Shown here: one piece after another, positions 1-64,000 of the stretch
Numbering within the stretch: position 1 is the first letter of the stretch
Layout: every line of letters begins with the position of its first letter
DNA from: Octopus sinensis
Taxonomy: Eukaryota
DNA length: 64,000 nucleotides
NCBI RefSeq assembly: GCF_006345805.1
Contig: NC_043005.1
Location: 103,354,001 to 103,418,000, forward strand
Direction: 5' to 3'
Notes under the pieces: model-generated
What the model saw: only the letters and a program-made list of their open reading frames with translations
Told to the model about the DNA's origin: nothing
Database searches by the model: none
Translations under genes and position numbers: made by a program

Positions 1-127
1 CTCAAGAAACAACAGTCAAACATATTTTCTTCAATGGCGATTTGATAATATTGTCTCCTTCAATAGCGCCCCAGTCACAATCACTGCACCTATTAAGGAA
101 ACAAAATGGTAACCATTAACAGTTTTG

Positions 128-300
128 AACAATATACTATTAAACAATATACTATTATTGAACAATATACTATTAAACAATATACTATTATTGAACAATA
201 TACTATTAAACAATATACTATTATTGAACAATATACTATTAAACAATATACTATTATTGAACAATATACTATTAAACAGTTTTGAACAATATACTATTAA
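128..300. repeat. 33-bp minisatellite built from 15+18-bp subunits (AACAATATACTATTA + AACAATATACTATTATTG)
   Basis: About 5 near-perfect tandem units. The ORFs 31..264 and 125..310 are translations of this repeat. Confidence 0.95.
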
Positions 301-359
301 AAATCTTTAATCATACTATCAAATCACGGGATCACCTAACCGACCAGGCTAGTAGATGC

Positions 360-583
360 TGTTACACATCGCTGATCACAATGCGTTTTTGCATTGTTTT
401 AGCCTTCAAATGACGTCACCCCGCTAGGCGAGCAAGCCAACATCCTCCCCTGATCGAAAGTAGACTTGAGCAATGTGAAATGAAGTGGTTTGCTCAAGAA
501 CACAACGGGTTTAATCATGGAGTCGAACCCACGATCTACCGATCGTGAGTGCCACATCGTAACCACTAGGCCACGCGCCTTCA
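360..583 (-). mobile_element. tRNA-derived SINE (family 3), partial
   Basis: The minus strand has an A-box-like TGGCCTAGTGG and a B-box-like GGGTTCGACTCC, followed by TGTGTTCTTGAGCAA..CACTTCATTTCAC. The same body recurs at 50162-50290. Confidence 0.7.
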
Positions 584-1519
584 TCACATTATCAAATACT
601 ATGTCCAAATTACTTAGTGCCACTGGGAGATCAGCACTCCGAAATTCATTTGCTGTCTACGGTTATCCTTGGCAGACATTAACGCGGTGATATTCAAACT
701 CAGATTCAACAATGTCTCTCTCGTCAGTCTTCTAATGGCTACGAAGTTCAGGTGTGATTAAAATATTAAAAATAAAACAACTATTAAAAAATTAAGGGTT
801 TAGTGTAACAACAATATCTGCAACATGGAATAGAAACAGCGTTGCTGTCTCGGTTGGTTGGAAACACAGCGACTTCTCTCTGGCGCTGAGTAAATTGCTT
901 ATCAATGACGGAAACCTTTTTGTCATGCAAGCGGCCATTCATTGTGTGCAAGATTGGAAGGAACGTTATCAGCTTGTATAGATACTGTACAGCATGAAAC
1001 AGTGACAAGATATAAAGTAGATTCTGTCATGAGTTTTACATCTATTACCGTCTCAGATGATCTGATCTCTATGATGTAAAACCACAAATCGATTACAATA
1101 ACGTCTCCCACTCCCCGTCTTTCCGACTCAAGTATTACTCACATATTTAACAACTATATCTATCAATCACACTCCTCTACTCACTATATCCCTTTCTCTC
1201 TCACTCTCTTTCTCTTTCTCACTGTGTGTGCGCTGTATGCGTGTATATATTTATACATACATATATGCATATATATATATATATATATATGCATGTAATA
1301 CATACATATGTATATGTATGTACGTTTGAGCATACGTGCGTCTGATTATCGGTACATGCAACTGTCAAGCCTTCAATTTTTCTATTAGGGGCTTTGTAAA
1401 TTACCAATGTCTATATGCAGTATGTATATATACATGTGTGTCTGTTTATGTATATACATATACGCATTTATATACATATACGTATTTATATATAGAACGG
1501 CATATAAATAGAGAGACAG

Positions 1520-1657
1520 ATATAGTAGATAGATTGATAGATAGATAAATAAATAAATAGATAGATACATACATACATACATACATACATGCATATATAC
1601 ATAGGTAGGTAGATAGATAGACAGATAGATAGATTGATTGATAGGTAGGTAGATAGG

Positions 1658-1748
<91 letters not shown>
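1520..1748. repeat. (GATA)n microsatellite with TACA/GGTA variants and no LINE insertion
   Basis: Direct reading; flanks carry no Tx1 termini. Confidence 0.95.
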
Positions 1749-1749
<1 letters not shown>

Positions 1750-1859
1750 AAATTTGAAGTATTAACATCATTGTAGTAATCATTATGGTTAGCACTTCAT
1801 TTCTACCTCCACCTCTTTTATTTCTCAGCTTCTCCCTTCTCAATCTCTGTAATTTTCTA

Positions 1860-1896
1860 TATATGTATATGCATGCATATATACACAGAGCAGTTA

Positions 1897-1971
<75 letters not shown>

Positions 1972-2072
1972 GTATATATGTATATGTATATGTATATATA
2001 TACATATACATATATATACATATATATATATACATACATTTACATATGTACATATGTATATATGTATATAGG

Positions 2073-2108
<36 letters not shown>

Positions 2109-2112
2109 TATA

Positions 2113-2173
<61 letters not shown>

Positions 2174-2285
2174 ATAGGTATATATTTACATATGTATATA
2201 CTGGTACATGTACATAGATGCGTGTATACGTTCGTATACACACACACACATATATATTATATATTCATACATGTGTGTGTGTGTG

Positions 2286-2321
<36 letters not shown>

Positions 2322-3048
2322 GTGCATGGAGATATTTAGACATGAATACACTCTGCGAAATAAGCAGTTTCCTCCATCTTACATGTTGCAGTCGGTGGCA
2401 CCACCGGACAGCACCACACCAGCGTGTGTGTGTATACGTGTACTTGTGTGTGCGTGTGTGCGTGTGCGTGTGTGTGTGTGTGTGTGCGTGTGAGTATGCG
2501 TGCGTGTGCGTGCGTGCTCATGCGAGGTAATTGGTGCAAGATATATGTTATATGAAGGCAAGGACATACACACACAGATACTGTCTTTGACACACTCAGC
2601 CTTACATAGAGAAACATACACACAACTATACGCACTAACATCTATACTATACACACACACACAAACGCACAAACCTAATTACGTATATACTCGACGATAT
2701 AATGACAAATACACATATATACTTGTTAGAGTATTTTTGTCTTCATAGCACCAAAAATCTGTGCGTGCCTCCATAGATCAATTATTAGAAGACAACTATT
2801 AACAATGAAGAATCTTGTTGTTCTTTCTTTCTTTCTTTTTTTCTTTCTTTTATTTGTTAGTTTTCTCATCGTCTTCTTCCTCCTCCTCCTCTTTATCTTT
2901 GTCGCTGTCGTTGCTGTTGAACGTGTATGTAAATGTATGCATATGTATATACGCATATACGAGTATGGATTTTTTATATGTATGTGTCTATATACGCGTA
3001 TTATACCTACACACACACACATATATATATATATATATCATATTTATA

Positions 3049-3115
<67 letters not shown>

Positions 3116-3260
3116 ATATATATATAGATCTCTCTCTCTCTATATATATATATACACATTCAGGTAAATTTGTATATGAAAGTACACGCAGCCACATACA
3201 TACATATACGCACACCTATCTACAACATAGACACACACACACACACATCTATTTACTATA
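1860..3260. repeat. Compound (TA)n/(TG)n/(CA)n microsatellite region
   Basis: Direct reading; it explains the YI/CV-rich ORFs. Confidence 0.9.
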
Positions 3261-4409
3261 TACACATACGTACACATAGATGTATTGGTTGGCAGAGATA
3301 TAAACAGCTTTAAGCGATGTTAGATATCAGATAATATCACATGTAATATAACGGCACGACTCAATAATGTAACAATGATAGATTAGGAATTATCACATTG
3401 TTGCATGCTGCTGTTCATTTAGATGTTTTATCGCCGAGATAAAGACTTGCTATTTTGCCCTCAACATTGATACATATCTATAAAAGTTACACATAAATAT
3501 GTTATATTTCCAAATCAAATGTGATCATCATTTTAGTATTGTCGGTGGTTTTGTTTTCTTTGTTGTTGTTGTTGTTGTTGTTGTTGTTGCTGTTGTTGTT
3601 CTTGATTCATCTGCGTGACATTTGTGATGATTCTGAGAATTATGCAAGAGATTGGTGAAGCTCGAGATGTAATTTTCTGTTAAAACACATCTATGAGTGA
3701 ATGTGATGTTTATATAATGAAAATTTAATACATATAAACCGAAGACTGTCTTCAGATGTGTGTCAACACACTACATAAATGGATCGCCGTCGTATTCGAC
3801 GATGCATCGTCCAGTTGTTCTACCAAATTAACTACATGTTCACGTTTGAAGAATCCTCTTTTGCTTTTGAAGGAGAGCATCTATATCTTGCATCTCGAGA
3901 GGGTGGTTACGCCAGTACTACACACACACGCGCACTTCTTTTTTTTTTTCGCTTATTGGTTAACCACTTAACAAATTAACTAATAGATTATTTAGTAGGA
4001 CTAAACGTTCAATAAATCAATCAACCAACCAGATTTACTAAATCCCTTTTGTCAGGTCTGTCAATGAATTTAGTTTTGGGATTTACTGAACGTCTGATAC
4101 GTAAAATTTGAATGAAACTAGGCGAATGTTCCAGAGGTGCTTGAACCCCTAACATAAACCCGAACGCGAATCAGCATGACACAACAAGTGGCAAGAATGA
4201 TCTTAGAAATATAGGTACAGTCCCTCAGGCAGGGTTCGACATAGTCTCAGTCGTTTTACACGGCTAAGTTCACTCCCAGGTTATGGACGCTCTATCGCTA
4301 GAGATTGCAGTTACCCCCACAGGCTAGTATATCGAAACTCAATGCCAGAACAGACACTGGTGTCGCGATTAGACAGTTAGCTTGTTAAAATATAGTGCGG
4401 GTCATAGTG

Positions 4410-4701
4410 CTAGTGCATGCATATGCAGCTGCATGCGTGCGCACATATACGCGAGTACTGTCCAAATCTCCGACCAATCACATACAGCTAACTGGCATTC
4501 AATTGGCGTATCAAGTTTCGGGCATTTTGATTGAGTTTTGGATAGAAAAGTCATAAAAATGTCACTTCTATTGATTTTTTAATGGCTTTGCAGGGTGACA
4601 GGGGAAATGTAAAGATGTGCACGACCACCCTTGGACGGTTTTGAATGACCATAGAAAGTACGAGCCCTCTAACTGAAAAATTGTGGATTTGTTTAAGGGA
4701 T

Positions 4702-4737
<36 letters not shown>

Positions 4738-4784
4738 ACGCACACACACACACATAGGCATTTTGCCGTTTATATATAGAGAGA
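4410..4784 (-). mobile_element. Probable non-autonomous Helitron-like remnant
   Basis: The right end TATATATAGAGAGAT reads A|TCTCTCTATATATA on the minus strand, like the 5' ends of the clear Helitrons here. It has an internal (CA)n; the 3' CTAG end is unclear. Confidence 0.4.
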
Positions 4785-5924
4785 TTAATATATATTAGCG
4801 ATAGAGGCAGTATTAATACCAAGAAATAATATTTATTTCCACTTAAATATGGATATCCTGTAAGAGAACAAACATTACTACGATGGGTACCATGAGAGAA
4901 ACTCTCATATAGGCTTTTGGCGCAGAATGCACGCTTGTTTTTTTCTATTGCAAGCATAGAGATAAATACCTAGCAACTCCAACACCAAGACCACCAGATC
5001 ACATCATTTCGATCTTCCTTGATGTCATCAGTGATGGACGCTCGACTGCTAGAGATGGCAGCGAGTCATCCCCACGCTAGCGATATATAGAAATTCTGGG
5101 CCTTATCAAGCACTGGTGTGGCGATTAGCCAGTTCGCTTGTTAAAAAATATATGTGTGTATATCTAGACTTGTGTGGAATAGCGGTAAAAGATATATCAT
5201 TGAAGTAAATGCTTTCAACTAGGAAAACATTTTATCGTATTCTGCTGTCAAATATGAACGTTTTGTTTGCTCAAATGCCATTCATGTACCTACCCCTAAA
5301 TCTAACTGCTCCTCAAAATTGTATATTTTACATGTATACAATAATAGATCGCTCATAAATTAATTATAGATTACATTGGTTTTTTTTTCATTTTGTTGTA
5401 GACCCTAACACATAATTACTGGACATTTGTCACAGGTAATAGATATCTGAGTTAGAGCCAACATGAAAAACTTACCCTCTAATTTGAATATTGTTTTCGA
5501 AATATTCATCATGTCGTAAATGATCGATAAAACAACTTTCTTCGATAGACCAATCAACTACCCCAAATTCTGGTACTGCAAACGCACCACAAGATACATT
5601 AATCTAAGAATGTCACTACGATTACTATGCCTTTTAAGACTAGGACGGAATTGTTGTTGACCAGGTCTTTTTGCGGCTTTCAAAAGCAGTATCAGTGACA
5701 GCAGGTAAATTTGGTCAAGGAAATTAATCCAACAGAACAGAATAGAATCGAACACTTCTCTAAAAAAGCGATCTTTTCACAAGGAATTTTTGTCAGAGAG
5801 TACAGTCGTTGAACATGTTTCCACAATCATTCCTTTCCGCCTGCCTGCCTGTTTATCAGTCACATCTTGATAATAGGGTCAAGTTCAAGGAGAAAAAAAT
5901 TTTAGATAGTATACTTGCATTCTT

Positions 5925-6110
5925 TTATTTGTTTTAGTCATTTGACTGCGGCCATGCTGGAGCACCGCCTTGAAGGTATTTAGTCGAACAAATCAACAGC
6001 AGGACTTATTTATTAAGCCTATTACTTATTCTGCCGGTGTCTTTTGCCGAACCGCTAGATTACGGGGACATAAATATACCAACACCGGTAGTCAGGCGGT
6101 AGACAGAACC
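5925..6110 (-). mobile_element. SINE family 1, 3' part
   Basis: GACTGCGGCCATGCTGGAGCACCGCC...GCCGAACCGCTA..TTACGGGGAC is shared with the copies at 7562, 10064, 10898 and 33250. Confidence 0.8.
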
Positions 6111-6191
6111 AAAGAAAACTGCCTTTTAATGGATTAATGCTGCACAAAATACAGAATGCTGCTGCTGCTGTTGTTGTTGTTGTTGTTAAGC

Positions 6192-6602
6192 AACAAGACG
6201 GGTAAGGGTGATTTCACTGCGTCCGTTCTGTGGGTTGGGAGACATCTGGCAGGTTGGGAACGGAAGTCCACTTTCCCCAGATCCGAAGGACAAGGAGAGG
6301 GTCACTGGCCAGAGCGTCTGGGGGGAGGGGGTTGGCATTTGCGGTGGGCGATGGATCCGTGGACAATCGTAGATGACATGCTCCACTATCTCCTCTCCCA
6401 CTCCGCACTTTCTGCAGGTTCTGTCTATGGCTAACAGGGCTCGTGGGGTCGGCTATCCTGTTTTTGACTTCATATGTCCCTTTTTGTTCGTTTGTTCTGG
6501 TAACTCATTCAATTTCATTGTAAATAATTCCATTTCATCCACACGACCCCAAATCATTGTATTGTCCCCATTTGTGTAGAACCCTTATGGGTAATAAAGA
6601 AA
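6192..6602 (+). mobile_element. Possible diverged Tx1-like 3' fragment after a (TGC)n(TTG)n repeat
   Basis: It ends in TTGTATTGTCCCC...ACCCTTATGGGTAATAAAGAAA (6557-6602), matching the Tx1 3' terminus. Protein similarity to the ORF2 C-terminus is only weak. Confidence 0.4.
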
Positions 6603-6860
6603 TTTGTCTATGGCTCGGTCGATCTTGTAGAGCCAGTACTTGAGGTCGTCTTGTTGTAGTCGAGGGCTCTTCGTTGAGGCCCGACACCACTGGGTGGTGG
6701 CCCTCGAGGTCGCTGGAAATGGACATCTCCAGGTTCAAATTCTTGGACGGCTGCTGCTGCTGTTGTTGCTGTTGTCGTCAATGATGATGATTGTGAGGAG
6801 GAGGAGGAGGAGGAGGACAGTGTTGCTTATCGCCAGATCACCCGTCATCTGTGGTCAAAA

Positions 6861-6922
6861 ACAATCCAATTGTCACCTTTCTCCCATTTTATAAAATGGG
6901 AGAAAGGTGACACTTGGATTGT
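6861..6922. repeat. 62-bp near-perfect palindrome
   Basis: TGTCACCTTTCTCCCATTTT-AT-AAAATGGGAGAAAGGTGACA (6871-6912) is a perfect palindrome. It extends 9 bp further on each side after one mismatch. Confidence 0.95.
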
Positions 6923-7561
6923 ACTCAGAACTGAATTCTTGAAGGCATCTTCCAATTTGAAACAATGATATTTGATATAAGGAGAACTGACTGCTATTTC
7001 TAGCAGTGACTAATTAGATGCATAAGGATCCGTCTGTACTCCACTAGTATCCCGTATAATTCCAAGTGATCGAATAGTAAGATATGAATAAAATGAATTT
7101 TGATATTAAAAATAAATGTTAAGCCAACTTGTAGTTTTAACACTCTATCCTGAGTAGAATTCAACAATTCTGCTATGATAAATATAATTAATGCAAGATA
7201 AAATCTCATATGAATGTATAATTAGTTATCTTATTGAATACCTGATTAGCTAACATGAAAACCTAATCAATTTCCACAGTAGAATTCCTGAATTTTCTGC
7301 AAGTTATTCTATCACATGTAATGTTAATTAAAATTATTTTAAAGCATTTCTGATTTGCCAAGAGACAAATCAGCTCAGTGAAAATGTTACCGGTTTATTA
7401 AATCTTATAAATCCGCTGAAAAATCACGGTTGACTGTAGAAAGAACATTTAATTACACATTCGTTAGTACAACCAGTTGTTTCAAACCGGATCTGATGGT
7501 TATGTAACTTTTGACATATACCACGCTTACCTCAGAATCCAAGAAGAAGCCATACATTGAT

Positions 7562-7948
7562 GCTCTTTTACCTTTTTACTTGTTTCATTCATTAGACTGC
7601 GGCCATGCTGGATTACGCCTTTAATCGAGCAAATAGACCCCAGGACTTATTCTTTGTAAGCCTAGTACTTATTCTATCAGTGTCTTTTGCCGAACCGCTA
7701 AGTTACGGGGACGTAAACACACCAGCATCGGTTGTCAAGCGATGTTGGGGGAACAAACGCAGACACACAAACATATACACACACATACATATACATACAT
7801 ATATACGATGGGCTTCTTTCAGTTTCCGCCTACCAAATCCACTCACAAGTGGCTATAGTAGAAGACACTTGCCCAAGGTGCCACGCAGTGGGAATGAACC
7901 CGGAACCGAGTGGTTGATAAGCAGGCTACTTACCACATAGCCATTCCT
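7562..7948 (-). mobile_element. tRNA-derived SINE family 1, near full length
   Basis: tRNA-like head (GGTTCCGGGTTCATTCCC), CORE-like GCACCTTGGGCAAGTGTCTT, internal (TG/TA)n and an AAAAG-type tail. Confidence 0.85.
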
Positions 7949-8105
7949 ATTCACACCTTAGAAGGTGTGAATAGCAGCAGTAGGATAACATTATATCTAA
8001 ACAGTTTTAGAATAATATTGGTGTAAACTATTTTACAACAGGTATCCTTAAACTAATTTTACCACGTAACGGTCATAAAACATTCCAAAATCAGTAGAAT
8101 TCCTA

Positions 8106-8515
8106 TCTATATATAAAAGATGATTTCCCCCATCCTAAATGCAATAAAAAAGAATTAATTCATATAAAACACAGATAAAATATTCTGTTGTGTCTGGGAG
8201 ACTATTGAAATGGTTGCAAGACGCAACGAAAATTTTAGGAAAATAAAAATAAGAAATAAGTGGAAATTTTACCGGTGAGTGTGTTACATTATAAGGCACA
8301 AAAAGAAAATGACTCTCCCCAGACACAACAGAATATGCTTCAACACTCGAACTCATATAGAGAATCTTGCAAACCAAATCCAAAAACGAAATGCGGATAA
8401 AAATAATTTACTATTTTGAAAGCTGAAATCACCTTTTCTTTATAATATCTTATTAGATATAATTTTGTTATGTTGCAGAACGCGAGGTTTTCACGGAACT
8501 CCGGGATAACTGTAG
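8106..8515 (+). mobile_element. Degenerate non-autonomous Helitron
   Basis: Starts A|TCTATATATAAAAG and ends with a CGGA-AC-TCCG hairpin then CTGTAG (a degenerate CTAG). Confidence 0.45.
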
Positions 8516-9434
8516 ATCCACTTTGGGTGCCATCGCTTTGTTACATCATCCTGCTATATTCTTGTATATCTTATCTTCATTTCTAGTTGATCTTTTCTTT
8601 ATTTCAATCATATTTATACTAACATCTTTAGCAAGTCTTTATGTCTATCTGCTCTTCTAAAGTTATGTCCGTGTCAGTTTTAAGTGACTAGTTTTTAATC
8701 AAAAGAAGGGAAACACATACAAAGAAACCCTGTAGTTGTGGGCAGAGTTTTAATCAAGAAACAAGCAATATTTGGCACATTGGATCTATGGATTGCACCT
8801 AATTGTTAAGTGAAATAAAACAATGGGAACTTGGTTTCCATGGAGTAACATACGTTGAATGTTATGCCGACATTCAATATTAAGAGATCACCAAACAGAG
8901 GTAAATTTACCCTACGATGTAACTTTTTTCTGATTCTAGATTTGTGATTTTGTTCAATTATAATCCTATAAAGCCTGAACTTTAGAAGAATTGAAGTAGG
9001 CCTTGTTTGTAAAAAGATAAAAGATAAAAACCAGACCACTTTCAATTTGACGATCTCTTTTGTATACATTTTAATTACCGTGTTACTAATGGCGTAGGTT
9101 AATTCAGAAATCTGTGTTTGGTTCTAATACGTTTTCATCATTTGCTGATGTGTAAATGAAACAACATCAATTTATGATATTTTTCATTTTATTGCTATTT
9201 GAATGTAAAATGATAAATTTTCAAATCAAATATTTTTAATTTCCTCTCTTGGTAGAAGTGTATTCTAAAATCAGTCATAAAAACAGAGTGTGTATGGACT
9301 TAGTTTCGAACAGTTGCAAGTAAGCACACTGAGGGGAAATTTTTCGAAAGATCTGCTCTATTTCAAAAAGCATGTTACGTCTTCATTCTACCTCAAACAT
9401 AGCGTTTACACGATAGGTTTTTAGTCCACACTTA

Positions 9435-9828
9435 TCTTTATATATAAAAGAGAAGTTGTGTGTCTGTCTCCTACGATTTAGATTCCTAACTACTCCCACA
9501 TTTTGCAGTGCAGTTTAACCAAAACCGGGTATCTTATAGTCGTGATTCATATCGAGCCCTTCTGGGTATTAGCGCGCGTCTACGATGAGACTACGATTTA
9601 AAAAAAATTTACCATCATTCTTTTCTATTTTAATGCATTTTTTCGCTATTATATAAGGGAAGTAACTCCCTAAAAATGTCTACGATGAGTCAACGATTTA
9701 AAAAACAATTACCATCATTTGTTTTCCATTTTTAATGCATTTTTTTGCTACTTTTTGGCTATAACTCTAAAAATGCTTATATAGTTATTTCCCTTACAAA
9801 CCCGAGCAACGCCGGGCGATACTGCTAG
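9435..9828 (+). mobile_element. Non-autonomous Helitron (family H1)
   Basis: Canonical termini: A|TC at the 5' end, CCCGAGCAACGCCGGG hairpin, CTAG|T at the 3' end. The body is homologous to 11766-12417 and 31169-31562. Confidence 0.85.
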
Positions 9829-10063
9829 TACTTAATAAAATATTTACAAGTCTTGGAAGAATTTTCTTTTGGACAATCAAGAAATACCTTCACACTTGTT
9901 CAGCTTGATATAAATAGCGGTTCCTCTCGTTCAAACCAGACCCTACTGCTTTCAGGGTAAACAGGAATCGGCGGGTTTTGCTTGTTGCCCTCGCTTTTCA
10001 CCATTTCATTTGTCATTCAAATCATTATGTGTGTGTCCAGCCCGCAGCTTCCTTTCTGTGTAA

Positions 10064-10455
10064 GGCCGTAGTGGCCAGTTAAATGAATAAAAGAAGCTTG
10101 CTTCTCATCCACATCGTTTCGGGTTCAGTCCCACTGCATGGCACCTTGGACAAGTGTCTTCTACAATAGCCTCAGTGTGGGTGGATTTGGTAGACAGAAA
10201 CTGAAAGAAGCCCGTCGTATATATATGTGCGTTTGTGTGTGTGTGAGTGTGTTTGTGTGTTTGTGTTTGTCCCCCCCAACCTCGCTAGACAACCGATGCT
10301 GGTGTGTTTGCGTCCCCGTAACTTAGCAGTTCGGCAAAATATCCCGATAGAATAAGTACAAGGCTTACAAATGAATAAGTCCTGGGGTCGATTTGCTCGA
10401 CTAAAGGCGGTGCTCCACCATGGCCGCAGTCAAATAACTGGAACAAGTAAAAGAA
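10064..10455 (+). mobile_element. tRNA-derived SINE family 1
   Basis: Same head, CORE-like block and tail as the copy at 7562-7948. Confidence 0.85.
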
Positions 10456-10759
10456 ATAAACGAAAGTATAAGAAAGATATAATCTGTGCTACAATACCGG
10501 TTTCTTTCGTTAATTTTCATGACGTATAACTTCACAACAGAAAAAACAAAGAAAAACTTTAAAGGGTGTCCTACAGCGAATGCGAATACATAGCATCCGC
10601 ATAATTTGTTTTGAAATTTCGTTGAAGTGTCGACATTCGATATGTTCTCTCGAAGTAATAACGTATTATCTCAAATAAACTTCCGAAATCATTTGTTTAC
10701 TAAGGCTCATTTGAACATCCAGTTTTGCAGAGCTACACACGCTAACACACAGACACATG

Positions 10760-10816
<57 letters not shown>

Positions 10817-10897
10817 TTATGTGTCTACGTACATATCCATGTATATGTACATGAGTATACATTTACATACATATATATAGAGAGAGACACATATATA

Positions 10898-11303
10898 TGT
10901 AGGAGTTCCTGTGTGGTAAGAAGCTTGCTTACGAACCACATGGTTCCGGGTTCAATCCCACTGCGTGAGACCTTGGGCAAGTGTCTTCTACTATAGCCTC
11001 GGGCCGACCAAAGCCTTGTGAGTGGATTTGGTAGATGGAAACTGAAAGAAGCCCGTCGTATATATGTATGTATATACATATATGTATGTGTGTGTATATG
11101 TTTGTGTGTCTATGTTTGTCCCCCCAACATCGCTTGACAACCGATGCTGATGTGTTTAGATCCTCGTAACTTAACGGTTCGGCAAAAGAGACCGATAGAA
11201 TAAGTACTAGGCTTACAAAGAATAAGTCTTGGGGTCGATTTGCTCGACTAAAGGCGGTGGTCCAGCATGGACGCAATCAAATAACTGAAACAAGTAAAAG
11301 AGT
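10898..11303 (+). mobile_element. tRNA-derived SINE family 1
   Basis: GTGTGGTAAGAAGCTTGCTT..GGTTCCGGGTTCAATCCC head; GAAACAAGTAAAAGAG tail. Confidence 0.88.
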
Positions 11304-11306
11304 ATA

Positions 11307-11338
<32 letters not shown>

Positions 11339-11765
11339 CAAGTATATGTTGTATACCCACAGTATATGTATACATAGCATAGATATGCGTGTGTATGTTA
11401 TATGTGTATGTATATTGATAGATAGATTGATAGATATACACACACATGCACACGCGCACGCACGCACACATAGACATACATATGTGTATACATATATAGA
11501 TAATGTTTACACATTGTCACTTAACGCTTCAAAATCGTGTAATTTTACACTTACATTATCTGTCACTTAATATATTTACAATCCACTGACAATCTCTATA
11601 GAGTATTTGATGTAAGCAAGAGCTCATAGGTGTAGAAGTGAATGATCTATAATATTCATCATTTCCAAATATTGCTGTAATTCGAATGACCGCAGTGAGT
11701 ATGGCCGTTTGACTGTACATACTAAAGTATCAAAATTTATCATTCACGTTTGGTTACATTCTGAA

Positions 11766-12417
11766 CTAGCAGTATCGCCCGGCGTTGCTCGGGTTTGTAA
11801 GGGAAATAACTATATAAGCATTTTTAGAGATGTAAAGTATAATAGCCATCTCAATATGACTAACCACAAAGGGGGGGGTGTTACTGTAGCTTTTTACGTT
11901 CTGAGATTTAATAATAAATTTTTAGAGAGTTACTTCCCTTATATATGCCAAAAATGCATTAAAAATGGGAAAAATTGATGGTAATTTATTTTTTAAATCG
12001 TAGACTCATCGTAGACGCTTTCTTAGCCATTTCTGTTTTGGTGTCTTCAAGCCATGAAGTCGTTGTTCTAAAAGAACGCTGGTCTCCTTGACAACGCATT
12101 ACGACGTTGATTTCCTTACACTCCCTTCCCCACAGCTTTACGAAGGAGGGGAGAAGCAAACAGGTGCAGCTGTGACCATGGACGCCAACTCCGCCGCCAT
12201 CGACACACGAAAAATTATGCATTAAAAATGGAATAAAAAATGATGTTAAATTATTTTTAAAATCGTAGACTCATCGTAGACGCGCGCTAATACCCAGAAG
12301 GAATCACGACTATAAGATACCCGGTTTTGGTTAAACTGCACCGCAAAATGTGGGAGTAGTTAGGAATCTAAATCGTAGGAGACAGACAGCACACAACCTC
12401 TCTTTTATATATAAAGA
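11766..12417 (-). mobile_element. Non-autonomous Helitron H1 carrying a ~200-bp foreign insert
   Basis: A|CTAG..GCCCGGCGTTGCTCGGG at the left end and AAAGA|T at the right end are canonical termini on the minus strand. The insert (~12019-12218) lies between two copies of an internal subrepeat. Confidence 0.85.
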
Positions 12418-12935
12418 TGTCAACCTCGACGCGAACGCATCAACCCCATCTCACCTACACACGCCAAATTTTCTTTTTTCTTTATTCCTTCGCCTTTCTT
12501 TAAATTTTCCCACCAATTGTATGCTCTGCCATTTCAAGGTCTTTATACACTTATATATTATGTATTTATTTCTTCTGAACAAGGAGTTATCAATTCCTCC
12601 TATCGAATCTGATGAGAGAAGATTCGATTTCATGGATGTCATGTGCCACCAGATATGATATTATTGTCACCTCGTACATATATACACACTTTGCACAGAA
12701 GCACACAACCATACACATATACAATAATGCGGTCTTGCTTACATGGTTACAAAAGTCCTGACAAAAGACATAAAAGTGACGATTGAGACGTCTTTAATCT
12801 TACGTCTATTCGACCTAGACCCACTTATTAACTTCTGAAAGAATTTGCTTCTAATTAAGATTTTCTTTCGTTATTTCTTGAATCTTTAAAATAATAATAA
12901 TAATGATAATAATAATGATGATGATGATGATAATG

Positions 12936-13349
12936 AACTGGTGGGAACACAAACCACCTCCAGTGCTTGAAAATGACCACATCTCACTCCTCTGGAACTT
13001 CACCATTAAAACTGACAGAAAGATAGATACAAATAGGCCAGACATCATATTAAAAGACTTCAGACAAAGAACATGCCTCCTCATTGATATGACTGTCCCA
13101 ATCGATATAAACGTATCTGTCAAGACCTACCAAAAACTGAGCAAATATAAAGATCTTGAAATAGAAATCAGCAAAATGTGGAACCTGAAAACTAAAACAA
13201 TACCTGTTGTCATAGGTGCCCTGGGAATGATAGCGAAAGGGGCTGATTGCTATCTAACTCAGATACCAGGAAACCCAAAAATGGCAGAAATTCAAAAGAT
13301 AGTGCTCATGGGAACTGCTCATATCCTACGCAAAATACTTTCTATGTAA
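12936..13349 (+). CDS. C-terminal restriction-like endonuclease (PD-(D/E)xK) domain of an R4-clade retrotransposon, 5'-truncated but open
   Basis: RPDII...IDMTVP...KLSKYKDLEIEISKMW...PVVIGALG motifs typical of the R4/NeSL RLE. The ORF-track start at 12903 is microsatellite-derived. Confidence 0.85.
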   Translation, partial: NWWEHKPPPVLENDHISLLWNFTIKTDRKIDTNRPDIILKDFRQRTCLLIDMTVPIDINVSVKTYQKLSKYKDLEIEISKMWNLKTKTIPVVIGALGMIAKGADCYLTQIPGNPKMAEIQKIVLMGTAHILRKILSM

Positions 13350-13537
13350 TCTCAGGGTTTAAAACAAACATAATTTTGGGGTTTTTTTTTTGGACATTCA
13401 CTAGTACAACACCAAAAAAAACCCAAATATATGGCACACTAGGCATAACAACATGAACATCCAACCTGTTGTCTCTTGAGGTCTCTGGGTGAGACTTGAA
13501 GCCAACTTCTACAAATATAAAGCAAAAGTCAAACATA

Positions 13538-13538
<1 letters not shown>
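12936..13538 (+). mobile_element. 5'-truncated R4/Dong-like (RLE-type) non-LTR retrotransposon inside a (TAA)n/(TGA)n array
   Basis: RLE domain ORF; (TAA/TGA)n upstream (12890-12935) and (TAA)n downstream (13539-13600). Confidence 0.85.

Positions 13539-13600
<62 letters not shown>
13539..13600. repeat. (TAA)n microsatellite shared by the Dong-like tail and a Tx1 3' end
   Basis: Direct reading. Confidence 0.95.
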
Positions 13601-13601
<1 letters not shown>

Positions 13602-14100
13602 TTCTTTTATTTGCCACCAGGGTAAAGGACGAGGTGGACAATACAAAGACAGACATAAAGTGTCGGGGATTACATATGATGGAATGATAAAAATAAAAGT
13701 AAATAAGAAAGGTACTCAGTATGCATGAGTAGAAGTCAAGTATATATAGTATACAGCAATATGTAAGAAATAAAGAAACATAAAATTGTGATGGGGTCCT
13801 CCTGATACAGGTGGACTTCTAGGTATAATCGACGAATCCCACCATCCAAGATCACCCTGAATACATTTTCCAACTCCTTTCCTCTAACAAACAGGTACCA
13901 CCCTTTCTTGGCATTTTCGCAACTTTCACCCACCTTTTCATAGATTCCCTCGAGGACAGCGCCTTCCTTTCCACCCTCACTTTCCTTTTCAAGTAAAATT
14001 TTAAAAACTCGATGAGTTGCTTTACCGAACGGGAATGTTTCTGTCCTCATTCGTTTCAGCCTCGTCCACCAGACAACCTCTTTCGCTACAGCAACCAAGC
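13601..14100 (-). mobile_element. 3' fragment of a diverged Tx1 relative
   Basis: VAVAKEVVWWTRLKRMRTETF resembles VAMAKECIWWTRLKGLETNTF of the GATA-associated ORF2. The 3' end is TTTGTATTGTCC..CCCTGGTGGCAAATAAAAGAAA followed by (TTA)n. Confidence 0.75.
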
Positions 14101-14116
14101 AAAGGAAATCTACCTC

Positions 14117-14270
14117 ATTTCTTTATTGCCCACAAGGGGATAAACATAGAGGGGGCATCGACCCCGGTGCGTAACTGGTACTTAATTTATCGACCTCGAA
14201 AGGATGAAAGACAAAGTCGACCTCAGCGGAATTTGAACTCAGAACGTAACGGCAGACGAGCAGCAGCGCC
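14117..14270 (-). mobile_element. tRNA-derived SINE family 2, partial
   Basis: B-box-like GAGTTCAAATTCC, central TTTCATCCTTTCG.GGTCGATAAATTAAGTACCAG block, tail CCCTTGTGGGCAATAAAGAAA. Confidence 0.8.
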
Positions 14271-14275
14271 AGTAA

Positions 14276-14320
<45 letters not shown>

Positions 14321-14367
14321 CAACAGCAGCAGCAGCAGCAGCAGTAGTATTAGTCGTAGTAGTAGTA

Positions 14368-14425
<58 letters not shown>
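14276..14425. repeat. (TAG)n/(CAG)n microsatellite
   Basis: Direct reading; it explains the poly-V/poly-L ORFs. Confidence 0.95.
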
Positions 14426-14426
<1 letters not shown>

Positions 14427-15095
14427 TCTTCAGCTGTTGGTGTCCTTGATTTTAAATCAGTAAAGCAAAGCAAAGGTCACCGAATTTATATTTCTGGATC
14501 TACACTAAGTATAAATAGTATTTGCTGTTTTATTCTTCCAAAATTTTCGGATAAATAAATTCGCTACATATATCACCAGTGACATTTGAGGTATTCCTCG
14601 AAGGCATCGCTAAATAATAATGTGAAACACTTTCAGACGAAGATAATAAGCTGTTGATAGTTCAAAGCCACAGATTACGTCATTTGAAAGGCAATGATGT
14701 AAAGCAGTAATTAATCTATATATGCAACAGGCTATGCGTCACTGACGAGGTCTATAAATATTGAAACATGCGTTAACACTAAATTTCTAAGCATCACACT
14801 AACACGCGTACTAAAATCTCTAATTCATTGATTTTCTATTATTACAACTCTATTTAACATGGATTAGTCATTTATAAAATAACTGTTCTCATCATTAATA
14901 GTGTCGTTATAATTAATTAGCATTTCTTGCTTAATAACAGAGCGCATCATGACACCTGCTGTAATATATGTGCTTATGGGTGCGTAACGACAGACGAAAT
15001 ACCGATAAGCATTTCGCCAGGCGCGCTAATGTTTCTGCCAGCTCGCCGCCTTTAATATATATTTAATGCATAGAACGAAGTACAGAGGATAGTTC

Positions 15096-15110
15096 TGCGC
15101 ATGCGCCAAT
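15096..15110. promoter_or_regulatory. Candidate promoter motifs: NRF1/Ewg-type TGCGCATGCGC overlapping a CCAAT box
   Basis: Exact motif match inside a locally CpG-rich, non-microsatellite patch (~15080-15215). No transcript evidence. Confidence 0.3.
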
Positions 15111-15273
15111 AATAAGGGCACACAGTTCGACAAGCGTTTTGCGGATGCAAACCGAGTGTTGCGTTTGCAATGTTGCGGAGCAGCTACACGCGAGAGGGCA
15201 ACGACATTACATAGTGATCGTTGTCTTTGGTTCCTGACTGTAAATATTTAAAGCATTCTTACTCTCTTCAAAA

Positions 15274-15675
15274 GACGGCGAGCTGGCAGAACCGTTAGCA
15301 CGCCGGGCGAAATGCGTAGCCGTTTTTCGTCTGCCGTTACGTTCTGAATTCAAATTCCGCCGAGGTCGACTTTGCCTTTCATCCTTTCAGGGTCGATTGA
15401 ATAAGTACCAGTTACACACTGGGGTCGATATAATCGACTTAATCCGTTTGCCTGTCCTAGTTTGTCCCCTCTGTATTTAGTTCCTAGTGGGTAGTAAAGA
15501 AATAGGTATTTCGTCTCTCTTTACGTTCTGAGTTCAAATTCCGCCGATGTCGATTTTGCCTTTTATCCTTTCGGGGTCGATATATTAAGTACGTATTTGC
15601 GTACTGGAGTCGATTTGATCGACTGCCCCTCACCCACTCCAAAAAACTCAGGCCTTGTGCCTAGAGTAGAAAAGA
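15274..15675 (+). mobile_element. SINE family 2: a full unit plus a second head-truncated unit with a different tail
   Basis: GGCGAGCTGGCAGAA..GTTAGCACGCCGGGCGAAATGC head and GTGGGTAGTAAAGAAA tail to ~15506, followed by a second B-box/central block. Confidence 0.85.
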
Positions 15676-15903
15676 ATATTCTTATCCTCTTCAATTTGTT
15701 TATGTTTGCCCGAACGGAAATATATTTTTGATATATCTTCTTGAAGTATTTTTATAACACACATACACACACACACACATAAAATGGTTGGCTAATTCGC
15801 AATTTGACAACCTAAAGCCCAAAATATATACGTCAATATAGTGAACAAGAGCACTAAACAGCACCAGCATATATATATATATATACATATACATACATAT
15901 AAA

Positions 15904-17271
15904 TCGTCGTCCACTATAATCCAGCGTTTGCAATACTTTTTTCGTCTGGCGTAAACAGCCCTTCTTATCTTGTTCTCCTTGTCCTGTCTCTCACTGTTAT
16001 ATATTTATTTTTCCACTGTTTATATATATTTTTTTACTGTTTATATGTTTGTACTATCGTTACCGTCTTGCTTTTTTTTACCATTTTTTACCCCTCTGCG
16101 AAAAGATCTCAGAATTTTGATTGATTTGCTTTTCGCAGGAAGGATGTTTCTTCGAAGATACGTCTCGCTTTTATCCTTCGAAACGTAGAGTAGATGAAAC
16201 CTTACCGACTGAAGAAGGGGATTTTTCGTTGTGCTTATTGTCCTGTATCCCTTTTTTTGCTTGTCCTGTTCCTTGGTTTGTGTCTATGTTTTTCGTCTCT
16301 CTATGTGTTCGACGTCTTTTTGGTGTCCTGTACACATATATGCGTGTATATGTACATGTAGAGATAGGTACGTACATATATGTTTATATATATGCATATG
16401 TTCTACTTTATTAACATATTATACGACTAAACGCACGCACCCTATTAAGTAAGATTGTTCTGTTTATCAAGTTAGCCTTGATATTAACTCTCACGCGACT
16501 CTGCATCTTTCTTTCTTTCTATCCCATTCCCTTTTTCGTCTTTTTTCCCTCACTTAACTTGTCTCTTCCTTTCTCTCTCATTCTTCATTCTCTCTCTCCC
16601 CCTCACCATCCTTCATGGTCTCCTCGCACCATTCCCCTTCTTCTCTCTCTTCCTCTTGCTCCTCCTCCCCCATTCCCGTCGTCCATCTGCGACGATACTT
16701 CCGTCGTAACTGCTATCCTGTCTTTTCTCGCCCGCCTTCTAAGGCTACTGGTCGACATTCCTTCTCTCTCGTCGTCCACTATAATCCAGCGTTTGCAATA
16801 CTTTTTTCGTCTGGCGTTAACAGCCCTTCTTATCTTGTTCTCCTTGTCTCTCACTGTTATATATTTATTTTTCCACTGTTTATATATATTTTTTTACTGT
16901 TTATATGTTTGTACTGTCGTTACCGTCTTGCTTTTGTTTACCATTTTTTACCCCTCTGCGAAAAGATCTCAGAATTTTAATTGATTTGCTTTTCGCAGGA
17001 AGGAAGTTTCTTCGAAGATACGTCTCGCTTTTATCCTTCGAAACGTAGAGTAGATGGAACCTTACCGACTGAAGAAGGGGATTTTTCGTTGTGCTTATTG
17101 TCCTGTATCCCTTTTTTTTTGCTTGTCTTGTTCCTTGGTTTGTGTCTATGTTTTCGTCTCTCTATGTGTTCGACGTCTTTTTGGTCCTGTACACATATAT
17201 GCGTGTATATGTACATGTAGAGGTAGGTACGTACATATATGTTTATATATATGCATATGTTCTATTTTATT

Positions 17272-17277
<6 letters not shown>
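15904..17277 (+). mobile_element. Partial-tandem repeat (15904-16418 and 16769-17277), possibly a Penelope-like pseudo-LTR structure
   Basis: Two ~510-bp high-identity direct repeats 865 bp apart, containing several stems and hammerhead-like CTGAAGA / CGAAACGTA motifs. The duplication is certain; the Penelope identity is inferred. Confidence 0.45.
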
Positions 17278-17318
<41 letters not shown>

Positions 17319-17466
17319 GTATGTGTGTAGGTATATATGTATATGTATAGCCATGTACATATACATACCTATTCATATTTGCACAGAGCCACATACACCT
17401 TTGGCTGCGTGTGTGTGCGTGTATGTGTGTGTGCGTACGCATGCGCTGTGCATTTATCTTACGCAG

Positions 17467-17490
17467 ATGCCAGAATGGTACAATGGTCAA
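17467..17490 (+). CDS. Candidate 24-nt micro-exon of an unidentified host gene
   Basis: tttatcttacgcag|ATGCCAGAATGGTACAATGGTCAA|gtgagt; open in all three frames. Splice signals are the only evidence. Confidence 0.25.
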
Positions 17491-18574
17491 GTGAGTAAAT
17501 TTGCAATCATAACATTCCGCCTTCTATCCTACTGCCTTCCTTCCTAGAGGATCATCCATCGTTTACCACTAAGCCGTGTTTATCCGAGACTTCTGAGTGG
17601 AATTGAATTCTTGAAAGCTGCGACGAAGCCTTTCCGGTGGATTATGTCTGTAATTGAAAAAAGCTGGCTTGACACATACAGATACAACTTGAACATTACG
17701 ACTAAAAATGACACTGGTGTACTCAGCCATTTACACTATTTATTTTTCAATTACTTGATACTACCTTTTTTCTGATAAATCGGCCTAGACGCAGAATCTC
17801 TTTATTACTTTCATTTACTTTTTTATCTGTCCAATTCCCTATCACCAAATCAAAACCCATTTCAATTTTTTCTCAAAAAGACATTTATTTTGAATTATAA
17901 TTCTGTTGATAAGAACATTGATAAAGGTACAAATTTATGCACACATATATAGACATATATATATATATATTTACACATACATACATTACTCTCTTTTTTT
18001 TTTCTTTACTGACGCAATAACTGTATTACGCGGAATGACTTTTCAGAATTTTATATGCGAATGACTTTAGCCCACGTGACCTTTTTATAACAGACTCAAA
18101 TTATATTGGTCAGCACATTTAATGCTGTGACAGTTTCATTTAGTAATAAGCTTGCAGAGTTATAGCTTTAATTTCCTAATCCCTTTACAGAGAGCATCCT
18201 GTCAGTATGATTTTCGAAATAAATGGATAAATTGATGCCATATCATTGCTTTCGATGTTATGGTGGAAGTAATTTCGGTAGAATGGCCACCATTCTGTTA
18301 AACAATTCGATATTGCTCCGTAGCCGATGCATTAAACTGTACGGGCTTTCAGTACCTTTTATATACTTTTATATCTTGTCAGTACGAAGGTCTTGGATAC
18401 TAGAATGTAAGCATGATGGAATTTATTGGTGTCGATATATGCTTGCGTTTATCTATATATGTATAAACGTGTGTAAGAATATGTTTGTGTGGTGTATATA
18501 TAATATATATATGTATATATATATATATATATGTATATATTATATATATATATATATTATATATATATATTATA

Positions 18575-18606
<32 letters not shown>

Positions 18607-18648
18607 GCACGCACAGAGAAGGAGAGAGTGAGAGAAATGAACAAATAT

Positions 18649-19955
<1,307 letters not shown>

Positions 19956-20027
19956 TGTTTCTTTATTAGCCACACAGGGCTGCACACAGATAGAACAAAT
20001 TACAAGGTAGAGCTTTTCTTTTGAAGG

Positions 20028-20064
<37 letters not shown>

Positions 20065-20135
20065 AAGGGGGAGGTTTCGATCAAAAGGGATCGTAAAAGA
20101 GAGAGAAAGAGGACAAAAGTAAGGGGGGTTAAAAA

Positions 20136-20188
<53 letters not shown>

Positions 20189-22990
20189 GGGGGGGGGAGA
20201 GGAAAAAAAAAAAAAAAAAAAAAAAATGATCAATAGGGATCGTTATCACAGAAATGTCAATATGAAGTGTAAAGGGGAGGACAGGTGAGGTTTACCCGTG
20301 GAGAAAAGCCTGCGGAAAAGACCACGGTAACCTCGGTCAATGAAGTCACATTTATATTTCTATTTTTTTTTTTTTTTTTTTGCAAATAAGCAACTCTCTG
20401 TTTCGATTTCTGGGTTCATAGGACTATGCTCAAGGTGGCTTCGTCATTCATACGTGCCATTCTTGCTACATTCACCCATCTTTTTTTAAAACATTCGCTA
20501 GACAAAACTTGCCTCTCTACTCTCACTTTCCTTTTCAAGTGGTACTTGAAGAAGTTGATGAGAGATTGACCAGAGAGGAAAGTGTTTGTCTCCAATCCTT
20601 TCAGACGCGTCCACCAGATACATTCTTTCGCCATAGCCACAAGGATGATGATGAAAATAGCTCTTCCTTCCCGTTTGAAGGAAGGAGGCGTGACAATATT
20701 GACGATAGACTCAGCTGATAAACCGACTCGTCCCACACGTGACAGCAGTTGTTCGACATAAGCCCACAGGTCGGAAATTGTTGGACACTGAACGAGTGCG
20801 TGCAGAACGGTTTCGTCGCTCTGACCGCATCTCGGGCAGGTCGGCCCCGTGTTTCTCGAGCCGTGTCTGTAGAGCTTATCCCGAACGGGTAGCGCTTCTC
20901 GGTAGCACTGCCAGGCCAGGGATCTCTGGAAGTTGTCCATGGGCCCTGGCCCGAAAGTCGTCCCGAACAGGCGGGTCAGGTACTCCTCGTCGACGTCCAG
21001 GTTCGCCCCGAGCTCGTCGTCGTACCTCCCCTCCACTAAACCCCTATAGAATGCTTTGGTTGTGTTGAAGTCACTTAAGGTCGACCCAGGACGGCAGAGT
21101 TGCTTGAGAGCAACGCGACACTCGCGGTGCCATTCGCCCTTCCTCGGCCTCTTTTTGATCCACGACTGCAGTTCGGTCATGGAGACGAGCTGCGGGAAAG
21201 CGTGCCTCACAAACGGCGACCACACCTTTCACCGTCGTCTACATAGAGCCAGAGATGTCGCAGTCTCAGCGCGTGTCTGCGCATCATCAACCACGGCATG
21301 CCCAGCCCTCCTTTTAACGGGTGTTGACAGCAAATGGATCGCCTGACCATCGGACGCATCCTTCCACAAGAAGCGAAAGAGGATGCGTTGTAGTTTGGTG
21401 ATGGTAGGGTCGGGACAAGGTACGACGGTCAGGCGGTAGTAGATGACGGACGCGATGTACGTGTTCGCCACCTCCGCTCGACCTTTTAGGGACAGTTTCC
21501 TCTCGGCCCATTGCCGGGCGAGAGTGACCACCCTACTCGTTATCTCGTTCCAGTTCTTCTCCACTTGGAGGTCCGGACCAAACCAGACCCCGAGCAACTC
21601 AACGGGCCGTCGGTCCAGCGTCCCACGACGGAGGCGCTGGTGGACGGCATGGGCTTGCTTCTCCAGGTGCCTAGTCGCAAGCCCACTGACTTTTCCCGGT
21701 TGATTTTCGCTCCTGTCACCGCTTCGTAGTTTTTCAGTGTCTCGCCGACCAGCTCGATGTGCTCGTGGCTAGACACTATGACGGTGACGTCGTCCGCGTA
21801 TGCAGACACGCTCGTCCCGCATCCCAATTCTCGCGGGATGCCCCTTAGAGTCGCCAGCTTCGCAGCAGTAGTGGCTCAAGAGTCAAACGTATAGAAGCGC
21901 CGAGAGGGGGCATCCCTGACGGACCGAACGTGCAATGTCGAAAGGTCTCGATAGATGTCCATTTACGCGAATTACCGAACGGATGCCTCTGTACAAGGCA
22001 GCTATCCAGCCGCGGAAGACGGGACCGAAACCAGCCGCTCTCAGGACTGCCTCCAAGTATCGATGGTCTACCCTATCAAAGGCTTTTGATTGATCCAAGT
22101 TGATCAGGGCCCCACCCATGCCAGGTTCGTTAACTACCCTGTCTATGATGTAGCGCATCAGATGGAGGTTGTCATGGATGGTCCGGCCTGGCACGGCGCA
22201 TGTTTTGCGCCTTGTCGACCAGTTTCTCGATGACAAGCGCCAACCTCTTGGCTAGCACCTTGGCCAAAATTTTCAAGTCTGCATTAAGCAGAGTGATGGG
22301 CCTAAAGTTATCTATTACATTTCCCTTGTTTAGATCTTTCTTCAGCAGTGTTACGGCTCCTCGGCTCACAAAACCAGGAATGCTCCCGTTTTGCTGCCAG
22401 TTGCAGTACACCGCCGCCAAGAGATCTCCAAACAAGTCTGGCATACAATTGTAAAGCTCGTAGGGTAGACCATCCAAACCCGGTGATTTGTCCCTCGAGC
22501 ATTCTGCCATCGCTTCCCGCACTTCCGCCGCCGTGATGGCACCTTCGCAGCACCCTGCCTTTCTTGTCGAGAGTCGTGGTAGGCTATGTAGGTAGGCACT
22601 GAAGTCCACCCTACGTTCTTGCCCTCCACTCGTTCCGAACAGTCGGGCAAAATGCTGCTGAAAGGCCTCACACATTTTACTTGGCTCGAGCAATTCGCGC
22701 CCCTGTTCATCTACCAGTGACCGAATGGTGGCTTTGTTGCCCTGTTGCGCCTCTGCCACCCGGGCCTCTCTCGCGGCTCCAACACCTTCGTTCCTTAGAG
22801 CACGCATCCTAGCTCTGACAGCACATCCTTCGTGTTTGGCGTTGAAGTGTTGGTCGAGGGCCAACCTCGCCGCCAAAACGTCGGATGCGATGCCGCTTCT
22901 AATTGCCTCTTCTAGCTTCTTAACTAGCTCACCCTCTACTCTATTTCTATCTATGGCTAGTGCTTTGCTGTACCTAATCGCTTCTGCTTA
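19956..22990 (-). mobile_element. Tx1-clade LINE copy A, 5'-truncated within ORF2, in (GATA)n
   Basis: RT motifs DQSKAFDRVDH, VRQGCPLS and YADD; C-terminal CPRCGQSDETVLHALVQC; 3' UTR ending AATAAAGAAAC; (TATC)n on both sides in element sense. Confidence 0.93.
20416..22990 (-). pseudogene. ORF2 (RT + C-terminal zinc knuckle) of copy A, frameshifted as assembled
   Basis: ORF-track pieces 22172..22876, 21883..22236, 21540..21827, 21229..21597 and 20416..21225 are colinear parts of one L1/Tx1 ORF2. Confidence 0.9.
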
Positions 22991-23607
<617 letters not shown>

Positions 23608-23904
23608 CTTCTTTTATTAGCCACACAGGGCTGAATACAGAGGGGACAATACAAATGCAGAGCTTTTCTTTTCGAGGGTGGAAAAAATAAAAAAATGTAA
23701 GATTGCGATCAAAAGGGATCGAGAGGAGGAAAAAAAAGGAAAAAAAAAGAAATCGTGTATCACAGAAATAATGGTGTAACATTGATTAACAAGATTTGGG
23801 TTCATCCGTGGGAAGAAAAGCCTACAGAAAAGACCACGGGAACCCCAGTCAGGGAGGAAATAAACACATGAGGTCAAAAATGCTCTCTTTTTTCTTTTTA
23901 CGAT

Positions 23905-26900
23905 CTACAGGATCATGCTCAAAATGGTTTCGTTACTAGCACGCACCATCTTTGCAACATTCACCCATCTTTTTTTGAATCTTTCGCGAGACAAAACTTC
24001 CCTCTCCATTCTCACCTTCCTTTTCAAGTGGTACTTGAAAAAGTTGATGAGCGATTGGCCAGAGAGGTAAGTGTTTGTCTCTAATCCTTTCGCTCGAGTC
24101 CACCACACACATTCTTTCACCATGGCCACCAGTACGATGAAAACTGCCTTGCCTTCCCGGTTGAGGGAAGGGGGCGGAGCAATTCTCACGATAGACTCGG
24201 CCGATAGGCGGATTCGTCCCACACGTGACAGCAGCCGTTCGGCATAAGCCCACAGGTCGGAAATGGTTGGACATTGCACGAGTGCGTGCAGAACGGTTTC
24301 GTCGCTCTGACCGCATCTCGGGCAAGTCGGTCCAGTGTGTCTGGAACCGTGTCTGTAGAGCTTATCCCGAACAGGTAATGCTTCTCGATAGCACTGCCAG
24401 GCCAGGGATCTTTGGTGATTGTTCATAGGTCCCGGCCCGAAAGTTGTCCTGAACAGGCGGGTCAGGTGTTCCTCGTCGACGCCCAGACTCTGCCCGAGTT
24501 CGTCGTCGCACCTCCCCTCCACTAATCCTCTATAGAATGCCTTTGTTGTGATGGAGTCGCACAAGTTCGATCCCGGACGGCAGAGTTGCTTGAGAGCAAC
24601 GCGACACTCACGGTGCCATTCGCCTAGCCTCGGTCTCTGCTTGATCCATGACTGTAGTTCGTCCAAGGAGACGAGCTGCGGGAAAGCGCGCCGCCAAAAG
24701 GCGACCCCCTGTTCACCGTTGTCTATGAAGCGCCGGAGATGTCGCAGTCTCAGCGCATGTCTGCGCATCATCAAACCACGCATGCCAGCCCTCCATTTAG
24801 CGGGTGTTGGCAGCAAATGGATCGCCTAACCATCGGAACGTTTCCCTTCCACAAGAAGCGGAAGAGTATGCGTTCCAGTTTGGTGATGGTAGGGTCGGGA
24901 CAAGGCACGACGGTCAGACGGTACTCGATGACGGATGCGATGTACGCGTTCGCCACCTCCGCCCGACCTTTTAGGGATAGCTTTCTCTCAGTCCATTCTG
25001 GGTGAGAGTAGCCACCCCTAGTCGTTATCTCGCCCCAGTTCTTCTCCATTTGGAGGTCCGGACCGACCGAACCAGACCCCGAGCAATTTAACCGGTCCGT
25101 CCGTCCAGCGTCCACGATGGAGACGCTGTTGGACGGCATGGGCTTGCTTCTCCAGGTGCCGAGCCGCAAGCCCACTGACTTTCCCGGTTAATTTTTGCTC
25201 CCGTTACCGCTTCGTATTCTTTCAGTGTCTCGCCGACCAGCTCGATGTGCTCGTAGCTCGACACTATGACGGTGACGTCATCCGCGTATGCAGACACGCT
25301 CCTCCCGCATCCCAGCTCTCGTGGGATGCCCCTCAGCGTCGCCAGTTTCCGCAGTAGTGGCTCAAGAGTCAGTACATACAGCAGCGATGAGAGGGGGGCA
25401 TCCCTGACGAACCGAACGCATGATGTTAAAAGGTCTGGATAGATGACCATTTACGCGAACTACTGAGCGGATGCCGCTGTATAGGCAGCGATCCAACCGC
25501 GGAAAACTGGACCGAAACCAGCCGCTTTGAGGACAGCCTCCAAGTAGTGATGGTCTACCCTATCGAAGGCTTTGATTGATCCAAATTGATCAGCGCCCCA
25601 CCCATGCCAGGATTTTTAACTACCCTGTCTATGATTGTAGCGCATCAGATGGAGGTTGTCATGAATACTTCTACCCGGCACGGCGCATGTTTGCGCCTTG
25701 TCGATTAGTTCTTGATGACAAGCGCCAACCTCTCGGCTAACACCTTGGCCAAAATTTCAAATCTGCGTTGAGCAGAGTGATGGGCCTGAAATTATCTATG
25801 ACGTCCCCCTTGTTTGGGTCTTTCTTGATCAGTGCCACTGCTCCTCGCTTTACAAAAGCAGGAATACTCCCGTTCTGCTGCCAGTTGCAGTAGACAGCTG
25901 CCAAGACGCCTCCAAACAAGTCTGGCATATGAAAATAAAATTCGTAGGGCAGACCATCCAAGCCTGGTGACTTGTCTCTCGCGCAGCCTACCATCGCATC
26001 TGTACGTCCGCAGCTGTGATAGGCTTTTCACAAGACTCCACCTCCCTTGCTGAGAGTCGTGGCAAGGCATGCAGGTAGGCACTAAAGTCCACTCTGCTTT
26101 CTGACTCACCACTTGTCCCAAACAGTTGGGTGAAGTGTTGTTGAAAAAACCCAACACATCCTTTTAGGCTCGAGCAATTCGCGCCCCCTGTTCATATAAG
26201 AGACTTGATGTGGCTCTGTTGCCTCGTTGCGTCTCCACCACTCGGGCCTCTTGGGCGGCTCCAACTCCTTCGTTCCTCAGAGCACGCATCCTAGCTCTGA
26301 CAACGCATCCCTCGTGTTTGGCGTTGAGGTGTTGGTCGAGGGCCAATCTCGCCGCCAGTACGTTGGACGCGATGCCAGTTCTAAGTGCCTCTTCTAAAAC
26401 CTTAACTAATTCTCCCTCTACTCTATTTCGGTCTAATGCTAGGGCTCTACTGTATCTGACTGATTCTGCTTAATCGCTTTTTTTAGGGCATACCACCATC
26501 TGTTGTTGATGATGGTACCCGTTAAAGCTCTCTTAACTAATGTGCTGATCCGGTCCCTGTAAACCTGTCGTGCTGTAAAAGACGCGTTCAGTTTCCAGTA
26601 ACAGGACCCTGCCTATGTGTCTTATCTAAGTCAAGTGTACAAGTCAAAACTTGTGATCTGTGTAACTGACTATATGAAATTGTGGACAACCTACACTATT
26701 TTTATCTATTGTCCTACAGAATACTCTATCTAAGTATGATCTGGACGACCCGATGCGGTTACTCCATGTCCACATTGGCACATTCGGGTGGTCCAGTCGG
26801 TACCTGTCAGACAGTTGGAAACGTCTGAGCAGGTCTTTGAGGCATTTGCATCCCCTTCTATTGCTATCTCTGCCCACGTAGTCTAGATGCGTGTCCAGGG

Positions 26901-27334
26901 TGGCATTCCAATCCCCCACTAAAAGTAAAGGACGAGACGTTCCCATGAAAGACTCTAGACGTCGAAAGAAATCTGGTCGGCCTGTTAAGGACGGAGCAAG
27001 CATAACTGCTATCAGTCGAAAAGCACACTCATTGCTGCCATCGACATCCAAAACGACCAGCCTACCCTCCGGGTCTAGGAAATTTGCTCTTACTTTGAGA
27101 TCCAGACTCTTCCGGATAAGCACCGCGGTGCCACCTCCGCCCATTCTCGGTGACACGGAGAAAAATAAATGTTGAAATGTGTACCGAAAATGTGCTGGAG
27201 TGCCCGCAAGCTGTGGAGTCTGGTCTCACTGATGGCTATGATATTCAGATTTAGTGACTTGATGTCATTTAACAGGTAGCCTTGTTTCCAAGGCGACCCC
27301 AAGCCACGTACATTTATACTACTATTCTGAGCAT
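23905..27334 (-). pseudogene. ORF2 of copy B: APE endonuclease, reverse transcriptase and C-terminal zinc knuckle (several 1-bp frameshifts as assembled)
   Basis: EN motifs INVRGL, IAISET, GGGTAVL, LVGDWNATLD, SYLDRVF, YTDH; RT motifs NFRPITLLN and SAYADD; CPRCGQSDETVLHALVQC; stop at 23905. Confidence 0.92.
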
Positions 27335-27374
27335 GTTCCGATAAAAGTGCAAAAAAGGAAAAGGAGAGAGAAAA

Positions 27375-29510
27375 GGTTACTGTCTTTCGAAAGTTCTTTG
27401 TCTTTCACCTCACGGTCTTCTTCTATGAGGCTTTTGTACAGTTTTTTTGATGAGTACTTTTGAAATCTCCCTACTGCATCAGGGTAAAGAGATTTCAGGG
27501 TGTGTATGTGTTCTGTGTCACGTGTATTATTTTAATGTGTTGTGGTGGTGTTGTGTGTGGGTGGTTACTTGTTTTATGTCGTTTTCAGTAATGTTAGTGT
27601 TTGACCTAATGTGTTCCATTAGGTCGTGGTTGTTTGTGTTTATGGCTTGTCAACATTTTTGGGGGGTTTGATGATGGTGTGTTTGTGTTGATGTGTGTTT
27701 TTCTGTGGATGTTTTTGTTTCGGGAGTGGTGTATCTTCCCGCTTTGTTGTTATTTTTTCTTTTCTTTTTTTCCCCTTTTCTCTCCCCCCTGTGGCTATTG
27801 CCCAATCTTCTTCGTGTCTTCTTCGTCTAATGACAGATCAGACGAATCGGAGTCTGGAAGAGGGAAAGTATTGGGGTCTATTGTCGACTGTGTTGGTTTT
27901 GTTGTTGGTGTTGGTTGGTGAGCGTTTGGTTGTGGTGTTGTATGGTTTGGATGTGGGGTTTGGGTATTTTGTGTTTGAGTGATTGTGGGTATTGTTGTGT
28001 TGTTTAGGGTGTCAATTTGTGGGGATTTGGAGTTGTAATTGTTTCTTCATTTATGCTGGGTGTCTTTTTGGCAGATGTTCCTTGGTTTGGGAGTTGGTAT
28101 ATTCTTGGTTGTGTGTTGGTGATGCTGCTTCTGTTCTTGGTGCTGCAGTTGGTGTGGTTGTTTGTTTGTGAGGTTTGTTCCTGCAAAAAGTGGTGTGGGT
28201 AGTAAACCTTGTTTATTTGTTTTTGTTTCCGGCTGCTGTTGTTGTTGCTGTTGTTTCTTGCGGCAGATTTGCAGTCTTTTTTGAGATGTTGCTCACTGCC
28301 GCATATGTAACAACGTGGTCTTCTGCCATCGACGACCACATATAAACTTGTGGTCGTCTGATACACATATCTGGGTGGGTATTTTTTTATATCTTCATGA
28401 TTTATGTAGAAGAAGAAATCTATTTTCTTTCCCACCCAGTTTTTATGCTCTGTGACTGTGGTTTCCAAAATAGTATAATTCGCCATTTTACGCATAAAGC
28501 CTTTAAAAGCCATAGACTATTGGCTATTTTGGGGACATTGTTTAGAGTGATCTTAGTCACTTTCTGTCCCCGATAGCTTGGTGTAAGTTGGAGTCATCTG
28601 AGTGAAGAGTTAGCGTTGAGAAATGTCTAGCTAACTCTTCGGTGTAGAAAACGACTTGTATGTGGGCAAATTTGTTCCACCAGGTTACATATTCTTTGTG
28701 ATCCCAGATGGGTTTTCAAGCACTTCTCTATTTTGCCTGTGTTGGCCTTCTCTGGGATTTTGTTTTTTTTTGTTAATATTTTATAAATGATTGTTCGTCT
28801 TTTTCATTTTCCAAAATATCTTCTGGTATGTTAATTTTACGATACCTTCTGATTCTGTTATTTTGATGTTCGTGTCCTGTAATTGTTGAGCCGTAAGTAT
28901 ATTGTTGTTTTTTTCTTTAATCGCCTCAGCGAAATTTGTTGTTTGTTTGTTATTGTTGTTGCTTGTGGTGATGTTGTTGTTTGCTGCAGTTTGTAAAATT
29001 GGTTGTGTAGGTTCGATCGTGCAAGTAGGAAGGGGGTGGAAAATTGCCTGCGTACTTTAGTCCTGCACTAGGGCAAAATTCGACATTTCGTTTGCTTGTC
29101 GTCGTTATTTTTTCACTTGTGGTGATGGAGGAGGCAGTGGTTGAAGGGAATTGTTGTTGTCGTCGTCGTTGTTGTTGTTGTTATTGTTCGTTCTTGGTGA
29201 CGGCGGTGGTGTTGGTAGTATTAGTAGCATTGACAGCACGGTCTTTGGTGACCGGTGATGGTGATGTTATTGGTGGCGATTATCTTAGTAGGATAGCAGT
29301 TTTAGTAGCAGATTCTGCCATGGGTGTGGTGGTGGTGGTGGACTCACTGATGGTGTTGACGGTGCTTGGCCTTGCGACCTTTGTTTTGTATTTGTTGCTG
29401 TTGGTGGGGTGGAGTTGTCAGGTTCGGCGTATGCTAACAGGCCATCCTGTTTTTCTGTTCTGCGTCACGCTTTCACTTGCAAACTTAGCCTCGTGGTGGC
29501 CAGTGGCCAT
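27375..29510 (-). pseudogene. ORF1 (gag-like nucleic-acid-binding protein) of copy B, disrupted as assembled
   Basis: CX2CX4HX4C knuckle CYICGSEQHLKKDC in ORF 28004..28513; T/N/Q-rich low-complexity flanks; boundaries approximate. Confidence 0.75.
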
Positions 29511-29725
29511 TTTGGAAATAAAATGGCTAAATGAAACCACGAAGGCTATGAGAATTTTTCTTTTAAATTTTGCCCACAAGGGCAAAATTTTGTTTGATGT
29601 TTATCAAAGGTTTACAGTGGATGTTGTTGTACAACTTAAGCAAAAAATGTTTGTCAATATACACTTTTAAATAGTCAAAATAATGATTACCTTCGGAGCC
29701 GAAACGAAATCACATCCGTCAGTCA

Positions 29726-30870
<1,145 letters not shown>

Positions 30871-31168
30871 GATATAAAGAAACAGGCATGTATATAACCA
30901 TGTGTGCGTGCGTGTGTGCGTGTGTGTGTGCAGTCTTCTCTCTTGAGAAATTTGAAAAATACAAGAAGACCGTCAATTCCATGCCACTTGCATACGTTTA
31001 AGAGTAAAGGGAAACTACATGAAATACTTTACGTGGATTCTCGACTAACTAGAAAGAGCAGCTAATTCTCTTGTATATCATAACCTAACATTCTCCCGTA
31101 TAACGTAACCTAATCTTTGAAAATAGAACAGAAGGCGATGAGTGAGTGTTGTAGTCCTATATATCATA

Positions 31169-31562
31169 CTAGCAGTATCGCCCGGCGTTGCTCGGGTTTG
31201 TAAGGGAAATAACAATATAAGCATTTTTAGAGATGTAAAGTATAATAGCCATCTCAATATGGCTAACCACAAAGGGGGGGGTGTTACTGTAGCTTTTTAC
31301 GTTCTGAGATTTAATAATAAATCTTTAGAGAGTTACTTCCCTTATATATGCCAAAAATTCATTAAAAATCGGAAAAATTGATGGTAATTTTTTTTTTAAA
31401 TCGTAGACTCATCGTAGACGCGCGATAATACCCAGAAGGGCTCGATATGAATCACGACTATAAGATACCCGGTTTTGGTTAAACTGCACCGCAAAATGTG
31501 GGAGTAGTTAGGAATCTAAATCGTAGGAGACAGACAGCACACACCCTTACTTATATATATAT
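31169..31562 (-). mobile_element. Non-autonomous Helitron H1
   Basis: A|CTAG plus hairpin terminus; body colinear with 11766-12417 but with a single subrepeat; 5' end degenerate. Confidence 0.85.
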
Positions 31563-31800
31563 CATATAACTGTAAAATTGATGTAACCACGGCTGGAATG
31601 CATCCCATATGTCTCTTCAATGAGGATTTTTAGTCACATAAACAATAACACTGACATCAAGGGCTATATCATAGACCTTCAACAAGTACTTTATCCCTGA
31701 AATGAGACCGTAAACGACTACAGACATCATTAGGACTAGGAACTTTAATGATCCAAACGAATTGTAAAAGATTAATTAGGAAAAGATTTCAAATTAGAAA

Positions 31801-32188
31801 TCTCTCTCTATATAAAACTGAAGTTGTCTGTGTATGGCAGGTTTGGTAGCCTTCAACTAACATTATCTGCTCCGAGGCCTTGCGGCACAAGTTGACCAAA
31901 ATTGAGAGTATGAAAGAAGGCTTCCTCTTCATTCCGTAGCAGAACAAATTTCAAATCCGATCATGTTAACACGAAAATTATTTACATCAAAAAGTTGCTT
32001 TTCTCCTATGAAAATCCCTTTTTTTACGATTTTTTGACTGCTGTGTCGCCATTTTTTTGGTGTATTTCAACCAGAAGATGTTCACTTAAAGAGAATAACA
32101 AGCTACATAATGCAAAAGTTTTACTTTTCAAATATTCCAATTCTAAAGGGTCGAAACAAACCCGAGCAGCGCCGGGTGATACTGCTAG
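31801..32188 (+). mobile_element. Non-autonomous Helitron (family H2)
   Basis: A|TCTCTCTCTATATAAAAC ... CCCGAGCAGCGCCGGGTGATACTGCTAG|T. It has the same 3' terminus as H1 but a different body. Confidence 0.8.
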
Positions 32189-32699
32189 TTAATATTAAAT
32201 GTCATGCAACCATACCTAATATAATGAGTTAAATCATCGTTTACAACGATACCATTTTTGATTTCCTTATCAAATTAAATTAATTTCAATTTCGAGTTAG
32301 CCTCCCCGTATAGTGATGACTAGAATTAATCTTTAAGATAATATTCATTTGTTTTTGACTCGATTATCAGTTACAGTTAAATGGGATGTTGTGAGACGTA
32401 TGTCTTTTCACAAGATATTAGAGACATCATTCAAGTGAAATGGATTCTACTTAGAATTGAACCTATAATCCATTTTCCGTTTGTCAGGCGCTTCTTACTT
32501 GTTGTACAACAAATGTTATGCTAAAAATTATTCAATCATTCATAAACCACTTAAAGCAGGACATTGAATTTAATATTGTCAACGGCTTTATCAAAAACGA
32601 GCAAAACGCCCCCCCCCCGTCCAATGGATGGTGCTGAATAAAAACCAATCAGTGTTTTCTTTTCATTAAAAAATAATTAAGCATGCCTTTATTTCAATA

Positions 32700-33135
32700 A
32701 AATTTTTGGTTTTGTTAAACGAAGTTAAGGCTAAAAAAAAAAACTTCTTGAGAAACCAAATAGTCTTTCCTTCCTTCATGCCAGGTTTGAAGAATATATC
32801 TCTTTTGCATTTTACTTTTTTGGTCTCTTAAATATACTGCATTTTGTGGCATTATTTCAAGCCAGCCGGCTTTTTTTACGCAAACTGCACGTGCATTTTT
32901 CTCACACACGCGTAGTATCGATTGCAACAGCTGGTGTATTTGCGCGTACAAATGCACGTTCCCAAGGCTTTATCTATTGCATTCTCACCTGGAATCGATT
33001 TTTGAAATTTTTTGAAGACTTATGCACGCCCTGATACCGTCGGTTTCTATATATCAAATTTGAGCGTAATCGGATGGAGGATGCCCGAGATCCTAGAAGA
33101 CACACACACAGACAGAATGGATTTTATATAATTAT
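32700..33135 (-). mobile_element. Possible Helitron-like remnant
   Basis: CAAATTTGAGCGTAATCGG...ACACACACAGACAG..TTTTATATA resembles the (CA/CAGA)-containing end of the 4410-4784 element; termini unclear. Confidence 0.3.
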
Positions 33136-33249
33136 TTTATCCTTGAATGGAAGTGATGTGAATTGGTATCATCTCAGTCTTGAAAACAGATCGATTGACA
33201 CATTTTGCTTTCTCTTAAATAAATTTTTACTTTTATCGTTATTTCTTTT

Positions 33250-33618
33250 ATTTTACTTGTTTTAGTCATTTCACTGCGTCCATGCTGGAGCACCAGCTTG
33301 TATTATCAGTGAAATGAATCGACTCTAGTTCGTTTTTAAGCCTAGTAAATATTCTATCTCTTTCAGAACCGCTAAGTTGCGGGGACGCACGCGCACACAC
33401 ACATACACGCACACACATGCACACGCACATACACACACACGCACACACATTCCTGCGACATGCATCTTTCAGTTTCCGTCTGCGAAATCCAGTCACAAGT
33501 CTTTGTCAGTCCGAGACTAAAGTAGAAGTCACTCGCCCAAGGTACCATGCAGTGGGACTGAACCCGAAACTATGTGGTTGAGAAGCAAGCTTCTTACCAC
33601 ACAGCTACGCCTGCGCCT
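33250..33618 (-). mobile_element. tRNA-derived SINE family 1
   Basis: AGGCGCAGGCGTAGCTGTGTGGTAAGAAGCTTGC head on the minus strand; body homologous to the other copies. Confidence 0.82.
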
Positions 33619-34646
33619 ATAATAGTACATTATGCAAAACATTAAGTGCAAATTCGCCTAATGTACCCTTATAGGATGCAAATCTGATCTTTATATTTAC
33701 AATTGGAAGCTATATAGTTTACTGTTGGTTATTAACTAGATAACAAAAGTTACGTAATATAATTTTTTCACGTTTCCTTTTTTTTTGTGGTTACTACGAT
33801 AAATAATTTAAAAGTGAACCTAAAATAAATTTAGTTCTTCGTGCAATTCTCAATACTAGCAAACCAGATATGAAGTGAAATTTGGTAGACAGTAAACTGA
33901 CCTTGTATAATTGATCGGGGTCTCTCTGAACATACATTTTCCTGACACGTTATACACCGTTGTTGACGAAACATATACATATATTTGACTTTTTCTCCTC
34001 GAGCACAAAGAACGTTACTTTAATGAATTGACGTCGAAGTGTTACTGTTAACTAATGAAGCTTCCTTAATATATTCCTACTTACTAAAGAATGAAAGATA
34101 GAGGGATTAAAATTATAAGTAAATCTAATGAAATCTGAACTCACAGTCTTGCGAGTTCTGACTAAATAGTGGAATGAATTTACTTGAGAGCTCTTTACAT
34201 TGACTTTCAGGAAAGAAACATTCCAAGTTCATCAAGTCGGTTGCACAGCCATATTTCATTTCTAGAATCATCTTCCATTAAGCTTGTAAAACCTTTGTCT
34301 CTCTCATTCCATCCATCATTAATTGTAAGATAAACTATCGATGACCCAAGTAACATCATTATTTCTTAATTACCTATCACACAACTAAATGACAAATTAG
34401 AAATCTCAACAATTCTTGCTATTTCATACCAAAAGGTATTTACTTCAACTCGCACTATACCGTTGCTCACACGATTCGATGTTCAACAGCTGAGGTTCGA
34501 TTCTACCCATTAGCTTTGTGAAATATTCATAGATTTATGGACCATAAGGAATACACATACACAACTACACATTATCTCACAGACCCTCAATCACGCATAT
34601 TCACATGGTCACACGCACACACAAGCTTACACACATACACACACAA

Positions 34647-34687
<41 letters not shown>

Positions 34688-35372
34688 AACTTTACAGATA
34701 GACACACACGTTCATACACATTCACATATAGACGTCCATAGAGTGTAAATGATATTTGCCTGGAGACCCAAACAGATTAGATTTGCGGTACATAATTAGA
34801 AATTATAATTTATCGTATTATGAAGATGATGTATAAATGATCAAATGGCACGCTGTATTCCTGGCATTTATCGAATTGAATCAGAAAAGGTCAAAGGTAA
34901 AATTTTGGTATGATTTTAACATTGCATGTTAAGTGACGTAATGAGTAATTGAAGATAAGATCTAGAAATTGCGTTGGCCCGTTGTAGTGCAAGATATAAA
35001 TATCAATAAGGCAAGGCTGATATACTTTCATCTCTCTTTTGAAGCCACATTTAATATATGTCTGTGTGTGTGTGTGCGTGCGCGTGTGAGTATATATATA
35101 TACATATATATATATATACAAAATAATAAAATGGAGAAATACAACCAAATCAAATATCAATATTTGATTTGGATGTATTTCTCCATTTTCTTATTTTGTA
35201 TTATGAATTTGTGGTAAAACACTTTACCTTTGCCCATATGATAGAGTAAATGAATTAATTGCATCGCAATTCTTAACGTTTATGTATTAACTTTGTTGGG
35301 TACTTCACTAGCAGTATATTGGATATATGTTATCCCATGGAGGGTTGCATTTACAACCCCCATCTCAATTTG

Positions 35373-35389
<17 letters not shown>

Positions 35390-35460
<71 letters not shown>

Positions 35461-35532
35461 GTGTGTGTGTATATATATATATATAATATAATATATATAT
35501 ATATATGTGTGTGTGTGTATATTGTATATATA

Positions 35533-35623
<91 letters not shown>

Positions 35624-36638
35624 AATGTATGCATGTATGCGTATACGTTAGTATGTATTTATGCAAAGCATTTTGCAAAGACATGTTATCATTGGTGCTT
35701 AGTTCGAAGGAATGGAAAACGAGTTGTTAAATTCCGTTATAGAACCTAAATTGATAATGATGTTCAAGAAGAATCCAGTACCATAGGTATTCCTGTTGGA
35801 CATATGGAGTGTATGAACTCATAGTTATATGTATGGCCAAATGTTTGATCTGCAAGTGAAATATTTTTAGTATTTAGTCTCTTCAACAATGATATCCATT
35901 TTATTGTATTTCATCTGGTTAAGGGCTTCTAGTTAATCTTTTTTCTATTTATTAATTTCCCTCGGCTTTCATCTCTTGTGTCAGACGTTTGTAGTCAATT
36001 CTCGTGTGCAGTAAGAGAAGTTCTCCCTATTCCTAAGGCATCAAATTTGGTGTAAATATTTATCCATTATGTTTCCTATGCTCTCCCGTTCTATATTTAT
36101 ATTGGTTAATAATATTGCAGTTCTTCTAGTTAGATTACTGCACACAGGTTGACATTCATATTGAACGTACAAACCTTACATCAGTTCGCTATTCGGGATG
36201 GTGTTGTTCTTGGCGCATTCAAACCTGTAATTCACATTCAAAACAAATATTCGCTAACTTAGCATTTTTTGGATTACCATTATATTACACCAAATATCTC
36301 GCGTAGAATAGTTTTATTATAGGATTCTATTTTGCATCCTTAGCTATTAATATGAGCTAACACTTGCCTAATGACCAAAATGCCAGATATGGTTATTTCG
36401 CTTTCACAGAATTCGAATTAATTTAAAAGTAAATTTAGTAGAAATTATTATTTTTCTAATTTCAATATTATTTGGTACTATGTTATGATTTTGATTATTT
36501 TCGTTTTGTAATGATAACTACGCCATTTCTTCTCCGTAATATTTTCTGAATTCCCGGAGTTTTCGAGAGACAAAAGCACTTCTTTGTTTCATATGCATAC
36601 GTGTGGTGTGGTGTGTGGTGTGGTGTGTGTGTGTGTGT

Positions 36639-36693
<55 letters not shown>

Positions 36694-36713
36694 TGTGTGT
36701 GTGTGGTATATAT

Positions 36714-36805
<92 letters not shown>

Positions 36806-37800
36806 GTATATATGTATGCATGTATGCGTATACGTTAGTATGTTTTATGCAAGCATTTTGCAAAGACATGTTAATCATTGGTGCTTAGTTCGAAGGAATG
36901 GAAAACGAGTTGTTAAATTCCGTTATAGAACCTAAATTGATAATGATGTTCAAAGAAGAATCCAGTACCAAATAGGTATTCCTGTTGGACATATGGAGTG
37001 TATGAACTCATAGTTATATGTATGGCCAAATGTTTGATCTGCAAGTGAAATATTTTTAGTATTTAGTCTCTTCAACAATGATATCCATTTTATTGTATTT
37101 CATCTGGTTAAGGGCTTCTAGTTAATCTTTTTTCTATTTATTAATTTCCCTCGGCTTTCATCTCTTGTGTCAGACGTTTGTAGTCAATTCTCGTGTGCAG
37201 TAAGAGAAGTTCTCCCTATTCCTAAGGCATCAAATTTGGTGTAAATATTTATCCATTATGTTTCCTATGCTCTCCCGTTCTATATTTATATTGGTTAATA
37301 ATATTGCAGGTTCTTCTAGTTAGATTACTGCACACAGGTGACATTCATATTGAACGTACAAACCTTACATCAGTTCGCTATTCGGGATGGTGTTGTTCTT
37401 GCGCATTCAAACCTGTAAATTCACATTCAAAACAAATATTCGCTAACTTAGCATTTTTTGGATTACCATTATATTACACCAAATATCTCGCGTAGAATAG
37501 TTTTATTATAGGATTCTATTTTGCATCCTTAGCTATTAATATGAGCTACACTTGCCTAATGACCAAAATGCCAGATATGGTTATTTCGCTTTCACAGAAT
37601 TCGAATTAATTTAAAAGTAAATTTAGTAGAAATTATTAAGTTTTTCTAATTTCAATATTATTTGGTACTATGTTATGATTTTGATTATTTTCGTTTTGTA
37701 ATGATAACTACGCCATTTCTTCCGTAATATTTTCTGAATTCCCGGAGTTTTCGAGAGACAAAAGCACTTCTTTGTTTCATATGCATACGTGTGTGTGTGT
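35390..37800. repeat. Near-identical ~1.2-kb tandem duplication (unique parts 35620-36600 and 36805-37790)
   Basis: Colinear sequence differing almost only by 1-2-bp indels; each copy is preceded by a similar (TG)/(TA) microsatellite. Confidence 0.93.
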
Positions 37801-37850
37801 GTGTGTGTGTGTGTATGCGCATATACATGTATGAAAATATGTATTTAGAT

Positions 37851-38253
37851 TTCTTATTTCTTTATTGTTTACAAGGGGCTAAACATAGAGGGGACAAACT
37901 AAGACAGACAAAGGGATTAAATCGATTATACTGACCCCAGTGCGTAACTGGTACTTAATTTATCGATCCTGAAAGCATGAAAAGCAAAGTCGACCTCAGA
38001 ACGTAACGGCAGACGAAATACCTATTTCTTTACTACCCACAAGGGGCTAAACACAGAGCGGACAAACAAGGACAGACAAACGGATTAAGTCGATTACATT
38101 GACCCCAGTGCGTAACTGGTACTTAATTTATCGACCTCGAAAGGATGGAAGGCAAAGTCGACCTCGGCGGAATTTGAACTCAGAACGTAACGGCAATCGA
38201 CATACCGCTAAGCATTTCGCCCGGCGTGCTAACAGTTCTGCCAGATTGCCGCC
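37851..38253 (-). mobile_element. SINE family 2: a full unit (38023-38253) plus a head-truncated second unit (37851-38022)
   Basis: tRNA-like head, central block, and a 3' tail matching the Tx1 3' terminus in both units. Confidence 0.87.
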
Positions 38254-39000
38254 TTATGTATTTAGGTTTCTGCGAGTATGTATATGTATGTATATATGCG
38301 TATGAAAGATGTATTTATATACATACATATGTAACGTATACATACACGTGTGTGTGTTACTGTTTGATTTTTCTCTCTCTTAGGGAGTGTGTACCTGTGT
38401 GCACGTGTATGTAATACATATCACCATAAATTTAAACCTGTTCGAGTTTTTCAATAATCGGTAAAAAAGAAACAAATTTCTAAAATTGCATTCATAAAAG
38501 CTTGATGACATTTTCTGTACCTTCAAATTATAGTCAACTAAAAGTAGATATCTGAAGGTATTATAAAATATATATAACGTCTTTGGTGATTTAAAGCTAC
38601 AAAAATTTTGAAATACTATCGATACAATTTTCTCTATAGATAAACTGCGTTGTAACGTAATACTCCGCTTTACGTTTGTAACGCTAGCTACGAGATATCT
38701 TACTTTAGTCATAGCATAAATTGATAAATCTTATGTAATGCGAGAATACCTTTATGTATGTACAGATATATCTGCAAGTGCATATACATGTGCATGTGTG
38801 AGGAGTGTATGTGTGTGTATGTGTGTATGTACGTATGTATATGTGTACATATGTTTATAGAGAGGGATATACATGCATATATATGTGTGTGTGTGTGTGC
38901 GTGTGTGTATGTGTGTGTGTACACAGGGAGGGAGAGAGAAAAGGAGAGACCAGGAAAAAAGAAAGAAACAAAAAAAGGAAGAAAAATCAGGCAGAGAGAC

Positions 39001-39279
<279 letters not shown>

Positions 39280-39934
39280 TGTTTCTTTATTAGCCACACA
39301 GGGCTGCACACAGATAGAACAAATTACAAGGTAGAGCTTTTCTTTTGAAGGTTTAAAAAAAAAAAAAAAAAAAAAAGAAGGAAGGGGGAGTTCGATCAAA
39401 AGGGATCGTAAAAGGAGAGAAAGAGGACAAAAAGAAAGGGGGGTTAAAAAAAAAGGGGGAGAGGAAAAAAAAATTGATCAATAGGGATCGTTATCACAGA
39501 AATGTCAATATGAAGTGTAAAGGGGAGGACAGGTGAGGTTTACCCGTGGAAAGAAAAGCCTACGGAAAAGGCCACGGTAACCTCGGTCAATGAAGTCACA
39601 TTTTATATTTCTTTTTTTTTTTTTTTTTTTTTTGCAAATAAGCAACTATCTGTTTTCGATTTCTGGGTTCATAGGACTATGCTCAAGGTGGCTTCGTCAT
39701 TCATACGTGCCATTCTTGCTACATTCACCCATCTTTTTTTAAAACATTCGCTAGACAAAACTTGCCTCTCTACTCTCACTTTCCTTTTCAAGTGGTACTT
39801 GAAGAAGTTGATGAGAGATTGACCAGAGAGGAAAGTGTTTGTCTCCAATCCTTTCAGACGCGTCCACCAGATACATTCTTTCGCCATAGCCACAAGGATG
39901 ATGGAAATAGCTCTTCCTTCCAGTTTGAAGGAAG
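39280..39934 (-). mobile_element. Tx1 copy C: ~650-bp 3' fragment nearly identical to copy A, in (GATA)n
   Basis: Encodes AMAKECIWWTRLKGLETNTFLSGQSLINFFKYHLKRKVRVERQVLSSECFKKRWVNVARMARMNDEATLSIVL*, identical to copy A; GATA repeats on both sides. Confidence 0.93.
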
Positions 39935-39991
39935 ATGGATAATCAGATAGATAATTAGATAGATAGATAGATAGATAATTAGATAGATAAT

Positions 39992-40085
<94 letters not shown>
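39935..40085. repeat. (GATA)n array between copies C and D
   Basis: Direct reading; includes GATAATTA variants. Confidence 0.95.
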
Positions 40086-40086
<1 letters not shown>

Positions 40087-40393
40087 CTTTTTATTGTAGC
40101 CACACAGGGCTAAACACAGAATAAAAATGGACGAAATACAATGTAGAATTTTTTCTCTTCGAGGTGGGATGGGTGGGGCAAGAAGAAAAAAAAAAAAAAA
40201 AAAAAAAAACGTTTGATCAATAGGGATCTGTGGGTTGTGTGGTGTATAAAAAAGCAATATATATATATATATAAGGTTCACAGTTTAGGTGTAGTCTTGG
40301 AAAGAAAAACCTACAAAAAAGACCAAGGTCACCTCAGGCAATTCGAAAAAGAACACATGAGTAAGTCGCCTTACTTCTCGTTGTCTCTTTTGG

Positions 40394-42156
40394 TTACAGA
40401 TTTATGCTTAAAATAGTGTCGTCTTTCATACTGACCATTTTTGCCACTTTTACCCACTTTTTATTAAAACATTCGTTCGACAAAGCCTTCCTCTCTATTC
40501 TCATCCTCCTTTTCAAGTGGTACTTGAAAAAGTTGACGAGAGACTGACCAGAGAGGAAGGTGTTTGTTTGCAGTCCTTTCAAACGCGTCCACCACACACA
40601 TTCTTTCGCCATAGCCATCAGCGTAACGAAAACCGTTTTCCCTTCCCGTTTAAAGGAAGGTGGTGGAACAATATTCACAATAGACTCGGCCGATAGGCGA
40701 GCCTGACCTACACGTGACAACAGCTGTTCGACGAAGGACCACAGCTCTGAAATATCTGGACACTGCACGAGTGCGTGCAGAACGGTTTCGTCGCTCTGAC
40801 CGCATCTCGGGCAGGTCGGTCCGGTGATGGTTTTCGAACCGTGTCTGTAGCTCTTCTCTCGAACAGGTAGTGCGTCTCGATAGCACTGCCAAGCCAGGGA
40901 TTTCTGAAGTTATCCATAGGCCCGGCACGAACGTCGTCCTGAACTGGCGGGTTAGGAATTCCTCGTCGACGCCCAGGTTTGCCCCGTGTGTCGTCGGACC
41001 TCCCCTCCACTAGTCCTCTATAGAACGCTTTAGTCGTTTGGAAGTTGCACAAGTTTGACCCCGGTCGGCAGAGCTGCTGTAGAGCTTGGCGACACTCTCG
41101 GTGCCAATCGCCCAGTTTCGGTCTCTTTTTGATCCACGTTTGCAGTTCGGTCAGTGAGACGAGCTGCGGGAAGTCGCGCCTCACAAACGGCGCCCACACC
41201 TGTTCACCGTCGTCGATGATTTCCAGAGATGTCGCAGTCTCAGCGCATGCCTGCGCATCATCAACCACGGCATGCCCAGTCCTCCATTCAACGGATGTTG
41301 ACAGCAAATGGACTTCCTCACCATCGGAACGCCACCCTTCCACAGGAAGCAGAAGAGTATGCGTTCCAGTTTGGTGATGGTGGCGTCGGGACAAGGTACG
41401 ACGGTCAGGCGGTAATCGATGACGGATGCGATGTACGCGTTCGCCACCTCCGCCCGGCCTTTTAGAGACAGCTTTCTCTCGGCCCATGTTTGGCTGAGAG
41501 CGACCACTCTACTCGTGATCTCGTCCCAGTTCTTATCCATTTGGAGGTCCGGACTGAACCAGACCCCGAGCAATTTAACCGGTCCGTCCGTCCAGCGTCC
41601 CACTCCTGAGCCGCAGTCGGACGGCATGGGCTTGCTTCTCCAGGTGCCGAGTAGCAAACCCACTGACTTTTCCGGGTTAATCTTTGCTCCCGTCACCGTT
41701 TCATATTTTCTTAGTGTCTTGCCGACCAGCTCGATGTGCTGGTAGCTCGACACTATGACGGTGACATCGTCCGCATATGCCGACACGCTCGTCTCGCAAC
41801 CCAGTTCCCGTGGGATGCCCCTCAGTGTCGCCAGCTTCCGCAGTAGCGGCTCGAGAGTCAATACATACAGAAGCGCCGACAGGGGACACCCCTGACGGAC
41901 CGAACGCGTGATGTCAAACGGTTTAGACAGGTGACCGTTTACCCGAATCACCGATCGGATGCCGCTATACAAGGCAGCGATCCAACCGCGGAAGACGGGA
42001 CCGAAGCCAGCCGCCAAGTACCGATGGTCGACCCTATCGAAGGCTTTAGACTGATCCAAATTTATCAGCGCCCCACCCATGCCAGGATCCTTAACTACCC
42101 TGTCCACAATGTAGCGCATCAGATGGAGGTTGTCATGTATGGTTCTGCCCGGCACG
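40394..42156 (-). pseudogene. Truncated ORF2 (RT C-terminal part + zinc knuckle) of copy D
   Basis: ORF 41181..42155 has DQSKAFDRVDH, VRQGCPLS and YADD; ORF 40394..40768 is the C-terminus. Confidence 0.9.
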
Positions 42157-43471
42157 AGAAAACATTTGTCTTCTCGTCAGTGTTTTCTGTCTTTTTAATT
42201 GTCGTCCTGGGTGTGGGTGTGGGTCGATTTTTTGAAGATTCAACAAGTTTAATTGGTTGTGACGTCAACGGTGATTGTGTTGGTACTGTTTTTCTTGGTG
42301 ATGTTGTTGGGGTTTGTTGTTTTTCTTGGCGTTGTTCCATAATTGAGTGTGTTGGTGTTGGTGTTGGCAACAAAGGGATTTTATTTGTTTTCTGAATTGT
42401 TCTTTCTTGTTTTTTCTGTACCAGATCGCACTTGGCAATCAAATGTTCGGGGCTGCCACATTTGTAGCATCTAGGCTTTTTGCCTTCTGCCATAACATAT
42501 AGGCATTGCCCATTCTCCAAGTATATCTTGTCGGGTAGGCTCTCGATAGAGGCCCCCTCAATCTGGATGGTCACAACTACTGTTTTTCCACCCCAATTGT
42601 CGTTTAGGTACACGGCTGTTTCTAGAATATTGATCTTTTTCAAGTGGTAACAGATTGCCCCTGTTATCCATTTGTTCGGCATATCGGGGGGTACATTTCT
42701 GATAGTAATTCTACTCACCCTCTGGTTTTTATAATAAGGGACCATGATGATTTCATCATTTCCCAGAGACTCAGTAGAGTGAGCTTTTGCCACTTCCTGG
42801 TTAGGGAAGCGGACCACTACTGTGTTAAACTGGGGACCCCAGTTTATATACTCTTTTCTTTCATTATGTTTTTTAAACATTTCTCCACATCAGTTTTTGT
42901 AATCTGTTCATTTGGTTTTTTGTTTTTTCTAATAATTATATACAATTGTCTTATTTTCAATTTCTTGTTTTATATGTTGGGTGTATGCAGGACTAAATCT
43001 TGTCCACGGGTTGTAAAGAGAGCTCTTGTTTCTATGAGCTCTTCATTTGTGAATGTAACAATCTCCTTTTTCTGGCGAAGAATATCTGCGAAATTTACTG
43101 TTGTTGACTTTTGTATTAGCATCTTCACTATTAGATAGTTCATTTTTATTGTTGTCTTGTGTTGCTGTTGTTTTTGTCAATAGTTTTCGTTTCAGTTTTA
43201 TTTTTATCATTTATGTTGTCGTGGTAGTGGTGGTGGTGGTGGTGGAGGTGGTGGTGGTAGCAGTTATTGTCTCGTGGTTGCTGTTGTTAGAGGTGGTGGT
43301 GGCGGTGGTGACAGGGCTGTTAACGCACGTGGTTGCAGCGTTCCTTTCACCGAATTTCACGTTGGCATTTTCCGTGCGAACGTTCTTTTTTTTCTCTGTC
43401 GTTTCCAGACTAGGAAAATTTTGTTCCAAAAGAGAACGCGACCAGCGTTCAACAATAAAATTTCTAGACAT
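42157..43471 (-). pseudogene. ORF1 of copy D (T-rich N-terminus, RRM-like region, CCHC knuckle), 3'-deleted
   Basis: ORFs 43211..43471 and 42119..42880; CX2CX4HX4C motif. Confidence 0.78.
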
Positions 43472-43668
43472 TTTCTAATGTCGAGAAGAAAATAACAGAA
43501 ATGAAATGGGGTCGAAACTGCCCTAGGGGCGAATTCCTCCTTGGAAAATCACTCAAACGAAGTTGGTTGCCTTACACACCTTATTTGCAAAAATCTACAC
43601 AAAAATTGGCCTATAAATAGTCAAAATAAATGATTACCTTCGGAGCTGAAACGACATCACATCCGTCA

Positions 43669-43896
<228 letters not shown>

Positions 43897-44019
43897 TCAG
43901 ATATTTTTGTTAACCACACAGGGCTGCACACAGACGGGACAGATCACAAAGTAGAGCTTTTCCTTTTGGGGAGAAAAGAAGAAAAAAAGTGGGGTAGTTT
44001 TTCAATCAAAAGGGATCGT

Positions 44020-44020
<1 letters not shown>
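43897..44020 (-). mobile_element. Tx1 copy E: ~125-bp 3'-UTR-only fragment in (GATA)n
   Basis: CCACACAGGGCTGCACACAGA...GTAGAGCTTTTC...TCAAAAGGGATCGTAA matches the 3' UTR of copies A/C; GATA on both sides. Confidence 0.88.

Positions 44021-44100
<80 letters not shown>
44021..44100. repeat. (GATA)n array at the 5' truncation side of copy E
   Basis: Direct reading. Confidence 0.95.
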
Positions 44101-44981
44101 GTGTTGTTCGTGAGCGCGCGCGTGTGTATGTGTGAGTATGCATATGCGTATTTCTGTGTGTGTCTGTTTGTGTCTGTGCGCTATGTGTATGACTGTCTTG
44201 ATATGTATTTTATTATTGATCTGTCAATAAAGCCGGAATGATAAAGATGTAGGGCTCACCATGGTTTGAAATCAAGACATCACGATCTGTACGCTTTCCG
44301 TAATATAGCCATGTGATGGTAATATCAAAAAACCTGCGGAGAACCGAATACCTTATTGTCCAACTGCTGTGATTCATAATCAATTTCTTTTGAAGCGAGC
44401 GTGAATCTAATATCGAAAGTAATTTGTGGCACGAGTACTATACATCAAAAGCAACGGACTGAAGGAGTACGTGACTCTACAGCAATATATCAGAGGAGTA
44501 CATCCTGAAGGTTATATAATTTGGTGATGTGTGCCTTTAGAAATGAGTGTGACATATTGTGTTCAAGAGATTGGGTTAAAGATTTCAAAAAATAGACAAC
44601 GTTTAAAGCAAAGAATATTTTAAAAAACAAATGAAGTAGTTAAACAATAATTAATATTATTCTAATTATTTGACTTAAAGGAAGAAGGTTTATGCTAATT
44701 GTTTTTACTCTTATCAGTGAATCATAGGTTTCAAGGTACGTACCGGGGTAGCGATGAAAGGGGAGAGTACACCAGGATACACGGTTGAAACATGTTGTTT
44801 GAAGAAGAAATCCTCGTGAATATTGACAGCGAAGCTTGTATTTATATAGCAAATGTAAGGAAATGTTGAAATACGAAGTCCCAACTATTGGGAAGCGAGA
44901 AAAACTCTATATTTGTCAATAACGCACACACAAAACCATACGGTTGTATGTTATAAATATATCTGTGTATGTCTGATTGTG

Positions 44982-45020
<39 letters not shown>

Positions 45021-45147
45021 ATGCATACACACACCAATACACATATATATACACACATATGCATATCTACATATGTGTATAAACACAAGCAAATATGTAT
45101 TTATATTCATATATATATGTATATATGTCTCTCTGTGTGTATGTATG

Positions 45148-45197
<50 letters not shown>

Positions 45198-45375
45198 TGC
45201 ATACAGAAAGAGAGGGAGAGAGAGAGAGAAATAAGCTATCACGTTGTATATATGTATATATATATATATACTATAAATATGCATATGCGTGTGTATATAT
45301 ATATATTATATATATATATATATAATATATATATATATATACTATAAATATGCATATGCGTGTGTATATATATAT

Positions 45376-45406
<31 letters not shown>

Positions 45407-45710
45407 TATAATATATATATATTATATATATATATATTATATATATATATATATATGTGCATATATATAGATAGATAAATAGACAGATATATAGATACAT
45501 ACATACATACATAGATGCATGTACATAAGTATATTCACTTGCATATACGCATTGCACTCGCACTTACACACACGCACTCAATGGTATTTCACTACCCTAC
45601 TCCATATTGATAAGAGCAGCTAATAGAAAGAAGTAGTTTGACATTTGAAAACCTGTTATAACCTATCACGGCTTTTTGTGAAGAGGTCAGCTTGGGAAAG
45701 GTTAACATGA

Positions 45711-45749
<39 letters not shown>

Positions 45750-46269
45750 CCTCTCTCACTTTCTCTCTCTCATTCTCTCCCTCTCTTTCCCACACTCTTT
45801 CATTCTCTTTCTGTTTCTCGCTCTCTTCCCGTCTGTCCCCTTTCTCTCCCTACTTTTCTCGCCTTCCTCTCCTCTATCTCTTGAATCTTCTCAAGGGGGA
45901 TTAACATAACTAGATTGTTGATACTCTTTAATTGACTATCATTCTCAATATCCACAAAAACAAAAGCAACAACAAAGCAAACAGTGAAGAAGCATCTATG
46001 CCGTCTCTTAGCAGTGCTAGAAATAGCAACCCAATCTTCTTCAAATCAAACGAAGCTATTTCACGAAATAGAATAACATAAAATGCAAGACCATTTTTTA
46101 AAACATGTGAAATACATGTCTTGGATGAGGTGGCCGTAAATAAGTAAACGAAATGTTCAAGTCTTAGCAATAAGAGAAACAAAGTCGACAACAACGATGA
46201 TGAAGACAACAAATGACAATGTAACAGTAACGTCTGACCGAATGTCAATAGGATTCAACAGAAGTGCTA

Positions 46270-46705
46270 TAAGTGGTTGCTCGAGTTGATATATATAAAG
46301 GGGGAGTTCACGAAAAAAACAAAAGACGAAGACAGGTGGTGTACAAAACGAACAGATGTATTAGTATTATGCTCAGGAATAGAAAAAGTCTTTTACGTTT
46401 CGAGCCTAGGCTCTTCTACAGAAAGGGACACAGAAAAAAAAACAAGGAGAGAAGAAAATACAGGAAATTTTAGAAAGTATAAAAATAAAGTAATGATAAT
46501 AATAGCAGTTTTACGTTCAAGGTTTTTAAGTTCAAAAGTTTTGACGTCGTGGTGTATTGCAAGGATTTCTCATCAAGAGTAGAGTCCACAGTGATCCGTA
46601 GGTAGGAGAGTTGCAGGTGGAGGGTAAATGTCCAAAAGAGAATCCGTAAAGGGTAGATAGAAAGTCCAGTGGAGAGGTTCGTGTGTGATAAGAAATGACA
46701 GGATC
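46270..46705 (-). mobile_element. Probable Penelope-like element 3' remnant
   Basis: Contains a minimal hammerhead-like motif, shares TTCCTGAGCAT downstream of the motif with 49860-50050, and has a weak frameshifted match to a GIY-YIG C-terminus (..TLHLQLSYLRITV). Confidence 0.45.
46390..46425 (-). ncRNA. Degenerate minimal type I hammerhead ribozyme motif
   Basis: CTTT-CTGTAGA-A-GAGC-CTAG-GCTC-GAAA-CGTA-AAAG: stem I CTTT/AAAG, stem II GAGC/GCTC, palindromic ACGT helix III. The core has CTGTAGA instead of CTGANGA. Confidence 0.6.
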
Positions 46706-46706
46706 A

Positions 46707-47640
46707 CAGTAGTGGGTACGGTCCCGCTAATCCGATAACAGCTAATTAACGAAGCTAACTTTTCGTTTAGCGGATTAGCATTATCACTAACCTTTGAAGC
46801 CTTTATCGCACCAATTAGCTTCTGCTGAGAAAATTCATACGCTTGTTCTTGTCTGTTGTGGGCGTGTCTAGAAGAGCTCGTTAGGCACGCTATTAGATGA
46901 TTACGTGTACATATGACAAGACGTGACTGGTCGACGCAGCAGCAGCAAGCTGAGCAGCCCTGTGTAATGCTGCACTTTTAAGTTGTGTTCACTTACGACG
47001 TTTTCACATTACGAACAATCTTACAGTGTTAGCAACAACAGCGTACGTTATTGGTTTATCAAGTTATCGCCTATCGTTATGAAAGAATACGTTTTTGTTT
47101 GTCCTGGGGATAAATGGCCTGTTGAGGTGTCTGCAACGGTTGTGAGTGAGGCAGAGTTCGCCCACAGGAGTCTCAGAACTCGTGGGCTCACATGGAAAAC
47201 TAATTTGTCCTTATCTCAAGGAATAAGAGAAATGCCTATACTTCCGGTGCGTCATCATCTAGGAACAAGTGGCGAACCTCTACAACTTAAAGCCGCATAT
47301 CCCAAAAGAAAACACACAGCGCATGCCATCCAGTTTCAGGAGAGAATTAAGGCCCACTCTTCCCGTTGAAAACAGACAATCTTCTGATAGCAGTGCAAGT
47401 AGCCAGTCATCGTAGCCATGTGCAAAGAAAGCACGCTAACCCAGCATTGGCGAGGCGTTTGCCCAAACTGCTGGCACTGGTGTCCGTCAGTCTATGGTGG
47501 ACAAAAGGATTGTAGACTTGTTGCTCGACAACATGCTACCGCTGCATGTAGTGGAGTCCCCACCTTGGCCGGCCTGAACCCCAGTAAGACGTCGATGATT
47601 CGCCGCACTCTGGGTAGGTTAATCTTGGTCAGCCATAAAC
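46707..47640 (+). mobile_element. hAT (Tol2/Ac-like) DNA transposon 5' remnant with a degraded transposase
   Basis: CAGTAGTGGG terminus; subterminal inverted repeat GCTAATCCG (46726) / CGGATTAGC (46771); degraded BED finger (PYLKE..FRC..NLKPHI); VRQSMVDKRIVDLLLDNMLPLHVVESP..LNP..RRTL resembles the hAT region after the BED finger. Confidence 0.6.
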
Positions 47641-47848
47641 AAGTGCAGTTGTATCTTACAAGATATTTATAATTAAAATTATATAAGATTATTAAATTAC
47701 TATTATGACGTACTTCATATTTTCTTAATTTAATTTAATTATGTAATTATTTATTAAATAATTATTTTCTTAATTATTTGTAATAAAATATATCATAGCT
47801 ATTTGAAATAGATATCATGATATATAATATACGGTATATATATATTAC

Positions 47849-47936
<88 letters not shown>

Positions 47937-48781
47937 TATATAAAAATGCAACATTCTACTCATGATTAAATCTGCACAGCCAGCACAGCGGGCTTTAATG
48001 AAATAACGAATAAACGAACCTTAAGTTCTGAACTTATCAAATTCCGACCATCATTCCATCTTTCATCTTGGTTATTCATCACCCCAACTCGTCACCTATC
48101 AAGGTAGTGTCACCATTTTCAAAAGTTTTATAACAAAACTTTTAAATTATAAACAACATTTCCATGAATTTAGAACAGACGAGTAACAAATGTTAAACAG
48201 CAACCTGAGTGATTTCTATATAATTAAAAGATACTGCGATGAAATGTCCTGTCTCCTTCCTACCCGCGAAAAATTGTACAAATCACGTGCTCACAAAAGC
48301 CATTACAACTTGCGTGGAGATGCGAATGAGAAGCAAGATTTTTTTTCATTTAGTAGGCCTTGATCATACTTTGCATCAGTATATATATATAGCGAAGGTG
48401 AATTATTTCCTTGGTTTCAAACTGCTACTAATCACCTTGATTATTTTATAATTTTTTACATTGCCATCTTGTGAAATCAGTCATGGATTCCAATAGCATT
48501 CTTCATAATATTGACAAAGTGATTTGGCCTCTCCCAAATGTGATGAAGTATGCGTTACTGATGAGTATTAATTTCCTATACGAAATTAGCATGCTAATCT
48601 AAGGCATCTCGCTCACAGTGAGGGTTTTCTCTCCTTTCAATACAAAGAGACCATGTGCTTTCGTGGCTAAGAAGTCTACGTCTCCTATCCTAGCAATGCT
48701 GGTATTCACTTCGCTCTTGCCACTATTAGTGACGGTAAATTATTTCCTTATTTGTTTTAAATTGCTGCTAGCCACCTTGAT

Positions 48782-48843
<62 letters not shown>

Positions 48844-49054
48844 GTAATTTTAAGTTCTTAACTTTACAATTTATGCCTCTACAAATCAGTCTGCTAATGA
48901 AACTGAGTGTCTTGTGTGTGTGTGTGTGTGTGTGAGTGCGCGCGTGCGTGTGTGTGTGTGTGCGTGCGTGTGTGTGTGTCGTGACAGAGAACGGGGGAGA
49001 AACACTTAGATACGAATACAAGATGTCGTTAGTGTTTTGTTTATATTGTTGCAG

Positions 49055-49112
49055 GCCGACACCTACAGAAAAGATATGAGCCAGGGAAAGATTCCAGAGA
49101 GCTTATGTTCAG
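49055..49112 (+). CDS. Candidate 58-nt internal exon of an unidentified host gene
   Basis: ttttgtttatattgttgcag|GCCGAC...GTTCAG|gtatgt; two open frames (ADTYRKDMSQGKIPESLCS or RHLQKRYEPGKDSRELMF); protein not recognised. Confidence 0.35.
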
Positions 49113-49678
49113 GTATGTAAAGACTGTTCATAGCGGTTAGTGCGAGCCTGGAGTTTTGGACGTAACAAGAGTGAGCAGAGGTTGAGAGACAAGTGGGCCG
49201 GCAACGCCTGAGTATAGGATTTGGAAGGACAGCTAGCTGGTGAGTTTTAATAAATATATACACCAGCGGTGGTGCCCCAGCATGGCCGCGGGCTTCGGGC
49301 TAAGACATTTTTAAGGATTTAAGGATTTACACCAAAAATAATATCTAGAACATAATTTTCTTTAAAATGGATCTTAAAATGACCTCACACCTAATTTTTT
49401 GTCATTTTTTAGCCAGTTACTTACTGAGGGTGCTATTATGTGATTTGGTCGATTATCGACAAATCCATTCAAATACTACGGAAAACAGTGCATGAAATAT
49501 CTTGTTTGTGGGTTTTGCTTATTAAAAAATGGCATCTTCCTTCATTTTTTAAAGATAAGCCTTCACATGGATAACATGCGTTTTCCTCATAGGCTCTGTG
49601 TGTGCATTGAAAAGGGTTTATTGTTAACTGTGTGTGTGTATGTGTGTGAGAGTATGTGTATGTGTGTGCATGCGTATT

Positions 49679-49788
<110 letters not shown>

Positions 49789-49859
49789 TCTATGTACGTC
49801 ATATTTATTATATATTCATATATATATATATATACATATGTGTGTGTGTGTGTGACCGC

Positions 49860-50050
49860 GTGTGTATCGTTGGTGATTATTTTCTCTGTCTTCCCTTCCT
49901 TGGATCTTTCCTTTTCCCATGTCTCTGACGAAGAGCTCCGCTCGAAGCGTTAAATCCTCCTTCTTTCTTTCTTTTCCTGAGCATCCAATAACACTATATT
50001 TGTTCCACGTCCTCGCGTTGTTGTGTTTTCACTTTGTGTTTTATGTTTGG
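49860..50050 (+). mobile_element. Penelope-like pLTR fragment with a degenerate hammerhead motif (49921-49956)
   Basis: GTCT-CTGACGA-A-GAGC-TCC-GCTC-GAAG-CGTT-AAAT: intact CTGACGA and stem II, but GAAA is changed to GAAG and stem I is imperfect. Confidence 0.55.
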
Positions 50051-50052
50051 AT

Positions 50053-50290
<238 letters not shown>

Positions 50291-50644
50291 GTTCAAGCAA
50301 TATCGATTTTTAGAAAGAGTCTTTCACGAGAAAGTCCATCATATTTATACACACACATACACTCACGCACAAACACACGCACACATATATTAAAAAATTG
50401 TTATTAATCGAAATAAGAAAAGTAATTGAAATGAAGTGGATAATGCACAGACAAAAATTAGTATGAATTAGAACTCAATTATATTTTTAAAAAGGGGAAG
50501 ACACTTGACCGGTTTCACAATGGAATTTCAAAAGTGTAAACTGTAAGTAGGTGTGTTTCCCATTATGTCTGCTCTGGTCATTGTTATAAAAATAGTTCGT
50601 TTTAAAGTCGGAATGTGGTTATGTATTTATGTACGTCATATTAT

Positions 50645-50725
<81 letters not shown>

Positions 50726-50846
50726 TTTATCTATCTACCCATTTATCTATCTATCTATCTATCTATCTACCTATCTATGCATTTATCCATCTACCCATTT
50801 ATCTATCTATCTATTTATCTGTCTATCTAACTATCTCTCTCTCTCC

Positions 50847-50881
<35 letters not shown>

Positions 50882-52146
50882 CAGACAGAGAGACAGAGAG
50901 AGACAGACAGACAGACGCCAGTGCTTGTATGCTTATATATAAGTCTATATTATACATTGAACCGTTTACATTTCCAATATCCTGTCTAGTTAGTTTAGTG
51001 AGAAATTGCGATACAGTTTTTATGCGAATGGAAGAAGAAATATCAAACAATCACACGGCTACAAATGCTCATAGCCATGTTCATATGGTATGTATTGATG
51101 TAAGAATAACAATAGTCTGATGTGAATAACCTGATGTGAAAAGAAATGGATCCACAAGTTTTTGTCAATAATTGCTTGTGTAGACGTTCATAACTGGATG
51201 GTAGGATGGTTGAATGATAATTATCAACATTATAATTTTCTGACTTGGCAGTCAGAAAAATTGGATATCAGTTAAAGCAGTAGCTGTTATTAATGTAGTT
51301 ATAAAGTTGTATATAAGGCTCTGTGTACATGTGAAACTCAATAATTAGCTTATATATATATGCTTAAATGTATGTGTGTGTGTGTATGTATGTACATATA
51401 TGTGTGTGTTTATATATAAATATATATATATATACATATAAGAAGGAATACCACTAAGTGGGCATCCATTATGCTAGAAGTCGACCCGCTATGGTCTTAC
51501 TACTAAGAAAGGAATGTTCTCAAGATAATTTAGCAAACGCCAGAACGTAAGCGAGCAAGACAAATGAAACGATACAAAATATACAGATTAATCACAAACC
51601 CGGTTTCTTTGTTACCACTTACGTAATTACTTACGGAGATGTCGGCAACTCGTCAGTGTGTCCGTCATAGCAAAATATAACATGCAGAACTATACACTAC
51701 ACAAGACGTCCGCATGAGATTGAATATGTATATAGTTCTACCAGTTACAGTTGGGGTTATATTTCAAAAGTCTTCCTTTTGGTTCGCCAAAATACCGGAA
51801 ATAATTCTGCAGAAAATAATTCACTGCAGTGAATTTTGCCGGTTTGAGAACATAGTTATTTGAATTTAAATTTAAAATAATAAGGGTTTGTGATTAAACT
51901 GTATATTTTGTATCTTTTCATTTGTCTTGCTCGCTTCCATTCTGACGTTTACTAAATTATCTTTGGAACATTCCTTTCTTAGTGGTAAGATCATAGAGGA
52001 CGACTTCTAGCATAATGGATGTCCACTTAGTGGTGATCCAACTTATATGTATGTAAAATAATTTTTTTGAATCTTCAGCTTTTTCTATATGTTAGACTAC
52101 TGATTTTAAATTGATATTAATCAAATTAATATTCTATTTTTCACCC

Positions 52147-52147
<1 letters not shown>

Positions 52148-52210
<63 letters not shown>

Positions 52211-52225
52211 TACTATTATTATTAC

Positions 52226-52258
<33 letters not shown>

Positions 52259-52278
52259 TATTATTATTATTATTATTA

Positions 52279-52332
<54 letters not shown>

Positions 52333-52365
52333 GCATTATTATTATTATATTATTATTATTATTAT
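52148..52365. repeat. (TTA)n microsatellite
   Basis: Direct reading; it explains the poly-L/poly-I ORFs. Confidence 0.95.
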
Positions 52366-52493
52366 ATATATGTATATATATTGTTTCGATACATATAGTT
52401 CTACGTATAATACAGGGTTTTAAATTCAAATTTAAATCTAATTAAATTAGATAACGATTTACCTTATAATAAGATCCATACGTATCTCCTCAG

Positions 52494-52515
52494 GGGATAT
52501 TCAATCGGTGTCTCC
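52494..52515 (+). CDS. Candidate 22-nt micro-exon
   Basis: tatctcctcag|GGGATATTCAATCGGTGTCTCC|gtaagt. It stays open when joined to 49055-49112 in either of that exon's open frames. Confidence 0.22.
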
Positions 52516-52585
52516 GTAAGTACATCTTGACTTTGATGCCATTACATCAATGTCTCCTTTGAACACACATCAACCATATATATAT

Positions 52586-52658
<73 letters not shown>

Positions 52659-52718
52659 TTATTTATTTATTTTTATATATGCATACATTACATTACATTA
52701 TTTGTATTAAATAATTCG

Positions 52719-52751
<33 letters not shown>

Positions 52752-53639
52752 CGTTTATTACATATAATGTAATATCGTTATTTTCCTAGTTTTTTTTAGA
52801 GGTTTCATTTGTACAATTCAACTTGCATATTGCAACTCATTTATTCAAAGATTTTTTTTTTGTCAATCTCTTTCATTTGCTCATTGGTAATAGTGTCCTG
52901 TGTTCTTATACGAAACGTCTTTATTTACATTTTATATTTAGTTATAACGTAATTTCAATGTACTTTTAAATTTTGTTCTGTCACAGGTACCTATAAATGT
53001 GTGTGTGTACTAATACGTGCATGTGTACGAGTGTGTACGAGTGTGTACGCATGTGTACGAGTGTGTGTGTGTTTATATGTATGTATGTATAATACATACA
53101 TATCTGCTTCATGGACATTAAAAACCGTACGATCATGGTGTTAACAAACTATTCCAAACGAAAAAGTGGAGAAGAATCTTAAGATCCGTGCAGATAGTCT
53201 TCATGGCTGAATAATATCACTAAGATAACATCTGCTAAACAACGGCACTTCAGCAAATGGACCATAAAGAGAAATGAATTACATCCTGCAGTTCGGTAGG
53301 AAAATTCTCATGTAAAGCGATGCACAAATAGTTCTTGTAAACTTGAGGGAGAGGATATTTGACTCGTGACCATTACTTCACGAAGGTTATAGTTTTTCCG
53401 TCCGTGAAGCGGGAGAGAACTATGAAATATTTAAGGAATAAACGAGATACTTACACCCTAAAACTCCCAAGATGCAAGCGTAAATGTCTACTGTGAAGCA
53501 TATAACGCACTCTACCCACAACTACCCAAAAGTATCTTCGAAGCTCTCTTTCCCATTGTTATGATGTTGTTGCTAAAATATCTGCAGAAAATTATGTTGG
53601 GATAAATATAAGCACACGTGTTAACTGAATACTACACAA

Positions 53640-53872
53640 GAAACATCGTTGGAACAATCCTGTCATGTGCTTGCTAGACTTTTGTTTTGAATAGGCTGAT
53701 AGAAAAAATCCGTCCTACTGCCATTCTCGAATCACAAGTTGACTTAAGATCAGCTAGAGGAACAATCAACAAAATATTCTATGCTTTCAGATATACAAGA
53801 GAAACGAACCGAACAGCATGTGCCTTTTTATCAAGTCTTTGTTGATTTAACGAAAGCTTTTGATTCAGTTAA
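53640..53872 (+). mobile_element. Old RTE-clade LINE reverse transcriptase fragment
   Basis: Frameshifted LARLL..NRLIEKIRPTAILESQVDLRSARGTINKIF...VFVDLTKAFDSVN matches RTE RT (ESQCGFR.GRGT.D.IF, FVDLTKAFD). Confidence 0.75.
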
Positions 53873-55244
53873 CATACATACATACATCTTTGCTTCATTC
53901 TAACAAGATATTCTGAAAATGATATGAAAACAGCACAAACATGAAAATGCTAATTTTATTAAATAAAACACTTTCACTTTATTAACTTCTCTGTTGATTA
54001 CTTTCTATTCAGTAGGGGCATACGTATATATGTAAGAAATGTATTTATATAACGGTGTGGATGTGTACGTGTGTGTATGTCTGTGTATGTTGGTTAGCCT
54101 AACTCAGAGCGAAACTCTGAGTAGGCAATCTTTTTTTTTCGTATAATAAACATTTATTTCCATTCTACCCAGCCTATTGAATTCCATATCAATGTTTAAA
54201 CTAAGTAAAATATATATTATTTTTTTATATAATTTACAACTGTTACCTTAAGATATATGTGTGTATGTAAGTGTATTCATGCATGCATGCTCTTATATAT
54301 GCGTGTGCTGGGATGATGTTAACTAACCACGCATAAACCACATATACCTAAGTACGTGTGTTTATGCTTTCATGCTTAGTTCGTCAAAGAAGTAAATATA
54401 AACACTCGCATATTCAGACTTTGATACATACATACGAACATACATACCCACATGCACATATATATATATCATGCACACACATTAACATTCACATACATTT
54501 CCCACATTATACCTTCGTTTCACATTCTTCAAAGACATACACAAAAGCTACTAAGCAACCAAAAACTGGAAACCTACGCACCAAAGTTTACCTGAATGAC
54601 GTCATCGCTGTTGGAGACGCAGCTAAGGACATTGCCTTGTCATGAAGCTATGGAAACGGAACATGGAGGAATGATGTTATCAAAGACAACTGCATCAATA
54701 GAATTGTCTCCTGTCTATAGATTAGAAACAGATAAAAACTGAAAATCAGAAAACATCAAATAAATAACAAACCAATAAATTATGGTGGTATGCAGATCCG
54801 TGATCAGAATGTTCAAATATATTTTTATTTCGGAACAAATCTAATTAAAATTTTGTAGAAAAAATGGACGTCTGAGAGAGTACAAGCATGGCTAGGTGGT
54901 CGACGAACCTGGAAATTTGTTACAGAGGTTGAGAGTTCTTATCTTTTTAATAGAAGTAATTTTTATTCTGGGCCCCACAAACCTTACAGTAGATATCAAT
55001 TACGCACAGTTAGCACTGTGTAGATGACATAGTTCATTGCTGTTTATCTGAAAGCTAAACAGGATGTCGTTCGACCTACAAGAAAAAGCAGCAAAACTTT
55101 CCTCAAATAACACATTGACTCGTAAAATATAGAACTGCCTTAGATTGATAAAGCCTTGATATAACAAAATAATTGGATAGACACACCTGAACTGCTATCG
55201 TTCATACCTTTGACTAGGGTCAAATAAATAACAACAAATATCAT

Positions 55245-55375
55245 TTTCTACTCTAGGCAAAACGCTTGAAATTTTAGGGGAGGAGGCCAGTCGATTAGAT
55301 CGACTCCATTACGCAACTGGTACTTAATTTATTCATTCCGAAAGAATGAAAGACAAAGTCGAGCTCGGCGGAAAT
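55245..55375 (-). mobile_element. SINE family 2-related partial copy with the alternative tail
   Basis: Central block GCAACTGGTACTTAATTT..GAAAGAATGAAAGACAAAGTCGA; tail like that at 15620-15675. Confidence 0.7.
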
Positions 55376-55944
55376 AACGACAAATATCATTTACGTAATT
55401 CTGAACAAGAATCACAGTAAGGTGCAGTTGTTTTAGTTATAGGTCCTATAGTAATGTTGATGTACGTTCCTTCCCGATATAATTAATTAAGGTTCATTGT
55501 GTGTATATCACTTCTACAATGTTTAAAATGTAATTTAAATAAAAAGAATCCTGCAGACGTTAGCATATTTTACGTCTGCAAAAGAACATTTGAAGTAGAT
55601 GCACGAGACGTTAAATGCTTTCACATCCTACGGCAAAGAGTACGCTTGGTGAACTCTTCCGTGAGCTCTTCTAAAATGCTTGCTTGCAATCCATTGAATT
55701 CTTAGTTCAAATTGTCCAGCTTGACGTAACCTGCATGGAATATGTGGGTCAGAACGTCACGACACGTTACCAATCAACGTATAGAAAAGGACCGAAGGGC
55801 AAATGGCCAGTCTGTAATCTACCCACCGGGGAAATTTTCTCCTTTCATTCTTATTGGCATTACTTTAAGGGTAGGAGCTACTTTTTGATTCACCTCCATG
55901 TAAATATTTTTCTTTCCATCATGTGAACTCATGCACTCAATCAA

Positions 55945-56248
55945 TGTTTGTTCCTTCTCGAGCCCTCCCGGGCTCATAAGGGCCGGTTTCCCGGTTTCCT
56001 TGGCGTATACATTCCCCACCTGGACGCGACGCCGGTCCGTCGCAAGTGAGCTGCAAGATGCAGGAGGAAAGAGTCAGAGAAAGTTGTGGCGAAAGAGTCA
56101 GCAGAAGTTTCGCCATTACCTTCTGCCGGAGCTGCGTGAAGCTTAGGTGTTTCGCTCATAAACACACACATTATCCGGTCTGAGATTCGAACCCGCCATC
56201 CCTCGACCGCGAGTCCACTTCTCTAACCACTAGGCCATCTGCTTCCAC
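55945..56248 (-). mobile_element. tRNA-derived SINE with a V-domain-like block
   Basis: Minus-strand head TGGCCTAGTGGTTAGAG..GGCGGGTTCGAATCTC; GCGACGGACCGGCGTCGCGTCCAGG resembles the V-SINE central motif (recalled, not searched). Confidence 0.65.
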
Positions 56249-56252
56249 TATA

Positions 56253-56355
56253 AAGTCGACTTCGGCGGAATTTGAACTCAGAACGTGAAGAGCCGGAGGA
56301 AGTACCTCGATGCGGTTTGCCCGGTGTGCTCACGATTCTGCCCCGCTCGCTGCCA
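56253..56355 (-). mobile_element. SINE family 2-related head fragment
   Basis: AAAGTCGACTTCGGCGGAATTTGAACTCAGAACGT. Confidence 0.6.
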
Positions 56356-59300
56356 CTCAATCAATGGTCGTATATAGAAATGAGATAAACCTAAATCAGA
56401 TTTCACTTGGTTTACACGCTTGCCGAGTACTGAGATCGATTTTTGCTGGTGGGATTATACTCGTATCGATAAGCCAAAAAATAACAAGTCGATTCCTAAA
56501 AGGGGCATCTGTGTCGTTACTCCAAATAGAAAACAAATCCCCTTCCTATCATATCCAATATTTTCAAAAAGGTAAAAGAGGACAGGCTCACTGGATAAGA
56601 AGGTTTTGATACGAAAATCTCAAGGTAAGAAGAATGTGGTCACAACGGCAAATCTATCCGCCATGCATCCAATAACAACAGCAACAACAACAACTCCATT
56701 GGTACAGCTTCTATTTGCTGCACTAAATTATAGCACAGCTGCCGGCTACTTACAGATAAATGAACTCCGCAGCAATGGTGTCACAATAAAAAACATTCTC
56801 TTTTAAAATCACTATGGCCTGCACCAATATCAACATACATACGTATATATACATATACACTGAACCGCAAAAGAAAGGCGAGTTTTTGAAACGTCATTTT
56901 TACATGGTAAATTCTCAGCTCTCTCGCAGAATATGCTAATGATATTAGCTATTTGACTTATAGTCAATTTCCTGTTATCCATCACCGGGTGGTGAACACG
57001 CTCAGTGTTTCCCTTATTGGTGGAAGCTGCAGGGTATCCAGACCTTGGGCCATCTTCAAAACACTCTCTTCCCCTTCTAAATTAAAGTGCTCACGTTTAC
57101 ATTGTTAATAAGGCTGGAGCATCTTTCTCTGATATAGCAAGTATGTGGTGGATGATTGTTTTTGAGGGCTAAACTCTTTTTGTCCATTTGATACACTACG
57201 ATGCTGAATTGAGTCGCTACTAATTAGTTTTGAAGTCTTCATTGAACAGCCAGATGTCGGTTTATCTGAAAAACAATATTTTTCTGTAATTTTGTAAATA
57301 TATCTATTAAAATGAGATGTCAGTGTTATTTTCACTTTTTCCTAATTTAGACGACAGTTAATTCGCCGCACCCTGGCCTTCGTTTGGTGGACAAAATTCT
57401 TCTGCTCTGAAGGGTTCGTTTGCGAGGAGATTTAAATAGGAAAGTAAAGACACCATCTATAAACTGCCGAGAAGTGAAAAAGAAAACAAAAGGCCCGTAT
57501 GTTATTGTTGTTGGAAATATATCGTATCGAGACATTCTTAGACTCGAGACTTCGTCCAAATTCTTCTAACGGCTGTTCTCATGCTAAAAGTGGAGTTGAT
57601 GAATATATGGTGGCTGTTTGTGGTGCTGGTGGGGATGGCAGCGGCCGTGAAAAGGGCGGTGGTCATGGCAGCCATGGTGGTAGTTTTAAAAGGCATGACG
57701 GTTTAACTTGGTATCCAAACGTGTTTTAGCAGTGTGTATTTCATATTCGGTTATACTGGTAAGAAGAACCAATTTGAGACAACAAAACACACAGATGTGT
57801 TCCCGTCAGTCCATTCATCACACATTAATTATCCACTGAAACAAAGTTTAGCAAACGACCGTGTTTGCTCACGTGGTATACTCGAATGAACAAACAATTC
57901 TCTATATTACATCTTACTGACTTAAAATGGGAAAGAGAATGTATTTAGAATAATGATGTATAATTTTTTTTTTATTCAAAATATTGCTTCGTTTGTTTTT
58001 TAAATGAGATTGTCACGGTTGGCCTACCTTTTACTATAGATCTATTTCATCGTTACCTGCGATGCGGGTGCTATTAATTAGTAACAACTGAATCAAATTT
58101 ATTTAATATATCACCAGGATGTGTTTTATTCGAAGCTGAGGGTTTATATTGACCAGATTTCATTCATTTTCTATATTGTTGAACTATGAACGTTCGCTAT
58201 TTTAAATCTGAATTTTATCAGTATTCAATCTTAGTTGAATCCATGGCTGAATTCACCACAGACGCATGAAGAATGAACATGTAATATACTGTAATAGGTT
58301 CGTTGTTGTTGATGATGTCGTTGTTGTTGTCATTGACGTCGTCGTCGCCGTTGTCGTTGCTGTTGTTCTTCTTGTTTTCGTTGTTTAACTTCAGATCTAC
58401 CATCATTGAGTAGACTCGTGTTTAAAAGCATCGTAGCTATTATTAACCCCTCTCTTTCCTGACAGAGCCCCAAATGTACTATGCCAGAAACTAGGGTAGA
58501 ATCTCATAAAAGCACATACTGCATTGACCATTGGTCATGTTGCTGTCCCTTTAGAAGCCATTTTATTCCCACTTTAACCTGATGAAACGTATACCAGTAA
58601 TATAATTTTATATAACGCTGTTTTTATGTTTGTTGAATAATAAAAAGTTGTCGCTTTTAACTACTCCTATGCCTAAGGTAGTCTCTTATTGTTCCTCCTT
58701 AAGCTAAGCTCAGTCAAAAGTAACCAGCTTAGCTAACATTATCAATAAATACTCTCAACTTCAGAGTTACAGCAGGAAAAAGAAAATACATTTAATGGAT
58801 TATTTTCCCTAATGATTTTTTCGCTTTCTCTCTGTCTCTTTTTGTATCTGTCACTCACTCTCTCCCTTTCTATATATTCATCACTACCTCTATCTGTCAT
58901 TATATATTTCGTTTATGTTTTATAATGTTTCTATAATATATTGCTGCTTAATAGCTTTTCCCTGATGAAAGAAACATTTTGCTTTCAGAAGAAAAAATAT
59001 AAAATGACATTAAACAAAAAAAAAGAGAATAGCATTAAAAAGGAAAAAAATACCAGAATCAGAAATTATCAACAGTAAAAAAATTAATATAGTACAGAGA
59101 AATGAAAACACTCAAAATAATTTTTCAAAGAATCAAAAAGAAACAGATAGAAATCAAAACGAAATAGTCAGTTTTCAACATTAGTTTGTTGTTAATACAG
59201 TTATTATCTGCTGGCAGTTTATCTGATCAATATAACTGTCTTTAGGCAGCCATTTTAGAATGACTGTCGATATCACATAAAATTGATGTCTGATGTATTC

Positions 59301-60689
59301 TTAAGCGGTTTTAATTCAATGTAGTTAAGTGTCTTTTAGTGTCGTTTATACAGGCAGTAATAATTTAGTTGTTGTGACAGTGGAACAAATATACCTGAGT
59401 GAGTTGAAGATTTCCATTTTTAAAAAATTAATCAAGGAGGAAGCGAACAGTACTCCTGACCTTCATAGACCCTTTCATACTTGTGAGATTCATTGAGCTG
59501 AAACTTTCTAAAGTAGATGTAAGACCTTGATAATTCTATCGTGGGCGCATATTTTTACGTATATAAAAACATGAAATCCATAGGAGAAAACGATTTATTG
59601 ATATCAATCTTGGCTCCAGCAAAATCTCTACTGGCAATAACAAGGATTGTAGTTGCATTCCCATCAATTTTACAGTGCTGCTGCTATTGCTACTACAACT
59701 ACTACTGCTGTTGCTCTTTGAAGTGATCCGCCATTTCAACCAGAGTACATGTGATGATTGAGATGGCTGTCCTGTGTATGGCCGGTTATTTAACATAAGC
59801 CGGTTGGTTATTTTTAAATATCACATTTAAGTAATCATCAACATCTTGCCTCATGTTGATCTCCCTCTTGTGCTGCCACATGTAATTACTGATCTGTTAC
59901 CACCATAGAGCATCGTGTTGCCCCATTTTGCCCTTAAGTGTTATTGGAGTTTACTCTATGGAATACAGAATTTTGATTCTCTGTCCAACCATGTCTATTC
60001 TACAGGCATTGATTTGCAGATATTTTGACTGGGCATCAACTGCTTCAAGCCATTTTAAGTAAACTTGCAAAGTTTATGAGTACTGACCTCCATTTTTTTT
60101 TTGGGGGGGGGGCTAACCTATAACGAAATAATGACAAAGAATGAGCGCAATTCGATGAACACAACCTCATTCAGAAGTGATTAATTAAGGAGTACGAATT
60201 GCTTACTCCTCGACACTGAAACCGTTCACAAATCACAGCTACAATCTGGCCCAATTCATTTACAATTATGCAGTGAAAGACGTTAAAGATGTATGGATGA
60301 ATGATTTTGAAATTTGATGGCACAAATATAGGCACGTAAAAAATAAGAATCATGATAAAATACACAATAACTAGAATAAGATATCAAAGGGAGAATATTG
60401 TGAAAAATTAGATTTCAAGGATTCAACATCTCTGATATCTCTAACTGCCTTGATGGCGGACGAAGAACTGTGATTTACGTCCTTCGATAAGCAAGCAAAC
60501 AAGTTATCAATATAAGCACGCATTTATGATGCCATGAATTTCTCAGTGAACTTAAAAATAACGCAGCTGTGGTTAGGTTTGGGACATTGTTAATATGCAA
60601 AAGATAGCTTGTTAGTGAAAAACAAAACAACTAAAATTGCGACATTTTAAGGAACAACGACAAAATGATTCCTTCTAATTTTGGCACCT

Positions 60690-60875
60690 GGTCAATAATT
60701 TTAAGGGTGGAGAAGTCGATTCTATTGGGATCAAATACCGAACGGATACTTATTTTAATGACCTCGGAAGGATGAAAGGCAAAGGTAAACTCGGCAGCAT
60801 TTGAACTCAGATCTAAGAGAAGTCTGAAGAAATGCTAAGCATTTTGTCTTTGCGCAGTAACAATCTTGCCAGTTC
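60690..60875 (-). mobile_element. Degraded SINE family 2-related copy
   Basis: GACCTCGGAAGGATGAAAGGCAAAG..ACTCGGCAGCATTTGAACTCAGA. Confidence 0.6.
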
Positions 60876-61079
60876 CTGATAATGATGATAGATTTCTTTA
60901 TTTACCAAATGTGTGTCAGATGAGTTGACATTTCACGAACATATTTCGAAAAGTTAGGAATTCTATGGAACTAATTACCAAAAAGAAAAAAAAGAGAGAA
61001 AACAACAGCATGTGAATGTGAAGCCAATGAAATGGCCCAATAAGGATTACTTTGATTACCAAAGCCATGAGTAATGCAA

Positions 61080-61850
61080 CTCTTCCAGGTGTATTCCTGA
61101 GGTAACAGATACATAGAGAGAATAGACACATTTATATGTGCTACGCCTGATAATCTCACCTAAACATTCGCCAAATTTCTCTATAATTCTGCTCAAAGCA
61201 AATCATGAACAAATCGATGAGTGTTGGGCCGAACAAGAAAGTATCTGTCCTCAGGTCTTTCAATGTTGTCCACAATACAAACTCTTTCACCATAGCCAGT
61301 CGACATAGGATTGGGGCCAAAGGGAGGATAAAGTATAAAAGAATAAGGGGACTGCGTCATGATTTGAATGCCAAACGAAATTTGAAGGAACATTACCAAA
61401 TGCCACAAGCAATTTTCTCTCTTTGGCATTCTTTCAATACTGCTTTTACACAATCTAAAATATTGGTTACTGAGTAATAACAATCACCTCTCTTTCATAA
61501 ACAATATTATCTAGTACATTACCTAAAAGATCGATTATATGAATGGGTGTATATATGATATAAGCGGCTGTATGTTTCTAAGTGTAACTCTGAACAGCAT
61601 TGAAAGTGGTTATATGTGTCTAGAAAGATATGATATCAATCTCTTCCTTCGACAACCCAAATGGATGAAATCAAAAGACAGCGAAAAATTGCAGATTTTG
61701 AAACAACCTGAAGCTTTCTTAATCGGAGATGAGAAGTATCGGCCAACTACCTCTATTAGTGAGGATTCCTACTTTTCAAATCTTTCAGGATCCCTAAATC
61801 TCTTGACGGAAGGCAAATATATCTGGGATGTCCAACTGCTGGTTTCCCAT
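61080..61850 (-). mobile_element. Old, degraded Tx1 ORF2 3' fragment of the same superfamily
   Basis: Hand translation LAMVKEFVLWTTLKDLRTDTFLFGPTLIDLF aligns with VAMVKECVWWTRAKGLETNTYLSGQSLINFF. Downstream NVSILSMYL resembles NETILSMIL; upstream HLRLRKL resembles ALRLRHL. Confidence 0.65.
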
Positions 61851-61868
61851 AAATATAATTTGCACTGA

Positions 61869-63470
61869 TAAAGATTATCGAATTCTTTATTTGAACATTG
61901 ATAATCCTTGTCCTTTTTCTTTTCATTTGTAGATTGTTCTCACTTTTAGATTGTTCTCTCGAGTTTGTTAGTAGAGAAGATATAATGCTTTCTCCGACTG
62001 TGCATAAAAATGCATTCGTATAGAAACCTATACACACATATGCATACAAATATAAATACACATACACGCACTCATCATGTACATATACATACTTCTATCT
62101 ATTTGCGTGTTTCTGAATATGTGTGTACTCATTTTTACAGTCCACTAAAATATATACATAAAGGAGATTTGGTGTTAAAAGGTAAAAGAAGAAATATTAT
62201 CGTTTGCTAACATTTTTGAGCGGTGATTGTTGTGCTTTTTTCAGGTTCCTGAAATATTCTACAACACAAACATAAAGAATGAAGCTAGAAACCCACAATG
62301 GATAGGCATAATTTTTAATCTAAAGCAGGCTCTATTTTCTAACAAATGATACTTTGATAAGACATCAACATCAAACATTCTGCGAAATCATATCAATTTC
62401 TCTTCTTTCTTCTCCCAAGACAAAGCAGAAAACCAAAAATCCTAAGGATAAAAAGAATTTAATATGTTGGCAAAGAAAAGTGTCTGTTTCATGATGAAGC
62501 GTACATGTCACAAAGATAGAGAGCAGAAGCAAAGAAAAACAAAAGAATTTTTTCTCATTTCGCCAAAGCACATACTACCACTAAGACTCAAAGTAAAATA
62601 AAACAACATTTTGTTATATTCCTTTCAGAATGATAAAATGAACGAATCCTTATCTGAGTCATGCGCAACTTTTGTCTTGCAATTTATATACGTCACGTGC
62701 AATACTGTATTCGATTTTGACACTGGAAGCCATGTTTTTATGCAGGACTTTTTGGCGATTTATTACCGATATTTTCCGGTCGATTCTCAGTCGTTATTAA
62801 ATATATAATCGAAGTAGGATATAAATCATACATCACCAAGCACAGTAGAAACAGCTTTATTGCTGCAGCAGCTGTTCTAATAGGCTTTTTCCACTCACTT
62901 TTTCTGCTACAAACTGCGGCACATTAGATGTTCAACTAGAAACTGCGGAAGACCATACATTATTTCAGAACGCAGTACACATTAAGGTACAAACAGCGGT
63001 ATACTAAATATTATTACCAAAGAACGACATCACACATTTCACGGCAAACAGCTTCCCACCACACTGTCAATTAGCACACCACATATTCGGTTAGAACGTG
63101 TGAAACACCACACAATATGCGAGAGTGTGGTACCCATTGCGATAACATGAGGAACAGCAACAAATCATACAAACAACCGCAAAATGCGGTACACTTCTAG
63201 ATCAAGCAGAAACAGTGGAAGATAAAATATTTATGGGGAAATAACGGGATTCACACTTTGAAGCACACCGTGCATTACACTACAGATCTGGTAACAAATT
63301 ACAGTTAGCTACATACACCATTTTTGAACAATATAGATATTAAACCATGAAGATTATCGAATTCTTTATTTGAATATTGATAATCCTTGTCCTTTTTCTT
63401 TTCATTTTTAGATTGTTCTCACTTTTTAGCTCTCCAGTTTGTTAGTAGAGAAGATATAATGCTCTTCTCA
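61869..63470. repeat. Dispersed ~120-bp direct repeat (61869-61990 and 63347-63470)
   Basis: AAGATTATCGAATTCTTTATTTGAA.ATTGATAATCCTTGTCCTTTTTCTTTTCATTT.TAGATTGTTCTCAC is present twice. Confidence 0.85.
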
Positions 63471-64000
63471 ATAGTATTAGCATGTATAGAGCTTACTTCG
63501 CATAACGCCATTCAATATAAACTACTTTTCTGTTATTCTCCATTAATACACTAGACTAAAACAGCTTTAACTCTCTTGTCGCACACATAGCATTGCTATA
63601 TGCTTAAGAAGATATATTCGTAATTATATGGTTTGGGGTTCAATACAATTACGCAGCACCTTAAACAATTGTTTTATTTACAATATTTTCAGGATGCTCA
63701 TAGTATTGTTAGAGAAATATTCAACGAAAAATCGAAGAAAGTTTGTCGGGAAGATCGTTCACGTTCGTTTATTCTTCGGTTTGTACATTTAATCTATCGT
63801 CCACTTCAATGCATCTATCAGGTTCTTCGGTGCTTTTAGTTGTGTCCAGTATCTGTTACGAATTTATGCCAGGTTTGCATTTTGAAGCGAACAAACTTAC
63901 TTTAAATCATATATCGAAGTTACTGGAAAGATTAGAGGGCGCTGCATGTCTCAGAAACTTAAAGCAATTGTTTGCAGGGAAAAAGACCAAACTGCATATT

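What the first reader, a model, noticed from the sequence alone, without database searches (positions are those of the whole stretch)
37851..38070. An abundant tRNA-SINE ends with the same ~45-nt 3' terminus as the Tx1 elements (candidate SINE/Tx1 partnership)
Seen: on the + strand, copy B 23609-23649 (TTCTTTTATTAGCCACACAGGGCTGAATACAGAGGGGACAA) and SINE 38025-38065 (TTTCTTTACTACCCACAAGGGGCTAAACACAGAGCGGACAA) match at 32/41 ungapped by hand alignment. The same tail occurs at 14118, 15465-15503 (opposite strand) and 37857. Established: SINEs mobilised by stringent LINEs (L2, CR1, RTE) share the LINE 3' end, while mammalian L1 partners rely on poly(A). Inference: this Tx1 group recognises its 3' end stringently and mobilises SINE family 2. 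The SINE copies here are not in GATA arrays, so their driver may be a less specific sister lineage.
Basis: partly seen in the sequence, partly recalled or inferred. Interest (0 to 1): 0.75.

Follow-up and report, generated by a model that had tools for sequence, protein, structure and literature searches.

The report
Octopod SINE shares LINE 3' tail
A common short mobile element in this octopus-like genome ends with the same ~48-base sequence as a group of L1/Tx1-like LINE retrotransposons, which is the usual sign that the short element borrows the LINE's copying machinery; this is a well-known kind of partnership seen here with an unusual LINE group.

Summary
In a scan of every 41-mer of the window on both strands, background never exceeds 24/41. 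Every hit of 28 or more is one of four SINE tails or one of six LINE 3' ends.

The LINEs have an apurinic-type endonuclease, a reverse transcriptase and a zf-RVT zinc finger. Their nearest solved relative is human L1 ORF2p. Five copies lie in (TATC)n arrays in one orientation. A sister copy ends in (ATT)n, and a 171-nt 5'-truncated copy lies at an ordinary site with an 11-bp target-site duplication (TSD).

The last ~50 nt is the only conserved part of the LINE 3'UTR. It recurs in related LINEs from sequencing-run assemblies and in Argonauta hians. There, two SINE families with unrelated heads also carry it, at about 25 tails in 20.8 kb. It can fold into a small hairpin with compensatory stem changes.

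SINE copies have 10-17 bp TSDs at dispersed AT-rich sites, not in GATA arrays. The neighbouring GATA-specific copies are therefore unlikely drivers, and a less specific sister lineage is more likely.

Tx1-clade membership is supported only by elimination. The tRNA origin of the window's SINE head was not confirmed, and mobilisation is inferred. I rate this a new member of a known kind, of moderate interest.

The parts
38024..38254 (-). Full-length SINE unit (S4). It has a Pol III-like head, a body and the 48-nt tail at 38024-38072. It is the first unit of a dimer.
37855..38023 (-). Second SINE unit of the dimer (S3). It starts at about SINE position 50, and its terminal tail lies at 37856-37904. 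This is the region the finding points to.
38255..38271 (-). 5' copy of the 17-bp TSD (AGAAACCTAAATACATA) flanking the whole S4+S3 dimer. The 3' copy lies at 37838-37854.
15272..15503 (+). Full-length SINE unit (S2) with its tail at 15455-15503. It is followed at 15504-15677 by a truncated unit that carries a different tail. A TSD (ATTCTTAYYCTCTTCAA) flanks the whole dimer.
14117..14258 (-). 5'-truncated, internally deleted SINE copy (S1) with its terminal tail at 14117-14168.
23607..29721 (-). LINE copy B, 6.1 kb, with a full-length 5' end and degenerate ORFs. It encodes an ORF1 with a CCHC knuckle, an APE, an RT and a zf-RVT finger. The 3' tail is at 23608-23656, flush with (TATC)n.
19956..22988 (-). 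LINE copy A, 5'-truncated, with RT and zf-RVT. The 3' tail is at 19957-20005, flush with (TATC)n.
40086..43668 (-). LINE copy C. It has the same 5' terminus as B and carries RT and the C-terminal region, but no APE was detected. The 3' tail is at 40087-40141, flush with (TATC)n.
39280..39933 (-). LINE copy D, a 654-nt 5'-truncated copy inside a (TATC)n array. The tail is at 39281-39329.
43901..44020 (-). LINE copy E, a ~120-nt 5'-truncated copy inside a (TATC)n array. The tail is at 43901-43949.
13601..14105 (-). LINE copy F, a 5'-truncated member of a sister family, ~70% DNA identity in the C-terminal coding region. The tail at 13601-13648 runs straight into the (ATT)n array at 13539-13601.
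6433..6603 (+). Copy G, a 171-nt 3'UTR-like fragment with the same tail (6556-6603). It lies at a non-microsatellite site and is flanked by the 11-bp TSD TGTCTATGGCT (6422-6432 and 6605-6615). It may represent a LINE lineage with relaxed target choice.
22989..23606 (.). One of the (GATA)n/(TATC)n arrays that border every GATA-family LINE copy. The others are at 18645-19955, 29727-30867, 39001-39279, 39933-40085, 43669-43896 and 44021-44100.

Best explanation
The last ~48 nt of this SINE (5'-...TTGTTTGTCCCCTCTGTGTTTAGCCCCTTGTGGGTAGTAAAGAAAT-3') are homologous to the 3' terminus of a group of APE-encoding, L1/Tx1-like LINEs of octopods.

What is shown:
- The block sits at the very end of both kinds of element.
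- It is the only conserved part of the LINE 3'UTR.
- It is kept in LINE families with different targets: (TATC)n, (ATT)n and no microsatellite.
- It is kept in two octopod genomes.
- It is carried by SINE families with unrelated heads.

What is inferred:
- The block is the RNA handle that the LINE reverse transcriptase binds to start target-primed reverse transcription (a 'stringent' LINE). It is probably a small hairpin with a 4-bp G/C stem and a CUUGU loop, sitting on a U-rich/A-rich lower helix that includes AAUAAA.
- By carrying this handle, the SINE RNA is copied by that enzyme.
- None of these copies ends in a poly(A) run, so reverse transcription seems to start at the tail itself.
- SINE copies sit at dispersed AT-rich sites with 10-17 bp TSDs, whereas the neighbouring LINE copies sit only in (TATC)n. 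The SINE's driver is therefore most likely a sister lineage with relaxed target choice, such as the one represented by copy G at 6433-6603, and not the GATA-specific copies next to it.
For: Specificity:
Background is at most 24/41 over all 41-mers of the window, and all ten hits of 28 or more are SINE tails or LINE 3' ends.
- The best SINE-versus-LINE local alignment is end-to-end at the 3' termini, with z = 7-11 against shuffles.

LINE identity:
- Pfam finds Exo_endo_phos, RVT_1, zf-RVT and an ORF1 zinc knuckle.
- The RT is nearest to human L1 ORF2p (1e-19) against R2 (1e-10).
- The endonuclease matches L1 endonuclease (7e-6 to 1e-4). No R1Bm or TRAS1 endonuclease match appears at E up to 10.

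Tail conservation:
- In a MAFFT alignment of nine LINE 3' ends, mean pairwise identity was 0.59 in the last scored 20-column window (columns 201-220). In the ten scored windows upstream it was 0.07-0.49.
- The same tail occurs in an Argonauta hians LINE (56% amino-acid identity to copy B) and in relatives from sequencing-run assemblies.

SINE side:
- In 20.8 kb of Argonauta there are about 25 tails. They belong to a homologue of the window's SINE and to a short SINE with a different head that gives weak tRNA matches.
- A LINE with ~50% amino-acid identity and a different 3' end (L003) has no such tail.

Structure:
- The proposed helix pairs in 80.5% of cells, against 41-57% when the partner columns are slid.
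- The apical stem varies as AGCC/GGCU, ACCC/GGGU, GACC/GGUC, AACC/GGUU, GCCC/GGGU and GGCC/GGCU around a constant loop.

Target sites: SINE TSDs of 10-17 bp lie at non-microsatellite sites.

Precedents: shared SINE/LINE tails (PMC3747384), a stringent L1 lineage in monocots (PMC3472496) and Tx1-mobilised SINEU (PMC4494074).
Against: - No mobilisation was or could be tested.
- All LINE copies in the window are defective, and the SINE copies differ from one another by 11-13%, so current activity is unknown.
- None of the SINE insertions is in a GATA array, so the LINE copies actually seen beside them are poor candidates for the driver. The proposed relaxed-specificity lineage is represented only by one 171-nt fragment.
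- Only two independent SINE insertion events in the window have this tail at their free 3' end. The Argonauta sample is a single 20.8-kb locus.
- RNAalifold predicted no consensus structure.
- Covariation of the 12-pair helix is not above column shuffles.
- Single-sequence fold z-scores are mostly weak.
- The hairpin registers were chosen by eye.
- 3' ends of CR1, RTE, L2 and Dong-R4 LINEs of this genome were not available for comparison.
Confidence: 0.72

Rival explanations
1. The tail is truly LINE-derived but is now only a relic. The SINE was, or is, mobilised by another LINE, for example through the alternative tail seen on the second unit at 15504-15677, or by a LINE clade not sampled here.
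For: The same SINE body occurs with a second, different tail at 15650-15677 and 55240-55267. In two of the four copies the tail is internal to a dimer. SINE copies are 11-13% diverged. Other LINE clades (RTE, CR1, Dong-R4) are reported as active in Octopus vulgaris (PMC13282606).
Against: The tail is terminal and directly followed by TSDs in S3 and in many Argonauta copies. It is kept nearly intact in roughly 25 copies in 20.8 kb of Argonauta, in two SINE families. That pattern suggests repeated use rather than a passenger sequence.
Confidence: 0.12
2. The GATA-specific LINEs seen in the window are themselves the drivers. The SINE lands elsewhere because target choice for a short foreign RNA is looser, for example set by microhomology between the SINE 3' end and TAT-rich DNA.
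For: Most Argonauta SINE copies continue ...GAAATCTAT, which resembles the LINE/array junction ...GAAACATATCTATC. Several TSDs start with TAT, TTAT or ATAT. In crocodilians, SINEU-1 and SINEU-2 show only weak target preference although Tx1-Mar is site-specific (PMC4494074).
Against: Five of five GATA-family LINE copies are in arrays, while no SINE insertion is. The octopus SINE tail is slightly closer to the non-GATA tails (F, G and Argonauta, 85-87%) than to the GATA-family tails (77-81%).
Confidence: 0.1
3. The direction of transfer is reversed: a SINE-borne 3' module was captured by the LINEs, for example by template switching. The sharing would then reflect LINE evolution rather than SINE parasitism.
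For: Sequence similarity alone does not give a direction.
Against: The module is present at the exact 3' end of LINE families only 39-74% identical in protein sequence, with three different target types, and in two octopod lineages. It is contiguous with LINE-specific 3'UTR sequence and no SINE body lies upstream. Even if this were true, the functional reading of a shared recognition handle would be unchanged.
Confidence: 0.04
4. The similarity is a chance match of AT-rich, low-complexity sequence.
For: The tail contains AATAAAGAAA and T-rich runs, which are common in this AT-rich genome.
Against: Background 41-mers reach at most 24/41, against 28-36 for the ten real sites. No dinucleotide shuffle out of 2000 reached the observed score. 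The position coincides at both 3' termini, and the pattern recurs in Argonauta.
Confidence: 0.01

Closest known systems
UnaSINE1/UnaL2 of eel and other stringent SINE/LINE pairs (Ohshima and Okada; Kajikawa and Okada 2002; reviewed in PMC3747384)
   Same: The SINE carries the last tens of nucleotides of a LINE, there is no poly(A), and the conserved 3' block can form a small stem-loop. Several SINE families can share one LINE tail.
   Different: The partner here is an L1/Tx1-like LINE, not an L2, CR1 or RTE element. No short terminal repeats are seen at the 3' end. Mobilisation has not been tested.
SINEU mobilised by Tx1-Mar in crocodilians (Kojima 2015, PMC4494074)
   Same: A proposed partnership between SINEs and site-specific Tx1-clade LINEs, in which some SINE families show weaker target preference than the LINE.
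   Different: SINEU has snRNA-derived heads and poly(A) tails, and no LINE in Repbase matched its 3' half. The link rested on shared target sites and shared 5' sequences. Here the link is a shared 3' tail, and the target sites differ.
Monocot L1 lineage with a conserved 3' end shared with maize and sorghum SINEs (Ohshima 2012, PMC3472496)
   Same: An L1-group LINE with a conserved, structured ~45-nt 3' end that SINEs share. This implies stringent recognition within the L1 group.
   Different: That case is in plants. It is not microsatellite-specific, and the sequences are unrelated.
Kibi and Koshi, the (TC)n- and (TTC)n-specific Tx1 elements of fish, and the (TTCC)n/(TTTC)n-specific crocodilian Tx1 families (Kojima and Fujiwara 2004; PMC4494074)
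   Same: APE-type LINEs inserted in one orientation into microsatellite arrays.
   Different: The targets here are (TATC)n and (ATT)n. The hosts are octopods. No SINE partner with a shared tail was described for those families in the papers I could read.
Octopus SINEs OK, OR1 and OR2 (Ohshima and Okada 1994)
   Same: Abundant SINEs of octopus described as tRNA-derived.
   Different: I could not obtain their sequences (SINEBase supplements are not held). Whether the window's SINE is one of them is unknown.

Membership tests
SINE with a LINE-derived 3' tail (stringent SINE/LINE pair) | The SINE 3' end is homologous to the 3' end of a LINE, terminus to terminus, beyond chance. | tested here: met
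   32-36/41 against a background of at most 24/41. The best local alignments lie at both 3' termini, with z = 7-11.
SINE with a LINE-derived 3' tail (stringent SINE/LINE pair) | The tail is conserved among related LINEs more than the rest of the 3'UTR. | tested here: met
   Mean pairwise identity was 0.59 in the last scored 20-column window, against 0.07-0.49 upstream, across nine LINE ends from three sources.
SINE with a LINE-derived 3' tail (stringent SINE/LINE pair) | The SINE head derives from a Pol III-transcribed RNA (tRNA, 5S or 7SL) with an internal promoter. | tested here: inconclusive
   ARAGORN and Rfam find no tRNA in the window's SINE. By eye there is a B-box-like GAGTTCAAATTCC and acceptor-stem remnants. 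The short Argonauta SINE with the same tail gives sub-threshold tRNA matches of 18-22 bits.
SINE with a LINE-derived 3' tail (stringent SINE/LINE pair) | Copies are dispersed and flanked by TSDs. | tested here: met
   TSDs of 10-17 bp occur in the window and in Argonauta.
SINE with a LINE-derived 3' tail (stringent SINE/LINE pair) | The SINE shares the insertion-site preference of the proposed partner LINE. | tested here: not met
   This applies to the GATA-specific copies: five of five LINE copies are in (TATC)n arrays and no SINE insertion is. The feature is compatible only with the lineage of copy G, which has an ordinary TSD.
SINE with a LINE-derived 3' tail (stringent SINE/LINE pair) | Tail-dependent trans-mobilisation by the LINE proteins. 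| not testable with these tools
   This needs a retrotransposition assay.
Tx1 clade of non-LTR retrotransposons | An APE-type endonuclease plus an RT belonging to the L1 group. | tested here: met
   Pfam finds Exo_endo_phos, RVT_1 and zf-RVT. The best solved relatives are the human L1 ORF2p RT (1e-19) and L1 endonuclease (7e-6).
Tx1 clade of non-LTR retrotransposons | Target-sequence-specific insertion. | tested here: met
   Five copies lie in (TATC)n in one orientation, and B and C share a 5' terminus next to the array. Sister copies end in (ATT)n in the window and in Argonauta.
Tx1 clade of non-LTR retrotransposons | The RT domain groups with Tx1 references, not with L1 proper, in a phylogeny (RTclass1-type test). 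| not testable with these tools
   No Tx1 reference sequence or named homologue could be retrieved.
R1 clade (the other APE-type target-specific LINE group) | Endonuclease and RT nearest to R1Bm, TRAS or SART. | tested here: not met
   No match to R1Bm or TRAS1 endonuclease chains at E up to 10, while L1 endonuclease matches.
Dong/R4, the microsatellite-specific LINEs with a restriction-like endonuclease | A restriction-like endonuclease downstream of the RT, and no APE. | tested here: not met
   An APE domain lies upstream of the RT in copy B, and a zf-RVT finger lies downstream.
Poly(A)-dependent SINE of relaxed L1 type (Alu, B1, SINEU) | A 3' poly(A) or A-rich tail, with no LINE-like 3' sequence. 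| tested here: not met
   Copies end ...AATAAAGAAAT and are followed directly by the TSD. There is no A run.

The most novel reading that the evidence does not exclude
Octopod SINEs make up about 11-12% of the Octopus vulgaris genome and are mostly 'unclassified' in current annotations. The novel reading is that many of them are driven by Tx1-clade LINEs through a conserved 3' stem-loop. This would be the first animal L1-group lineage shown to recognise its template stringently and to share its tail with tRNA-type SINEs. The microsatellite-specific and the dispersed lineages would then use the same RNA handle but different endonuclease specificities.
Probability: 0.35. Interest if true: 0.65.

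Novelty: new member of a known kind. Interest (0 to 1): 0.5.

Why it matters
SINEs are one of the largest components of octopus genomes and have been linked to octopus brain transcripts. The octopus repeat papers I could read list L1-Tx1 families and mostly unclassified SINEs, and they name no partner LINE (PMC13282606, PMC8967140, PMC9115989).

A shared, conserved 3' handle would give a testable candidate for the engine behind that expansion.

It would also add an animal case to the view that the L1 group was originally 'stringent' and that poly(A)-only recognition in mammalian L1 is derived (PMC3472496).

Finally, it would offer a natural system in which a single RNA handle is paired with endonucleases of different target specificity.

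Tried and rejected
- I scanned the metagenome contigs with the degenerate tail pattern.
- I re-ran the C-terminal protein search at a looser E-value to find named distant relatives. It returned the same 11 hits.
- I took 20 full-length representatives from the exhaustive HMMER search and looked up their cluster names, hoping for 'Transposon TX1' labels. None carries an informative name.
- ARAGORN and Rfam on the SINE head gave no tRNA call. ARAGORN on the Argonauta locus gave none either.
- RNAalifold on the 28-tail alignment predicted no consensus structure.
- SINEBase supplementary sequences and the octopus genome paper are not held, so OK, OR1 and OR2 could not be compared.
- A full-text search for six tail and body sequence strings found no paper.
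- Two LINE relatives gave contigs that stop before the tail, or no record at all.
- A LINE from an unidentified ENA assembly with ~50% amino-acid identity (L003) has a different 3' end. It served only as a negative control.
- No other LINE clade with a long ORF was found in the window to serve as a CR1, RTE or L2 comparison.

Full report
**What is at the coordinates**

The region 37851-38070 lies inside a head-to-tail pair of SINE units on the minus strand.
- The first unit is full length, at 38254->38024.
- The second unit, at 38023->37855, starts at about SINE position 50.
- The pair as a whole is flanked by a 17-bp TSD, AGAAAYCTAAATACATA.

Read 5'->3' on the element's own strand, it is ...TTGTTTGTCC(G/C)CTCT(G/A)TGTTTAGCCCCTTGTGGGTAGTAAAGAAAT.

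Two further copies of the tail are present. One is at 15455-15503 on the plus strand, again as the first unit of a dimer. The other is at 14117-14168 on the minus strand, in a 5'-truncated copy.

**Check of the observation**

I compared the SINE 41-mer with every 41-mer of the window on both strands.
- Unrelated sequence never exceeds 24/41.
- The ten sites scoring 28 or more are the four SINE tails and six LINE 3' ends.

The best local alignment of the whole SINE with each of the three long LINE copies falls on the last ~50 nt of both partners. Against 2000 dinucleotide-preserving shuffles the scores have z = 7-11, and none of the shuffles reached the observed score.

**What the LINEs are**

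The window holds five related copies on the minus strand, each bordered by (TATC)n arrays on the element's strand.

| Copy | Coordinates |
|---|---|
| A | 22988->19956 |
| B | 29721->23607 |
| C | 43668->40086 |
| D | 39933->39280 |
| E | 44020->43901 |

- B and C begin with the same sequence (TGACGGATGTGAT.TCGTTTC.GCTCCGAAGGTAATCATT) right next to the array, so their 5' ends are complete.
- The broken reading frames encode an ORF1 with a CCHC knuckle, an apurinic-type endonuclease, a reverse transcriptase and a zf-RVT zinc finger.
- Copies A, B and C are 82-84% identical to one another.
- Among solved structures, the RT is nearest to human L1 ORF2p (1e-19, against 1e-10 for R2). The endonuclease fragment matches L1 endonuclease (7e-6 to 1e-4). 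It does not match the R1Bm or TRAS1 endonucleases.

According to Kojima and Jurka (PMC4640811), APE-type target-specific LINEs belong to the Tx1 or the R1 clade. Octopus repeat annotations list L1-Tx1 families (PMC13282606, PMC8967140). Tx1 is therefore the best assignment, but only by elimination. I could not obtain a Tx1 reference or a named homologue for a tree.

**More members of the tail group in the window**

- Copy F (about 14105->13601) is a 5'-truncated member of a sister family. It is ~70% identical to the others in the C-terminal coding region. Its tail runs directly into an (ATT)n array.
- Copy G (6433-6603, plus strand) is a 171-nt fragment that resembles these 3'UTRs and ends with the same tail. 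It lies at an ordinary site and is flanked by the 11-bp TSD TGTCTATGGCT.

**Evidence from elsewhere**

The closest protein relatives come from unidentified metagenome and sequencing-run assemblies. Named hits are from Octopus bimaculoides and Argonauta hians, so the window is from an octopod.

The Argonauta LINE is 56% identical in protein to copy B. It ends ...GTCCCCTCTATGTTTTTGCCCTTGTGGCTAATAAAAGAAAT and is followed by ATT repeats. A second truncated copy in the same locus does the same. Relatives from sequencing-run assemblies end with the same motif, one of them in (TATC)n.

In a MAFFT alignment of nine LINE 3' ends, mean pairwise identity is 0.59 in the last scored 20-column window. In the ten scored windows upstream it is 0.07-0.49.

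A LINE of ~50% amino-acid identity from another assembly has a different 3' end and no match to the tail model.

**SINEs in Argonauta**

The 20.8-kb Argonauta locus contains about 25 matches to a covariance model of the tail. They belong to at least two SINE families.
- One is homologous to the window's SINE from the B-box region onward.
- The other is a ~150-nt element with an unrelated head. That head gives sub-threshold tRNA matches in each of three tandem copies.

Several SINE families sharing one LINE tail is the pattern described for established SINE/LINE pairs (PMC3747384).

**Structure of the tail**

Most tails can form the same fold.
- The apical part is a 4-bp stem closing a CUUGU loop. 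In the GATA family the loop is CUGUGU.
- Below it is a helix between UCUGUGUU and AAUAAAGA.

On the 28-sequence alignment, 80.5% of cells pair in this register, against 41-57% in slid registers. Covariation is not above column shuffles, and RNAalifold predicted nothing.

Across families the apical stem reads AGCC/GGCU, ACCC/GGGU, GACC/GGUC, AACC/GGUU, GCCC/GGGU and GGCC/GGCU. These are compensatory changes, but I chose the registers by eye. The hairpin is therefore plausible rather than shown.

**Target sites**

SINE copies with clear TSDs (10-17 bp) lie at non-microsatellite sites. The TSDs mostly begin with T/A-rich sequence such as TATATT, TTATTT, ATATAC or TTTTA.

None of the SINE insertions in the window is in a GATA array, whereas all five GATA-family LINE copies are. 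Only two SINE insertion events in the window have this tail at the free 3' end, so the contrast rests mainly on the Argonauta copies.

The consensus octopus SINE tail is slightly closer to the tails of F, G and the Argonauta LINE (85-87%) than to the GATA-family tails (77-81%). The differences are small.

**Interpretation**

It is shown that the SINE tail and the LINE 3' terminus are homologous, terminal, specifically conserved and reused by more than one SINE family.

It is inferred that the block is the template-recognition handle of a stringent L1/Tx1-like reverse transcriptase and that the SINEs are copied through it. This follows from established work on other SINE/LINE pairs (Kajikawa and Okada 2002, as cited in PMC4494074 and PMC3747384).

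The driver is probably a sister lineage with relaxed target choice, not the GATA-specific copies next to the SINEs.

The main rivals are these: the tail is a relic and another LINE does the work; the GATA-specific LINEs drive the SINE off-target; or the LINEs captured the module from a SINE. Chance is excluded.

**Comparison with what is known**

- Shared tails are textbook for L2, CR1 and RTE partners.
- Within the L1 group, a stringent lineage with SINE partners is known in monocots (PMC3472496).
- A Tx1-SINE partnership was proposed for crocodilian SINEU. There it rested on target sites and 5' sequences, with poly(A) tails and no shared 3' tail (PMC4494074).
- I found no paper that reports this tail or names a partner for octopus SINEs. 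Repbase entries and the 1994 octopus SINE sequences could not be checked.

I therefore rate it a new member of a known kind, of moderate interest.

Noticed in passing
window 37855-38254 (-) and 15272-15677 (+): Both full-length SINE units are followed head-to-tail by a unit starting at about position 50, with an identical junction (...AAAGAAAT/AGGTATTTCGTCT...). TSDs flank the whole dimers, so dimers were inserted as single units. A dimeric master element seems to exist.
   Followed up: partly
window 15504-15677 (+), 55240-55373 (-); L008/L009 1-29: The same SINE body also occurs with a second tail (...AGGCCTTGTGCCTAGAGTAGAAAAGAAT). Its hairpin has the same CUUGU loop but a swapped stem (AGGC/GCCU). 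It resembles an internal 3'UTR piece (AAGGCCTCGTGCCTT) of the divergent LINE in L003. This may be a second, related LINE handle.
   Followed up: partly
window 18645-30867 and 39001-44100: Five LINE copies of one group sit in (TATC)n arrays of 0.08-1.3 kb, all in the same orientation. This looks like a (GATA)n-specific lineage. I found no such target listed among the microsatellite-specific Tx1 families in the papers I read.
   Followed up: partly
window 13539-14105; L001 about 4801-4848 and 11141-11210: A sister LINE family ends directly in (ATT)n repeats, both in the window and twice in Argonauta. Target switching between microsatellites seems to have happened within one LINE group.
   Followed up: partly
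window 40086-43668 (-): LINE copy C shares only its first ~55 nt and its last ~1.9 kb with copy B. The ~1.45 kb in between does not align to B at the DNA level. It holds its own ORF with a CCHC knuckle, and no APE domain was detected. It is either internally rearranged or a chimera.
   Followed up: no
window 56150-56342 (-): A truncated head of the SINE abuts another tRNA-like sequence (GGCCTAGTGGTTAGAG...GGGTTCGAATCTCAGACC). ARAGORN does not call it. It is probably a different SINE family.
   Followed up: no
protein P0004: A 466-aa ORF2 fragment of this octopod LINE group is labelled in NCBI as coming from a Herbaspirillum metagenome-assembled genome. Other close relatives sit on 1-2 kb contigs of ENA and JGI metagenomes. 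This looks like host DNA contamination.
   Followed up: no
L001 (Argonauta hians) 4906-5356: Three copies of a ~150-nt tRNA-like SINE lie in direct tandem, each ending with the shared tail. Overall the 20.8-kb locus holds about one tail per 0.8 kb.
   Followed up: partly
window 20030-20215 (-): The 3'UTR of LINE copy A contains very long T runs and a C run that are much shorter in copies B and D. This is homopolymer expansion inside the UTR.
   Followed up: no
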